Positions 1-32,000 of a DNA stretch of 32,000 bases are shown here, piece after piece; within the stretch, counting starts at the first letter, position 1, and every line of letters starts with the position of its first letter. The stretch is taken from positions 3,300,001-3,332,000 of the forward strand of contig NC_002939.5 in assembly GCF_000007985.2 (NCBI RefSeq). The letters are read 5' to 3'. A program made the position numbers and the translations under genes. Source of the DNA: Geobacter sulfurreducens PCA. GTDB lineage: Bacteria; Desulfobacterota; Desulfuromonadia; Geobacterales; Geobacteraceae. Under the pieces are notes generated by a model, which searched no databases, was not told where the DNA came from, and was given only the letters and a program-made list of their open reading frames with translations.

Positions 1-415
1 TGGCATTGACGGCGGGCATAACCCGGGCCCGGACGTCCAGCAGGTTTTCCCCCCCCGGCACCCGGTAGCCTTCCAGGTCGTTGAGCCGTGCCTGCCACTG
101 GTGGGGATAGCGGTCCTGGAGCTCTTGCCAGCTCTTCGCCTCCCATTCGCCCATGCAGATTTCCCGCAGTTCCGGGTGGCGCTGCGGCTGAACGTTCAGG
201 TGGGCGGCCAGGGACTCGGCACCCCAGACGCAGCGGGTAAGGTCGCTGGTGTAGCAGGCGGCGATCCGAACCCCGTCGAACCGCTTGCGGAGTTCCAGGT
301 ACTGGGCCTTACCCCGCTCGGAGAGGCCCACGTCGTTGTGTCCGTTGTAACGGGGGACGCCGGCCCCCTCCACTTCGCCGTGACGGATGAGATAGATGCG
401 TGTTTTGCGTGTCAT
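1..415 (-). CDS. cobC: Histidine-phosphatase family protein, probable alpha-ribazole phosphatase CobC. The N-terminal part is present; the 3' end lies outside the window.
   Basis: I translated the minus strand from ATG at 415-413: MTRKTRIYLIRHGEVEGAGVPRYNGHNDVGLSERGKAQ... It carries the RHG catalytic motif of the histidine phosphatase superfamily and lies directly downstream of cobS on the same strand. It is absent from the ORF track because it runs off the window edge. Confidence 0.75.
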   Translation of the reverse strand, partial: MTRKTRIYLIRHGEVEGAGVPRYNGHNDVGLSERGKAQYLELRKRFDGVRIAACYTSDLTRCVWGAESLAAHLNVQPQRHPELREICMGEWEAKSWQELQDRYPHQWQARLNDLEGYRVPGGENLLDVRARVMPAVNA

Positions 416-545
416 GTTCCGTTCCAGAGAGGGAAATATCCCTGTTGTTTGTTCGGGCAGCCTCACGGCATAGCCCCTGCCTCTACATCCTGTGTGTTCC
501 CGGCAAGGAATCGAAGTATGGAAGGACAGTCTCCGTACGGGGCTG

Positions 546-1286
546 TCAGCCCCGGTGCAGGGCCAGGATGACCAGCAGGCAGAGAATTTCGTTCAGTTCG
601 CTGGCGCAGCCGATGACATCGCCGGTAACCCCGCCGAGATGCCGATGGAACCACCACCGGAACCCGCCGGTGAAAAGAACGGATGCCGCAAGCACGGCCA
701 TGCCCGCCGGGCCCAGCAGCAACCAGGCTGCAACGGCCGTGATCGTGCCGGCCGTCACCAGCTGGAACATCCCGGTCCCGGCGATGAAAGCGGCGCCGAG
801 GCCATCCTGTCGGGCGCGGTTGGCGCCGACGGTCATCTGCACCTGGGCGTAGCGGGCCACGGCAGGGAAGAGCAAGAGCGCCTGACGCTTGAGGTCGTCC
901 GGCACCGCCAGCAGGGCCTGGTACTTGAGCGCCAGCCCGAGCACGAGCCCCACTACCCCCACGGCTCCCACCCGGGGATCCTTCATGACCGCCAGGAAAC
1001 GCTCCCTGCCGCCACGAGCCGCCAGCCCGTCGCAGACATCGGCCAGACCGTCCAGGTGCAACGCACCGGTTACCCCGGCCAGCAGCGCCACCAGCAGGAG
1101 ATCGCTGACGGGCCTTGGCACCAGCGCTGCGAAAAGCATGTCGGCCCCGGCCAGCAGTGTTCCCAGAGTGAGCCCCGCCAGGGGGAAGAATGCCATGGAG
1201 CGTCCCAGGGCGCGCTCGTCCCAGCGCAGCCGGAACGGCAGCGGGACGACGGTCAGAAACTGAAGGGCGATGAAATAGAGTTTCAA
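546..1286 (-). CDS. cobS: Adenosylcobinamide-GDP ribazoletransferase (cobalamin synthase)
   Basis: A 246-aa polytopic membrane protein, [17 protein letters not shown]...[12 protein letters not shown]..., which is a typical CobS signature. The 4-nt overlap with the cobT stop (1283-1286) suggests translational coupling. Confidence 0.9.
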
Positions 1287-2341
1287 TAGTCCCCTTCCGC
1301 CACGCCCGCTTCCTCAAAGGTGGCCATTTCCGTCAAAATTCTGACTCCGGCCTCGATGAGTCCCATGGCCAGTGCCCCACCAGTCCCCTCGCCGAGCCGC
1401 AGCTGGAGGTCCAGGATCGGGGCGGCGCCGATGCGGTCGAGCATGACCCGGTGCCCCACTTCCACCGACTGGTGGGCCGCAAAGAGGTAATCCCGCACAT
1501 GGGGATTGAGCTCGCAGGCCACCAGGGCCCCGGCCGTGGAGATGAAGCCGTCCACCACCACCGGCAGCCGGTTTGCGGCGCAGCCGAGGATCAGGCCTGC
1601 AATGCCGGCGATCTCCAGTCCTCCGACTTTTGCCAGCACATCGATAGGATCTTTCGGATCGGGTTGGTTCAGGGCCAGCCCCGCCTCGATAACCCGGACC
1701 TTGTTGGCAAGGGCCTCATCGCCGATGCCGGTCCCCCGGTGGGTCACCGCCGGGACCGGCAGCCCCGAGAAGGCGGCGATAATGGCAGCCGACGGGGTAG
1801 TGTTACCGATACCCATCTCGCCGGTACCGACCAGGGCGATCCCTTCCCGCTTGGCCTCATTCGCCAGATCTATCCCCACCTCCAGGGCGGCGACCGCCTC
1901 CTCCCTGGTCATGGCCGGGCCTCGAGCGAAATTACGGGTGCCCCGGGCCACCTTCCGGACAATGAGGCCGGGGGTGTCGCCGAAATCGTGATCCACCCCG
2001 ATGTCGACCACCCGTACCTGGGCTCCCACGTGGCGCGCAAGGACATTGATGCCGGCTCCTCCCCGCAGGAAATTATAGACCATCTGGGGGGTCACTTCCC
2101 GGGGAAAGGCCGACACACCTTCATCGGTCACGCCATGATCACCGGCAAAGGTGAAGACCACCTTCTTCTTCGTATCGGGCGCAACGCTGCCGGTGATGGC
2201 CACCATGCGCCGGGCGAACTCCTCCAACCGTCCGAGGGAGCCAATGGGTTTGGTCTTGTTGTCAAGCCGCGCCTGGGCCTGGGCCATGAGTTCGGCATCT
2301 ACGGGACATATTTTTGACAGGGCTTCGGTCAGCAGCGTCAT
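1283..2341 (-). CDS. cobT: Nicotinate-nucleotide--dimethylbenzimidazole phosphoribosyltransferase
   Basis: A 352-aa protein with [22 protein letters not shown] and [12 protein letters not shown] motifs characteristic of CobT, in cobU-cobT-cobS order. Confidence 0.92.
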
Positions 2342-2363
2342 GGGGTACCTCGTCTTTCAGGGT

Positions 2364-2882
2364 TCATTTCAGGCGTAGCGGGAGCCCGCTGAATGTCACA
2401 TAGACTTCGTCGGCCGCGGCGGCGATCCGCTCGTTGGCCTCGCCGGCCAGGTCACGGAACTGGCGCGCCAGGCGGTTCTCCGGCACTATCCCCATGCCCA
2501 CCTCGTTGGATACGATGATGAGCGGAGTCCGGAGGGAGGAGAATGTCCGTGTCAATAGTTCGACTTCTTTGAGCACGCGGGCTGGATCGTCCAGGGAAAA
2601 GAGGAGATTGGAGAGCCAGAGGGTGACGCAATCCACGAGGATTGCGGCGAACCGGCCGTCATGGGCCGCCAGGGACTCGGCAAGGGCCAGGGGTTCTTCG
2701 ATGGTGGTCCAGGCATCGCCGCGGCGCTCCCGGTGCCGGGCGATCCGCTCGGCCATCTCCCCGTCACCGGCAGAGCCGGTGGCCAGGTAGCCGAGGGGAG
2801 TACCCCGCCTGGTTGCCAGTTCTTCGGCCAAGCGGCTTTTGCCGCTACGGGCGCCGCCCGTTAAGAAAATGATCTGTGCCAT
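2364..2882 (-). CDS. cobU: Bifunctional adenosylcobinamide kinase / adenosylcobinamide-phosphate guanylyltransferase
   Basis: A 172-aa protein with the P-loop FLTGGARSGKSRLAEE and typical CobU/CobP length. It is the first gene behind the B12 riboswitch. Confidence 0.92.
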   Translation of the reverse strand: MAQIIFLTGGARSGKSRLAEELATRRGTPLGYLATGSAGDGEMAERIARHRERRGDAWTTIEEPLALAESLAAHDGRFAAILVDCVTLWLSNLLFSLDDPARVLKEVELLTRTFSSLRTPLIIVSNEVGMGIVPENRLARQFRDLAGEANERIAAAADEVYVTFSGLPLRLK

Positions 2883-2885
2883 GAA

Positions 2886-2920
2886 TGAAAAACCCCGCCT
2901 CCTGACAAGGGGCGGGGCTC
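2886..2920 (-). terminator. Intrinsic terminator forming the riboswitch expression platform, immediately 5' of the cobU start codon
   Basis: The minus strand reads CCCCGCC-ccttgtcagga-GGCGGGG-TTTTT-cattc-ATG. The stems are 2893-2899 and 2911-2917, and the U-tract is 2888-2892. The hairpin contains the only GGAGG near the start. Confidence 0.7.
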
Positions 2921-3178
2921 GAATACCGTGGATGAATTGACGATGGCTTCGGCACCTCTTCCTCGGAGGCCGCTGCTCATGCGTTCGGGCAGGTTTCCTG
3001 GCTCACGGATCACTTTACTCGCCGCGCCTTCCCGGAAGAAGGCGTATTTCACGCCTTCACATCAACAAGGACTCTCCAGTGGCATCGCTGCGGCTTTCAT
3101 CACCGTTCACAGTTGCGGGACAGCAAGGGATTCTCACCCTTTTCCCTTTTACCTTCCACCGTGGGAGTGGAAGCACCT
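2921..3178 (-). promoter_or_regulatory. Cobalamin (AdoCbl) riboswitch aptamer
   Basis: The minus strand contains GGTAAAAGGGAAAAGGGTGAGAATCCCTTGCTGTCCCGCAACTGTGAACGG, then GCCACTGG, then the B12 box GAGCCAGGAAACCTGCCC (plus-strand 2988-3004). All are conserved cobalamin-riboswitch core elements, placed in a cob operon leader. Confidence 0.88.
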
Positions 3179-3208
3179 GAACGCTTGAAATATTCGATTG
3201 TTCAAAGA

Positions 3209-3237
3209 CTTGTAGCAGAGCGGGCAGTAAAAGTCAA
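3209..3237 (-). promoter_or_regulatory. Candidate sigma70-type promoter for the riboswitch-cob operon
   Basis: The minus strand reads TTGACT (3237-3232), a 17-nt spacer, then TACAAG (3214-3209), about 30 nt upstream of the aptamer. The -10 matches only 4 of 6 positions. Confidence 0.3.
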
Positions 3238-3253
3238 CGCCCATGACGGCCGG

Positions 3254-3874
3254 TCACTCCGGGGCGCCATCCACTGACGGGGAGTGTCCTTCGGCCATGA
3301 TCGCCTCGATCCGCGCCCAGATGGCGTCACGCCCCTCGCGGGAAAGGGCCGAGAAGAAAGCCATCTCGTCCGGAGCCAGGCCGAGGGTCCGGCTGATCAG
3401 GCTCGCCTGCTTGGCCCGCTCGTTCTTCGAGACCTTGTCGCACTTGGTGATGACCACCAGGACGGGGATGTCGTAGGCCCGCAGCCACTGGAGCATGAGC
3501 CGGTCCTCTTCAGCCGGCGTCCGGCGGACATCCACGATCAGCACCACGCAGGCGAGACAGGAGCGGCCCGCCAGATAGGTTTCGACCATGGGGCCCCACT
3601 GCCTCTTCACCTCAGGCGGGACACGGGCGAACCCGTAGCCCGGAAGGTCCACCAGCATCAGGCTGCCGTTCACCCTGAAAAAGTTGATGAGCTGGGTACG
3701 TCCCGGCGTCGAACTGGTCCGGACCAGGCTCTTGCGATTAACAAGCACGTTGATAAGTGACGATTTTCCGACATTGGATCGCCCCACAAAAGCGATCTCG
3801 AGCAGATCGCCGGGCGGATAGTGCTCGGGTCTCGTACCGCTCGTAACAAATTCCGCGCTCGTGATATTCACCAT
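3254..3874 (-). CDS. engB: Ribosome-biogenesis GTPase EngB/YsxC/YihA
   Basis: G1 motif [18 protein letters not shown] and TKCDK motifs. The start is set at MVNITSAEF (ATG at 3874), preceded by AGGGGGG, rather than at the longer 3934 ORF. Confidence 0.88.
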
Positions 3875-3967
3875 GGACCCCCCTGAAACAGTAACTGCCC
3901 GTGCGACAATAGCACCTCGGTTCCCCCAATGCAATCGGAGGAAGCGACCGGCTGCACACCACGCTTT

Positions 3968-3984
3968 CGGCGAGAAAATTGCAT
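3968..3984 (+). promoter_or_regulatory. Weak sigma54-like -24/-12 element upstream of the HDOD gene
   Basis: cGGCgagaaaaTTGCAt has correct GG-to-GC spacing relative to TGGCACG-N4-TTGCW and lies 53 nt upstream of ATG 4037. The -24 half is degenerate. Confidence 0.3.
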
Positions 3985-4036
3985 GACAAACTTGAACTAT
4001 TGTCGTCCGCTGTCGCTGACCACGAACAGGTGCCTA

Positions 4037-4891
4037 ATGAACAAGGAACTGGAAACCCTCATTCTCTCCGCCGTGGACCTGCCGACCATCCCGCTCGTCG
4101 CCACCAAGGTCATTGAAATGATCGAGCAGGAGGACGTGACGATCGAGAAAATCGCCCAGACGGTCTCCGCCGACCCGGCCGTGGCCGCGCGGATCCTCAA
4201 GCTCTCCAATTCGGCCTACTATGGCTGCCAGCGCCAGATCAACACCCTGTCCGGAGCAATCATGCTCCTTGGGTTCAGGACCCTGAAAAGCCTGGTGGTG
4301 GCCGCGTCCCTCAAGCAGATATGCAAACGCTTCGGCCTGACGGAGAAAATGCTCTGGGAACATGCCGTCGGCGCCGCCATTGCCGCGCGGATCATCAGTG
4401 CCAACGGCAAGTTCATCAACGAAGAGACGGCATTTCTGGCCGGCTTGTTCCACGACATCGGCAAAACCATCATGAACGACCTGGATCCTTCGAAATTCCA
4501 GCAGGTGATGATGCGTTGCTACAATGAAGGGCTGCCCTTCGAGGAAGTGGAGCGGAGTATTTATTCCTTTTCCCATGCGGAGGTGGGAGCGCTCGTCATC
4601 CGCAAATGGAACTTCCCGGAGGCCCTTTCCACCGCGGTCATGAACCACCATGACTTTCCGAACCCCACGCTCACGGACCAGTACGATCTTTTCCTGACCG
4701 CGACCACATGCCTGGCCGACAAGTTCTGCAAAAAACTCGGCATCGGCGAACGCCACCCGGACGAGGAGCTTGATCTGGCAAAAACACAGGAGGCACACCT
4801 GCTCGGCTACACGCCCGAGACCATCTTGCGGGACGTGGACCAGTTCGCCCAGACCTTCGAGGAGAACAAGAGCTTCTTCATCAACGACTGA
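4037..4891 (+). CDS. HDOD domain-containing signalling protein
   Basis: MNKELETLILSAVDLPTIPLVATKVIEMIEQEDVTIEKIAQTVSADPAVAARILKLSNSAYYG followed by FHDIGK, a typical HDOD architecture. The start is chosen at ATG 4037. Confidence 0.85.
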   Translation: MNKELETLILSAVDLPTIPLVATKVIEMIEQEDVTIEKIAQTVSADPAVAARILKLSNSAYYGCQRQINTLSGAIMLLGFRTLKSLVVAASLKQICKRFGLTEKMLWEHAVGAAIAARIISANGKFINEETAFLAGLFHDIGKTIMNDLDPSKFQQVMMRCYNEGLPFEEVERSIYSFSHAEVGALVIRKWNFPEALSTAVMNHHDFPNPTLTDQYDLFLTATTCLADKFCKKLGIGERHPDEELDLAKTQEAHLLGYTPETILRDVDQFAQTFEENKSFFIND

Positions 4892-4921
4892 GCGCAGCCC
4901 CGAACAGGTTCTTACAGGCAC

Positions 4922-4960
4922 AAAAAAGACGCGCGACTCTCTGCCGCGCGTCTTTGCGTT
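4922..4960. terminator. Bidirectional intrinsic terminator between the convergent HDOD gene and flaG
   Basis: A 10-bp GC-rich stem, AAGACGCGCG (4926-4935) paired with CGCGCGTCTT (4945-4954), has a 9-nt loop. It is flanked by an A6 run on the left (T-run on the minus strand) and TTTGCGTTT on the right. Confidence 0.65.
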
Positions 4961-5081
4961 TCAGTCAATACCCGATTTATTACACTGGATCAAACACCCT
5001 GCCGGCAGACGGAATTCAACGCTCCGTCGCTCCCCTCTTCCCCGCCCGGCACGATGCCGCCACAGCGACGCTCAGCGCATA

Positions 5082-5462
5082 TCAGGCCTTTTCCCGGATA
5101 ATGAGCCCCTTGAGCTCGTCAAGCATCCTGGCGATCTTGAGCACCTCTTCCGCGGGGATCTGCCGGATCACCTCACCGCTTTCCCGTGCCAGGACCTTGA
5201 CGACCGTTCTGTTGGTGTCCTTGTCCACCGAGAATTCGAGATCACGGCTGACCGACTCGATGAACTCGTTGATCCGTTCAGTCGCCTCCTTGACCCGCTC
5301 CTCTTCGCTCTTGCCCTTGTCACTCTCCTTCTCGGGCTCACGAGCCTGCTCCACGGGCCGCGCCGCGCGCTTTTCCTCTTCATCCTGCCGTGACTTGGCC
5401 ACGATTGTCGGAACAACCGCAACCGCGGAAGGCCCTGTTCCACTGGTGGCTTCGATGTTCAT
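5082..5462 (-). CDS. flaG: Flagellar protein FlaG
   Basis: A 126-aa protein with an acidic/lysine-rich middle and a C-terminal LEFSVDKDTNRTVVKVLARESGEVIRQIPAEEVL block typical of the FlaG family. Confidence 0.85.
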   Translation of the reverse strand: MNIEATSGTGPSAVAVVPTIVAKSRQDEEEKRAARPVEQAREPEKESDKGKSEEERVKEATERINEFIESVSRDLEFSVDKDTNRTVVKVLARESGEVIRQIPAEEVLKIARMLDELKGLIIREKA

Positions 5463-5502
5463 GGCATCTCTCCCTGAAAATATAACACTCCCTATGACCT
5501 CA

Positions 5503-5528
5503 TATCGGATGACTGCAGGGAAACTTTA
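5503..5528 (-). promoter_or_regulatory. Sigma28 (FliA)-type promoter of flaG
   Basis: The minus strand reads TAAAGTTT-ccctgcagtca(11 nt)-tCCGATAT, compared with the enteric consensus TAAAGTTT-N11-GCCGATAA. It lies about 40 nt upstream of the flaG ATG. Confidence 0.65.
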
Positions 5529-5548
5529 GCAGGAAAATGACAGTGGAC

Positions 5549-5590
5549 AAAAAAACGAAGAGAGGAAGCCCGGTGCTCCCTCTCTTCGTT
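5549..5590 (-). terminator. Intrinsic terminator of the giant peptidase gene
   Basis: The minus strand forms a 12-bp stem, AACGAAGAGAGG ... CCTCTCTTCGTT, followed by a T5-7 run. It lies 30 nt after the stop at 5621. Confidence 0.75.
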
Positions 5591-5620
5591 CTGACAGGCT
5601 TCGTCCTTCGGGTAACGACC

Positions 5621-8600
5621 CTATTGGATCGTCCAGACAGCCGTTGTCTCTACGGTCTGCCACGTGCCCCCAGCATTTTTGCCCAGCACCGAAAGCATAT
5701 GCGTTCCATCAGCAAGCCCCGCAAGACTCCGTGCCTGCGTAACGGGGATCTCGACTGACCAGACGCCATTGTCGAGCTTGTACTTGTAGGAAACCACGTA
5801 TGGTCCGCCGACGGTAAAGGTCGCCGTTGTCGCAGTGGTAGGATCAGCCGGAATACCATTGATGACGGCTGCCGGCTTTATCGTGAAGGATTGTGCCTTG
5901 ACCCCCTCGACGTTGCCTGCCTGATCGACAGCAAAGTATTTGAGGCTCTGGGTCGTACCGATGACGATCGGGCCGGTATATTTCGGCGAAGCCGTGGTCG
6001 GCGCCGCACCGTTGACAGTGTAGTAAATGGTGGCCGTCTCGCTGGAGTAAAGCTCTACGCTCTGGGCACTCGCATAGGTTCCGCCGGGCACCGAGGCGGT
6101 GGTCACCGGCGCGGAAATATCAACCGTCCACGCGACGGCAGTGGGCACATCCTGCCAGGTTCCGACCAGGTTTTTGCCAAGGACGGCAACCGCATGGGAA
6201 CCGGAGGCGAGGCCGGAAAGAACAATTTTCGTGGCAACCGGGGTTTCCGAAGACCAGGCGCCGCTATCGAGCTTCCACCTGTAGGCGACCACCCCGGTGC
6301 CGCCGACCGTGAGCGTCGCTGAGGTGGCACGGGAAAAAGTCGCCGGCGTCCCGGAAAGTACCGCGAGAGGAGACGGAGCATAAATTTCGGTTTTAACCGC
6401 CTCGGCGTTGCCGTGCTGATCAACGGCGAAGAACTTCAGGGTTTTGCCGGGGGCAACGGAGACAGGCGCCGCGTATTTGGACGAGGCGGTGGTCGGCGCG
6501 GCACCGGTGAGGGTGTAGTAGATGGTGGCCGTCTCATTGGCCGAGAGAGTTACCACCTGGGGCGCATCATAGGTGCCCCCCGCCGGCGAGGCACTGGTTA
6601 CAGGCGGCGCCACCTCGACGGTCCAGGAAGCTGTGGTCGCGTCGGCATTGGCCTGCCAGACGCCGGAACCATTCCTGCCGACCACGGAAACCGTGTGAGT
6701 TCCGGCAGCAAGACCGGCAAGGGAGATTTTGGTCGCCAGCGGCGTCTCGGCCGACCAGGCCCCGTTGTCGAGCTTGAACTTGTAGGCGGCAACACCGGAG
6801 CCGCCCACGGTCAGAGTGGCGCTCGTGAGCTTGGTTGTGCCGCCCGGTGCACCGGCCAGGGTTACGATGACGTAAGAGAAGGTCTTGACCGCCTCGACGT
6901 TCCCCGCCGTATCGATTGCGAAAAATTTCAGCGTTGACGTAGCATTAACGGTCAGCGGCGCGGTGTACTTGGCAGACGCGGTCGTGGGTGTTGTGCCGTT
7001 GGTCGTGTAGTAGACGGTGGCCGTCTCGTCGGGCGACAGCGTGACTGCCTGCCCCCCCTTGTAGACTCCGGCGGCAAGCGAGGCGGCCGTCGTGGGAGCA
7101 GTGAGGTCGACGATCCAGGACTTCGAGGAGGCAACCGACGTAGCCTGCCACGTGCCCGCCACGCTCTTCCCAATGACCGAGACGGTATGCGCCCCTTCCG
7201 AAAGGCCGGTTATGGCCGTTTTTGTCGCCACCGGGATCTCGGCGGACCAGGAGCCGCCGTCGAGCTTGTATTTATAGGCAACCACACCAACACCACCGAT
7301 GGTGAGCGTGACGGACGTAGCCTTGCTCGCAACAGGTACGCCGTTGATCACGGCCAACGGCGGAAGGGCGTAGCTCTGGGTCTTCACCGCCTCGGCATTG
7401 CCTGCGGGGTCAATGGCGAAGTACTTGAGGGTGGCGGTGGCCGGCAACGGAATCGGCCCGACATATTTGGCCGACGCGGTCGTGGGAGTCGTCCCGTTCG
7501 TCGTGTAGTAGATGGTGGCCGTCTCGTCGGCCGAAAGGTTTACGGTCTGGGGCGTCGCATAGGTCCCTCCCGCCGGTGATGCGGTGGTAACTGGAGGAGT
7601 TAGATCAACCGTCCACTGGACCGTGGTCGGGGCCTGATCATCCTGCCACCCGCCGGCGGCGTTCTTGGCAATGACATCCACCCTGTGGGCGCCGGCGGCA
7701 AGGCCGGTCAGTGCGATCTTGGTCGCAACCGGGGTTTCCGCCGACCACGCACCACCGTCCACACTCCGTTTGTAGGCTACCACTCCGCTCCCTCCCACCG
7801 TCAGGGTAGCGGTCGTGTACTTGGTCTTCGCTGCCGGTGTTCCGGCAATAATTGCCGTGACAGGCAAAGCGTAAATCTCGGTCTTCACCGCTTCCGCGTT
7901 GCCCGCCTGGTCCACGGCAAAGAACTTGAGCACCTTGGTCGGAGCAACCGTGATCGGGCCTGTATACTTTGCCGAAGAGGTCGTGGGTGCAAGGCCGGTG
8001 ATCGTATAGTAAATGGTCGCGGTCTCGTCCGCCGTCAGGGTGACGGTCTGGGATGCGGCATAGGTGCCGCCGGCAGGGGAGGCAGTGGTGGTCGGCGCGG
8101 TCTGCTCGACCGTCCAGCTGACAGCGGTCGGGGCTACCTGCCATACCCCTGCTGCGGTTTTGCCGATTACCGATACCGTGTGCAAACCGGTCCCAAGGGC
8201 GGTCAGGCTGATTTTGGTGGCAACCGGTATTTCGGCCGACAGTGCTCCGCCGTCAAGCGAGTATTTGTAGGCCGAGACACCGATGCCCGCCACCGTCAGG
8301 GTCGCGGTGGCAAGCTTCGTCGTGGTCGGAGGAGTCCCGCTGACCAGGGTGATGGTATAGATGTTTGTTTTTATCGCCTCCGCATTCCCGGCTTGGTCAA
8401 CGGCGAAGAATTTCAGGGTCGTGGACGTATTGATGGCCAGCGGAGCCGAGTACTTGGCCGACGCGGTGGTCGGCGTGGTCCCGTTCGTCGTGTAATAGAC
8501 GGTGGCGGTTTCACTGGCGGAGAGGCTCACTGTCTGGCCCGGCTTGTAGATCCCTGCGGCGAGTGACGCGGTTGTAACCGGAGCGGCAAGGTCCACCGTC

Positions 8601-9355
8601 CAGGAGGCGGTGGTCGCCGTCGTCTGCCAGGCGCCAAGCGCGTTTTTGGCAATCACGTCCACCGTGTGGGAGCCGGCGGCCAGCGCGGATAGGCTGATCT
8701 TCGTGGCAATTGGCGTTTCAGCCGACCAAGTGCCATTGTCGAGCCGGAATTTGTATGCAACGGCCGTAGCCCCCCCCACCGTGATGGCTGCGACCGTTGC
8801 CTTGGTCCTGGCGGCCGGCACACCTGTCAGCGCTGCCACGGGAGGAAGCTGGTAAACCAGGCTCTTCACTGCTTCCGCATTGCCGGCCTGATCCACGGCA
8901 AAAAACTTGAGTGTGGACGTGGGAGTCACCGTGATGGGCCCGCTGTACTGGGGCGAGGCGGTCGTCGGCGTTGTTCCATTGGTGGTGTAGTAAATGGTGG
9001 CGGTTTCACTGGAGGAAAGGGTCACGGTCTGGGCGGCGGCATAGGTCCCACCCGCCGGAGAGGCCGTCGTCACCGGCTTGATGGTGTCAACATCCCAGGA
9101 AACAGTGGTAGGCGAAGCCGTGGACTGCCAGTTTCCTGCGGCATCTTTGCCGACAACCGAAAGGGTATAGGAACCATTTACCAACCCCACGATATTCATG
9201 GAGGTCTTAACCGGGATCTCGGCCGACCAGGCACCGCTATTGATCTTGTACTTGTATGAAACGACGTCGCCGCCGTTCACGCCAAAGCCGAACGTGGTCG
9301 CCTTGGTCGGACCCGCCAGGGGGCTGTTGGCCACAACCACCGCCACCGGCGCAAC
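5621..9355 (-). repeat. In-frame tandem coding repeat of 7.5 units, 486-501 bp each (162-167 aa: Ig-like domain plus CHB_HEX_C-like domain)
   Basis: The conserved 24-mer encoding the (F/Y)FA(V/I)D block starts at 5921, 6416, 6908, 7406, 7907, 8393 and 8888. The spacings are 495, 492, 498, 501, 486 and 495 nt. The units are diverged at both protein and DNA level. Confidence 0.85.
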
Positions 9356-11098
9356 CGTGTCGAGGTCAATGGTATCGTAGTAGCTGGACGACTCGATCTG
9401 GAGGTTGTCCCGGAACTGGGCATAAACCGTCTTCTCGCCGTCGCTGGCAGGGATGGTCCAGCCGGTCCTGGTGGTTTTGTACGCTTCCCAGGCGCTCCAG
9501 GTGGCGTCATCGTTGCTGAAGCGCATCTGGGAGACCGGGTTGGCCCCGCCCCCCGCCGTGAGGTTCAGGGTAACGGTCGTAGAATTGGTGGCCGCGGCGC
9601 CGCCGTTGATCTTGACGGTCCCCGAGGGAGCAGCGGCGCCGATGCTGAACGCTGCCGTCACCTGGTTGCCGGAACGGGTGATATTGGTGACCGTGACACC
9701 GGTATTGAGCCCCCCGTAGCTCCTGCTCGACGGAACCGTGGCCGGACCGAAGGAAGCACCGGGAACGTAGTAGTCCCCCGCGTCGGCAGTGTTGTAGGAA
9801 AGGTTCTTCTCTATCTCCTCCAGGCCGTCGGCCTCCATGAGCCGCAGCAGTTTGCGGGCGGTGTCCGAATTGTTATAGAGGTAGTTGGTCCCGGAGGAGT
9901 TGAGTGTCGCATCCACATGCCAGATGAGGAGCCCGTCGTTGGGGTAGTGGACGTCGTTGCCGGCGCGGTGCCGGTTCTGGACCAGGAAATACTCGTCGAA
10001 GAGGTCGCTGGAGGTGATCCCCGGCATGATGAGGACCGCGTCGGTGGAGGTGGCGGAGGGGTTGAGGGTAATGGTCTGGGAGCCGCCGGCCACCACCACC
10101 GGGTCGATCCAGTCCAGAACCCACTTGCTGAAGGCGCTGTGGTCCCCCCAGTTGTGGTCCATCATGTCGAGGCCGCCAACCCCGCCCTTGGGTCCTGCAG
10201 TAGCACTGTAGTCGTAGTAGTCGGGAAGCCCCAGGGCATGGCCGGTCTCGTGAATCGTGACCAGGGGGCCGAACTGCTGACCGTAGGGGCTCCCCTCCCA
10301 CTGCCAGGAGTACTTGCCGAGGCGCTTCCCGTCGAGGAGATAGTTGAAGTCCGAAAACGAGGTGGCGTAGCCCCACCAGAACGATGCCCAGGGGCCGGCC
10401 GGCCCGGTCCAGATCACGAGGAAGTAGTCGATCTTGCCGTCGCTGTTGTTGTCGTACTGGGAGAAGTCGTGGCCCTGGGTATTAAAGTAGTTGAGGGCCT
10501 CCTTGATGAGGTTCTCGCGGCCGGCGGGCGTCTGGGTTACTGCACTCCGGCTGTAGCCGGGCCGGTACCACCCCAGCGTCGTCCCGCCGGAAAAATCGAG
10601 AAGGCCGTAGGATGAGCGGCTGTAGAATGCGGCGAGACTCTCGTAGGGGGCTTCGGCTGGGTTACCGGCGCCGAAGAGCTTGTCATGGACCGTGGCCTGG
10701 GGCGTTACGGCAGGGTAATCGGAGAAGTCGATGAGGAGGGCAAAGAGTTTCACGCTGCCAGTGGTGGGCATGCCGCTCCAGGCGGGAGGCGGTGCGTAGG
10801 CTCCCGCCATCTGGTCGGCCTCGTTTGCCGTGAACCCCTGCTGGCGGAGGGCTTTCTTCTTAGCCTTGTTGACGGCCCTCTTCACCAGCTCGGGATCAAT
10901 CTTGTGGTTGCCGATCTCCTCGGCGAACTTTTTCCGGTTCTCGAACTCGCCCGACTCCTTGAGCCGCTCGATCTCGCCCGGCTCCGGGAGTTGCATGGCC
11001 ACAGCCGCCCCCCCGAAGAGCAGCAGGGCAGAAACCACAACCACCAGTCCACCGCGCATTACAGCCAGCCGCCAAATCCCTCTCCCCCAACTTCCCAT
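5621..11098 (-). CDS. Giant secreted M6-family (immune inhibitor A-like) zinc metallopeptidase with 8 Ig-like and 7 chitobiase/hexosaminidase-C-like (CHB_HEX_C) tandem domains. It is 1825 aa from the chosen start.
   Basis: HETGHALGLPDYYD (HEXXH coded at 10238-10252) is in an InhA-like N-terminal region. The predicted Sec signal peptide is MGSWGRGIWRLAVMRGGLVVVVSALLLFGGAAVA/MQ. The motif ETATIYYTTNGTTPTTAS..Y.GPI...LKFFAVDQAGNAE recurs 7 times. The start is set at ATG 11098, 8 nt after GGAGG, because the ORF-track start 11236 lies upstream of the putative promoter. Confidence 0.85.
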   Translation of the reverse strand: MGSWGRGIWRLAVMRGGLVVVVSALLLFGGAAVAMQLPEPGEIERLKESGEFENRKKFAEEIGNHKIDPELVKRAVNKAKKKALRQQGFTANEADQMAGAYAPPPAWSGMPTTGSVKLFALLIDFSDYPAVTPQATVHDKLFGAGNPAEAPYESLAAFYSRSSYGLLDFSGGTTLGWYRPGYSRSAVTQTPAGRENLIKEALNYFNTQGHDFSQYDNNSDGKIDYFLVIWTGPAGPWASFWWGYATSFSDFNYLLDGKRLGKYSWQWEGSPYGQQFGPLVTIHETGHALGLPDYYDYSATAGPKGGVGGLDMMDHNWGDHSAFSKWVLDWIDPVVVAGGSQTITLNPSATSTDAVLIMPGITSSDLFDEYFLVQNRHRAGNDVHYPNDGLLIWHVDATLNSSGTNYLYNNSDTARKLLRLMEADGLEEIEKNLSYNTADAGDYYVPGASFGPATVPSSRSYGGLNTGVTVTNITRSGNQVTAAFSIGAAAPSGTVKINGGAAATNSTTVTLNLTAGGGANPVSQMRFSNDDATWSAWEAYKTTRTGWTIPASDGEKTVYAQFRDNLQIESSSYYDTIDLDTVAPVAVVVANSPLAGPTKATTFGFGVNGGDVVSYKYKINSGAWSAEIPVKTSMNIVGLVNGSYTLSVVGKDAAGNWQSTASPTTVSWDVDTIKPVTTASPAGGTYAAAQTVTLSSSETATIYYTTNGTTPTTASPQYSGPITVTPTSTLKFFAVDQAGNAEAVKSLVYQLPPVAALTGVPAARTKATVAAITVGGATAVAYKFRLDNGTWSAETPIATKISLSALAAGSHTVDVIAKNALGAWQTTATTASWTVDLAAPVTTASLAAGIYKPGQTVSLSASETATVYYTTNGTTPTTASAKYSAPLAINTSTTLKFFAVDQAGNAEAIKTNIYTITLVSGTPPTTTKLATATLTVAGIGVSAYKYSLDGGALSAEIPVATKISLTALGTGLHTVSVIGKTAAGVWQVAPTAVSWTVEQTAPTTTASPAGGTYAASQTVTLTADETATIYYTITGLAPTTSSAKYTGPITVAPTKVLKFFAVDQAGNAEAVKTEIYALPVTAIIAGTPAAKTKYTTATLTVGGSGVVAYKRSVDGGAWSAETPVATKIALTGLAAGAHRVDVIAKNAAGGWQDDQAPTTVQWTVDLTPPVTTASPAGGTYATPQTVNLSADETATIYYTTNGTTPTTASAKYVGPIPLPATATLKYFAIDPAGNAEAVKTQSYALPPLAVINGVPVASKATSVTLTIGGVGVVAYKYKLDGGSWSAEIPVATKTAITGLSEGAHTVSVIGKSVAGTWQATSVASSKSWIVDLTAPTTAASLAAGVYKGGQAVTLSPDETATVYYTTNGTTPTTASAKYTAPLTVNATSTLKFFAIDTAGNVEAVKTFSYVIVTLAGAPGGTTKLTSATLTVGGSGVAAYKFKLDNGAWSAETPLATKISLAGLAAGTHTVSVVGRNGSGVWQANADATTASWTVEVAPPVTSASPAGGTYDAPQVVTLSANETATIYYTLTGAAPTTASSKYAAPVSVAPGKTLKFFAVDQHGNAEAVKTEIYAPSPLAVLSGTPATFSRATSATLTVGGTGVVAYRWKLDSGAWSSETPVATKIVLSGLASGSHAVAVLGKNLVGTWQDVPTAVAWTVDISAPVTTASVPGGTYASAQSVELYSSETATIYYTVNGAAPTTASPKYTGPIVIGTTQSLKYFAVDQAGNVEGVKAQSFTIKPAAVINGIPADPTTATTATFTVGGPYVVSYKYKLDNGVWSVEIPVTQARSLAGLADGTHMLSVLGKNAGGTWQTVETTAVWTIQ

Positions 11099-11203
11099 GA
11101 CAGTACCTCCATACATCTGAATGGCCCCGTCCCTGGGAAGTATGCTTGACAAACACTCCAGCGGGAGAATCGTTGTTTTCCCATTATTTACATATATCGG
11201 CAG

Positions 11204-11230
11204 GTACGGAGAAAACTTTACATCTATTCG
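11204..11230 (-). promoter_or_regulatory. Near-consensus sigma28 (FliA) promoter of the giant peptidase gene
   Basis: The minus strand reads TAAAGTTT (11230-11223), tctccgtacct (11 nt), then GCCGATAT (11211-11204), compared with TAAAGTTT-N11-GCCGATAA. It lies about 100 nt upstream of ATG 11098. Confidence 0.7.
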
Positions 11231-11300
11231 ATTCAACGAAATCGATATCGAGGAACTACTCCAAGCTATTTAGGTGAACGCGGAGGAACTGACTAACCAA

Positions 11301-11316
11301 TGTCACAAAATTGACA
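11301..11316. promoter_or_regulatory. Inverted repeat TGTCA-N6-TGACA, a candidate transcription-factor or enhancer-binding site in the divergent control region
   Basis: TGTCAcaaaatTGACA has perfect 5-bp arms. The inner 14-mer GTCACAAAATTGAC resembles the FleQ box as I recall it (GTCaNTAAAtTGAC). A half-site AATTGACAC recurs at 11508-11516. Confidence 0.3.
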
Positions 11317-11550
11317 CAAGGCTAGACAAAGAGAAATACTCTCTCCCTCAATACCGAAGCATGCATTTTGTCTGAGGTCAGAACGTATAAGCGTTCAAGT
11401 CAGAATCAAAATTAGAGAAATCCCTCTAAAACAAACTACAAAACGGCGAGCCGCAATTATTTCGCCCCAACAGCATTCAACATTTTGACCCACAAAAGCA
11501 AAATCGCTAATTGACACGCAATTCTTGCAACTTACATCACACCAAGCCGT

Positions 11551-11566
11551 CGGCACGTAGGTTGCA
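11551..11566 (+). promoter_or_regulatory. Sigma54 (RpoN) -24/-12 promoter at the head of the glycosylation gene train
   Basis: cGGCACGtaggTTGCA matches TGGCACG-N4-TTGCW at all core positions except the first T. It lies 60 nt upstream of ATG 11626. An IHF-like ATTCAAcattTTG sits at 11475-11487. Confidence 0.55.
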
Positions 11567-11625
11567 GTCACTATTCCTGACAATATATCCTTGGACTAAT
11601 AGTCCACAACCCCGGAGAACCGACC

Positions 11626-11820
11626 ATGACCAATAATTTTGCCCTTATCGGCGCAGGTGGCTACATCGCACCCCGTCATCTCCAAGCAATCAGGGACACC
11701 GGCAACCGGCTCGTGGCGGCTCTCGAAAAGAGCGAATCTGTGAGAATTCTCGACCGACACTTCGACAATGTCTCGTTTTTCGTCGAGTTCGAGCGGTTCG
11801 ATCTCCACGCGGTCGCCTGA
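11626..11820 (+). pseudogene. Truncated N-terminal remnant (64 codons) of a Gfo/Idh/MocA NAD-dependent sugar oxidoreductase (WbpB-like)
   Basis: MTNNFALIGAGGYIAPRHLQAIRDTGNRLVAALEKSESVRILDRHFDNVSFFVEFERFD matches the Rossmann N-terminus of WbpB-type UDP-sugar 3-dehydrogenases, which are about 310-350 aa. The frame ends five codons after FERFD. The RBS GGAGA is intact. Confidence 0.65.
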
Positions 11821-11872
11821 CATCATTAGCGCGAAAACGAAAACTCCTTAAGTTTGCATGGAGGATATGTTC

Positions 11873-12631
11873 ATGGGTACATCAGGTATGCAATGCGAAA
11901 AGAAATTCCTGGATAAAGCATGCAGCACCTACAAAACTGCTGGCTCTTACCAGCAGCAGGCAATGAAGGACCTTATATTGCGGACTTTTTTGCCCTACAT
12001 GACAAACAATACAAAATCTGTATGTCTGTCTTTGGGATATGCTGAAGGGTATGAGGCTAAGATACTTTCCGAATGCGTGAAAGAACTTGATGTCATAGAA
12101 GGATCTCAGCAATTCTATGAACAAGGATTGGAAGACAACATCGCAAATGTTACACTCCACTATTCCTTATTTGAAGATTTTATACCTGAGAACAACAAAA
12201 AGTATGATTACATTTGTGCTAATTATGTGCTCGAACACGTTGAAAACGTTACCATTGTTCTGTCGTCTTTGAAAGAGATGCTTAAAGATGACGGATTGAT
12301 TTTTTCAGTTGTCCCCAATGCCCGAGCGTTTTCACGTCAACTTGCACTCCACATGGGCCTTATCGATGATCTTAAGGGCCTTACCGAAAACGACATCAAC
12401 CATGGACATAGGAGAGTGTACGATCGGGTAGCATTCAATCGCGATCTGGAAGGAGCCGGACTTTCAATAATCGCTCAAGGCGGTATAATGCTCAAACCCC
12501 TTGCGGATTTTCAGATGGACAAGCTCATTGATACTGGAATCCTCCAGACAGAACACCTCAACGGACTCTACAGGCTGGGAATGGAATATCCTGATTTTTG
12601 CAGTGCCTTATATGCCATTTGCAAAAAATAG
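11873..12631 (+). CDS. Class I SAM-dependent methyltransferase
   Basis: YDYICANYVLEHVENVTIVLSSLKEMLKDDGLIFSVVPN is a Methyltransf_11/23-like post-I/II region. The start is chosen at ATG 11873, 7 nt after GGAGGA; in-frame alternative ATGs are at 11858 and 11867. Confidence 0.75.
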   Translation: MGTSGMQCEKKFLDKACSTYKTAGSYQQQAMKDLILRTFLPYMTNNTKSVCLSLGYAEGYEAKILSECVKELDVIEGSQQFYEQGLEDNIANVTLHYSLFEDFIPENNKKYDYICANYVLEHVENVTIVLSSLKEMLKDDGLIFSVVPNARAFSRQLALHMGLIDDLKGLTENDINHGHRRVYDRVAFNRDLEGAGLSIIAQGGIMLKPLADFQMDKLIDTGILQTEHLNGLYRLGMEYPDFCSALYAICKK

Positions 12632-12671
12632 TATTTGTACACAGCTTGGTATTTTCAGGGATGGCGATTCA

Positions 12672-14630
12672 ATGAACAAGCGCAAGATCGATATGCTCAT
12701 GAAAGACTGCTATGAGCTGACTGTCACTGCCCTCACAATCAGAAAAGTTGAAGAACGTCTATTGGAGCTCTTTTCTGAAGGAGTACTCAACGGAACAATC
12801 CACACCTGTATCGGACAGGAGTGGACCGGAGTGGCGGTTGCAAACGCACTGCAAGCGGGAGATACAGTTTTCTCCAATCACCGCGGTCATGGACATTATA
12901 TTGCCCTGACTGGTGATGTTTATGGACTTATCGCAGAAATCATGGGCAAAGACGACGGTGTCTGCGGAGGCGTTGGAGGTAGCCAGCATCTACATACAGA
13001 AAACTTCTTCTCTAACGGGATTCAAGGCGGAATGGTGCCGGTCGCGGCTGGAAGAGCCTTGGCAAACGCGCTTCAAGGCAACAATGCAATTTCAGTGGTT
13101 TTTATCGGAGATGGAACTCTTGGAGAAGGTGTTATCTATGAAACGTTTAACATCGCATCCAAATGGCAGTTGCCACTGTTAGTTGTCCTGGAAAACAATC
13201 AGTACGCTCAGTCCACACCCACATCCCTGACATTGGCAGGCAATATACGGGACCGCGTACGTGGCTTCGGCATAGAATATATCAAGTGTGACACATGGGA
13301 CATCGCCGGGCTGCTTGACTCTGCAAAAGAGGCCGTTGATTGCGTACGCAAGAACCAAAAGCCTGTATTGCTCGAAATTGATACATACCGGCTGAAAGCC
13401 CACTCGAAGGGAGATGATCTTAGAGACCCTGTAGAGATCAGCCGCTACGCTGGGCAGGACAGCATAAATGCTCTACTGGAATCTGACGTTCCAAGAGTCG
13501 CTGAAACCGTCAATCAAATCGACAGCAATATCCAACAGGCAATCACCAAAGCCAGGGAAGCGACATTATGTTCTTTCGCTCCGGCATCGAACAGTGTTCG
13601 ACAGTATCAATCAGTTACGTGGAGAACTGAATCCTTTGCCAGACAAAGAATAATCACCTCAATCAATTTATCATTGCAATCGCTTCTGGAAAACAACTCT
13701 AAGGCAGTAATTATCGGGGAGGACATTGAAGCCCCCTACGGAGGAGCTTTCAAAGCCACAAAGGATCTGAGTACGTTGTTCCCGGGAAGAGTCAAGAACA
13801 CCCCCATCAGCGAGGGAGCGATTACAGGCGTAGGCATCGGTCTGGCACTGAGCGGATTTCTTCCCGTTGTGGAGATAATGTTCGGCGACTTCATGACTCT
13901 AACCTTTGACCAACTGCTTCAACACGCCGGTAAATTCTGTGAGATGTATGGCAAGGATCTCGACGTACCCTTGATCATTCGCACTCCCATGGGCGGACGT
14001 CGGGGTTATGGCCCAACACACAGCCAATCTTTGGAGAAATTTTTTCTCGGCATACCGAATCTGGAGGTCATTGCGTACAACCATAGAGTTTCTCCCGCCC
14101 TGATCTTTGGAAATCTGTGCAAGACGATCCGCAGGCCAACTCTCATCATCGAAAACAAGGTCCTCTATACTCAGCACGTAGACAGTACTCCCATGCCTGG
14201 ATTCCGCATCAATATTTCCGACGAACTATTCCCAACCGTCAGAATATCGCCAAGTACCGGAGATCCGCAAGTGACGCTTGTCTGTTACGGGGGAATGCTT
14301 GCGGAGGTTGAGATAGCCGCAGCCGCGGCTTTCGACGAAAACGAAATACTCTGCGAGATCATATGTCCGAGCATTATCAATCCTCTCAATGCATACCCCA
14401 TTCTTGAGTCGGCACGGAAAACCAGGAGGCTGATAACCGTAGAAGAAGGACCGAGCATAGCCGCCCTGGGCAGCGAGGTAGCCGCCCGAATACTTGAACA
14501 TTCGCTTCCCATTGCCCATTACAGTCGTATCGGTTACGACTCTACCATTCCATCATCAGCCAGCCGTGAATCCAGATTGATAACAAATGCCGAATCAATC
14601 TTTGAACGTATTGTGGAGATTTTCAAATGA
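12672..14630 (+). CDS. Single-chain TPP-dependent 2-oxoacid dehydrogenase E1 component (fused alpha and beta subunits)
   Basis: The alpha half has HTCIGQEW...NHRGHGHYIA and the TPP motif GDG (13107-13115)...ENN (13191-13199). The beta half has AVIIGEDIEAPYGGAFKATKDL...NTPISEGAITGVGIGLALSGFLPVVEIMFGDF. The start at ATG 12672 avoids overlap with the upstream gene. Confidence 0.85.
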   Translation: MNKRKIDMLMKDCYELTVTALTIRKVEERLLELFSEGVLNGTIHTCIGQEWTGVAVANALQAGDTVFSNHRGHGHYIALTGDVYGLIAEIMGKDDGVCGGVGGSQHLHTENFFSNGIQGGMVPVAAGRALANALQGNNAISVVFIGDGTLGEGVIYETFNIASKWQLPLLVVLENNQYAQSTPTSLTLAGNIRDRVRGFGIEYIKCDTWDIAGLLDSAKEAVDCVRKNQKPVLLEIDTYRLKAHSKGDDLRDPVEISRYAGQDSINALLESDVPRVAETVNQIDSNIQQAITKAREATLCSFAPASNSVRQYQSVTWRTESFARQRIITSINLSLQSLLENNSKAVIIGEDIEAPYGGAFKATKDLSTLFPGRVKNTPISEGAITGVGIGLALSGFLPVVEIMFGDFMTLTFDQLLQHAGKFCEMYGKDLDVPLIIRTPMGGRRGYGPTHSQSLEKFFLGIPNLEVIAYNHRVSPALIFGNLCKTIRRPTLIIENKVLYTQHVDSTPMPGFRINISDELFPTVRISPSTGDPQVTLVCYGGMLAEVEIAAAAAFDENEILCEIICPSIINPLNAYPILESARKTRRLITVEEGPSIAALGSEVAARILEHSLPIAHYSRIGYDSTIPSSASRESRLITNAESIFERIVEIFK

Positions 14631-15742
14631 TGAAAACAATGGACATAATCATTCCCAGAGAATTTGTCAGCGACGACCAGTACCTGCTCCAGAAACTCTG
14701 TGTCGTGAACAATGACTTTGTAAAAGAAGGAGAGATACTTGCCCTGATCGAATCATCAAAATCTGTCATTGACGTTACGAGTCCGGCTGATGGCTATGTC
14801 TATTTTTTCTCTGACGAAGGAGACATTGTGAGTGTCGGCGAGAGGTTGGCCTTGCTCGCATCAACCAAGGAGGCATTACAGGTTGAAATAGAGAATTCCA
14901 ACAAGAACTCTCAGCGTCGCAAGGAGAGTGAGACAAAGAGCGAGGACGTTTCATTGTCTGGCGTGAGGTGCTCCAAGAAGGCATTGCTTCTGATGAAACA
15001 GCACAATATCGATGTAGGAGCATTTGATGGTCTCGGGATGGTTACGGCGCAGGACGTAGAGCACTATCTCTCCAGCAGGGAAAAAGCCGTTAAAGCGACA
15101 GTAGCTCCATCTTCCGTAAATAGGCAGAAAATCATCATCCTTGGTGGCGGAGGACATTCAAAAGTATGCATAGACATACTGCGCCAGGCACAATCTTTCA
15201 CAATCGCAGGAATTCTCGACTCTATCCAGGACATTGGCGCAGAAGTGCTGGGAATCCCGGTCATTGGAAGAGACACAATGCCGGAACTACTCAAGACCAG
15301 AGAGAGTGGCATCTCCCTTGCGGTTAACGGGATTGGACTCATTCCGGATCACCGGAACAGATGCAAGCTTTTTGAGAGGCTATTGGAGGCCGGCTTTCAT
15401 CTCCCTAACCTCATACACCCCAAGGCATCAATCGAACCTTCGGCAAAACTCGGCGAAGGGAACCAGATCATGGCAGGAGCCATTATCGGGAGCGATGTCA
15501 CAGTAGGAAACTACTGTCTCATAAACTCGGGAGTCGTCGTCTCGCACGACTGTATCATCGACGACCACGTCCACCTGGCCCCCGGTGCGCTGCTTGCAGG
15601 AGCAGTCAGAGTTGGAAGAAACTCTTTGATCGGCATGGGCGTTACAATCTACGCAAAAGTAACAATAGGAAGCAACGTAGTTATAGCCAACGGCGCCAAC
15701 GTGTTTCACGATGTGCCGGACAACACCGTCGTCAAGATTTGA
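14627..15742 (+). CDS. Fusion protein: lipoyl-attachment domain, then peripheral-subunit-binding domain, then NeuD/PglD-family left-handed beta-helix sugar N-acyltransferase
   Basis: aa 5-80 carry GEILALIESSKSVIDVTSPADGYV, with the candidate lipoyl-Lys45 codon at 14759-14761. aa 112-148 read KKALLLMKQHNIDVGAFDGLGMVTAQDVEHYL. aa 167-371 carry KIIILGGGGHSKVCIDIL...IHPKASIEPSAKLGEGNQIMAGAIIGSDVTVGNYCLINSGVVVSHDCIIDDHVHLAPGA... hexapeptide repeats. There is an ATGA overlap with the E1 stop. Confidence 0.82.
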   Translation: MMKTMDIIIPREFVSDDQYLLQKLCVVNNDFVKEGEILALIESSKSVIDVTSPADGYVYFFSDEGDIVSVGERLALLASTKEALQVEIENSNKNSQRRKESETKSEDVSLSGVRCSKKALLLMKQHNIDVGAFDGLGMVTAQDVEHYLSSREKAVKATVAPSSVNRQKIIILGGGGHSKVCIDILRQAQSFTIAGILDSIQDIGAEVLGIPVIGRDTMPELLKTRESGISLAVNGIGLIPDHRNRCKLFERLLEAGFHLPNLIHPKASIEPSAKLGEGNQIMAGAIIGSDVTVGNYCLINSGVVVSHDCIIDDHVHLAPGALLAGAVRVGRNSLIGMGVTIYAKVTIGSNVVIANGANVFHDVPDNTVVKI

Positions 15743-15757
15743 CGTAATGGTTGCCAA

Positions 15758-16948
15758 ATGAATATGAACCCTAATGCAAGTTTCGACAATATGACTGAAT
15801 CCAGCGCCCCCCCTTCATTCAAGGAAAAACTCCACGTTGGGCGCCCCAATGTCGGCAATCGGGAAGCACTTCTTGCCCGCATCAACGACATGCTCGACCG
15901 CCGTTGGCTCACCAATAACGGTCCTTTTGTCCAAGAGCTCGAGCAAAAAATGAGTGAGTTTCTCGGCGTTCGAAACTGCATCGCCATGTGCAATGCAACC
16001 ATCGCCCTCGAGATCACCACCCGGGCACTCGGCATGAGCGGCGAGGTGATAGTGCCTCCGTTCACTTTCGTGGCGACCGCTCACGCTTTGCAATGGCAGG
16101 AGATAACCCCCGTATTCTGCGACATCGACCCGACGACCCACCATATCGATCCCAAGAAGATCGAATCAATGATCACGCCCCGCACAACCGGCATCGTCGG
16201 AGTTCATCTCTGGGGACGCCCTTGTGCAGTCAACACCCTTACGGAGATAGCAGCAAAACATAAGTTAAAACTTATCTTCGACGCGGCTCACGCTTTCGGC
16301 TGCTCGCACGGCGGCCGAATGATAGGCGGCTTCGGCGACGCAGAGGTGTTCAGCTTCCATGCCACCAAGTTCTTCAATACCTTCGAGGGGGGACTCGTCG
16401 CAACCGACAATGACGAGTTGGCCCAGAAGATCAGGCTCATGAAGAACTTCGGCTTCGAGGGTTACGACAACGTCATCTATATTGGCACCAACGGCAAAAT
16501 GACGGAGATCTGCGCGGCCATGGGGCTCACGAACCTTGAAAGCCTCGACGAGTTCATCCAGACCAACCACACCAACTATTACCGTTATCGTCAGGGGCTC
16601 TCCGGGCTGCCGGGCGTGTCGGTGATTGAGTACAACGAGGCCGAACGGAACAATTATCAATACGTGGTACTGGAGATCGACGAGAAGATGGCGGGAGTAT
16701 CCAGAGATCGTTTGGTAGAGGCACTCCATGCGAAAAACGTCATCGCCCGGAGGTATTTCTACCCAGGCTGCCACCGGATGGAACCGTATCGCTCGTACTT
16801 TCCACACTCACGGCTGCTCCTGCCGAAGACAGAAAGATTGGCGAGACGGGTCATGCTGCTGCCGACGGGCACGGCAGTCGAACTGGAGCATATTGATGCA
16901 ATCTGCGTTCTCATAAAACGAATCATCAACGGCTCCATACTCTCCTAG
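15758..16948 (+). CDS. DegT/DnrJ/EryC1/StrS-family PLP-dependent sugar aminotransferase
   Basis: NATIALEI, FDAAHAFG and FSFHATKFFNTFEGG (PLP lysine) motifs in a 396-aa protein. Sugar specificity cannot be determined by eye. Confidence 0.9.
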   Translation: MNMNPNASFDNMTESSAPPSFKEKLHVGRPNVGNREALLARINDMLDRRWLTNNGPFVQELEQKMSEFLGVRNCIAMCNATIALEITTRALGMSGEVIVPPFTFVATAHALQWQEITPVFCDIDPTTHHIDPKKIESMITPRTTGIVGVHLWGRPCAVNTLTEIAAKHKLKLIFDAAHAFGCSHGGRMIGGFGDAEVFSFHATKFFNTFEGGLVATDNDELAQKIRLMKNFGFEGYDNVIYIGTNGKMTEICAAMGLTNLESLDEFIQTNHTNYYRYRQGLSGLPGVSVIEYNEAERNNYQYVVLEIDEKMAGVSRDRLVEALHAKNVIARRYFYPGCHRMEPYRSYFPHSRLLLPKTERLARRVMLLPTGTAVELEHIDAICVLIKRIINGSILS

Positions 16949-16972
16949 ACATGAAACAGGAATAGCCACGTT

Positions 16973-19900
16973 ATGATCTGTCACATTGCTTTCGAAAGCG
17001 ACTACTCTTTCGCGCTACACAACCTGCTCTTGAAACACTTCGATATCAACGAGCATATTTTTCTGATATGCGGCAGAGCCTCATGGGATTCGACGAAACA
17101 ATTTCAATACAGAAACAGCGTTAAGGTCGCAGACCTGAACTCTCAGGAAGTCCGGCGACTCCTCTGCGAGTCGGAACAGATTATTATTCATGGCTTATTT
17201 TTCGGGGAAGTGGTCGACTACTTTCACCGCAACCAGGATCTTCTGCCCAAGACCAGTTGGAAGCTCTGGGGCGGCGACCTTTACTGTTACAGGAATGCAG
17301 GAACGACAGACTTTCCTGCTGAATATGAGGAGAAAAGGAGACAGGTCATCCGGAACTTCGGTCGGATAATCTGTGTCTTAGAGGAGGATTATCAACTCGC
17401 CCGACAGGTATACGACACCAAGGCCACCCGTGCACATGGGTTCTACCCGTTGCTGCTCAATTACGACTACCTTGATTCGCTACGAAAACCTCGCGCTCCG
17501 TCGGAGATAATCACCGTTCAAGTCGGCAACTCTGCAACACGCGAAAACTGCCACGAAGAAGCATTCGAACACCTCATCCATCTCGACAACGACAACATGA
17601 GAGTCTGCTGTCCCCTCTCCTACGGTGACAAATCCTATGGCAACGAGATTATTCGGTTGGGGATGAAACTGTTCGGAAGTCGGTTCTGCCCCCTGACCGA
17701 TGTTCTCCCATTCAAGGAGTATTCCGACCACCTCAGCTCAGTTGATGTCGCCGTTATGAACCACAACCGTCAGCAAGGGCTCGGCAACACAGTAGCGTTG
17801 TTGTATCTCGGCAGGAAAGTATATATGCGGCATGACACGACGTCCTACAGTTGGCTGATGAAACACGGAATCACCGTCTACGATATGCGGAATTTGGGGC
17901 ATGCTTCATTTGCCGAGTTTTCGCATATTGAAGAGGATGTGGCGGCGCGAAACACAGAGATCATCGGCAGGGAATTCTCGGACGATGCATGCGTAAAGCT
18001 ATGGAAGTCAATTTTCAGCTCAAAGGGAAGACAATCTAAGATGACGGTACCGAATGAGAAGGGTTCACTAATTCAAAAACTCAAGCACCAATATTTCCCC
18101 GGCTCCAACTTCGTAGGCCCTTACGAGCAAAACGGCCACGCCCCATCCATCTATGAAGAGCAGTGGCTGTGGGCACATCGCCATCTGATCAAAGGAACCG
18201 TCCTTGACATGTCCACACCCCGTTATTGGCACGAATTCATTCATACCATGGAATCGGTTTCTCGTGTCGTCATCAGCGAGATGGGATGCGACACCGTAAC
18301 CAAATACGGCAAGAGCTCATCGGTAGACATAGTAGCCGATTTCTGCGATCCGAATCTGCCAGTGGCTCCGGAAACGTTCGACACCATCCTCTGCCTGAGC
18401 ATCCTGGAACACTGCACCAATCCCTTGTCCATGGTAAATAATCTTTACAAGTTACTCCGCCCCGGAGGCACCGTTTTCTTCTGGGCACCCTTCGCCTACA
18501 TCGATGGGCACCTTGAGCCTGACTATTGGCGTTTCGGGCGTGACGGCTTCCGTCTTCTGGTCAAACAGGCTGGGTTTGAAATCATGGAAGAAGGAAACTT
18601 CGGGGACCTCGGAAAATATTTCCTCCAAGAATTTGGATTTGATGCATCAGCACGGAACGGTCATCGTGGTGTGCCCTGCGCCAACTGGATTATCTGCAAA
18701 AAACCGCAGGATACCAGGACCCTCCCCAAGCCTACACATGGGATCTCGACGAGCGCGGGGAACTCACCCCTCCGCCTTTACGCCGGCGACATCCCCAACC
18801 GCCCCGAGTACGAAGGCTGGCTCGGCCTCTCGCTAACCCAGGAAAACGACCGCCATATCCGGCACGACATCACCCGACCCCTTCCCTTCGCCGACAACTC
18901 GGTGGACGCTTTCCAGGCTGAAGATGTGCTGGAGCATATCGCCTATGACCGGATCGTCCCCGTTCTTAACGAAATCCATCGTGTACTCAAACCGGGCGCA
19001 GTGTTCCGGCTCTCCGTCCCCGACTATCGTTGCGATATCCTTGACGCCAGAACGGAAAAGGACGCAACGGGAGCGCCCGTCTTCGATCCCGGCGGAGGAG
19101 GTACCAGAGAAAATCCGGGGCACGCCTGGTTCCCCCGCTACGAGACGGTTAAGACCCTGGTCGAAAAATCTAATTTTGGAACAGCGGGAGAAATTTCATT
19201 CCTTCACTACTACGACGAGCATAACCTTCCGGCGATGCGGGAGATCGACTATGCGAAGGGATTTATTCAGAGGCCCCCGGACCACGACCCGCGGGTGCAA
19301 ACACCCTACCGTCCGATGTCTCTAGTCGTAGACCTGACAAAAAGAGACGTAAGAATATTTTCTTCATTCAACAACTCCGCATCTCACGCGAATACGAATG
19401 TTGGCGGCACCGATGCTCACTCCATCGCCGAAACCGCAAGCCGAATATTGCAGGCGGGTGAAAAGCTCTATTCTGAAGGATACACCGCAGATGCAGAGGG
19501 ATGCTTCAACGCTCTCCTCGTCATGCAAGAGCCGCTTGCCACCGCCCACAACAATCTTGGCGTAATCCACCAGGGCCGCCATGAACTCGATAACGCTCTT
19601 GAACACTTCAGATCAGCACTGGCCCTCATGCCGTCACATCGGGAGGCACGTGAAAACATCAAAGCCACCCTTTCATCTGAAAGCATCTATCCCTATGAGG
19701 GGAATCGGTCCAGATCCAATCATTACAATGAAGACTACTTCAATTGGCAAAAGAACATCGGTGCGTTCGGCGGAAGAGCCAACCTCTTTAAGTTCAGCGA
19801 ATTCATAACACCTTCCGACACTATACTCGACTTCGGCTGCGGAGAAGGATATCTCCTCTCAAACATCACCTGTGCAAGGAAGATCGGAGTAGAACTGAAC

Positions 19901-20347
19901 GAAGCAGCCCGAAGAACCGCATGGGCACAGGGGGTAGAAGCATTCGCGTCTCCGGAGGAGATCCCCTTTGGAACTGCAGACCTGGTGATCTCCAACCACG
20001 CGCTGGAACATGTGCTGTCACCGCTCGAAACGCTCCAAGCCCTGATCAAGACGCTCAAGCCGGGGGGGATGACCGTTTTTGTCGTCCCCCACCAGGATAC
20101 ACGGGAAGAATACAATCCCGACGACATCAACATGCACCTCTACACCTGGAACCAGTTGACGCTGGGCAATCTGTTCCGGCAGGCAGGATTCTCTGTTGAA
20201 CGCGTCGAGGCGATCCAGCACCAATGGCCGCCCAATTTCGCAGAGGTCTATGCCCAGGTCGGCGAAGCGGAATTTCACCGGATATGCCGGCAAACGGCTA
20301 TTCAGAACAATAATTACCAGATTCGGATAGTTGCCCGCAGAAAGTGA
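16973..20347 (+). CDS. Multidomain protein: WecF-like (GT56, 4-alpha-L-fucosyltransferase family) glycosyltransferase, two divergent class I methyltransferase-like modules, TPR and one canonical class I methyltransferase
   Basis: aa 1-350: IIHGLFF, WKLWGGDLY (17258-17284), VQVGNSATRENCHEEAF and NHNRQQGLGNTVALLYLG resemble E. coli WecF blocks. aa 400-545: FDTILCLSILEHCTNP..LLRPGGTVFF. aa 600-760: PLPFADNSVDAFQAEDVLEHI..VLKPGAVFRLSVPDY. aa 825-900: TPR-like. aa 915-1090: ILDFGCGEG (19823-19849)...LKPGGMTVFVVP. Confidence 0.72.
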   Translation: MICHIAFESDYSFALHNLLLKHFDINEHIFLICGRASWDSTKQFQYRNSVKVADLNSQEVRRLLCESEQIIIHGLFFGEVVDYFHRNQDLLPKTSWKLWGGDLYCYRNAGTTDFPAEYEEKRRQVIRNFGRIICVLEEDYQLARQVYDTKATRAHGFYPLLLNYDYLDSLRKPRAPSEIITVQVGNSATRENCHEEAFEHLIHLDNDNMRVCCPLSYGDKSYGNEIIRLGMKLFGSRFCPLTDVLPFKEYSDHLSSVDVAVMNHNRQQGLGNTVALLYLGRKVYMRHDTTSYSWLMKHGITVYDMRNLGHASFAEFSHIEEDVAARNTEIIGREFSDDACVKLWKSIFSSKGRQSKMTVPNEKGSLIQKLKHQYFPGSNFVGPYEQNGHAPSIYEEQWLWAHRHLIKGTVLDMSTPRYWHEFIHTMESVSRVVISEMGCDTVTKYGKSSSVDIVADFCDPNLPVAPETFDTILCLSILEHCTNPLSMVNNLYKLLRPGGTVFFWAPFAYIDGHLEPDYWRFGRDGFRLLVKQAGFEIMEEGNFGDLGKYFLQEFGFDASARNGHRGVPCANWIICKKPQDTRTLPKPTHGISTSAGNSPLRLYAGDIPNRPEYEGWLGLSLTQENDRHIRHDITRPLPFADNSVDAFQAEDVLEHIAYDRIVPVLNEIHRVLKPGAVFRLSVPDYRCDILDARTEKDATGAPVFDPGGGGTRENPGHAWFPRYETVKTLVEKSNFGTAGEISFLHYYDEHNLPAMREIDYAKGFIQRPPDHDPRVQTPYRPMSLVVDLTKRDVRIFSSFNNSASHANTNVGGTDAHSIAETASRILQAGEKLYSEGYTADAEGCFNALLVMQEPLATAHNNLGVIHQGRHELDNALEHFRSALALMPSHREARENIKATLSSESIYPYEGNRSRSNHYNEDYFNWQKNIGAFGGRANLFKFSEFITPSDTILDFGCGEGYLLSNITCARKIGVELNEAARRTAWAQGVEAFASPEEIPFGTADLVISNHALEHVLSPLETLQALIKTLKPGGMTVFVVPHQDTREEYNPDDINMHLYTWNQLTLGNLFRQAGFSVERVEAIQHQWPPNFAEVYAQVGEAEFHRICRQTAIQNNNYQIRIVARRK

Positions 20348-23300
20348 GCATAACGCCAATGAATACCACGCCCGTCATTCTTGTTTGCTACAATAGGCCG
20401 CACCACACGGCGGAGATGCTCAAGGCCCTTGAGGTCCACAATATCCAGAACCTGATCATTTTCGCCGATGCACCCAAATCGGACAAGGACGTGGAGGGAG
20501 TTCGCGCAACAAGGAAACTGCTCGAAGGCATCCGGTGGACCCACCCCGAAATCGTATTCCAGACAGAAAACCAAGGGCTCGCAAAATCAATCGTTTCGTC
20601 TGCGAATTATGCTTTTTCACTACATGACCGGCTGGTCCTGCTTGAAGATGATTGCGTACCCCAACGCCACTTCTTCGACTTCATGTCAAACTGCCTGGAC
20701 AGGTACGAAGAAAATGAGAAGATTTTCGGCATCAGCGGATACACGGTTCCGATCCCGTCCAGACTGCAGGAGCAACACCCCTATGACCTCTATTTCTATC
20801 CTCGCATTGGCAGTTGGGGATGGGGAACGTGGAAACGGGCATGGCAACATTACGACACCGATCTCGTAAAGCTTTGCCGGAAAGCTCTGGAATCAAACAT
20901 CGACTTAACGCAAGGAGGTGTTGATATCCCGGTCAACATTGAGGGACTTCTTCGCGGGACATTGAAGGATGTGTGGACCCTGAACTGGGTTCTCACCGTA
21001 TATCTCAACAAGGGCTATTACATCTACCCCACCAAGTCCCACATCAACAACATAGGATTCGATGGCACCGGTGTCCACTGCGGAAAATCCGACCTTTTCC
21101 AAACCATTCTTGCCGATTCACCCGCAATTCGGTTCCCGTCGGATGTGGTCCTGAACTATGACCTTATCAGTCATTACAATATGTATTTCGGAGGTCCTGT
21201 TGTAACTCCGCCCCCAAGGGAACCTGCCGGCTTGAACGCCGTTCCCGAGGCTGCATCCAGAAAGGCTCCGCTGAACGTTGCTCTCCTTTCCACCATGGAC
21301 TTCGGTGGTGCCGGCAAAGCAACCCATCGTCTCCTCAGGGGTCTTCAGGCGTACGGCAGCGACGCACTGATGGCTGTGCTATGTAAAAGCACAGAAGATC
21401 CATCCATAAAGCTGTTGAGCAATTCTGCCGGAGGTTTGACGACTGTCTCAGCCGAAGGTGCAGGACGATGGGAAGAACTCTTCCGGAAGTGGCGCGGACA
21501 GTTGGCAGGCTATACAAACCGGCCGGAAGGACTTGAAATTTTTACCGACTCCCGTTCCCGGTTCTCCCTGGAGGATATCCCCGAACTCCAGAGAGCCGAC
21601 ATACTCAACTTTCACTGGATGGCCGGACTGCTCAACTATCCGACGTCTTCCTCGGCCCTGAAGGGAAAAAAAATCGTCTGGACCCTCCACGACATGAATC
21701 CCTTCACCGGCGGCTGCCACTATGCCGGCGAGTGCACCGGATATCTCCGCTCATGCGGTACGTGTCCCCAACTCGGTTCCAGTGACAAAGAAGATCTTTC
21801 ACGAAAAATTTGGGAAGACAAACGGGCCGCGTACGCCGACCTGGACCTGACTATCGTAACCCCGAGTCGCTGGCTGGCTGAATGCGCCCGCAACAGCTCG
21901 CTCCTTTCCCGCTTCCCGGTCCACGTCATACCCAACGGACTCCCCACGGACATTTTCCGCCCACATCCGAAGGACGAGCTCCGCCGGTCGTTCAACATCC
22001 CCGAACACGCCCGGGTGATATTGTTCGGTGCCGATTATGATACCCGTCGCAAAGGTTTCCACTATCTTGTAGATGCCCTGAGAGCTCTTCCCGACAAGCG
22101 CAACCTGGTGCTCGCGTCATTCGGGCCTCTCCCGGAGACCAAGTTCAGCAGCGAATTCCTCACGATGAACTTCGGTTCGATCTCCAATGAGACTCGCCTA
22201 GCCCAAATCTACAGCCTTGCCGATCTCTTTGTCCTACCGTCAATGGAGGACAACCTCCCGAACACAGTCATTGAGTCGATGGCCTGCGGAATACCGGTGG
22301 TCGGCTTCAAGATCGGGGGCATGCCCGACATGATCGAACACAAGGTGAACGGCTACCTGGCTCAACCAGGGGATGTCACAGGGCTCACTGAGGGAATCCG
22401 TTGGTGCCTCGCAAATGCATCAGCACTCAAACTTGGCGAACGGTGCAGGGAGAAGGTTGAGCTGGAGTATTCCCAGCGGGTTCAGGCTGAGAGCTATACC
22501 AACCTCTATGAGAACATACTCCTAGGGAAAAGTGCCGTCAAATCTTTGGCAGCACCTGCCTGTTCGGCGGACTCGATCCTCATCGCCGCCAACCTGGTCC
22601 CCTTCCGGGACGCGGGGCAGCGGCAACGGCAGGATACCGGCATAGCTAGCATCACCGCCCTTGTAGCGAAGGGCATCATTCCCCTCAACATCTGCTACCC
22701 GGACGAACTCCTAGAGCCGGCCGACTGGCAGACAGCAACAATGCTCGAGCGCAGCGCGAACGTAGAACTGAAGATCGACGGCAAGCGCAAGCCGTTCGTC
22801 ATCGACCTCTTCGATATCGCCGCCCAGTGGGCAACAGCCCACGGAATTACGTGGTTCGCCATCACCAACAGCGATATCGTCCTGACAGACGCGCTCATCG
22901 CCGAGTTGCGGCGCCTTCAAGCCGACGGCATCGAAACGGTTGCCATCTCACGCAACGAGGTGGAACGGGTGGAGGGGGACGGCAGGCTCGTCCCTGGCTA
23001 CCTGGAGGTGAACGGCTACGATATCTTCCTCTGCAGGAGCTCCTGGTGGCAGTCGAACCGTCACCGCTTCCAGCCATATATCTACGGCGAACGGGCCTGG
23101 GACGACGCCTACGCGGCCATCATGGCATGCCACTCTCGCTTCGCCATGCTCTACCAGGACGGCCTCTGCTTCCACTTCAAGCACCCGACCAGCTGGATCT
23201 CCGGCCCATACTCCGACTACAACATGGGGCTCTATACCGGCATCGACAAACCTTACAGCGACCGATACGAGGCGTTCATTAAGGAGGTGCTTGCCCTGAC

Positions 23301-26300
23301 CAAGGCACAGCTCACCCCAGCGAAGACCGCCGAACTGGTGGCGAAGCATTTTTCACCGCCCCCCCCCGTGCCGGTGAACTCCTCTCAGGGCTTCGTCAAC
23401 ATCGGCATGATCACCTACAACCGCCTTGATTTCACGAAACTCTGCCTGGAGGCGTTCGAGCGGACCGTCGACTATCCTCACCGGCTTACCGTCATCGACA
23501 ACAACAGCCAGGACGGGACCGTGGAGTTCCTGCGGAAGCTGCAAGCCCAGGGCGTCATCCACAACCTGATCCTCTTGAACGAAAACGTTGGGGTGGCCAA
23601 GGCGTCGAACCTCGCCTGGGCAATGGAGCCCGATGCCCCGTACTACATGAAGCTCGACAATGACATCGTCTTCCAGAAAATGGGGTGGCTCTCCCGACTG
23701 GTGGAGGTGATTGAAAGGGTGCCGCAGATCGGGGCGGCGGGTTACAACTTCGAGCCCGTCAGCTATCCCCTCTACGAGCTGAACGGCTGCCAGGTCAGGA
23801 TCAAGGAACCGGGGAATCTGGGGGGGGCATGCATCCTGATCCCGAAGCGGACCGAACGGCTCCTCGGCAACTGGTGCGAGGATTATGGCCTTTACGGTGA
23901 GGAGGACGCCGATTATGGCTTCCGGATCCGCTGCGCCGGTCTTCTCAACGCCTACATGGAGGACGAGGAGATTGGCTTCCACCTTCCTGCGGGCAAAGCG
24001 GCGACCATCGACAGTGCAACCCTGGTGGCCCTTGACGGGCAGGAGGAGGACCTCCACGCAGACTACCGCAAGTGGAAGGACGAACTGCGTCGCAAAAACG
24101 TACACGGTCCTTTCAAGCGAAACTTGGAGCGTTATGCTCACGACCCGACTTCACTCTTCCAGCAATCGCGCTTTGCCACAGAGTGGTTGCGGACTCACCG
24201 ACCGGACATTGACGTTTCGCCACTGAAAACAACGGGGGGCAAGCTCACCATCACCCTGCTTTCCCTCGACCTTCCCTCCCATGCCTGCATGCAGCTCAGG
24301 ATCACCGGCCCCGCAAGCGCCTTCTCTGATGAGGTGGAGCTGCTTCAAGCCGTTACCAATGACGGGACAAAGTATCTCATCAACTCCGACTCCATAGACC
24401 GGGCCGACCTGATCATCGTCCAGCGGTTCTTCCCTCGGCCAGAAACAGAGCGTCATCTGCAGAAGGCCCTGGCGTCGGGCAAACCGATCATCTACGAGTT
24501 TGACGACCTCCTGACCGACCATTCTCCGGACAATCCGCACCGGGAATTGAGCACCCTCTGTGCTCCTTTCGTTTCCGCACTTCTTGCCAAGGCAGACGGG
24601 GTAACGGTATCCACCGACCTTCTCGCCAGTGCTCTTCTCCCAAGAAAGGGAACAGTCCATGTTCTGCCGAACCTCCTTGACGAGAAGCTCTGGGCCGCTC
24701 CGCCGGCGTCACGCCCGACCGGCGCTCCGGTAATTATTGGCTATGCCGGTACACCAGGGCATGAGGCGGACCTGGCGCCGATCGAGGAGGCGCTGGAGCG
24801 CATCGCCCGAATGTACGGACACCGGGTAGCGTTCCGCTTTTTCGGCTGCGCCACCGAGCGTATCAGGAAACTTCCTGGCTATACCTTCATACCCTTCACA
24901 GGCAATTACTCTGAATACGCAGCCACCTTGCAAAATTCCGGCATCGACATCGGCCTCGTCCCCCTGGAGGACAACCGCTTCAACCGCTGCAAGAGCAACA
25001 TCAAGTGGCTCGAATACTCGGCCTGCGGCATAGCCGGCATCTACGCCGACCTCCCCCCCTACCGCTCGTGCGTGAAGGAAGGGGAAACGGGGCTCCTGAT
25101 AGCTGGCTACGACGTGGACGCCTGGGTGGCGGCCATCGAAAGCCTCATCGACAACCCGGCCCGCCGCCATGCCATGGCCCTGGCGGCCCGCACCGAGGTC
25201 CTCGCCAACTACACCCTCAAGAGCCGCGGCCACCTTTTCCTCGACACTTGGCGCCGGATCGCCGGCCGTGCCGATACCACAGCCAAGGAGCAGCAGATGC
25301 CCATCTCACCGCAACCGTTCGCGCCGGTCGCCGCAGCCACTGGCTCAGACGCCCCGAAGGTATCCATCATCGTCCCCCTCTACAACAAGGCGGAGTACAC
25401 CAAGCAGTGCCTGGAGGCCCTGGCCCTCAATACGGAGCAGGCCCTGAACTACGAGGTCATCCTCGTGGACAACGCTTCGAGCGACGGCACCGCCGAGTAC
25501 CTGCGCACCCTTTCGGGGGACGTGACCATCGTGACCAACCTGAAGAACCTGGGCTTTGCCAAGGCGTGCAACCAAGGGGGGCGGATCGCCCGGGGGCGGT
25601 ACCTGGTTTTCCTGAACAACGACACCATCCCCCATCCGGGGTGGCTCGACGGGCTCATCAAGGGCGCGGAGCAGGACGGCGCCGACATCGTGGGGGCCAG
25701 GCTCCTCTACCCCAACGGCCGGGTCCAGCACGCCGGGGTGGCCTTCAACGAGCAGTCCATCGGCTACCACATCTTCAACGGCTTCCCGGCAGACTCGCCG
25801 GCCGTCAACCGCAAGCGGTTCATGCAGTGCGTGACCGCCGCCTGCATGCTGGTGAAACAGGAGCTCTTCGCGGAGCTCGGCGGCTTTGACGAGGGGTACG
25901 TGAACGGCTTCGAGGATGTGGATTTCTGCCTCCGGGCCGGGGAGCGGGGCCGCCGCATCCTCTACACCCCCGAAAGCGTTTTGATCCACTTCGAGGAGAC
26001 CAGCGAGGGTCGCAAGGACCACGACACCCCCAACATCCGCCGCTTCCTGGCCCGCTGGGAAGGGAAGGTCCGCTGCGATCATCAGGATATCTACCGTTCC
26101 GAGGGGTACCGGGCCGAACGGCAGGCCGACGGCAGGCTGCGCATCTACCAGGCAGACGTGGCGCCCGTGTCGTCAGCTCCGACGGCTCCGCAGCAGGTCA
26201 CGCCGACACCGGGCACCGGGGCTGCGGCGGCAACGCCGTCCGTTTCGGGGCGGGAAAAGGCCCTTGCCCTGAAGGCGGAAGGACGGTACGTGGAGGCCAT

Positions 26301-27549
26301 CGAGCATCTGGTCAAAATTGTGACAGCGGGTGACAACTCCGTGCTCGTCGATCTCGGCGACTGCCTGGCGAGCCTGGAGAAATACGACGACGCCCTGGCC
26401 CTTTACGAGGAAAGCCTTGCCCTGTGCCCCACCAACGGGCGGGCGCTGGTGGGGGTCGGTGTTGTCAGATATATGACACGACGGATCGCCGAGGCGGCCG
26501 ACGCCTTCAGCCGGGCACTGGAAACCGACCCTGCCGACCCGAAGGCCCTTTGCGGCCTGGGCATGGCCCGCTGCGCCCAGGGACGGAACGCGGAAGGGTT
26601 CGAGCTCTACGGCCGGGCGCTTGAGGCCGAGCCGGAGAACCTGACCGCAGTGCACGAATCGGTGAGGCTTGCCTATGAGCTGGGACGCTTCAGCGAGGCG
26701 GCCAAGCGACTTGAGTCATACCTGCGCCATCATCCGGGCGACATCGACATCCTCTTTGCCAGTGCCGGACTCCTTCACATGGCCGGCAGGAACGCCGAGG
26801 CCCGTGACGCCCTGGAGCGGCTGCTGGTGTTCTCCCCCGATTACAGCGGGGCCATGGAGTTGCTGGCGAAGCTGGAGGAGCAGGACCAAGAGCCGGGTGA
26901 AAGAGCCACGGAAGCTGAAGCCCGCAGGCTCAAGGAAGACGGGAAGTACGAGGAGGCCCTGACGGCCTTCTCCCGGGTCGCAGAGGCCGGCGATTCATCG
27001 GCCCTGGCCGACATGGGGGACTGCCTTGCCCAGCTGGGACGGCTCGACGAGGCGGCCGCCCGTTACCTGGAAGCCCTGGATGCCGACGGAGCAAACCTCA
27101 AAGCCCTGGTGGGGCTCGGAGTGGTATCGCTGGTCCAGGGGAAACAGGTGAAGGCGGTCACTTGGTTCAACAGGGCCCTCAAGGCGGACCCCGCCAACGC
27201 AAAGGCTCTCTGCGGGCTCGGGATGGTCCGGAACATGCAAAACAAGCATGACGAGGCGTTCAGCCTCCTTGCCCGGGCCGTTGATGCGGACCCCGAGGGC
27301 CTCACGGCCCTTCACGAACTGATCCGGCTCTCCTATGCCACCGGCCGGTTCGATGAAGCGGGAGAACGGCTCGACCGGTACCTGATGCACCACCCCGCAG
27401 ACCTGGACATGGTCTTCGCCCAGGCAGGCATCCGCTTCAAGGCGGGCCGCTATGCCGAGGCCCTGTCGAGCATCGAGACGGTGCTCCTCTTTGCCTCCGA
27501 CTACGAAGGGGGGCTGGAATTGCGGGAAGCGATCACCCAAGCCATGTAG
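20344..27549 (+). CDS. 2401-aa multi-glycosyltransferase protein: GT-A, GT4/GT-B, an unassigned domain, GT2, a GT-B-like domain and GT2, followed by a Pro/Thr linker and a duplicated TPR array
   Basis: D1, aa 8-280: VILVCYNRP...LLEDDC (EDD at 20644-20652). D2, aa 308-725: LPSMEDNLPNTVIESMACGIPVVG. D3, aa 740-1000: unassigned. D4, aa 1016-1260: ITYNRLDF..VIDNNSQDGT..KLDNDIVF (23656-23664)..GEEDADYGFR. D5, aa 1298-1640: IGYAGTPGH...KSNIKWLEYSACGIAGI. D6, aa 1672-1910: VSIIVPLYNKAEYT..LVDNASSDGT..FLNND (25615-25623)..GFEDVDFCLR. TPRs span aa 1970-2400. The GTG start at 20344 overlaps the upstream stop (GTGA); an alternative ATG is at 20359. Confidence 0.8.
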   Translation: MSITPMNTTPVILVCYNRPHHTAEMLKALEVHNIQNLIIFADAPKSDKDVEGVRATRKLLEGIRWTHPEIVFQTENQGLAKSIVSSANYAFSLHDRLVLLEDDCVPQRHFFDFMSNCLDRYEENEKIFGISGYTVPIPSRLQEQHPYDLYFYPRIGSWGWGTWKRAWQHYDTDLVKLCRKALESNIDLTQGGVDIPVNIEGLLRGTLKDVWTLNWVLTVYLNKGYYIYPTKSHINNIGFDGTGVHCGKSDLFQTILADSPAIRFPSDVVLNYDLISHYNMYFGGPVVTPPPREPAGLNAVPEAASRKAPLNVALLSTMDFGGAGKATHRLLRGLQAYGSDALMAVLCKSTEDPSIKLLSNSAGGLTTVSAEGAGRWEELFRKWRGQLAGYTNRPEGLEIFTDSRSRFSLEDIPELQRADILNFHWMAGLLNYPTSSSALKGKKIVWTLHDMNPFTGGCHYAGECTGYLRSCGTCPQLGSSDKEDLSRKIWEDKRAAYADLDLTIVTPSRWLAECARNSSLLSRFPVHVIPNGLPTDIFRPHPKDELRRSFNIPEHARVILFGADYDTRRKGFHYLVDALRALPDKRNLVLASFGPLPETKFSSEFLTMNFGSISNETRLAQIYSLADLFVLPSMEDNLPNTVIESMACGIPVVGFKIGGMPDMIEHKVNGYLAQPGDVTGLTEGIRWCLANASALKLGERCREKVELEYSQRVQAESYTNLYENILLGKSAVKSLAAPACSADSILIAANLVPFRDAGQRQRQDTGIASITALVAKGIIPLNICYPDELLEPADWQTATMLERSANVELKIDGKRKPFVIDLFDIAAQWATAHGITWFAITNSDIVLTDALIAELRRLQADGIETVAISRNEVERVEGDGRLVPGYLEVNGYDIFLCRSSWWQSNRHRFQPYIYGERAWDDAYAAIMACHSRFAMLYQDGLCFHFKHPTSWISGPYSDYNMGLYTGIDKPYSDRYEAFIKEVLALTKAQLTPAKTAELVAKHFSPPPPVPVNSSQGFVNIGMITYNRLDFTKLCLEAFERTVDYPHRLTVIDNNSQDGTVEFLRKLQAQGVIHNLILLNENVGVAKASNLAWAMEPDAPYYMKLDNDIVFQKMGWLSRLVEVIERVPQIGAAGYNFEPVSYPLYELNGCQVRIKEPGNLGGACILIPKRTERLLGNWCEDYGLYGEEDADYGFRIRCAGLLNAYMEDEEIGFHLPAGKAATIDSATLVALDGQEEDLHADYRKWKDELRRKNVHGPFKRNLERYAHDPTSLFQQSRFATEWLRTHRPDIDVSPLKTTGGKLTITLLSLDLPSHACMQLRITGPASAFSDEVELLQAVTNDGTKYLINSDSIDRADLIIVQRFFPRPETERHLQKALASGKPIIYEFDDLLTDHSPDNPHRELSTLCAPFVSALLAKADGVTVSTDLLASALLPRKGTVHVLPNLLDEKLWAAPPASRPTGAPVIIGYAGTPGHEADLAPIEEALERIARMYGHRVAFRFFGCATERIRKLPGYTFIPFTGNYSEYAATLQNSGIDIGLVPLEDNRFNRCKSNIKWLEYSACGIAGIYADLPPYRSCVKEGETGLLIAGYDVDAWVAAIESLIDNPARRHAMALAARTEVLANYTLKSRGHLFLDTWRRIAGRADTTAKEQQMPISPQPFAPVAAATGSDAPKVSIIVPLYNKAEYTKQCLEALALNTEQALNYEVILVDNASSDGTAEYLRTLSGDVTIVTNLKNLGFAKACNQGGRIARGRYLVFLNNDTIPHPGWLDGLIKGAEQDGADIVGARLLYPNGRVQHAGVAFNEQSIGYHIFNGFPADSPAVNRKRFMQCVTAACMLVKQELFAELGGFDEGYVNGFEDVDFCLRAGERGRRILYTPESVLIHFEETSEGRKDHDTPNIRRFLARWEGKVRCDHQDIYRSEGYRAERQADGRLRIYQADVAPVSSAPTAPQQVTPTPGTGAAAATPSVSGREKALALKAEGRYVEAIEHLVKIVTAGDNSVLVDLGDCLASLEKYDDALALYEESLALCPTNGRALVGVGVVRYMTRRIAEAADAFSRALETDPADPKALCGLGMARCAQGRNAEGFELYGRALEAEPENLTAVHESVRLAYELGRFSEAAKRLESYLRHHPGDIDILFASAGLLHMAGRNAEARDALERLLVFSPDYSGAMELLAKLEEQDQEPGERATEAEARRLKEDGKYEEALTAFSRVAEAGDSSALADMGDCLAQLGRLDEAAARYLEALDADGANLKALVGLGVVSLVQGKQVKAVTWFNRALKADPANAKALCGLGMVRNMQNKHDEAFSLLARAVDADPEGLTALHELIRLSYATGRFDEAGERLDRYLMHHPADLDMVFAQAGIRFKAGRYAEALSSIETVLLFASDYEGGLELREAITQAM
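26251..27543 (+). repeat. Internal duplication of a TPR module of about 210 aa (two copies offset by about 220 aa / 660 nt)
   Basis: The block KAEGRYVEAIEHL..LVDLGDCLASL..ALVGVGVV..DPADPKALCGLGMAR..RLESYLRHHPGDIDILFASAG..FSPDYSGAMELL aligns colinearly with KEDGKYEEALTAF..LADMGDCLAQL..ALVGLGVV..DPANAKALCGLGMVR..RLDRYLMHHPADLDMVFAQAG..FASDYEGGLELR. Confidence 0.7.
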
Positions 27550-27568
27550 GAAGGCAGAACGGTTGGCC

Positions 27569-29368
27569 ATGTCCCATTTCGAGAAGAACATAGCGGCCCT
27601 GCATCGCCGCAATCCGCCCCTGGCCGAATGCCTTGAGGCCGTGACGCCGGGCGGAGATCTCCATCTCGGCGAGGCCCGCAACGGCGAGCCCACGGCCCGC
27701 AGCGGCGAGGTCTGGCTCCATTCCCCCTACAACCCCACACGGGAGGCCCAGGAATGGGCACGGGCACAGGCAGAGCGGTTCACGCCGGATGCCCCGCTCA
27801 CCGTGGTCGGCTTCGGCCTCGGCCACCATCTGCGGGAACTGGCAACCCTCGGCTTTGGCGGTACGGTCATCGAAAAAAGCCTGGCGCTGTTGAAAGCCGC
27901 CCTGGAGGCGTCGGACCTGGTACCCGTTCTGGAGCGTTTCGAACTGATGGCAGGGATTCCCGCCGACTTGATCCGACGCCGCCATAACCACCTCCTGCGG
28001 GGCAACACCACGGCCCATCCGGCCACGGTCCGGATCAGCCCGGACATGGCCACCCTTGCCCAGTACGCCGACGGATACGACCCGGCGGCCCGGGGGGGAC
28101 TCAAAATCCTGCTGGTGAACCCCATCTACGGCGGCTCTCTGCCGGCGGCCCACCACGCGGCACGTGCCCTGCGGGCCCTGGGGCACCAGGTGATCCCCTT
28201 CGAGAGCGAACGGCTGGCCGCGGCCATGGATTTCGGCAAGGAATTCATCTTCAACCAGAGCCGCCGGGCGTTCCACGCCGGGCTCACCTCGCTCCTCTCC
28301 CAGGCGGTTGAGCTGCGGGCCCGGGAGACCCGGCCCGACATGATCCTGGCCCTGGCCCAGGCGCCGCTCCTCCCCGAGACCATGAAACGGATCGAGGCCC
28401 GGGGAATCCCCACGGCATTCTGGTTCGTGGAGGACTACCGGGTACTCCCCTACTGGCGCGACTCGGCACCGGCTGCGTCCTATTTCTTCGGCATCCAGAC
28501 GGACAACTTCGCCGCTGAACTGGCCCGGGCCGGGGTTACCCGTTATGCCTACCTCCCCACCTGCGCCGAACCGTCGGTCCACCGGCCAATGGAGCTGACC
28601 CCGGCCGAACGGGAAGAGTTCGGCAGCCCCCTTTCCTTCGTGGGGGCCGGCTACTACAACCGGCAGATATTCTTCAAGGGACTCACCGACTTCCCCTTCC
28701 GGATCTGGGGGAGCGACTGGCCCTTCCCCTCGCCCCTGGTCCCCTTCATCCAGCGGGGTGGCGCACGAATCGACACGGAGACCACGGTCAAGATTTTCAA
28801 TGCGTCAGCCGTGAACCTGAACCTCCACTCCTCCACCACCTGCGACGGGGTGGTGCCCGACGGAGACTTCGTGAACCCCCGGACCTTCGAGCTGGCCGCC
28901 TGCGGGGCCTTCCAGCTGGTGGACCGCCGCGCGCTTCTGCCGGAGCTGTTCGATGAGGGAGAGCTGGAAACCTTCGGCTGTCTTGACGAAGCACGGGAAA
29001 AGATCAGCCGCTTCCTGGCCGATCCCGAAGAACGGCGGCAGGTTGCGGGCCGCGGCATGGCCCGGGTCCTGGCTGAGCATACCTACGAACACCGCATGGC
29101 TGAACTGGTGGCCCTCATGACTGGCACCTTCCCCCACCTGGCCGAGCGGATCCGACAGCGGGCAGACCAGCGGGACGAAATCATGGCCGACCTGGACCGG
29201 CATCCCGGGCTCGCCGGCCTGCTCGCCACGCTCCCCGACCAGCGCTGGTTCACCCTCAACGATGTGCTCGGCACCATCGTGACCGGCCAGGGGAAACTCT
29301 CCCGGGCCGAAAAGCTGTTCCTCATGCTCCAGAACGTCGAGGTCCTCTGGGAGAAAATTCCGGAATGA
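27569..29368 (+). CDS. Glycosyltransferase with a Maf-like N-terminal region and a CgeB-like (DUF3880 / Glyco_trans_1_2) C-terminal region
   Basis: The N-terminus MSHFEKNIAALHRRNPPLAECLEAV...LTVVGFGLGHHLREL resembles the start of motility-associated-factor (Maf) flagellin glycosyltransferases. The C-terminal half, LKILLVNPIYGGSL...FVGAGYYNRQ...NLNLHSS...VNPRTFELAACGAFQLVD...AEHTYEHRMAEL, resembles the CgeB family. The start is set at ATG 27569. Confidence 0.7.
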   Translation: MSHFEKNIAALHRRNPPLAECLEAVTPGGDLHLGEARNGEPTARSGEVWLHSPYNPTREAQEWARAQAERFTPDAPLTVVGFGLGHHLRELATLGFGGTVIEKSLALLKAALEASDLVPVLERFELMAGIPADLIRRRHNHLLRGNTTAHPATVRISPDMATLAQYADGYDPAARGGLKILLVNPIYGGSLPAAHHAARALRALGHQVIPFESERLAAAMDFGKEFIFNQSRRAFHAGLTSLLSQAVELRARETRPDMILALAQAPLLPETMKRIEARGIPTAFWFVEDYRVLPYWRDSAPAASYFFGIQTDNFAAELARAGVTRYAYLPTCAEPSVHRPMELTPAEREEFGSPLSFVGAGYYNRQIFFKGLTDFPFRIWGSDWPFPSPLVPFIQRGGARIDTETTVKIFNASAVNLNLHSSTTCDGVVPDGDFVNPRTFELAACGAFQLVDRRALLPELFDEGELETFGCLDEAREKISRFLADPEERRQVAGRGMARVLAEHTYEHRMAELVALMTGTFPHLAERIRQRADQRDEIMADLDRHPGLAGLLATLPDQRWFTLNDVLGTIVTGQGKLSRAEKLFLMLQNVEVLWEKIPE

Positions 29369-30918
29369 AAGAGATCGCCCTTCTCGCCATAGCCCGATAC
29401 GGGGACCTGATCCAGACGACGCCGCTGGTGCGGGCGTTGCGCCGCGCCCACCCCGGCGCCCGGATCACCGCCATCGTGGAGGACCGCTTTTGCGGCATCC
29501 TGCCGCTGCTCCCCGGCATCGACCGAACCATCGTCCTCAACAAGCAGGACATCGCCTGGGACATCGCCACCGGCGATTCTCCCCTGGTGCCCTACCTCAA
29601 GATGGATGAGTTCGTCCGGAAGCTGGAGGAGGGGAGCTACGACCTGCTGGTCAACATCACCTGTTCGCGCCTCTCCGCCTTTTTCGCCTCCTGCGTCACG
29701 AGCCGCCGCCGCACCGGCATCTCGGCCGACGAGGCCGGGGAGCGGAACATCGTGACCCTCTGGGGGCAGTACATCTTCAGCTGGTTCAACGACAACATCC
29801 GCAAGTATAACGCCATCAACCTGGTGGATATCTTCACCCGGCTGGGCGAGGTCCCTCCAGACGGGCGCCGGGTAGAACTGGTCGCCACGGAGAAGGGGGA
29901 GCGATTCGCCGACGACTTCCTGGACCGCCATGGGCTCAGGGGGCAGCGCCTCGTGGGACTGCAGCTGGGGGCCAGCGAGGCGACCCGGATCTGGCCTGCC
30001 GAGCACTTCGCCCGCATCTCGGATCGGCTCCAGCGGGAACTGGGGGTACGGACCATCCTCTTCGGGGCTCCCGTGGAAAAGCACCTGGCCGGGCAGGCTA
30101 TGGCCGCCATGGAAATGCCGGCCGTGGACGCGGTGGGCGAAACCGGGATCGAAGAACTCTACTCCCTGGTGGGGCGCTGCGCGGCCCTGGTATCCAACGA
30201 CACCGGCACCATGCACTTCGCCGCCGCGGCCGGCGTGCCCGCGGTCATGCTCTGCATTGGCCCGGCTTTTTTCCGCTGCACCGGCCCCTATGGCGAAGGG
30301 CACCTGGCGCTCCAGCCCGACCTGCCCTGCTCGCCCTGCCCCTACAGCCTGGTCTGCGCCGATCCGGTCTGCCGCGACACCATTTCTCCCGAGGCGGTCT
30401 TCTCGGCTTGCCGCATGATCCTGGCCGGCGCTGATGGGTTGGGGAATGCCGATTTTTCCGGCGTGAGGGTCTATCGGAGTTCATTTGCTCCCGACGGATA
30501 CCTGACATGGGATGGCCTGTTCAATGTGGACGCCTGGGAAGAAGAGCAGGTCAAGCGGCGCGAATCCGCCTGGAAGGGATGTTTCGACGGAAGCACGAAG
30601 GGGTGCGGTGCTCCCGGCGACGAGACCTTGCGGGCCTTCTGGGAGCTCACGGGGCGGGGGATTGAAGCAACAGAGGCCATCATCCGGGCGGCTCGGAAAA
30701 AGCCCCTGCCCGTGGACGAGATCCGGCGCCTCGGCGAGAAGGAGTCGGCCATCGAGGCGGAGGTGAAGCTCATGGGCTATCGTCACGAACCTCTGGCCCC
30801 GGTCACCGAATTCCTGACGCTCATGCGTGAAAACATCACCGGCGAGGAGCTGGGGCGGATCGCGCGGGAGACGCGTTCCCTTTACGAGACCGGGCGCTGC
30901 CTGGCGGCACTGCTGTAG
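29365..30918 (+). CDS. Glycosyltransferase family 9 (heptosyltransferase-like) with a C-terminal extension of about 150 aa
   Basis: LLAIARYGDLIQTTPLVRALRRAHPGARITAIV, GLQLGASEATRIWPAEHF and LVSNDTGTMHFAAAAGVPAV are GT9 hallmarks. There is an ATGA overlap with the upstream stop. Confidence 0.82.
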   Translation: MKEIALLAIARYGDLIQTTPLVRALRRAHPGARITAIVEDRFCGILPLLPGIDRTIVLNKQDIAWDIATGDSPLVPYLKMDEFVRKLEEGSYDLLVNITCSRLSAFFASCVTSRRRTGISADEAGERNIVTLWGQYIFSWFNDNIRKYNAINLVDIFTRLGEVPPDGRRVELVATEKGERFADDFLDRHGLRGQRLVGLQLGASEATRIWPAEHFARISDRLQRELGVRTILFGAPVEKHLAGQAMAAMEMPAVDAVGETGIEELYSLVGRCAALVSNDTGTMHFAAAAGVPAVMLCIGPAFFRCTGPYGEGHLALQPDLPCSPCPYSLVCADPVCRDTISPEAVFSACRMILAGADGLGNADFSGVRVYRSSFAPDGYLTWDGLFNVDAWEEEQVKRRESAWKGCFDGSTKGCGAPGDETLRAFWELTGRGIEATEAIIRAARKKPLPVDEIRRLGEKESAIEAEVKLMGYRHEPLAPVTEFLTLMRENITGEELGRIARETRSLYETGRCLAALL

Positions 30919-30919
30919 C

Positions 30920-30946
30920 TAAAGTTTTCCGGTCCGCGGCCGAAAC
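30920..30946 (+). promoter_or_regulatory. Sigma28 (FliA)-type promoter of flbD-motA
   Basis: TAAAGTTT (30920-30927), tccggtccgcg (11 nt), then GCCGAAAC (30939-30946), compared with TAAAGTTT-N11-GCCGATAA. It starts 2 nt after the GT9 stop codon and lies 38 nt upstream of the flbD ATG. Confidence 0.6.
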
Positions 30947-30983
30947 GATATCATAGCGGACCATTTTCTGAAGAGGAACTCCA

Positions 30984-31262
30984 ATGATCAGACTGACACG
31001 TCTCGACGGCGATGTTTTTTTCGTGAACCCGGATCTCATCGAGGCCATCGAGGAAACCCCGGACACCCATATCGTTCTTTCCAACGGCCGTCGCTACTTG
31101 GTCATCGAAAAAACCGACGCCATCGTCGCCCGTATCATCAGCTTCAAGTCGTCGGTGATGAAACGCGCTCTCGGCGGCCACGGCCGCAAGTATCTCCGGC
31201 GCAAGATGGAGGGAAGCTACCTCCCCCGCTGCCCCTTGAAACCGGGCCATAACACCGACTAA
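30984..31262 (+). CDS. flbD: Flagellar protein FlbD
   Basis: MIRLTRLDGDVFFVNPDLIEAIEETPDTHIVLSNGRRYLVIEKTDAIVARI is the conserved FlbD core. It lies immediately upstream of motA, as in many flagellar loci. Confidence 0.85.
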   Translation: MIRLTRLDGDVFFVNPDLIEAIEETPDTHIVLSNGRRYLVIEKTDAIVARIISFKSSVMKRALGGHGRKYLRRKMEGSYLPRCPLKPGHNTD

Positions 31263-31282
31263 CAGGAAAGGTCAGGCGACGT

Positions 31283-32000
31283 ATGGACATAGCGACAATC
31301 ATAGGCCTCGTCATGGGATTCGGGGCGGTGTTCGGCGGAGCGCTGCTGGAAGGTTTGCACCTGACCGCCCTCATCCAGCCCACAGCGGCCATCATCGTGC
31401 TCGGGGGCACCTTCGGGGCGGCGTTCGTCAGCTTCCCCATGAAGACGATCATTGGCGCGGCCAAGGATATCAAAAAGGTATTGATGCCGGCCCAGAACGA
31501 CCCTGAAAAGGTCATCAAGGACCTGATCGGCTACGCGGCCAAGGCCCGGCGCAACGGCCTCATCTCTCTGGAGCAGGAAGCCCAGAACGTGAAGGATCCC
31601 TTCACCAAGAAAGGGATATCCCTTGTCGTGGACGGCATCGACCCTCAGAAACTGCGGGAAACCCTGGAGATCGAGGTCACCTACTACGAAGAACACGCTA
31701 AGCAGAGCGCCGAGTTCTTCGAGGCGGCCGGCGGCTACGCCCCCACCATCGGTATCATCGGTGCCGTGCTCGGTCTCATCCACGTCATGGGCAACCTGTC
31801 CGACTCCTCCAAACTGGGGGCAGGTATTGCCGTGGCCTTCGTTGCGACCATTTACGGCCTCATGACCGCCAACATCATCTGTCTCCCCTTCGGCACAAAG
31901 ATCAAGCACGGCATCAAGGAAGAACTCATCTGCAAGAACATGATCATCGAAGGGCTCATCGCCATCCAGAACGGCGAGAACCCCCACTTCATCGAGCAGA
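31283..32000 (+). CDS. motA: Flagellar stator protein MotA (MotA/TolQ/ExbB proton-channel family); the C-terminus lies outside the window
   Basis: I translated from ATG 31283: MDIATIIGLVMGFGAVFGGALLEG...APTIGIIGAVLGLIHVMGNL...GIAVAFVATIYGLMTANIICLPFGTKI. The RBS is AGGAAAGG. It is absent from the ORF track because it runs off the window edge. Confidence 0.9.
   Translation, partial: MDIATIIGLVMGFGAVFGGALLEGLHLTALIQPTAAIIVLGGTFGAAFVSFPMKTIIGAAKDIKKVLMPAQNDPEKVIKDLIGYAAKARRNGLISLEQEAQNVKDPFTKKGISLVVDGIDPQKLRETLEIEVTYYEEHAKQSAEFFEAAGGYAPTIGIIGAVLGLIHVMGNLSDSSKLGAGIAVAFVATIYGLMTANIICLPFGTKIKHGIKEELICKNMIIEGLIAIQNGENPHFIEQ

What the first reader, a model, noticed from the sequence alone, without database searches (positions are those of the whole stretch)
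5621..11230. A giant secreted M6 metallopeptidase under a near-perfect sigma28 promoter, sitting in the flagellin slot upstream of flaG
**Seen in sequence.**
- TAAAGTTT-N11-GCCGATAT (11230-11204, minus strand) precedes a 1825-aa ORF.
- The ORF has a Sec-type signal peptide, an InhA-like HEXXH domain (HETGH at 10238-10252) and 15 beta-sandwich domains.
- It is terminated by a strong hairpin (5549-5590), and flaG follows immediately with its own sigma28 promoter.

**Established knowledge.** Sigma28 promoters drive late flagellar genes (flagellin, flaG, mot and che genes), and fliC-flaG is a common gene order. Enzymatically active flagellins (flagellinolysins) show that proteolysis can be coupled to flagella.

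**Inference.** This protease may be co-regulated with motility, for example as a secreted or surface matrix-degrading enzyme deployed when cells swim. It may even be a substrate of the adjacent glycosylation machinery, since each repeat carries a T/S-rich YYTTNGTTPTTAS stretch.
Basis: partly seen in the sequence, partly recalled or inferred. Interest (0 to 1): 0.72.

Follow-up and report, generated by a model that had tools for sequence, protein, structure and literature searches.

The report
Flagellar-sigma-driven secreted M6 protease beside flaG
Next to the flagellar gene flaG, Geobacter sulfurreducens encodes a very large secreted zinc protease behind a promoter of the type used for late flagellar genes, and relatives keep a protease of this family beside flaG, so it is probably an optional, motility-co-regulated enzyme and not a stand-in for flagellin.

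Summary
The window is Geobacter sulfurreducens PCA, and by my inference the ORF is GSU3016. It spans 11098-5621 (minus strand, 1825 aa) and is already annotated as an M6-family metalloprotease.

- **Protein.** It has a Sec-like leader and an InhA-like catalytic domain (NCBIfam TIGR03296 191 bits; best fold match InhA2). Then come one extra beta domain and 15 alternating beta-sandwich modules: 8 Y_Y_Y-like and 7 CHB_HEX_C_1.
- **Promoter.** The same box type precedes flaG and flbD-motA in this window.
- **New comparative evidence.** Relatives keep an M6 protease beside flaG in three arrangements and two distant forms (about 26% identity). Each copy has its own sigma28-like box. A degenerate version of the box hit about 200 kb of related loci 17 times, only upstream of flaG, flbD or M6 genes.
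- **Dispensable.** The gene is a relic or absent in several close relatives.
- **Not supported.** No Geobacter-lineage relative has flagellin in this slot. The 'glycosylation stretch' is the conserved core of the CHB_HEX_C_1 domain.

Verdict: a likely FliA-regulon accessory protease, comparable to Bacillus subtilis Epr. Its target is unknown and nothing has been tested experimentally.

The parts
11194..11220 (-). Sigma28 (FliA)-type promoter box of the protease gene: TAAAGTTT-N11-GCCGATAT
   Evidence: unique in the window, 0 expected by chance. The boxes are conserved in orthologues while the spacer and flanks diverge.
11099..11193 (-). Predicted 5' leader of about 90 nt, with SD GGAGG 7 nt before the ATG
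   Evidence: The -10-to-ATG distance is 89-99 nt in PCA, AM-1, L105 and KN400-type genes. A CCCA-G-A-GGG block and the SD/ATG are conserved. The TSS is inferred, not measured.
5621..11098 (-). M6-family metalloprotease gene (GSU3016 by inference; GenBank AAR36408.1), 1825 aa
10997..11098 (-). Sec-type signal peptide, residues 1-34, cleavage predicted after AVA
   Evidence: Sequence reading. Family conservation starts after this point. There is no Cys, so no lipobox. Not run through SignalP.
9917..10738 (-). InhA-like M6 catalytic domain, residues 121-394, with HETGHALGLPD at 10220-10252
   Evidence: TIGR03296 191 bits; profile hit to 4yu5; Foldseek best match 4yu6; H283, E284, H287 and D293 are invariant in 48 homologues.
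9350..9916 (-). Post-catalytic beta region plus one Ig-like domain, residues 395-583
   Evidence: AlphaFold strands over residues 334-486; weak match to the T9SS M6-like family over residues 386-534.
5624..9349 (-). Tail of 15 beta-sandwich modules: 8 Y_Y_Y-like (A) alternating with 7 CHB_HEX_C_1/Fn3_assoc (B), period about 165 aa, no C-terminal sorting signal
5549..5590 (-). Intrinsic terminator of the protease gene (17-bp stem followed by T7)
   Evidence: -32.5 kcal/mol, z = -4.7. It is retained next to the gene relic in L097.
5502..5528 (-). Sigma28-type promoter of flaG: TAAAGTTT-N11-TCCGATAT. The sequence shared by all strains starts within about 3 nt upstream of this box.
5082..5462 (-). 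flaG (GSU3015 by inference, AAR36407.1)
   Evidence: Pfam FlaG 96 bits.
30920..30946 (+). Third sigma28-type box, TAAAGTTT-N11-GCCGAAAC, upstream of flbD-motA (motB follows beyond the window end)
   Evidence: flbD is identified by Pfam; motA and motB follow.
11858..30918 (+). Strain-variable sugar-modification and glycosyltransferase island between the protease and flbD. It is context, not shown to act on the protease.
   Evidence: GC is 46-53% over 11-21 kb, against about 62% for the protease gene. Its content differs between strains.

Best explanation
GSU3016 encodes a Sec-exported, InhA-like (M6) zinc metalloprotease carried on a long stalk of Ig-like modules. It is transcribed as its own unit (sigma28 promoter, about 90-nt leader, ORF, strong terminator) by FliA-RNA polymerase, together with the late flagellar genes flaG and flbD-motAB. 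It is therefore an accessory, dispensable member of the Geobacter flagellar regulon, made when cells build flagella and acting on proteins outside the cytoplasm.

**Shown**
- The fold and an intact active-site motif.
- The promoter boxes and their conservation.
- Recurrent linkage to flaG.
- Loss of the gene in some strains.

**Inferred**
- FliA dependence.
- Export beyond the periplasm.
- Proteolytic activity.
- The target. My leading guess is extracellular or matrix proteins, or flagellar-export products such as FlgM or surplus flagellin, by analogy with B. subtilis Epr.

In the PCA laboratory strain, whose flagellar master regulator fgrM is interrupted, the gene should be nearly silent.
For: **Protease**
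- TIGR03296 scores 191 bits against a cut-off of 110.8.
- The HEXXHXXGXXD motif is intact, with ligand residues invariant across 48 homologues.
- The family profile hits InhA 4yu5. The AlphaFold model (pLDDT 85) best matches InhA2 4yu6 at E=1.7e-14.

**Export**
- Signal-peptide features are present.
- The tail resembles the beta-sandwich tails of secreted proteases and adhesins: SiiE, ColG PKD, PrtV PKD.

**Sigma28 control**
- The window holds three boxes with a perfect TAAAGTTT and an 11-nt spacer. All are intergenic and correctly oriented, before GSU3016, flaG and flbD. None is expected by chance.
- PCA, AM-1 and L105 upstream regions share little apart from the -35, the -10, a leader block and the SD/ATG.
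- G. anodireducens-type loci keep the boxes with a changed spacer.
- The unrelated-looking KN400-type M6 gene and its 64%-identical orthologue in a Desulfuromonadales MAG also carry sigma28-like boxes.
- A degenerate motif hit about 200 kb of Geobacter-lineage loci 17 times, every hit upstream of flaG, flbD or an M6 gene, against 0.1 expected.
- The motif found nothing in two loci where M6 homologues lie outside flagellar contexts.

**Linkage to flaG, in three arrangements**
- M6 then flaG on the same strand: PCA, AM-1, L184-186.
- M6 divergent from flaG: KN400, CP072789, L102.
- flaG then M6 on the same strand: L105.

**Background from papers**
- fliA (GSU3053) exists in this genome (PMC2725144).
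- PCA is non-motile because fgrM is interrupted, whereas KN400 is motile (PMC4579418; PMC3495685).
- B. subtilis Epr is an extracellular protease in the SigD regulon, implicated in swarming. With WprA it degrades secreted FlgM (PMC8767453).
Against: - No transcript, TSS or proteomic data for GSU3016 could be found. The gene is not mentioned in the main text of any held paper. Two supplements searched had nothing. The FgrM microarray paper and the G. sulfurreducens TSS map are not held.
- The gene is dispensable. It is reduced to relics in L092-L097, split in L185, and absent from G. metallireducens-like loci L098 and L187.
- The KN400-type and L102 boxes deviate from consensus by 3-4 positions. 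The degenerate motif was widened after seeing them, so that statistic is partly circular.
- The independent lineages are few (about 4-5) and all lie within one order.
- Pfam's own M6 model is below threshold.
- The substrate and the final location are unknown. There is no anchoring or sorting signal.
Confidence: 0.62

Rival explanations
1. Dedicated flagellar partner. The protease acts specifically on flagellar-export products, working with FlaG. Candidate substrates are secreted FlgM, FlaG itself, unpolymerised flagellin or glycosylated flagellin. The effect would be to tune filament length or number, or to sharpen the FliA switch. This is a narrower version of the best explanation.
For: - Adjacency to flaG is kept through three different gene arrangements and by two M6 forms only about 26% identical.
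- In L105 the flaG-M6 pair is not embedded in a sugar island as in PCA, so the link is to flaG and not to the sugar genes.
- Precedent: Epr and WprA degrade secreted FlgM in B. subtilis (PMC8767453).
- Weak lead: InhA abundance depends on FliK in B. thuringiensis (PMC12109265).
Against: - Several flagellated-lineage relatives keep flaG but have lost the protease, so it cannot be required for flagellar assembly.
- Nothing in the sequence points to a flagellar substrate.
- The closest M6 homologues elsewhere are not in flagellar loci.
- No M6 gene lies near flaG in 80 genome loci and 78 other metagenome loci from other taxa.
Confidence: 0.15
2. Incidental promoter. The gene is island cargo expressed by other means, such as the housekeeping sigma factor or stationary-phase control. 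The sigma28-like box would be non-functional or only a weak contributor.
For: - The gene sits in a strain-variable region next to low-GC, evidently transferred sugar genes.
- It is frequently lost.
- Homologues elsewhere have no flagellar link.
- There is no experimental expression data.
Against: - The box is a 15-of-16 match to TAAAGTTT-N11-GCCGATAA, with 0 expected.
- It is preserved while the flanks diverge.
- Its spacing to the ATG is similar in four gene versions.
- The promoter scan found no sigma70-like site on the gene's strand upstream of it.
- The protease gene itself has native-like GC of about 62%.
Confidence: 0.15
3. Glycoprotein substrate. The T/S-rich repeats are O-glycosylated by the adjacent island, making the protein a glycosylated surface fibre.
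For: - It lies close to the sugar and glycosyltransferase island.
- The tail is 16.6% Thr and 8.1% Ser.
Against: - The cited stretch is the conserved core of the CHB_HEX_C_1 domain, covered by full-length Pfam matches.
- The island differs between PCA and AM-1 although the protease is 94% identical.
- In L105 the gene pair is flanked directly by flbD-motAB and HDOD, not by sugar genes.
- Glycosylation cannot be tested with these tools.
Confidence: 0.05

Closest known systems
Bacillus subtilis Epr (extracellular protease of the SigD regulon)
   Same: - A secreted protease placed under the flagellar alternative sigma factor (the sigma28 family).
- It is non-essential for flagellar assembly.
- It is linked to motility behaviour and, with WprA, to degradation of secreted FlgM (PMC8767453).
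   Different: - Epr is a subtilisin-type serine protease (S8) in a Gram-positive organism and is also controlled by SinR, ScoC, Spo0A and DegU.
- The Geobacter protein is an M6 zinc protease with a 15-module tail. It is physically linked to flaG, and its regulation is only predicted.
Immune inhibitor A (InhA1/InhA2 of Bacillus; MEROPS M6) and Vibrio cholerae PrtV
   Same: - The catalytic fold and the HEXXHXXGXXD zinc site.
- Secreted enzymes with C-terminal beta-sandwich modules. The PrtV PKD domain is among the structural matches of the tail module.
   Different: - Only about 13% identity to InhA2 in the structural alignment, and Pfam PF05547 is below threshold.
- The tail is made of Y_Y_Y-like and CHB_HEX_C_1 modules.
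- I know of no sigma28 control or flagellar-locus position for InhA or PrtV. That statement rests on my own knowledge and was not tested.
Flagellinolysins (enzymatically active flagellins)
   Same: Both couple a zinc peptidase with the flagellar system.
   Different: - Flagellinolysins are flagellins with a peptidase inserted in the variable region, and they leave the cell through the flagellar export apparatus.
- This protein has no flagellin domains and carries a Sec leader.
Class III (FliA-dependent) flagellar promoters, consensus TAAAGTTT-N11-GCCGATAA
   Same: A 15-of-16 match with the canonical spacer. The same motif precedes flaG and flbD-motA in the same window.
   Different: It drives a non-flagellar, Sec-exported enzyme. 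FliA dependence has not been measured.

Membership tests
Peptidase family M6 / NCBIfam TIGR03296 (InhA-like metalloprotease domain) | Score above the curated threshold of the family model | tested here: met
   TIGR03296 scores 191.3 bits against a cut-off of 110.8, covering profile positions 2-286 of 286.
Peptidase family M6 / NCBIfam TIGR03296 (InhA-like metalloprotease domain) | Pfam PF05547 Peptidase_M6 gathering score | tested here: not met
   19.3 bits against 22, matching only the active-site stretch. TIGR03296 was, to my recollection, built to be broader than PF05547, so this places the protein in a distant subfamily.
Peptidase family M6 / NCBIfam TIGR03296 (InhA-like metalloprotease domain) | Zinc-binding and catalytic motif HEXXH with a downstream Asp ligand (HEXXHXXGXXD) | tested here: met
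   HETGHALGLPD at residues 283-293. H283, E284, H287 and D293 are invariant in 48 homologues.
Peptidase family M6 / NCBIfam TIGR03296 (InhA-like metalloprotease domain) | InhA-like three-dimensional fold | tested here: met
   The AlphaFold model (pLDDT 85.2) best matches PDB 4yu6 (InhA2 zymogen) at E=1.7e-14, probability 1.0, TMq 0.58. The sequence profile hits 4yu5 at E=1.2e-6.
Peptidase family M6 / NCBIfam TIGR03296 (InhA-like metalloprotease domain) | Zinc-dependent endopeptidase activity | not testable with these tools
   Needs purified protein.
FliA (sigma28) regulon / late flagellar promoters | -35 TAAAGTTT and -10 GCCGATAA elements with a spacer of about 11 nt, upstream of the gene and in the correct orientation | tested here: met
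   11220-11194, 15 of 16 positions matching, 0 expected by chance.
FliA (sigma28) regulon / late flagellar promoters | The same motif upstream of accepted late flagellar genes of the same organism | tested here: met
   flaG at 5528-5502 and flbD-motA at 30920-30946.
FliA (sigma28) regulon / late flagellar promoters | Conservation of the elements in orthologues | tested here: met
   Seen in AM-1, L184-186 and L105 for the PCA-type gene. KN400 and L102 carry weaker boxes for the second type.
FliA (sigma28) regulon / late flagellar promoters | Transcription that depends on FliA, with a TSS just downstream of the -10 element | not testable with these tools
   No accessible transcript data.
Flagellin / flagellinolysin | N- and C-terminal flagellin D0/D1 domains and no Sec leader | tested here: not met
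   No Flagellin_N or Flagellin_C hit in Pfam. A Sec-like leader is present. tblastn with a flagellin N-domain finds nothing in the Geobacter-lineage loci.
CHB_HEX_C_1 / Fn3_assoc repeat proteins | Pfam PF13290 and PF13287 above their gathering scores | tested here: met
   Seven full-length matches each, 486.6 and 328.1 bits.
Substrates of flagellin-type O-glycosylation islands | Demonstrated glycan on Ser/Thr that depends on the island's transferases | not testable with these tools
   Only proximity is available. The cited T/S stretch is a conserved domain core.

The most novel reading that the evidence does not exclude
In the Geobacter lineage, an extracellular M6 protease and FlaG form a conserved two-gene module of the late flagellar regulon. 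The protease would degrade products released by the flagellar export apparatus (FlgM, FlaG or flagellin). It would thereby set filament length or number, or lock in FliA activity. Under this reading, two very different M6 proteases have been retained or recruited for the same job.
Probability: 0.15. Interest if true: 0.7.

Novelty: new member of a known kind. Interest (0 to 1): 0.45.

Why it matters
- **A testable lead in a model organism.** Geobacter sulfurreducens is the model organism for extracellular electron transfer, and its flagella act as biofilm scaffolds. A large secreted protease switched on with flagella could remodel the matrix or outer-surface proteins when cells turn motile. 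It has so far gone unnoticed.
- **A strain difference worth tracking.** PCA, AM-1 and KN400 carry different versions of the protease. Other strains carry only relics. This could contribute to strain differences in biofilm and surface behaviour.
- **A wider regulon.** It adds a Gram-negative, metalloprotease example to the short list of proteases placed under the flagellar sigma factor.
- **A handle on FlaG.** The conserved pairing gives an experimental way in to the poorly understood protein FlaG.

Tried and rejected
- **Genome-contig scan with FlaG.** It returned only distant FlaG loci (49% identity or less) and no Geobacter. It was useless for synteny in relatives but served as a control: flagellin lies upstream of flaG in 70 of 80 loci, and none has an M6 gene.
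- **Literature.**
  - GSU3016 and GSU3015 appear in no held main text.
  - The Ueki 2012 FgrM paper and the Qiu 2010 TSS paper are not held.
  - The CsrA and KN400 paper supplements contain no GSU3015-3017 entries.
- **Single-sequence PDB search.** It hit only the snapalysin active-site motif. The family profile was needed to reach InhA.
- **Comparing the tails of the two M6 types.** The profile-profile comparison was inconclusive (hhalign probability 15%, E=0.0018). Both hit Y_Y_Y-type models only weakly.
- **AlphaFold on one A-B repeat unit.** It gave a confident A module but failed on the CHB_HEX_C_1 module (pLDDT about 40).
- **Rfam.** It found nothing in the leader or the intergenic regions of the locus.
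- **Flagellinolysin idea.** Rejected, because there are no flagellin domains.
- **M35 as the true start (as called in AM-1).** Rejected, because the upstream ATG with its SD is conserved and M35 has no SD.


Full report
**Identity of the locus.**
- Exact-sequence look-ups place the window in Geobacter sulfurreducens PCA. The large ORF is AAR36408.1, 'metalloprotease domain protein, M6 family'. The next gene is FlaG, AAR36407.1.
- GSU3014 is the HDOD phosphohydrolase beside flaG (PMC11934962). From that I infer flaG = GSU3015 and the protease = GSU3016.
- On one side lie HDOD, engB and cobU/cobT.
- On the other side lies a methyltransferase, sugar-modification and glycosyltransferase island. 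It is followed by flbD and the start of motA at the window end, with motB just beyond it.
- fliA is GSU3053 and the other flagellar operons are GSU3040-3056 (PMC2725144). The window is therefore the edge of the large flagellar region.

**Checking the observation.**
- The ORF runs from the ATG at 11098 to the stop at 5621 (1825 aa), with GGAGG 7 nt upstream.
It is the only such match in the window, with none expected in shuffles.
- HETGH is at 10238-10252 as stated.
- The terminator at 5590-5549 folds at -32.5 kcal/mol, z = -4.7.
- flaG has its own box, TAAAGTTT-N11-TCCGATAT, at 5528-5502.

**The protein.**
- Pfam's Peptidase_M6 model is below threshold (19.3 bits against 22). The broader NCBIfam model TIGR03296 matches end to end at 191 bits against a cut-off of 110.8, over residues 121-394.
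- More than 1000 homologues exist. The best is 64% identical over the N-terminal region, and their C-terminal domains vary.
- A 48-sequence alignment shows H283, E284, H287 and D293 of HETGHALGLPD to be invariant. Its profile reaches InhA 4yu5 at E=1.2e-6.
- The AlphaFold model (pLDDT 85) has B. anthracis InhA2 as its best PDB match, at E=1.7e-14 and TMq 0.58.
- The leader has a basic n-region, a 17-residue hydrophobic core and an AVA|MQ site. Family conservation begins immediately after it. The protein contains no cysteine, so it is not a lipoprotein.
- After the catalytic region and one extra beta domain comes the tail. It has 8 Y_Y_Y-like modules alternating with 7 CHB_HEX_C_1/Fn3_assoc modules, at a period of about 165 aa.
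- The Y_Y_Y-like module is modelled confidently. It resembles SiiE BIg domains, the BT4663 Y_Y_Y domain, and the PKD domains of ColG and of the M6 protease PrtV.
- There is no C-terminal anchor or sorting signal.
- The 'YYTTNGTTPTTAS' stretch lies inside the full-length Pfam CHB_HEX_C_1 matches and is the most conserved part of that module. It is not a linker that suggests glycosylation.

**The promoter in context.**
- A scan for TAAAGTTT-N10-12-GCCGATAA with mismatches found three sites with a perfect -35 and an 11-nt spacer. All are intergenic and correctly oriented: before GSU3016, before flaG and before flbD-motA (30920-30946, GCCGAAAC).
- Two of the three drive accepted late flagellar genes. 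This defines the local FliA promoter, and the protease promoter is the closest of the three to consensus.

**Comparison between strains and species.** Contexts of identical or related FlaG proteins were retrieved, together with a metagenome scan.
- **PCA-like contigs, AM-1 (CP010430) and G. anodireducens-type contigs.**
  - They carry the same protease upstream of flaG; AM-1 is 94% identical.
  - The AM-1 upstream region is heavily diverged with indels. It still keeps the -35, the -10 (spacer 12), a leader block and the SD/ATG.
  - G. anodireducens-type loci keep both boxes with a changed spacer.
- **KN400 (CP002031) and CP072789.**
  - They have a different gene in the slot, on the opposite strand, encoding 1265 aa. 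It is also an M6-domain protein: TIGR03296 150 bits, HEMGH, a signal peptide and seven triple-tyrosine-type repeats.
  - It is only 25.6% identical to the PCA catalytic region.
  - The box TCAAGTTT-N11-ACCGAAAA lies 89 nt before its start.
- **A Desulfuromonadales MAG (GCA_003712145.1).**
  - Its FlaG is 57% identical, and it shares the flaG-HDOD-engB-cobUTS synteny.
  - It has a 64%-identical orthologue of the KN400-type gene, divergent from flaG, with a weaker box.
- **Metagenome contig MTLE01001750 (L105).**
  - Its FlaG is 50% identical.
  - It carries a PCA-type protease, 80% identical in the catalytic region, 1343 aa, with four CHB_HEX_C_1 modules.
  - The protease lies downstream of flaG, between flaG and HDOD, with the box ACAAGTTT-N11-GTCGATAT 99 nt before its start.
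  - flbD-motAB abut flaG directly on the other side. PseB/DegT-like sugar genes lie only beyond flbD-motAB and a PilZ gene.
- **Other close relatives (FlaG 89% identical).**
  - Some have only relics: short fragments of KN400-type repeats (L092-L096).
  - L097 has the last 306 residues of the PCA-type gene with its terminator.
  - One G. anodireducens assembly has the gene split into two ORFs.
  - G. metallireducens-like loci have no M6 gene.
- **Island boundary.** The sequence shared by all strains begins within about 3 nt upstream of the flaG -35 box.

**Specificity controls.**
- A degenerate motif covering all these boxes matched about 200 kb of Geobacter-lineage loci 17 times. Every match was directly upstream of flaG, flbD or an M6 gene, against 0.1 expected from Markov shuffles.
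- The motif was widened after seeing the weaker boxes, so this measures specificity and is not an unbiased test.
- The motif found nothing in two loci where close M6 homologues sit outside flagellar contexts.
- No M6 domain lies within 10 kb of flaG in 80 genomes of other taxa. Among 80 metagenome flaG loci, only L105 has one.
- In 70 of those 80 unrelated genomes, flagellin is directly upstream of flaG. In no Geobacter-lineage locus is it.

**Interpretation.**
- The protease is a self-contained unit of promoter, about 90-nt leader, ORF and terminator. It very probably belongs to the FliA regulon.
- The linkage to flaG survives three rearrangements and involves two very different M6 proteins. 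This argues for a functional tie to the late flagellar programme and against chance placement.
- Repeated loss shows that the gene is accessory.
- The protease gene has native-like GC (about 62%). The neighbouring sugar genes are 46-53% GC and differ between strains. Together with L105, this ties the protease to flaG and not to the glycosylation island.
- PCA lacks flagella because fgrM is interrupted (PMC4579418; PMC8844916). The gene is therefore expected to be poorly expressed in the standard laboratory strain. That expectation is an inference.
- The nearest functional precedent is B. subtilis Epr. It is an extracellular protease in the SigD regulon, linked to swarming, and with WprA it degrades secreted FlgM (PMC8767453).
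- The target of the Geobacter enzyme is unknown. Candidates are matrix or surface proteins, or flagellar-export products.

**Verdict.**
- The sequence observation is confirmed with small corrections.
- The sigma28 inference is strengthened by comparative evidence.
- The 'flagellin slot' is true as a general positional statement, but fliC never occupies it in this lineage.
- The glycosylation-substrate idea has no support.
- The gene itself is already annotated.
- What is new is the predicted FliA control and the recurrent M6-flaG pairing. I found this in no held paper.
- It is a new member of a known kind, namely non-flagellar secreted enzymes placed under the flagellar sigma factor. Interest is moderate.

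Noticed in passing
L087:5848-9645 (-) (G. sulfurreducens KN400, CP002031.1); also L089: KN400 carries a different 1265-aa M6-domain protein in the flaG-adjacent slot. It has HEMGH, a signal peptide and seven roughly 100-aa triple-tyrosine repeats, lies on the opposite strand, and has a sigma28-like box at L087:9759-9733. It has no Pfam annotation on record.
   Followed up: yes
window 11000-21000, versus L087, L088, L089, L092-L097: The sugar-biosynthesis and glycosyltransferase island between flaG and flbD has low GC (46-53% against about 62%). Its gene content differs in nearly every strain examined. This looks like a hypervariable, horizontally exchanged, flagellin-glycosylation-type island.
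   Followed up: partly
L097:8920-9837; L092-L096:9553-9924; L185:985-6305: There are decayed copies of the protease genes. L097 holds a C-terminal 306-aa relic of the PCA type. L092-L096 hold short relics of KN400-type repeats. One G. anodireducens assembly has the gene split into 554-aa and 1219-aa ORFs.
   Followed up: partly
window 11626-11820 (+): A 64-aa ORF resembles the N-terminal Rossmann stub of a Gfo/Idh/MocA oxidoreductase (Pfam 19 bits, below threshold). It is probably a recombination scar at the island border; L097 has an intact gene of that family nearby.
   Followed up: partly
window 2971-3195 (-): A cobalamin riboswitch (Rfam RF00174, 117.7 bits) lies upstream of cobU-cobT.
   Followed up: no
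window 3929-4891 (+) (GSU3014, HDOD/HD protein): This gene converges on flaG. It is reported as strongly down in a csrA mutant and up in a fliW mutant (PMC11934962, PMC13407953). So a neighbour of flaG responds to the flagellar CsrA-FliW checkpoint.
   Followed up: no
window 12501-15742 (+): The island holds a fused E1 (alpha plus beta) thiamine-dependent dehydrogenase. The next gene encodes a protein combining a lipoyl-attachment domain with a PglD-like N-terminal domain and a hexapeptide acyltransferase. This is an unusual pairing that suggests an acyl group made from a 2-oxo acid is transferred onto an amino sugar.
   Followed up: no
window 16973-27549 (+): Two giant multi-domain proteins occupy this stretch. 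One is 1124 aa (GT56-like plus several methyltransferase domains plus TPR). The other is about 2400 aa (several GT1/GT2/GT4 domains plus a long TPR region). The N-terminal part of the second differs between strains, while the C-terminal TPR part and the downstream genes are shared (L084 against L085).
   Followed up: no
L105:4382-14810 (MTLE01001750.1): In this relative the gene order is PseB/DegT-like sugar genes, PilZ, motB-motA-flbD (divergent), flaG, M6 protease, then HDOD. There is no sugar island between flaG and flbD.
   Followed up: yes

Follow-up and report, generated by a model that had tools for sequence, protein, structure and literature searches.

The question raised by this locus is why a lipoyl domain, together with the 2-oxoacid dehydrogenase E1 that would charge it, should be joined to a sugar N-acyltransferase. 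In the window, a 32,000-nucleotide stretch of Geobacter sulfurreducens PCA DNA, the first-pass annotation had described three co-directional genes with an ATGA overlap and a 15-nt gap, and both the ORF coordinates and direct reading bear this layout out: three close-set + strand ORFs encode the E1, the fusion protein (14627-15742) and an aminotransferase, the E1 stop and the fusion start share the ATGA at 14627-14630, and the gap before the aminotransferase gene spans 15743-15757. The cassette sits in a low-GC glycan island adjoining flagellar motor genes, and the window itself contains no flagellin gene. We consider it the best reading, at a probability of roughly 0.6, that an E1-loaded lipoyl arm feeds the fused PerB/PglD-type N-acyltransferase, which replaces the CoA-forming E2 core. 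If true, an acyl group derived from a keto acid would reach the amino sugar with no coenzyme A involved.

Features of the cassette and its immediate neighbours (positions counted from the first letter of the window)
Feature	Position	Strand	Basis
Class I SAM methyltransferase, first gene of the co-directional run	11858..12631	+	Pfam Methyltransf_23, E 5.1e-22
Fused E1 alpha-beta, ThDP-dependent 2-oxoacid/acyloin dehydrogenase component, 652 aa	12672..14630	+	Pfam E1_dh, Transket_pyr, Transketolase_C
Lipoyl domain, residues 1-78 of the 371-aa fusion protein	14627..14860	+	Pfam, AF2 model, conservation
Divergent peripheral-subunit-binding-like (PSBD-like) domain, residues 113-156	14963..15094	+	Segment profile against PDB, AF2 model
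PglD_N Rossmann-like plus left-handed beta-helix (LbH) N-acyltransferase domain, residues 168-371	15128..15742	+	NCBIfam, PDB, Foldseek
DegT/DesI-like PLP sugar 4-aminotransferase, 396 aa	15758..16948	+	Pfam, NCBIfam, PDB
1124-aa multidomain protein	16973..20347	+	N-terminal GT56 (WecF-like) domain, three methyltransferase domains, TPR repeats

The E1 protein (AAR36411.1; presumably GSU3019, judging by the numbering) is complete, as had been proposed: E1_dh (residues 21-258, E 1.9e-48) is followed by the beta-half domains Transket_pyr (329-499) and Transketolase_C (531-632), and the ThDP motif places GDG at residue 146 and ENN at 174. Across the E1 family His44, the GDG motif at 146 through Asn176, His244-Ser245, Glu381 and His450 are invariant, a set that holds the ThDP-Mg motif, both histidines of lipoyl acylation (244 and 450) and the glutamate of ThDP activation. 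In PDB alignments His44, GDG...ENN and His244-Ser245 stand opposite human E1 alpha, and Glu381 and His450 opposite Thermus thermophilus E1 beta (1um9_B); the corresponding human residues are probably E1a His63 and His263 and E1b Glu59 and His128. Judged by its sequence, the protein retains the residues needed for reductive acylation of a lipoyl-lysine. The earlier suggestion of an unusual, non-acetyl acyl group is unsupported, because the nearest relative of the E1 alpha half is PDH E1.

The fusion protein opens with the lipoyl domain that had been claimed for it, Biotin_lipoyl matching residues 23-76 at 28.6 bits against a Pfam cut-off of 22.1 and the AF2 model forming a beta-barrel at residues 4-78 with pLDDT above 88. 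The candidate lipoyl-lysine, Lys45 (AAA codon at 14759-14761, read directly), is kept in all 120 homologs compared and Glu42 in 119 of them, consistent with lipoylation of Lys45. Between two disordered linkers (101-109 and 158-163, low in pLDDT) the model then places helices at 117-125, 130-133 and 141-156. The PSBD proposed for this segment stood in part: a segment profile (A2) finds solved PSBDs (1w4i, E 1.1e-6; 2btg, E 1e-3) and the full Lip-PSBD profile aligns over its entire length with canonical E2 proteins, but the domain is divergent, with a loop 3 residues shorter than in solved PSBDs, no Pfam E3_binding match in the window protein alone and a weak one in only 7 of 28 relatives. The assignment is thus confirmed at the profile level only, and the domain may recruit E1 instead of, or besides, E3.

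The remainder of the protein agrees with the proposal that a PglD/NeuD-type LbH domain takes the place of the E2 core. PglD_N covers residues 168-248 and is followed by Hexapep; NCBIfam TIGR03570 (NeuD_NnaD) scores 194.5 bits against a cut-off of 160.8, and Pfam finds neither 2-oxoacid_dh, the CAT-like E2 core, nor an alpha/beta-hydrolase core in the fusion protein. The closest solved relative is PerB (4ea7, E 1.3e-49; Foldseek TM-score 0.90 at 39% identity), then PglB, PglD and VioB. The catalytic dyad His307-Asp308 (first codon 15545-15547), whose histidine aligns with PerB His141, is conserved in 120/120 and 112/120 homologs, respectively. With PerB, PglD, PglB-ATD and VioB the fusion shares the two-domain fold, this dyad, the oxyanion-hole Gly position and a DegT aminotransferase partner; unlike them it carries an N-terminal 165-residue lipoyl-PSBD extension, an obligatory E1 neighbour and the family-specific residues S306, M337, N355, E270 and N279. 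Every member of the fused family has M337 and N355, where PerB and the rest of the unfused relatives have Val/Ala, and S306 stands in place of the usual Asp/Glu, and we infer that these three changes concern the donor groove.

The third gene proved to be the PLP sugar aminotransferase it was taken for (DegT_DnrJ_EryC1, E 9.5e-110; closest solved relative DesI, 2po3, E 7e-121), with the PLP lysine at Lys204 in SFHATK and a PLP_DesI score in NCBIfam of 512.8 bits, under the cut-off of 650. Its product is probably a dTDP-4-amino-4,6-dideoxyhexose. GT56 enzymes such as WecF act on TDP-4-acetamido-4,6-dideoxygalactose, and the 1124-aa protein downstream, which matches Glyco_transf_56 at residues 91-283 (58.5 bits, cut-off 25) as well as Methyltransf_11/23/12 and TPR in Pfam, is a likely consumer of an acylated dTDP-sugar. 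The methyltransferase that opens the run may have a sugar-tailoring role; methyltransferases also lie near the cassette in loci L048, L052 and L021. The rmlB gene is present elsewhere in the G. sulfurreducens genome, as GSU2366 (PMC11934962).

The first-pass annotation had called for a survey of whether the fusion always co-occurs with an E1 and a DegT gene in glycan loci, and the two halves of this expectation fared differently. E1 lies directly upstream and co-directional in 40/40 fusion loci examined (37 + 3) from many phyla, although only its beta half is detectable in L032, and in 0/12 loci with an unfused LbH. It is one fused ORF in 31/35 loci, its stop abutting or overlapping the fusion start, and E1 plus Lip-PSBD-LbH is a conserved, translationally coupled and widespread two-gene cassette. 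A constant DegT/glycan linkage, by contrast, fails: DegT occurs within 8-10 kb in 16/40 fusion loci, and some loci have NRPS contexts. The majority of annotated neighbourhoods belong to amino-sugar pathways (DegT; Gmd + ManC; PglF/PglC-like; NeuB clusters), but several loci (seven from Flavobacteriaceae, L008/L011, and L023 with its GDSL lipases) lack any recognisable amino-sugar gene within 10 kb, and therefore the acceptor is not always an NDP-sugar. In Anaerocolumna xylanovorans (L046) the order is E1, Lip-LbH, LplA, E3, DegT and an ABC transporter; no other locus has an E3 or lipoate ligase near the cassette, and a tblastn search of the window detected no counterpart of the Anaerocolumna E3 or LplA, none having been seen there before either.

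In the proposed mechanism, E1 with ThDP would decarboxylate a small 2-oxo acid, pyruvate being the default guess and an acyloin or ketose donor also possible, and would reductively acylate lipoyl-Lys45. Thanks to the flexible linkers, the arm, now carrying S-acyl-dihydrolipoyl, could swing over to the LbH trimer fused to it and enter the donor groove. There His307 would take a proton from the 4-amino group of the acceptor, an NDP-4-amino-6-deoxyhexose that in Geobacter is probably dTDP-4-amino-4,6-dideoxyglucose made from the RmlB product by the adjacent DesI-like DegT enzyme. The amine would then receive the acyl group directly, bypassing CoA. The dihydrolipoyl arm would be re-oxidised by E3, the housekeeping enzyme in most hosts and the operon-encoded one in Anaerocolumna, and the downstream GT56-like transferase would take the N-acyl sugar for a glycan of the flagellar-adjacent island. 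We favour this reading because E1 linkage is strict, Lys45 invariant and E1 apparently competent, because L046 supplies LplA and E3, and because a PerB-like acceptor side meets an altered donor groove in amino-sugar contexts. Counted against it are the divergent PSBD, the restriction of E3 and lipoate ligase to L046, the non-sugar contexts and an extra stand-alone LbH beside DegT in L016, L022 and L035.

The same machine could serve another acceptor, an amino group on a peptide, amino acid or other small molecule, as a portable cassette for which sugar pathways would be only one use among several. In the seven Flavobacteriaceae loci it follows directly on an adenylation protein, a C-A-PCP NRPS module and a TonB-dependent receptor, without DegT; in L031 a FemAB-like gene replaces E1 and Lip-PSBD in the same NRPS context; and next to the cassette in L008 and L011 lie genes for an OPT peptide transporter, an M20 peptidase and a radical SAM enzyme. 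We nevertheless regard this as unlikely, since the nucleotide-binding PglD_N domain and its GGGGH motif are kept throughout, in the window the cassette is followed by genes for a DesI-like aminotransferase and a GT56-domain protein, and all seven contexts for which Pfam families had been precomputed are glycan loci. A little less likely again is that the LbH domain is an unorthodox E2 that moves the acyl group from dihydrolipoyl to CoA and so supplies local acyl-CoA to a separate transferase, its trimer mimicking the trimeric E2 core, or that it uses free acetyl-CoA while lipoyl domain and E1 regulate or scaffold. Ordinary acetyl-CoA use is possible because the LbH half scores above the NeuD/PglB/VioB family threshold, and the characterised members of that family, to our knowledge, all use acetyl-CoA. 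At L016, L022 and L035 the stand-alone LbH might be the enzyme that actually acetylates the sugar. Yet we know of no LbH enzyme that catalyses thiol-to-thiol acyl transfer, the sugar-binding N-terminal domain and PerB-type dyad are conserved, M337 and N355, stacked along the helix by the active site, are remodelled only in the fused family, and a regulatory lipoyl domain leaves the strict E1 adjacency and the LplA and E3 of L046 unexplained.

Two further explanations have much less to recommend them. E1-like pairs such as AviB1/AviB2, and YerE-type chemistry, have been proposed to attach two-carbon branches to keto sugars in branched-sugar antibiotic pathways. E1-like proteins are found in sugar-tailoring clusters, and the pathway here should pass through a 4-keto sugar; a C-C bond-forming E1 of this kind, beside a vestigial lipoyl domain, is nonetheless improbable given the lipoyl lysine and both lipoyl-acylation histidines, all invariant, the PSBD-like tether, and LplA and E3 in L046. 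Already disfavoured, and least probable, is an acetoin- or 2-oxoacid-dehydrogenase operon of the ordinary catabolic kind, caught by chance in a glycan island: the PDH-type affinity of the E1 alpha half and a weak match of the lipoyl region to the AcoC model PRK14875 would fit it, but the fusion has no CAT-like or alpha/beta-hydrolase core, its catalytic domain is that of a sugar N-acyltransferase, and its neighbourhoods are biosynthetic across many phyla.

The cassette is a new arrangement of known parts; we found no published paper or solved structure for Lip-PSBD-LbH with E1, in line with the earlier remark that no characterised example was known. It resembles PDH, OGDH and BCKDH of the heterotetrameric-E1 type in its ThDP E1, where both halves, alpha and beta, are present and every catalytic residue is kept, its E-x-x-K lipoyl motif, PSBD-like tether and flexible linkers and, in L046, its dedicated E3 and lipoate ligase. 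It departs from them in having PglD_N and LbH instead of the CAT-fold, CoA-dependent E2 core (Pfam 2-oxoacid_dh), E1 halves that are fused in most cassettes, a PSBD without the usual loop and with a poor Pfam E3_binding score, and a setting in glycan biosynthesis rather than central metabolism. There is precedent for E1 and lipoyl-arm systems that do not feed the usual E2 reaction, namely the acetoin dehydrogenase AcoABC(L), where the PRK14875-type AcoC has a non-canonical core, and QncN/QncL/QncM of quinocarcin and naphthyridinomycin biosynthesis, where the glycolyl unit on the lipoyl arm of QncL goes on to an ACP. Neither system is known to have an LbH domain or to acylate a sugar, and the genes annotated around the cassette hold no ACP or alpha/beta-hydrolase domain. 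A precedent for carrier-fed transfer is given by LpxA and LpxD, LbH acyltransferases that draw acyl groups from a carrier-protein thioester, and the fused trimer would likewise accept an acyl thioester on a protein-bound swinging arm, not free CoA; their carrier is a separate ACP-phosphopantetheine protein, their acyl groups come from fatty-acid synthesis, and their sequence relation to the fusion is distant (E about 1e-14 to 1e-19). The setting recalls the viosamine island for flagellin glycosylation in Pseudomonas syringae (vioA, vioB, vioT), which adjoins flagellar genes and likewise combines a DesI/VioA-type aminotransferase, a NeuD-family acyltransferase, a glycosyltransferase and methyltransferases, although there the unusual acyl group is attributed to fatty-acid-type enzymes and not to an E1 and lipoyl arm.

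The Lip-PSBD-LbH cassette, in which an E1 gene precedes a gene fusing a lipoyl domain and a PSBD-like domain to a left-handed beta-helix (LbH) acyltransferase, is an apparently unreported combination of well-known parts and is widespread. Proteins combining lipoyl, PglD_N and Hexapep domains fall, at a 90% identity threshold, into at least 120 clusters (query coverage 91% or more, 38-47% identical to the Geobacter query) from Gemmatimonadota, Anaerolineae, Armatimonadota, Bacteroidota, Betaproteobacteria, Omnitrophota, Bacillota and others, and those that carry a name are called NeuD-family sugar acyltransferase, except for one 'hypothetical protein' and one 'UDP-perosamine 4-acetyltransferase'. 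Neither 8 million full texts nor the solved structures yielded a description of this architecture, in agreement with the initial impression that it had no characterised example, and a plasmid collection gave LbH-domain matches with no fused homolog among them.

A scan of species-representative genomes provided 45 loci (L numbers below; P numbers denote representative homologous proteins), and three further metagenomic loci were added. At every full-length fusion locus an E1 gene lies directly upstream on the same strand, the three metagenomic loci included, and the E1 stop always abuts or overlaps the fusion start; near unfused LbH genes E1 was found at 0 of 12 loci. Of 35 loci, 31 have E1 as one alpha-beta ORF; Myxococcales and Lujinxingia carry it as two genes. 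The first-pass annotation had put forward for checking that a DegT gene always accompanies the fusion in glycan loci, and this universal co-occurrence had to be dropped, as DegT is present in the flanks of only 16 of 40 loci. Given the constant E1/fusion linkage, the invariant unit is a two-gene cassette rather than a set of three genes. At the loci examined, no conserved third gene for making a special 2-oxo acid accompanies the cassette. At L032 (uncultured Polaribacter, 9052-10008) the E1 beta half alone was detectable, with minus-strand genes in the place of the alpha half, and this cassette may be decaying.

In the Geobacter window all three ORFs were recovered on the plus strand as first called, and direct reading of the sequence showed the stop and start codons overlapping as ATGA at 14627-14630 and Lys45 encoded by AAA at 14759-14761. 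The E1 is complete, as had been proposed: all three Pfam E1 domains matched, with the TPP motif represented by GDG at 146 and ENN at 174 and followed by the transketolase-like half. The segment from GDG (146) to Asn176, together with His244, Glu381 and His450, is invariant in 22 E1 family members and aligns with conserved motifs of solved E1 proteins, and His44 and Ser245 (of His244-Ser245) are further family invariants. In Thermus thermophilus E1 beta (1um9_B), the conserved Glu and the HSQS motif are the aligned counterparts of Glu381 and of the THSQS that contains His450. We take His44 to be the counterpart of human E1 alpha His63, His244-Ser245 that of human E1 alpha His263-Ser264, Glu381 that of E1 beta Glu59 and His450 that of E1 beta His128; Glu381 would thus be the residue that activates ThDP, and His244 and His450 the catalytic histidines. 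Like the 2-oxoacid dehydrogenase complexes, the window E1 has the ThDP-Mg motif, the ThDP-activating Glu and two catalytic histidines. With 131 bits to PDH E1 alpha and 68 bits to BCKDH E1 alpha, its alpha half is much nearer to the former, and it departs from the human PDH protein at three positions: Phe61 is Thr, Tyr89 is His70 and Met200 is Gln180. These are presumably pocket residues, and their changes may leave room for another small, perhaps polar, substrate.

Coordinates and supporting matches of the cassette genes, their neighbours and the redox genes of the Anaerocolumna locus
Feature	Coordinates	Strand	Evidence or position
E1 alpha-beta (AAR36411.1)	12672-14630	+	Pfam E1_dh 21-258, Transket_pyr 329-499, Transketolase_C 531-632
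Lip-PSBD-LbH fusion	14627-15742	+	Pfam Biotin_lipoyl, then PglD_N, Hexapep
DegT aminotransferase (gene 3)	15758-16948	+	Pfam DegT, E 9.5e-110
flbD, motA, motB	30984-31262 and 31283-32000 (window); 11620-13493 (locus L050)	+	directly after GT9 gene
LplA and E3 of locus L046	11063-13438 (locus L046)		between Lip-LbH gene and DegT

The N-terminal half of the fusion carries the lipoyl domain that had first been called from the sequence, with Biotin_lipoyl scoring 28.6 bits against a Pfam cut-off of 22.1. Among the 120 best homologs Lys45 is kept in all 120 and Glu42 in 119, and the window region aligns with the lipoyl domains of E2p and E3BP; Lys45 is a candidate lipoyl-lysine, conserved as in E2 lipoyl domains. 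The PSBD is the least secure part of the architecture: Pfam E3_binding gave the window protein no match and only weak matches in 7 of 28 relatives, whereas a profile of the segment matches solved PSBDs (1w4i, E 1.1e-6; 2btg, E 1e-3) with a loop three residues shorter, and canonical E2 proteins align with the Lip-PSBD profile over its whole length. The AlphaFold2 model of the fusion (mean pLDDT 90.8) contains a lipoyl barrel (4-78), a helix (81-99), a small helical PSBD-like unit (117-156) and a Rossmann plus beta-helix body, with two disordered linkers (101-109 and 158-163) joining the parts.

As the first reading held, the usual E2 acyltransferase core is replaced by a NeuD/PglD-type domain: residues 168-371 match PglD_N (43.6 bits) and Hexapep (73.7 bits), the fusion scores 194.5 bits against TIGR03570 (NCBIfam NeuD/PglB/VioB; cut-off 160.8), and PF00198, the CAT-fold E2 core, gave no match at E <= 0.01. 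In contrast to a 2-oxoacid dehydrogenase complex, the window fusion therefore lacks the CoA-acylating CAT-fold core, and it shares with the NeuD/PglD/PerB/VioB family the Rossmann-like nucleotide-sugar domain, the LbH and a catalytic His with an adjacent acidic residue. The nearest solved structure is Caulobacter PerB (E 1.3e-49; Foldseek TM-score 0.90). His307-Asp308 aligns with PerB His141-Asp142, at the very column where the PerB H141N and H141A mutant chains differ, and we take PerB His141 and PglD His125 to be the catalytic histidines of their enzymes. His307, Met337 and Asn355 are each kept in 120 of the 120 best homologs. Met337, Asn355 and Ser306 are invariant in the fused family, unlike in PerB and other unfused relatives; Met337 and Asn355 are 18 residues apart and stack on consecutive coils of the helix, beyond Pro319; Ser306 stands in place of the usual Asp or Glu. 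Cys181, within GGGGHxKxC, was considered as a catalytic Cys and rejected: it is invariant in the first 32 sequences, yet Val or Ile in 5 of 37 fused domains, four of these five being from Myxococcales or Lujinxingia. PerB has Val there, and unfused relatives mostly have Cys, though these were retrieved by a pattern containing that very Cys.

The most economical reading of the cassette, and the best proposal available, is direct N-acylation by the lipoyl arm. E1 would load an acyl group on lipoyl-Lys45, the arm would swing with it into an LbH active site within the trimer to which the arm belongs, the acyl group would pass directly to the amine, and E3 would recycle the arm. Two observations favour direct delivery over a relay through CoA: the cassette contains no CoA-forming core, and Met337, Asn355 and Ser306 differ from PerB and other unfused relatives. 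LbH enzymes that take carrier-bound thioesters are familiar from LpxA and LpxD. A role like that of the acetoin dehydrogenase AcoABC, where a lipoyl domain is joined to a non-LbH acyltransferase/hydrolase core in a catabolic operon, is not matched: only residues 7-107 of the fusion match the AcoC model PRK14875, scoring 22.7 bits where the cut-off is 307, and the window neighbours are biosynthetic. Nor does the window resemble the QncN/L/M lipoyl-to-ACP systems, as it has no acyl carrier protein partner, with no PP-binding domain in the 15 window proteins scanned.

The default acyl donor for direct lipoyl delivery is pyruvate, giving acetyl. A Lip-PSBD profile also retrieves proteins in which the lipoyl region is joined to an esterase, to a longer hexapeptide domain, or to an E2 core with ACP and sulfotransferase, and the head swap on this scaffold is hence not unique to the LbH case. 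P0180, P0171, P0174, P0258 and P0184 each pair a Lip-PSBD N-terminus with another head, which is an esterase fold (PF00756), a longer hexapeptide form that lacks PglD_N, or an E2 core with an ACP and a sulfotransferase behind it. A broader proposal, which draws on the polar E1 pocket changes relative to PDH and which we hold to be less likely than not, is that the Lip-PSBD scaffold with a dedicated E1 forms a general CoA-independent acyl-delivery platform with an interchangeable head, taking 2-oxo acids, acyloins or ketoses as donors and sugars or peptides as acceptors, and in Geobacter placing a non-acetyl acyl group (e.g., propionyl or glycolyl) on the 4-amino-4,6-dideoxyhexose of a flagellum-associated glycan.

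The strongest single context for the cassette is that of Anaerocolumna xylanovorans (L046), where glycosyltransferase genes are followed by E1, Lip-LbH, lipoate-protein ligase (LplA), dihydrolipoyl dehydrogenase (E3), DegT and an ABC-2 transporter, so that a full, dedicated lipoyl redox system stands within a polysaccharide operon. Only catalytic turnover of the lipoyl arm would make sense of such a set. By tblastn with the L046 E3 and LplA, the two genes are absent from the window, as the first-pass annotation had said of E3 and lipoate ligase, and from 48 other loci, leaving L046 the sole one of 49. Because neither gene is in their loci, Geobacter and the other hosts must presumably rely on housekeeping E3 and lipoate enzymes.

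Gene 3 is a PLP sugar aminotransferase, as proposed, with PLP-binding Lys204 in SFHATK; its nearest solved relative is DesI (2po3, E 7e-121), of the DesI/VioA dTDP-4-keto-6-deoxyglucose 4-aminotransferases, and it scores 512.8 bits against TIGR04427, under the equivalog cut-off of 650. The following gene begins with a GT56 domain, that of the WecF family; WecF moves 4-acetamido-4,6-dideoxyhexose from its dTDP derivative. Elsewhere in the genome, rmlB is GSU2366 (PMC11934962). The DesI-like DegT, rmlB and the GT56 domain fit a dTDP-4-acylamido-4,6-dideoxyhexose as the putative Geobacter product.

Since DegT flanks a minority of the loci, the acceptor is probably not the same everywhere and may differ between hosts. 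L049 has a GDP-perosamine-type set (ManC, Gmd, DegT, ABC transporter) and L046 part of one (DegT, ABC transporter, ManC-like gene); Lewinella loci have PglF/E/D/C-like sets, L053 an epimerase, DegT and PglC-like gene, and L047 and L051 are nonulosonic-acid clusters. Methyltransferases are numerous in these glycan contexts. Other contexts are not glycan loci. In seven Flavobacteriaceae loci (L006, L010, L012, L013, L014, L017, L020, from Dokdonia, Polaribacter and others; about 1-8000 of each) the genes ahead of the cassette encode an adenylation protein, a C-A-PCP NRPS module, a ~170-aa protein and a TonB-dependent receptor, and DegT is not nearby. Peptide-related genes flank the cassette in L008 and L011, and lipase genes in L023.

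At L031 (Aquimarina sp., 8845-10612) the NRPS/TonB-receptor context recurs with an LbH of 221 aa that stands alone. It bears the signature of the fused family (SHD, GMG, NG), and in its C-terminal half it is almost the same as the fused protein P0101. A protein judged by eye to be FemAB-like precedes it where E1 and Lip-PSBD would be expected, as if the donor module had been replaced. A second LbH-like segment lies between Lip-LbH and DegT in L016 (12400-12987), L022 (11314-11703) and L035 (11231-11878), as a separate 215-aa ORF in L035 and in another frame than the adjacent DegT ORF in L022; the Lewinella-type L022 and L035 also have PglF- and PglC-like genes. Two N-acyltransferases may act in one pathway at these three loci.

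If the mechanism is true, LbH transferases would gain a third acyl-donor class, protein-bound S-acyl-dihydrolipoyl, beside acyl-CoA and acyl-ACP, and 2-oxoacid dehydrogenase machinery would put out an N-acyl sugar rather than acyl-CoA. It would explain hundreds of genes annotated 'NeuD/PglB/VioB family sugar acetyltransferase' or 'alpha-ketoacid dehydrogenase subunit alpha/beta' in glycan loci of many phyla, and the decoration of surface glycans would depend directly on keto-acid pools and on the supply of lipoate and NAD+. The cassette would then offer enzymatic N-acylation of nucleotide sugars with just two proteins and inexpensive keto acids, directly testable with the proteins of the genetically tractable Geobacter sulfurreducens.

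As to the genomic setting, the E1, DegT and GT9 sequences are identical to proteins of Geobacter sulfurreducens PCA. GSU3014 is described in terms that suit the HDOD protein at 3929-4891, and GSU3011.1 is the cob riboswitch, by which we number the three genes at about GSU3019-3021; a full-text search found no mention of GSU3018-3023. GC content is 49-55% in the three genes and 57% on average in the island 11237-30918, against 62% in the left flank, and this low GC suggests horizontal acquisition. A promoter and terminator scan of 11000-21000 gave counts at chance level, uninformative on operon boundaries. The rest of the island holds giant proteins with multiple glycosyltransferase, methyltransferase and TPR domains plus a GT9, and it ends at flbD, motA and motB, at the edge of a flagellar gene cluster; a minus-strand 242-aa ORF at 31259-31987 is probably spurious. 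At 16973-27549 (+) lie two giant proteins, one of 1124 aa with GT56, three methyltransferase domains and TPR, and one of 2401 aa with several GT1/GT4 and GT2 domains and ~400 residues of TPR; it is unusual for so many glycan-building domains to be gathered in one polypeptide. A 64-codon ORF (11627-11819, +) on the left border of the low-GC island resembles an N-terminal Rossmann fragment of a Gfo/Idh/MocA sugar oxidoreductase, has an early stop and is probably a gene remnant. Just upstream of the island, on the opposite strand (5621-11236), an 1871-aa protein has a metalloprotease-like N-terminal region with HExxH followed by seven CHB_HEX_C_1 plus Fn3_assoc pairs; secretion or a surface location is conceivable for this protein, which may be a glycosylation target.

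Follow-up and report, generated by a model that had tools for sequence, protein, structure and literature searches.

The gene at 16973..20347 (+) of the window, by which we mean the whole 32,000-nucleotide stretch of DNA analysed, encodes a single protein in which a GT56 (WecF-like) glycosyltransferase domain is joined to two methyltransferase-fold modules (M1 and M2), a pair of tetratricopeptide repeats (TPR) and a third, canonical methyltransferase module (M3). Its parts are ordinary and their combination is unusual: GT56, M1, M2 and M3 are each found alone and in many other fusions, and the full five-part GT56-M1-M2-TPR-M3 arrangement was found nowhere else in our architecture survey. We lean towards the view that the protein is a soluble multifunctional glycan-building enzyme made of four units (GT56, M1, M2 and TPR-M3) that are separate elsewhere. 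We also think it somewhat probable that its substrate is an N-acyl-viosamine-like sugar, which it would both transfer and methylate; the carrier may be flagellin.

Gene integrity and related fusions

The ORF is unbroken, with an ATG start and 1124 aa plus stop. A weak AGGA lies ~13 nt 5' of the ATG, and the stop codon overlaps the GTG with which the following gene starts. The sequence-only reading had described one 1124-aa fusion, and independent assemblies carry the same intact ORF. In the assembly collection, 117 indexed blocks contain this exact 1124-aa product. All four loci shown, including CP078092.1 and DPAK01000009.1, translate exactly to the 1124-aa query, and the window is 100% identical to them in DNA. 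The ORF is thus not split, and a frameshift or assembly artefact is excluded by the exact translation and 100% DNA identity across assemblies. CP078092.1 is a complete genome cited as Geobacter sulfurreducens PCA; DPAK01000009.1 is a MAG contig. The motifs quoted earlier were all found in the translation: WKLWGGDLY (aa 96-104), VGNSATRENCHEE (aa 184-196) and NRQQGLGNT (aa 265-273) in the GT56 domain, and VLDMSTPRYW (aa 410-419), LRLYAGD (aa 600-606) and ILDFGCGEG (aa 951-959) in the methyltransferase modules.

It is exceedingly improbable that the ORF is a pseudo-fusion of four adjacent genes, created by sequencing error or lost stops. The four units do match stand-alone genes in size, and one 11.6-kb contig carries a 481-aa gene call (P0078) spanning only aa 644-1124. 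Against this artefact stand the many blocks holding the full-length sequence, the exact translations (one of them in a complete genome), the identity of the DNA among those assemblies, and P0001, which at 54% identity holds the same GT56-M1-M2 order within one ORF. The pseudo-fusion is already effectively refuted.

Related fusions occur in other lineages: GT56-M1-M2 (P0001), GT56-M1 (P0002), GT56-TPR-M2 (P0004) and GT56-M2 (P0029, P0040), together with M1-M2-M3 (P0017) and DegT-M2 (P0056, P0064, P0088). Every related fusion that we examined has a DegT gene upstream, either adjoining or a few genes away, and synteny with M1-M2 genes was also seen. The gene that follows (20344..27549, +) encodes a 2401-aa multi-glycosyltransferase with a TPR tail (Pfam GT4, GT2 twice and Glyco_trans_1_2). 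Between its aa 7-294 and aa 700-994 of P0004 the identity is 57%, which makes a Rosetta-stone link. A methyltransferase domain is also joined to glycan-assembly domains in WsaE (Geobacillus S-layer glycan) and WbdD (the E. coli O8/O9a chain terminator). In these enzymes, which carry GT2/GT4 or kinase domains, methylation caps the non-reducing end of lipid-linked polymers exported by ABC transporters. They differ from the protein described here in having a single canonical methyltransferase domain each and no GT56.

The GT56 domain and the amino-sugar genes

The GT56 domain occupies aa 1-355 (16973..18037, +). The likeness to WecF proposed for aa 1-350 was confirmed as a full-length GT56 match in HMM searches. 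NCBIfam NF002756 matched aa 2-350 with E=1.6e-90 and 303.7 bits (profile positions 6-350 of 351), and Pfam PF07429 gave 58.5 bits with the whole protein and 61.9 bits with aa 1-360, above its cut-off of 25, placing the domain in GT56. The NF002756 score is below the WecF equivalog cut-off of 457, and other WecF models gave 30-57 bits against cut-offs of 470-754. Because the domain scores below all six WecF equivalog cut-offs, we leave its donor and acceptor specificity without assignment. In an alignment of 17 subfamily members W96, W99, G100, D102, S187, R266 and Q268 are invariant.

To our knowledge, the sole characterised GT56 member is WecF (RffT) of enterobacterial common antigen (ECA), the TDP-Fuc4NAc:lipid II Fuc4NAc transferase. 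Its donor is the dTDP-sugar of Fuc4NAc and its acceptor is Und-PP-GlcNAc-ManNAcA. WecF is homologous to aa 1-355 over its full length; the WxxWGGD, GNS and RQQ blocks are conserved, and a DegT-family sugar aminotransferase gene is paired with the domain, as wecE is with wecF. The Geobacter protein differs in carrying ~770 further fused residues, in having beside it an aminotransferase that is DesI/VioA-like and not WecE-like, and in an acceptor that is probably other than lipid II. No ECA context (wecA-G, wzxE, wzyE or a WecE-type aminotransferase) was found within the window. Our survey of GT56 covered 80 species-representative loci. The statement that GT56 proteins normally stand alone holds there as a majority rule (a ~350-aa ORF at about 68 of the 80 loci) and fails for about 10 loci, at which the domain is fused. 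A DegT gene was present within 6 kb of 65/80 loci and a flagellin gene within 6 kb of 5/80.

The aminotransferase gene just upstream (15764..16948, +) encodes a DegT-family enzyme (PF01041, E 9.5e-110) of the DesI/VioA-like C4 type. Its best match was the model of DesI, a dTDP-4-keto-6-deoxyglucose C4 aminotransferase (TIGR04427, 512.8 bits, E 6e-154), with a score below the DesI cut-off of 650; two WecE-type models gave 133.8 and 162.0 bits. Upstream of it, 14627..15742 (+) encodes a lipoyl domain (PF00364, aa 23-76) joined to a sugar N-acyltransferase of the NeuD/PglB/VioB family (TIGR03570, 194.5 bits, above the cut-off of 160.8). The gene at 12672..14630 (+) encodes a pyruvate-dehydrogenase-like, TPP-dependent E1 with fused alpha and beta parts (PF00676, PF02779, PF02780, TIGR03182, NF006667), the presumed source of the acyl group. 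A separate 257-aa methyltransferase is encoded at 11858-12631. The WbpB-like remnant noted previously exists as a 64-aa ORF (11626-11820) and looks N-terminal; as a hint of a 3-amino uronic pathway it is uninformative on the sugar.

The proposed link between the transferase and the upstream amino-sugar genes is well supported by the adjacent DesI-like aminotransferase, the VioB-family acyltransferase and the frequency of DegT genes near GT56 loci. As to the N-acylated amino sugar itself, a viosamine-type sugar is likelier than Fuc4NAc, because the aminotransferase resembles DesI/VioA and not WecE. In the route that we propose, dTDP-4-keto-6-deoxyglucose from RmlA/RmlB, encoded elsewhere in the genome, would acquire an amino group at C4 through the neighbouring DesI/VioA-like enzyme, and the amine would be N-acylated by the lipoyl-VioB protein with an acyl group from the adjacent E1. 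The pairing of E1 with lipoyl-VioB may be a sign that sugar N-acylation here is independent of CoA. The acceptor of the resulting N-acyl-4-amino-4,6-dideoxyhexose (viosamine-type) would be a glycan assembled by the giant glycosyltransferases nearby, and the GT56 domain would make this transfer. Methylation of that sugar or its neighbours would fall to M3 and probably also to M1 and M2.

The methyltransferase modules

Three separate stretches of the protein match the Pfam families Methyltransf_11/23/25. M3 (aa 926-1124; 19748..20344, +) is a canonical class I methyltransferase. Methyltransf_23 matches it with E 8.7e-19 over profile positions 16-162 of 164, and Methyltransf_11 and _25 match from profile position 1. 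Both class I hallmarks, GxGxG and the acidic residue at the end of beta2, are present: G30, G32 and G34 are invariant in its family, and 11 of 13 members have Glu in the column of E49. M3 is preceded by the two TPRs at aa ~824-889 (19442..19639, +; TPR_2 and TPR_1 at aa 856-889, TPR_16 at aa 832-885), which may mediate contact with a partner protein. A TPR pair and a canonical third methyltransferase had both been predicted, and the Pfam matches and the ILDFGCGEG motif bear this out. Some stand-alone proteins of the M3 family (P0145, P0154, P0169; ~300 aa) bear N-terminal extensions at the position equivalent to the TPRs.

M1 (aa ~365-580; 18065..18712, +) has VLDMSTP (aa 410-416) in place of motif I, hhDhGxGxG, and in M2 (aa ~597-790; 18761..19342, +) all that is left of motif I is LYAG (aa 602-605). 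Their Pfam matches are partial (Methyltransf_11/23 for M1, Methyltransf_11 for M2), both regions are matched solely by generic methyltransferase models of Pfam and NCBIfam, and the Pfam and PDB sequence matches are restricted to the beta3-beta5 region. The AF2 models of M1 and M2 have pLDDT values of 92.5 and 93.9, respectively, and helices A to C are absent from that of M2. Among the Foldseek matches listed, those of M1 in the PDB were class I methyltransferases and SpnF (4pne), a methyltransferase-fold cyclase, with probability 1.0 and TM ~0.5-0.58; those of M2 were again class I methyltransferases and SpnF, with TMq ~0.45-0.52. From these models both modules are confidently predicted to adopt the class I methyltransferase fold, in keeping with the earlier suggestion that they are methyltransferase-like and not unrelated folds. 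The fold of generic class I SAM-dependent methyltransferases (such as 2p8j, 6f5z, 3l8d, NNMT and UbiG) is common to M1, M2 and M3; the hhLEH motif that follows beta4 also occurs here, as does the 'LKPGG' region of beta5. The generic enzymes differ in having GxGxG, which is missing from M1 and M2, and the beta2 acid and helices A to C, which are missing from M2.

In hhalign comparisons DMST-P of M1 falls on DFGCGGG of the M3 family, VLDMSTP being aligned to VIDFGCGGG; the glycine loop of motif I (hhD/EhGxGxG) is absent from M1. M2 keeps only the first Gly of GxGxG (LYAG). Its Ser620 occupies the expected beta2 acidic position, with GLSL set on NVDF and GIEI. In an alignment of 33 M1 sequences no variation occurs at M53 and S54 and almost none at D52 and P56; the 33 M2 members agree fully at G15 of YAG and at about 35 further positions. 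Column identity averages 48% in the M1 family and 38% in the M2 family. Both families include stand-alone members of about 235-260 aa, and in each the non-GxGxG motif I is fixed family-wide. The sequence-only reading was right that both motifs lack GxGxG; its suggestion of degenerate scaffolds needs correcting, since the modules are not peculiar to this protein and the motif is invariant across each family. Judged from the alignments, M1 and M2 are members of large, widespread conserved families and not decayed relics, given this conservation, the stand-alone members and the fixed motif I.

M1, M2 or both could conceivably be something other than methyltransferases, serving to bind a nucleotide sugar or acceptor, as a scaffold, or in catalysis without methyl transfer, as in SpnF; methylation would then fall to M3 and the separate 257-aa enzyme. 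We regard this as possible and, on balance, doubtful. The motif I glycines are replaced throughout both families (S-T-P in M1, A-G-x-h in M2), the beta2 acid of M2 has become Ser, the M2 model lacks helices of the canonical fold, sequence matches stop at beta3-beta5, and SpnF is among the structural matches; either module may fail to bind SAM. Yet every other top structural neighbour binds SAM or SAH. M1 still has the Asp of motif I, an acidic residue or Asn where beta2 ends, and the Asp of beta3, and M2 still has the first motif I Gly and a beta3 His-Asp; the many strongly conserved polar residues favour catalysis over scaffolding. A bolder and quite improbable idea is that M1 ('VLDMSTP') and M2 ('LYAG') represent two uncharacterised families that have abandoned the canonical SAM loop for a non-canonical reaction on N-acyl-4-amino-4,6-dideoxyhexoses. 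That chemistry may be SAM-independent or may transfer some non-methyl group, and it may act on the nucleotide sugar or on the sugar once transferred. If so, the coupling of M1 and M2 to GT56 and DegT would mark an unrecognised tailoring step in bacterial protein-glycan biosynthesis.

Genomic setting and the acceptor

The cassette that holds the gene is low in GC and varies between strains; it differs in strain CP072789.1, and the breakpoint is at position 24938 of the window. The cluster ends with a gene for a GT9 (heptosyltransferase-like) protein, and flbD-motA-motB start about 65 bp past it. A GT9 gene in this position could point to LPS. In the cluster (~11.3-31 kb) we found no families of priming phosphoglycosyltransferase, Wzx, Wzy, Wzz, flippase, polymerase or ABC transporter. 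By a crude hydrophobicity scan most island products have no clear membrane-spanning segment, the E1 and GT9 products reaching borderline maxima of 1.83 and 1.91. The setting fits a flagellin-glycosylation island, beside flagellar genes, strain-variable and without export machinery. A flagellin gene was found neither in the window nor in the 10 kb downstream, and a literature search returned no biochemical or glycan-structure evidence from Geobacter, flagellin glycans included.

Since the island lacks a flippase, polymerase, ABC transporter and priming transferase, a cytoplasmic protein-linked glycan is likelier than ECA lipid II. With ECA genes and transporters missing and flagellar motor genes adjoining, a protein glycan is no less likely an acceptor than a lipid-linked one, and flagellin is the leading candidate. 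It is rather unlikely that the protein instead acts on a lipid-linked polysaccharide (O-antigen, EPS or ECA-like), with GT56 extending an undecaprenyl-PP-oligosaccharide and the methyltransferase modules capping or terminating it in the manner of WbdD or WsaE. The lipid II acceptor of WecF speaks for this, as do the GT9 gene that ends the cluster and the 75 of 80 related GT56 loci without flagellin within 6 kb. Multi-domain glycosyltransferase/methyltransferase enzymes are, moreover, a usual feature of O-antigen and S-layer glycan pathways that depend on ABC transporters. The cluster, however, holds none of the priming, Wzx/Wzy/Wzz or ABC export functions and adjoins flbD-motAB; TPR-bearing glycosyltransferases are commoner in protein glycosylation, and the LPS of G. 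sulfurreducens is reported to be rough. Points that run against the viosamine and flagellin reading are the sub-cut-off GT56 and DesI scores, the motif losses of M1 and M2, the lack of a nearby flagellin gene, the GT9 gene at the cluster's end, the scarcity of flagellin beside stand-alone GT56 loci, and the borderline hydrophobic maxima of the E1 and GT9 products.

The recurrent combinations of GT56, DegT, M1, M2 and M3 suggest that GT56 enzymes serve generally to transfer 4-amino-4,6-dideoxyhexoses, a role that would reach large cytoplasmic glycosylation islands, some of them beside flagellin genes. For M1 and M2, two large unannotated methyltransferase-like families, the fusions provide a guilt-by-association link. 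These observations extend known themes and do not overturn current understanding. G. sulfurreducens is genetically tractable, so that the target glycan could be identified there.

A protein-linked viosamine derivative has a precedent in Pseudomonas syringae, whose flagellin carries Qui4N(3-hydroxybutanoyl)2Me, made by vioA, vioB, vioT and vioM (PMC3927599). That island follows the same parts logic, with a C4 aminotransferase, a VioB-family N-acyltransferase, a large (1173-aa) transferase and a methyltransferase. It yields a methylated N-acyl-4-amino-4,6-dideoxyglucose at the end of the flagellin glycan (PMC3927599), and the sugar proposed here would resemble this 2-O-methyl cap. There the transferase and methyltransferase are separate genes, VioT and VioM being likened to the Geobacter modules by description and not by sequence, and the acyl group comes via ACP-linked fatty-acid-type enzymes, in contrast to the E1/lipoyl system here. 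Both the P. syringae island and the Geobacter cassette are strain-variable.

Integrity of the 1124-aa reading frame and its GT56, TPR and M3 regions

The open reading frame at 16973..20347 (+) runs uninterrupted from an ATG start for 1124 aa. The ATG is preceded, at a distance of about 13 nt, by a weak AGGA, and the GTG with which the following gene starts overlaps the stop codon. Across this region the window DNA was 100% identical to one MAG contig and to CP078092.1, the accession cited for Geobacter sulfurreducens PCA in a paper on Geobacter sp. 60473 (PMC10868280). In the assembly collection, 117 blocks index a protein of identical sequence. The DNA identity in other assemblies and the recurrence of the same protein exclude a frameshift or assembly artefact. 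A pseudo-fusion was also ruled out, by the identical independent assemblies and by the domain order kept in the database homologue P0001. The single intact frame of the sequence-only reading was therefore upheld, and every motif that it quoted was found at its position in the translation. One 481-aa gene call on an 11.6-kb contig (P0078) is 100% identical to aa 644-1124 only; the call may have been cut short by the end of the contig or may use another start.

The suggestion that aa 1-350 are WecF-like was borne out by profile search. The GT56 domain (aa 1-355) aligned end to end with NF002756, a WecF model (E 1.6e-90, 303.7 bits, below the cut-off of 457), and the protein passed the PF07429 cut-off of 25 with 58.5 bits. 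The remaining WecF models scored only 30-57 bits. In an alignment of 17 subfamily members, W96, W99, G100, D102, S187, R266 and Q268 were invariant, and all are sited in the three blocks from which the WecF likeness had originally been read. A PDB sequence search with the domain found no solved GT56 relative; its sole match (E 0.72) is attributable to chance. By profile the protein is a GT56 member. It is not classed as a WecF equivalog, because both its score and its gene context argue against this assignment.

Domain profiles likewise confirmed the TPR pair (aa ~824-889) and a third methyltransferase-fold module with a canonical motif I. This module, M3 (aa 926-1124), matched Methyltransf_23/11/25, carries DFGCGEG and is, by these profiles, an ordinary class I methyltransferase.

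Two conserved families with an unusual motif I

The two middle modules, M1 (aa ~365-580) and M2 (aa ~597-790), each gave a partial match to Methyltransf_11/23 that covered only the beta3-beta5 part of the profile, and no Pfam or NCBIfam models other than generic methyltransferase ones matched them. PDB searches with single sequences and with profiles likewise reached only the beta3-beta5 region of generic methyltransferases. Since motif I could not be judged from these searches, AlphaFold2, Foldseek and hhalign were used. AlphaFold2 models built from 33-sequence alignments had pLDDT values of 92.5 (M1) and 93.9 (M2), and Foldseek matched them in the PDB to class I SAM methyltransferases and to the methyltransferase-fold cyclase SpnF (probability 1.0, TM ~0.45-0.58). 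The sequence-only reading had named unrelated folds in the middle modules as an outcome that would count against it, and this outcome did not occur. The methyltransferase fold is present in both, and in neither was a standard motif I found. In profile-profile alignments the DMST-P of M1 fell on the DFGCGGG of the M3 family, and the GLSL of M2 fell on NVDF and GIEI, which places Ser where the ribose-binding acidic residue would be. Helices A to C are absent from the M2 model.

The lack of GxGxG noticed earlier in both modules is real and is fixed across each family. At E<=1e-8 a profile search with M1 plus M2 yielded 212 proteins; stand-alone forms of ~235-260 aa are numerous among them. In the M1 family motif I reads V-L-D-M-S-T-P; M53 and S54 do not vary, and D52 and P56 hardly do. 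In the M2 family it reads L-Y-A-G with an invariant Gly, and about 35 further positions are invariant, most of them polar. The proposal that these modules are degenerate scaffolds or relics was rejected because the unusual motif is conserved family-wide and because stand-alone members exist. On sequence grounds M1 and M2 are two separate conserved families, and from the alignments and models we conclude that both are predicted functional units. On a more novel but less likely reading they would catalyse non-canonical chemistry on amino-deoxy sugars.

Domain architectures and the conserved neighbourhood

HMMER was run exhaustively against 1.84 billion representative proteins and returned 1153 matches at E<=1e-30; architecture classes were drawn from 259 proteins. 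Within this set all four enzyme-like modules also occur alone (GT56 in 44 proteins, M1 in 35, M2 in 41 and M3 in 13). Among the combinations, P0001 joins GT56-M1-M2 to GT2 and GT9 domains and shares 54% identity with the 1124-aa protein over aa 1-794, P0002 joins GT56-M1 to GT2 and TPR, and P0004 has GT56-TPR-M2 plus further domains. Other combinations are GT56-M2 (P0029, P0040), M1-M2-M3 (P0017), DegT-M2 (P0056, P0064, P0088), M2-M3, and M1-M2 joined to radical-SAM domains or to glycosyltransferase domains of other kinds. The five-part arrangement was found in no other of the 259 proteins. Because the modules occur alone and in many combinations, the 1124-aa protein reads as one assembly from a set of domains that are mixed and matched, and its four fused units have the size of four stand-alone genes.

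A genome scan was run with a 5-sequence GT56 alignment, the 17-sequence alignment being too diverse. Among the 80 species-representative genomes that carry this GT56 subfamily, the locus was an ORF of ~350 aa in about 68 and a fusion in about 10. The scan returned no record for Geobacter sulfurreducens, though both of the patterns used find exact matches in the window; the representative genome may be without this cassette or may be masked. Of the 80 loci, 65 have DegT within 6 kb of GT56 and 5 have flagellin within that distance. In unrelated lineages DegT lies upstream of homologous GT56 fusions and of one M1-M2 gene, directly or a few genes away; the N-acylation genes at those loci vary between WbqC, an ACP together with a ligase and a reductase, and a formyltransferase.

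The following gene (20344-27549, +) encodes a protein of 2401 aa that combines GT4, two GT2 domains, Glyco_trans_1_2 and many TPRs. Residues 700-994 of P0004, an unnamed domain, are 57% identical to the N-terminus of this 2401-aa protein, which has no Pfam match in that region, and this provides a Rosetta-stone link between the 1124-aa gene and its neighbour. P0004 itself (locus L007, 10001-13801, Ignavibacteriaceae) consists of GT56, TPR, M2, the unnamed ~300-aa domain and an LNLGCG-type methyltransferase.

The block at ~11.3-24.9 kb has a GC content of 44-60% versus ~65% in the flanks. In strain CP072789.1 different genes replace it, and 97% homology resumes only at 24938, inside the 2401-aa gene, which is a mosaic: its N-terminal ~1530 aa belong to the low-GC variable cassette, and its C-terminal ~870 aa (24938 on) share 97% DNA identity with that strain. 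There a protein of 2482 aa, in which GT2, B12-binding and radical-SAM domains are combined, takes the place of the N-terminal part. Farther downstream lie a 638-aa Glyco_trans_1_2 protein, a GT9-like protein and, starting ~65 bp after the latter, flbD, motA and motB (+; window ~30984-32000, and 11620-13493 in the compared locus L008). Because motA runs past the window end, the ORF list contains only a minus-strand shadow ORF there (31259-31987, no Pfam match).

The proposed sugar and its candidate acceptor

The cassette opens with a 257-aa methyltransferase (11858-12631, +; Methyltransf_23, E 5e-22), which with M1, M2 and M3 brings the methyltransferase-fold units of the island to four. The pair of genes that follows (12672-15742, +) encodes a pyruvate-dehydrogenase-like E1 with fused alpha and beta parts and then a protein whose N-terminal lipoyl domain is joined to an N-acyltransferase of the NeuD/PglB/VioB family, which exceeds the TIGR03570 cut-off. 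Also upstream on the + strand is a DegT aminotransferase, for which DesI, a dTDP-4-keto-6-deoxyglucose C4 aminotransferase, is the top-scoring model (E 6e-154, 512.8 bits); two WecE-type models gave 133.8 and 162.0 bits. The lipoyl-VioB fusion is widespread (491 matches at E<=1e-20, many phyla), and most of the matches listed carry PF00364 and bear no annotation beyond 'NeuD/PglB/VioB family sugar acetyltransferase'. A literature search found nothing on lipoyl-linked sugar N-acetyltransferases. That the E1 gene adjoins the lipoyl-acyltransferase fusion suggests that the amino sugar receives its N-acyl group from a 2-oxo acid by way of acyl-lipoamide instead of acyl-CoA. The truncated WbpB-like remnant noted earlier corresponds to a 64-aa ORF (11626-11820, +; MTNNFALIGAGGYIAPRHLQAIRD...) that by eye resembles the Rossmann portion at the N-terminus of a sugar dehydrogenase of WbpB/GFO_IDH_MocA type, and it is probably a remnant at the cassette edge.

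Most likely the GT56 domain would take an N-acylated 4-amino-4,6-dideoxyhexose made by the adjacent enzymes and transfer it to a glycan that the neighbouring glycosyltransferases would build; M3, and probably M1 and M2 too, would then methylate the product. The link to the upstream sugar genes was thus retained from the sequence-only reading, as a DesI-like aminotransferase and a VioB-family acyltransferase adjoin. As WecE-type models score far lower than DesI, the sugar would more probably be viosamine-type than Fuc4NAc. Glycosyltransferase-methyltransferase fusions are a known theme (WsaE, WbdD). Literature searches for WecF/GT56 with a methyltransferase, for Geobacter flagellin glycosylation and for a Geobacter Fuc4NAc transferase returned nothing relevant, and as far as could be found no GT56 joined to three methyltransferase-fold modules has been characterised. 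The closest precedent by function is the Vio island of Pseudomonas syringae, where vioA, vioB, VioT (a 1173-aa transferase) and VioM (a methyltransferase) make the flagellin cap Qui4N(3-hydroxybutanoyl)2Me (PMC3927599); VioT is likened to the 1124-aa protein as a functional analogue only.

The acceptor glycan could sit on a protein or on a lipid. No transporter, flippase, polymerase or priming-transferase families were detected in the island, and a crude hydrophobicity scan gave no clear membrane-spanning segments in most of its products (borderline maxima 1.83 for E1 and 1.91 for GT9). We favour a glycan on a cytoplasmic protein, with flagellin the leading candidate, because export genes are absent and because of the TPR content and the flagellar neighbourhood; a lipid-linked polysaccharide is a serious rival to this protein-linked acceptor. 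Strain PCA is reported to be non-motile. Directly upstream of the cassette, 5621-11236 (-) encodes a 1871-aa protein with seven CHB_HEX_C_1/Fn3_assoc repeat pairs, whose N-terminal region holds HETGHALGLPD and is zinc-protease-like by eye. This protein is a possible alternative glycosylation target.

Follow-up and report, generated by a model that had tools for sequence, protein, structure and literature searches.

A single 7.2-kb reading frame in Geobacter sulfurreducens PCA raises the question of what glycan so large an enzyme might build, and on which acceptor. The frame lies on the plus strand at 20344..27549 of the window analyzed here (a 32,000-nt stretch of NC_002939.5, to which all coordinates refer). 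It encodes a 2401-aa protein with six glycosyltransferase (GT)-like modules followed by a duplicated TPR array, and we found no convincing membrane segment in it. Judging from sequence features and gene neighborhood, we consider it probable that this giant works in the cytoplasm as a TPR-docked, multi-module O-glycosyltransferase of flagellin and belongs to a flagellar glycosylation island, in which it is most likely the central enzyme and the builder of a strain-specific flagellin glycan. Our literature search found no experimental report of glycosylated Geobacter flagellin.

Integrity of the giant reading frame

The frame starts with GTG, overlaps the stop of the upstream gene by 4 nt and has no internal stop in translation; an alternative ATG at 20359, called in another assembly, gives a 2396-aa product. 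Across 20984-32000 the window is matched at 100% identity by a Logan assembly of run SRR2119418, an independent assembly although not necessarily independent sequencing, since it and the other assemblies may share reads with the assembly from which the window comes. An identical 2401-aa product is present on two contigs, and other samples also contain the same island type. The uninterrupted frame described in an earlier note on this DNA is thus real. That note also called the number of fused modules exceptional, which is true only in relation to characterized multi-GT enzymes with their two or three modules (PMC11231755). Database-wide, giants with this many modules are numerous: 225 proteins of 1300-4193 aa match at E<=1e-20, with similar or larger module counts.

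Six glycosyltransferase-like modules and a TPR array

We count six GT-like modules, where five or six had been proposed, in the order GT13-like GT-A, GT4, a GT-A family without annotation, GT2, CgeB-like GT-B and GT2, and the TPRs that follow are strong Pfam matches. The linkers are Pro/Ala/Thr-rich. Counted on the residue-numbered translation, the motifs EDD, DND, NND, EDNLPNTVIESMACGIPVVG, and EDVDFCLR all fall where the earlier note had placed them.

M1 (20344..21228; aa 1-295) is a GT13-like GT-A module of the GnT-I/POMGnT1 type, with EDD at aa 101-103 (nt 20644-20652). Its Pfam score is sub-threshold, and its predicted model matches the GT13 enzymes POMGnT1 and GnT-I in Foldseek at E 1e-10 to 1e-7. 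The confidence of that model is moderate (pLDDT 74.7; TM-scores ~0.45-0.5), which we also hold against the flagellin assignment. M2 (21256..22563; aa 305-740) is a GT4-type GT-B module with Pfam matches to Glycos_transf_1 (84.6 bits) and Glyco_transf_4; it contains EDNLPNTVIESMACGIPVVG, its (E)D-x7-E motif is intact, and the M1-M2 pair is a widespread di-module. The next ~260 aa had been called unassignable; the region is real and has no Pfam model, but it can be assigned as an autonomous domain of GT-A fold, M3 (22576..23358; aa 745-1005), which belongs to a small family, exists elsewhere as a free-standing protein of ~280 aa, and carries NSD (aa 842-844) at the DxD position. M4 (23386..24243; aa 1015-1300) is a GT2 module of GT-A type with DND at aa 1105-1107 (nt 23656-23664), and its match (46 bits) covers only the N-terminal half of the GT2 model. 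M5 (24271..25293; aa 1310-1650) is of the GT-B, Glyco_trans_1_2 (CgeB-like) type (38 bits), only the C-terminal half of a GT-B being matched. M6 (25336..26133; aa 1665-1930) is a GT2 module (104 bits) with NND at aa 1758-1760 (nt 25615-25623) and EDVDFCLR. The TPR array (26269..27522) comprises two tandem units of ~200 aa each (aa 1976-2173 and 2196-2393) with 49% mutual identity.

Some of these modules could be dead relics kept as scaffolds, so that fewer sugars would be added than there are modules. The low or missing Pfam scores of M1 and M3 and the half-matches of M4 and M5 are compatible with such a partly degenerate fusion, as is the loss of M5 from the L023 orthologue. On the other hand, the acidic motifs of M1, M2, M3, M4, and M6 are intact or conserved: the M1 EDD is invariant in a 13-sequence alignment and kept in at least 90% of 60 homologous modules, the M3 NSD is invariant in stand-alone homologues, and M4 and M6 retain their DxD-type and ED-D motifs. 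Moreover, many proteins contain these modules as conserved cassettes (40-70% identity), a pattern that points to purifying selection. We regard the degenerate fusion as unlikely.

A conserved core joined to a strain-variable cassette

Comparison of strains divides the giant in two. Against KN400-type alleles, 93-95% DNA identity begins at nt 24242, the M4/M5 junction, and against radical-SAM-type alleles it begins at nt 24656-24719, so that the recombination breakpoints (24242..24719) lie at that junction or within M5. Since G. sulfurreducens strains share this identity only from nt ~24242, M6 and the TPRs form a conserved core, and M1-M4 (M4 being the last variable module) with the upstream sugar genes form a strain-variable cassette. 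M5 is mosaic among strains (63-80% aa identity), M6 is 95-96% identical across strains and 74-86% in other Geobacteraceae, and the TPR array is 96-97% identical across strains. The variable region runs from flaG (minus strand, 5082..5462), its conserved left border, to nt ~24242, with a GC fraction of 0.44-0.60 vs 0.63-0.67; low GC combined with strain variability is a pattern usual for glycosylation islands.

Partner genes and the question of a lipid carrier

From 11873 through flbD-motA the genes form a tight same-strand array with 4-nt overlaps. Four plus-strand sugar-precursor genes (11873..16948) encode a methyltransferase (11873-12631), a fused PDH-type E1 alpha-beta protein (12672-14630), a lipoyl-domain/VioB-family N-acyltransferase (14627-15742), and a DesI/VioA-like aminotransferase (15764-16948). 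An 1124-aa protein (16973..20347, plus strand), translationally coupled to the giant, combines a WecF-like GT56 module with about three stretches of methyltransferase type and a single TPR, and is a candidate capping transferase and methylase. Downstream on the same strand lie two conserved partners, a CgeB-like GT (27569..29368; DUF3880 plus Glyco_trans_1_2; 599 aa as called in other assemblies), 95-98% identical across strains and 49-74% in relatives, and a 517-aa GT9-family GT (29365..30918), 97% identical across strains and 45-75% in relatives.

These partners invite comparison with lipid-carrier polysaccharide polymerases for O-antigen, capsule or exopolysaccharide, WbdA/WbbB-like and ABC-transporter-dependent, in which the 1124-aa protein would be the chain terminator. 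Multi-GT polypeptides with methyltransferase terminators are a hallmark of ABC-transporter-dependent O-antigen systems (PMC11231755), the best family match of the GT56 module is the TDP-Fuc4NAc:lipid II transferase WecF (304 bits, although under the 457-bit cut-off), the GT9 partner resembles LPS heptosyltransferases, and O-antigen loci are typically also low in GC and strain-variable. That GT56 and GT9 enzymes classically use lipid-linked or LPS acceptors also counts against flagellin as the acceptor. However, neither the 32-kb window nor its 10-kb flanks, in several strains, contains wzm/wzt, wzx/wzy or any other flippase, polymerase or ABC exporter, a priming phosphoglycosyltransferase, a ligase or an outer-membrane export gene. 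The locus is set among flagellar genes in this species, its relatives and distant phyla. The LPS of G. sulfurreducens reportedly lacks O-antigen repeats, and the genes for the cytochrome-anchoring exopolysaccharide are located elsewhere. A 430-aa TPR array, finally, has no role in characterized polymerases, which use coiled-coil rulers (PMC11231755). A polymerase of this kind is improbable here, though slightly less so than the degenerate fusion.

Flagellar context and the acceptor

The earlier note saw no flagellin gene in the window and missed the flagellar context: flaG, flbD (30984-31262), and motA (from 31283), the last two on the plus strand at 30984..32000, with motB following past the window end. 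In Geobacteraceae relatives the same giant-CgeB-like-GT9-flbD-motAB block is followed by fliS, fliD, two 277-aa fliC genes, fliW, flgL, and flgK; flagellin lies ~12 kb from the giant, a proximity seen at 52-70% identity in the relatives and not in G. sulfurreducens itself, where motB is followed by an insertion of three genes (aas-type, amidohydrolase, and sigma-54 activator) and the loci examined end at PilZ. A relative's flagellin has a central segment rich in Ser/Thr/Ala/Gly. Gene context could be retrieved for four distant homologues, from Geomonas, a Desulfuromonadaceae MAG, an Ignavibacteria contig, and an ENA contig, and in all four cases flagellin, flaF or flbT is less than 10 kb away. 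Against flagellin we count that fliC proximity comes from relatives only and that a search for a sigma-28 or sigma-54 promoter of the plus-strand operon found none.

Gene association cannot separate flagellin from another flagellum-coregulated acceptor. A cytoplasmic protein GT could act on a pilin, a hook-associated or other surface or flagellum-associated protein, or on the product of 5621..11098 (minus strand), in the variable region, the Ser/Thr-rich repeat protein that had been offered as an alternative acceptor. The latter is not a flagellin; it is an 1825-aa, secreted or anchored M6-type zinc metalloprotease with a Sec-type N-terminal signal peptide or anchor and seven pairs of Ig-like repeats. 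Every island type examined has its own large M6-type protease adjoining flaG, with different repeats, and here a near-consensus sigma-28 (FliA)-type promoter match (TAAAGTTT-N11-GCCGATAT; minus strand, 11196..11220) lies ~100 nt upstream of the protease-flaG unit, with the same pattern upstream of fliC in relatives. The promoter and the Thr/Ser/Ala-rich repeats would suit such an acceptor, but a signal peptide or anchor would imply unfolded passage through Sec, hard to square with oligosaccharides added earlier in the cytoplasm, so that the protease is the poorer candidate; in relatives and distant lineages with the conserved core, the recurring neighbor is flagellin, not an M6 protease. A non-flagellin acceptor therefore seems unlikely to us, on a par with the degenerate fusion.

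Flagellin thus remains our preferred acceptor. The earlier proposal of a TPR-docked GT placing a multi-sugar chain on it is strengthened by flaG, flbD, and motA, by fliC in relatives, by all four homologues and by the lack of export and lipid-priming genes, while glycan, acceptor, and activity are predictions. The soluble, cytoplasmic giant would dock unfolded or chaperone-free flagellin through its duplicated C-terminal TPR array, FlmG-like, before export by the flagellar type III system. Its six tethered modules, with the CgeB-like and GT9 partners, would add sugars sequentially from nucleotide-sugar donors to flagellin Ser/Thr, no lipid carrier being involved. The coupled GT56-methyltransferase-TPR protein may then add a terminal N-acylated, methylated 4-amino-4,6-dideoxyhexose supplied by the E1, lipoyl-VioB, and aminotransferase genes, a cap comparable to the modified viosamine on Pseudomonas syringae flagellin. 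In this scheme docking and the inner sugars would fall to the conserved half (M5-M6-TPR, CgeB-like GT, GT9), and the exchangeable half (M1-M4, 1124-aa protein, sugar genes) would determine the strain-specific outer glycan.

Comparison with known systems

In Caulobacter crescentus FlmG the TPR domain is necessary and sufficient for flagellin binding, and modification is cytoplasmic (PMC7591256). The giant resembles it in architecture and context, as a soluble TPR-plus-GT protein among flagellar genes, and its homologues also lie beside flaF/flbT, as flmG-type genes do. FlmG, however, is a 596-aa protein that pairs an N-terminal TPR with one GT-B domain and attaches a single pseudaminic acid, whereas the giant has six GT-like modules and a C-terminal duplicated TPR, a placement that we count against the flagellin assignment, and the window has no nonulosonic-acid genes. 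In GmaR, the flagellin O-GlcNAc transferase of Listeria monocytogenes, an N-terminal GT domain precedes the TPRs (PMC3150276), the order of the giant's conserved M6-TPR end. GmaR differs in that its one GT domain and three TPRs are accompanied by a C-terminal anti-repressor domain, and in that it attaches GlcNAc residues singly.

The strain-variable P. syringae and P. aeruginosa islands (Fgt1, Fgt2, VioA, VioB, VioM, VioT/OrfN) build the oligosaccharide directly on flagellin Ser and end it with an N-acylated, O-methylated 4-amino-4,6-dideoxyhexose; in P. syringae, VioA/VioB/VioM and the 1173-aa VioT cap a Rha-Rha chain (PMC3927599). The same functional set (aminotransferase, VioB-type acyltransferase, methyltransferase, and a capping transferase, there of 1173 aa) is found in the window. 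In Pseudomonas the GTs are individual proteins that lack a long TPR array, and an ACP/KAS/reductase set supplies the acyl group, whereas here one chain of 2401 aa unites the GTs, and an E1 plus lipoyl-domain system appears to be the source of the acyl donor. WbdA, WbbB, and Klebsiella O7 ORF6 likewise fuse several GT modules, one per linkage, sometimes with methyltransferase terminators, and the distribution of such modules among proteins varies by serotype (PMC11231755). These polymerases, with two or three GT modules each, act at the membrane on undecaprenyl-linked acceptors, use coiled-coil rulers, and are encoded alongside wzm/wzt; the giant has none of these features and instead has a TPR array and flagellar neighbors.

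Module organization of the giant, a predicted glycosyltransferase

The giant gene (20344–27549, +) starts with GTG and encodes 2401 aa with zero internal stops. Two contigs carry the exact 2401-aa product, including the 198-kb MAG contig DNKT01000084.1 (GCA_003488685.1); a separate assembly of run SRR2119418, which may share its reads with the MAG, matches window positions 20984–32000 with 100% identity, and its product there is 2396 aa with an ATG start at 20359. Pfam and structure models together find six glycosyltransferase (GT)-like modules followed by a docking-type repeat array, in agreement with an earlier note that had counted five or six GT modules plus a TPR array. The motifs listed there (EDD at aa 101–103, DND at aa 1105–1107, NND at aa 1758–1760, and the GT4 and ED-D-FCLR strings) were all found in place when counted on the translation and on a residue-numbered module printout. 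The modules are M1 (aa 1–295, GT13-like GT-A), M2 (aa 305–740, GT4 GT-B), M3 (aa 745–1005, at 22576–23358, +; a GT-A fold without a Pfam family), M4 (aa 1015–1300, GT2), M5 (aa 1310–1650, CgeB-like GT-B) and M6 (aa 1665–1930, GT2). The TPR array (aa ~1976–2393) consists of a ~200-aa unit duplicated in tandem, the two copies sharing 49% identity (E 7e-68). The linkers between modules are Pro/Ala/Thr-rich, and a hydropathy scan found no convincing membrane segment in the protein.

M2 (Glycos_transf_1, 84.6 bits, plus Glyco_transf_4), M4 (Glycos_transf_2, 46.2 bits) and M6 (GT2, 104 bits) all score above the Pfam gathering score and have acidic motifs; M5 matches Glyco_trans_1_2 with 38 bits. M1 reaches only a sub-threshold 18.7 bits as a GT2 in Pfam, and its own sequence has no Pfam match to PF03071 (GNT-I), a match that several homologues carry as a precomputed annotation. 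By phmmer it matches POMGnT1 weakly (E 0.037), with the M1 EDD aligned to the POMGnT1 acidic motif. For the AlphaFold model of M1, made with 13 homologous segments (pLDDT 74.7, pTM 0.77), Foldseek ranks POMGnT1 (E 1.2e-10) and GnT-I (E 8e-8) highest, with TM only ~0.45–0.48. All 13 aligned sequences have the EDD, as do at least 90% of 60 homologous modules. Partial degeneracy of the giant's modules is conceivable, and this kind of motif conservation argues against it.

The ~260 aa of M3 had been thought unassignable. They indeed have no Pfam or PDB sequence match, but fold prediction now assigns them a GT-A fold; PDB sequence searches with M3, M4 and the CgeB-like GT returned nothing, so the M3 fold is resolved by structure prediction only. 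The best matches of its model (pLDDT 84, pTM 0.85) are the GT-A glycosyltransferases WrtF, AvpGT, SpsA, RmlT and K4CP (E ~1e-6 to 1e-5, TM 0.43–0.52), followed by sugar nucleotidyltransferases of the same superfold. The M3 alignment has an invariant strand-NSD motif at the DxD position, within an invariant WF-x-I-[ST]-NSDI pattern. M3 is an autonomous domain, occurring in stand-alone proteins of 274–321 aa and in TPR-fused forms. It belongs to a small family with a predicted GT-A fold and without a Pfam model; at E≤1e-3, 1.84 billion proteins yield 236 representatives, most of them stand-alone and ~280 aa long.

Strain variation and module cassettes

DNA identity of 93–95% to other G. sulfurreducens-type loci begins only at nt 24242 (KN400-type allele) or 24656–24719 (another type) and runs onward from there; these starts correspond to aa ~1300 at the M4/M5 junction or to a point inside M5. 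Between strains the protein identities are 95–96% for M6, 96–97% for the TPR array, 95–98% for the CgeB-like GT and 97% for the GT9 encoded downstream, and 63–80% in a mosaic pattern for M5. M1–M4 are absent from the other alleles. One of these encodes a 2597-aa protein with a GT2-GT2-GT1-type front; the other encodes an 1897-aa protein whose front is of the radical-SAM/SPASM type, and a separate GT2 gene lies before it. On the left side, conservation ends just after flaG. The variable block (~5500–24242) has a GC content of 0.44–0.60, compared with 0.63–0.67 outside it; it resembles a flagellar glycosylation island in that it lies beside flagellar genes, varies in content between strains and has an atypical base composition.

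Throughout the database the modules are distributed as cassettes. The M1-M2 di-module is present in at least 79 of the 120 matches listed, M5 and M6 co-occur, one homologue (P0029) has M3-M4-M5 together and the orthologue at locus L023 has M3-M4-M6-TPR. At locus L013 the TPR unit follows the giant as a gene of its own, and in another homologue (P0121) it is joined to a lone M3. Modules do therefore occur as separate genes elsewhere, as the earlier note had proposed to check, M3 in its stand-alone form and the TPR unit in L013. The number of TPR units also varies, with one ~240-aa unit in the related locus L017 (17725–18450) and two in the window (26269–27522), L019 and L023.

At E≤1e-20 a homology search with the giant found 225 proteins, of which the 120 listed are 1331–4193 aa long. 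Their domains are combinations of GT2, GT4, GNT-I, methyltransferase, radical-SAM and TPR, and their sources include Desulfuromonadaceae, Geotalea, Geomonas, Ignavibacteria, Fibrobacteria and Planctomycetota; with 225 such proteins the description of the module number as exceptional fails as a statement about databases. The multi-module GTs that have been characterised contain two or three modules (PMC11231755); the giant is thus unusual against the literature, not against sequence space. What distinguishes it is that six modules are fused and that alleles exchange the catalytic front half while the docking core is conserved.

Flagellar and sugar genes around the giant

That no flagellin gene lies in the window had been noted, but other flagellar genes there were overlooked: flaG (5082–5462, −; a 126-aa ORF), flbD (30984–31262, +) and then motA, with motB just past the window. 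The same FlbD and CobU proteins are present in the complete genomes CP002031.1, AP017912.1 and CP072789.1, which we take to be Geobacter sulfurreducens strains; related loci bear the labels Geobacter, Geobacteraceae or Desulfuromonadales.

The genes from 11873 to motA lie close together on one strand (+) and overlap by 4 nt in three places; their order is methyltransferase, fused PDH-type E1 alpha-beta, lipoyl-domain/VioB-family N-acyltransferase, DesI/VioA-like aminotransferase, 1124-aa protein, giant, CgeB-like GT (27569–29368), GT9-family GT (29365–30918), flbD and motA. The 1124-aa protein (16973–20347, +), whose stop overlaps the giant's start by 4 nt, contains a WecF-like GT56 module (304 bits to the TDP-Fuc4NAc transferase model, below the cut-off of 457 bits), about three methyltransferase stretches and one TPR. 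The N-acyltransferase scores 194.5 bits with the VioB-family model TIGR03570 (above the cut-off of 160.8) and the aminotransferase 512.8 bits with the DesI-type model (below the cut-off of 650); the window has no rmlA/rmlB and no NeuB/PseI-type or CMP-sugar synthetase genes. The window's sugar genes point to a dTDP-4-amino-4,6-dideoxyhexose. The GT9 partner was also considered as a TibC/Aah-type protein-heptosylating enzyme, and this was rejected since only generic GT9 and LPS heptosyltransferase structures matched.

At its front the N-acyltransferase (14627–15742, +) is E2-like, with a lipoyl/biotinyl-type hairpin, LIESSKSVIDV (K44), together with a stretch similar to a peripheral-subunit-binding domain (SKKALLLMKQHNIDVGAFDGLGMVTAQDVEHYL); this front is joined to a left-handed beta-helix domain of the NeuD/PglB/VioB family. 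With E1 alpha-beta encoded directly upstream (the pair spans 12672–15742), this E2-like front suggests that a 2-oxo-acid-derived acyl group may pass from lipoamide directly to the amino sugar, bypassing acyl-CoA. A 64-aa ORF at 11627–11821 (+) resembles the N-terminal Rossmann fragment of a GFO/IDH/MocA-type sugar oxidoreductase and is probably a recombination remnant at the island edge. Some 1.1–4.6 kb past the window's right end (L001 22590–26091, −), the MAG has no called gene but two ORFs, of 839 aa and of 736 aa, where other strains have, at the same place after motB, a single 1136-aa MFS-acyltransferase-AMP-binding (Aas-like) gene; a frameshift or pseudogene in the MAG is possible.

Every window ORF of 100 aa or more, and every gene called in the 10-kb flanks of several strains, was accounted for; none encodes a flippase, polymerase, ABC exporter (ABC-2, wzm/wzt) or priming transferase. 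This absence of export and priming functions, the TPR array and the position among flagellar genes all speak against the alternative that the giant polymerizes a lipid-linked polysaccharide, which we disfavour.

Flagellin genes in related loci

A scan for relatives of a second CgeB-like GT (beside PilZ, downstream of motB) found seven Geobacteraceae/Desulfuromonadales loci at 39–70% identity. In L017, annotated by local tblastn and Pfam, the order is flgK–flgL–fliW–?–fliC–fliC (277 aa each)–fliD–fliS–fliT-like–?–PilZ–CgeB-like GT–?–motB–motA–flbD–GT9–CgeB-like GT–giant (TPR, M6, M5 ...). Flagellin, with a Ser/Thr/Ala/Gly-rich central segment, lies ~12 kb from the giant's stop codon, and the arrangement is the same in L019, L018 and L023. 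This genome-collection scan, meant to reach fliC in G. sulfurreducens itself, returned relatives only; for this species the fliC distance would follow from their synteny and the PCA gene order.

The distant homologues with readable contigs are flagellin-linked in four cases out of four. On Geomonas CP076724.1 a run of GT/TPR giants ends at flaF-flbT; a Desulfuromonadaceae MAG has flbT, two flagellins and a 919-aa GT9 near the giant homologue; flagellin directly follows the GT-TPR genes on an Ignavibacteria contig; and an ENA contig with a giant homologue carries flaF, flbT, flagellin, flgK, flgN, flgM, flgI and flgH.

The second CgeB-like (Glyco_trans_1_2) GT, ~540 aa, lies beside a PilZN1-PilZ (YcgR-like) gene between motB and fliS-fliD-fliC (~18027–20279, −, in L002–L007; 9156–11623 in L017). 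It is conserved across the Geobacteraceae and may likewise belong to the putative glycosylation system of the giant.

The neighbouring M6 protease

Another protein, in particular the neighbouring 1825-aa M6-type metalloprotease (5621–11098, −), may be the acceptor, although we think this less likely than flagellin. About 100 nt upstream of its gene, which reads into flaG, is a near-consensus sigma-28 promoter, TAAAGTTT-N11-GCCGATAT (11196–11220, −), and the sigma-28 pattern also immediately precedes fliC in L017, L019 and L023, as well as flbD in L019; because they share it, the protease looks, by its sequence, like a late flagellar-class gene. Another island type, moreover, has its own M6 protease with different repeats. 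These points favour the protease as acceptor, but its Sec signal peptide argues against glycosylation of the protease in the cytoplasm.

The two island types each have a large signal-peptide M6-type zinc metalloprotease beside flaG, with unrelated repeats: the window protease has 7 CHB_HEX_C_1/Fn3_assoc pairs, and the 1265-aa protease of L009 (3268–7065, −) a different ~90-aa repeat. Its position directly upstream of flaG on the same strand made the 1825-aa ORF a candidate giant flagellin; this was rejected, as it has no Flagellin_N/C and carries a signal peptide/anchor, an HETGH zinc site and an M6 domain (188 bits). In Geomonas locus L012 a sigma-28 pattern (2655–2680, +) lies just upstream of a 398-aa TPR-only gene in a GT/TPR cluster, which hints that parts of such clusters are FliA-controlled. 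No sigma-54 pattern was found in the window, and scans for sigma-70 promoters (15 versus 8.2 expected) and terminators (fewer than expected) were uninformative.

Proposed mechanism

The best-supported reading is that the giant would be a cytoplasmic flagellin O-glycosylation machine. By analogy with FlmG, the TPR array would dock flagellin, and the tethered modules, with the conserved CgeB-like and GT9 partners, would extend the chain directly on Ser/Thr. Capping with an N-acylated, methylated 4-amino-4,6-dideoxyhexose would fall to the coupled 1124-aa GT56-methyltransferase protein. From the conservation pattern, M5-M6-TPR together with the CgeB-like GT and GT9 would provide docking and the inner sugars, and M1–M4 and the sugar genes the strain-specific outer part. 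The earlier note's idea of TPR-docked protein glycosylation is partly supported and gains strong genomic-context backing, with activity, glycan and acceptor as predictions.

A bolder reading, which we hold tentatively and think rather unlikely, is that the giant is a collinear glycan assembly line: module order and identity would specify the flagellin-linked oligosaccharide while the TPR array holds the substrate, strains would swap whole cassettes at linkers on a fixed M6-TPR core (M1–M4 here; GT2-GT2-GT1-type or radical-SAM/SPASM front ends in other strains), and giants of up to ~4200 aa across Desulfuromonadota, Ignavibacteria and other phyla would form one class. If true, such exchange would correspond, for carbohydrates, to the module swapping of polyketide and non-ribosomal peptide synthases.

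Most of what is known of cytoplasmic flagellin O-glycosylation comes from single-domain enzymes (Maf, FlmG, GmaR) or separate GT sets. Six modules and a docking array in one chain would make a compact model for how acceptor recognition is coupled to ordered multi-sugar assembly, and such a protein would be a possible chassis for lipid-free protein glyco-engineering. The allele series, with its docking half in common and its catalytic half different, is a natural domain-swap experiment. That giants recur next to flagellin genes in several phyla points to a widespread enzyme class, as yet uncharacterised. For Geobacter, the proposed role predicts flagellar surfaces that differ between strains, with possible effects on motility to minerals and electrodes as well as on phage susceptibility.

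Comparison with known systems

Our literature search on Geobacter flagellin glycosylation and multi-domain flagellin GTs found no direct report. Like FlmG, whose TPR domain is necessary and sufficient for flagellin binding (PMC7591256), the giant has TPRs (aa ~1976–2393) and GT-B domains (M2 and M5) in one soluble protein. It differs from FlmG in its reversed domain order (PMC7591256) and in having no linked nonulosonic-acid (Pse/Leg) genes in the window; the order GT then TPR is found in GmaR (PMC3150276). Unlike Maf-type enzymes, it lacks the Maf (MAF_flag10) Pfam domain, as do all its neighbours. It resembles O-polysaccharide polymerases of the WbdA/WbbB type in carrying several GT modules in one polypeptide, but is not accompanied by wzm/wzt exporter or priming transferase genes in the window or the 10-kb flanks. 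The cap predicted for the 1124-aa protein would resemble that of P. syringae flagellin, a modified viosamine made by VioA/VioB/VioM and transferred by the 1173-aa VioT (PMC3927599). We would place the giant and its locus among the flagellin glycosylation islands and TPR-docked flagellin glycosyltransferases.
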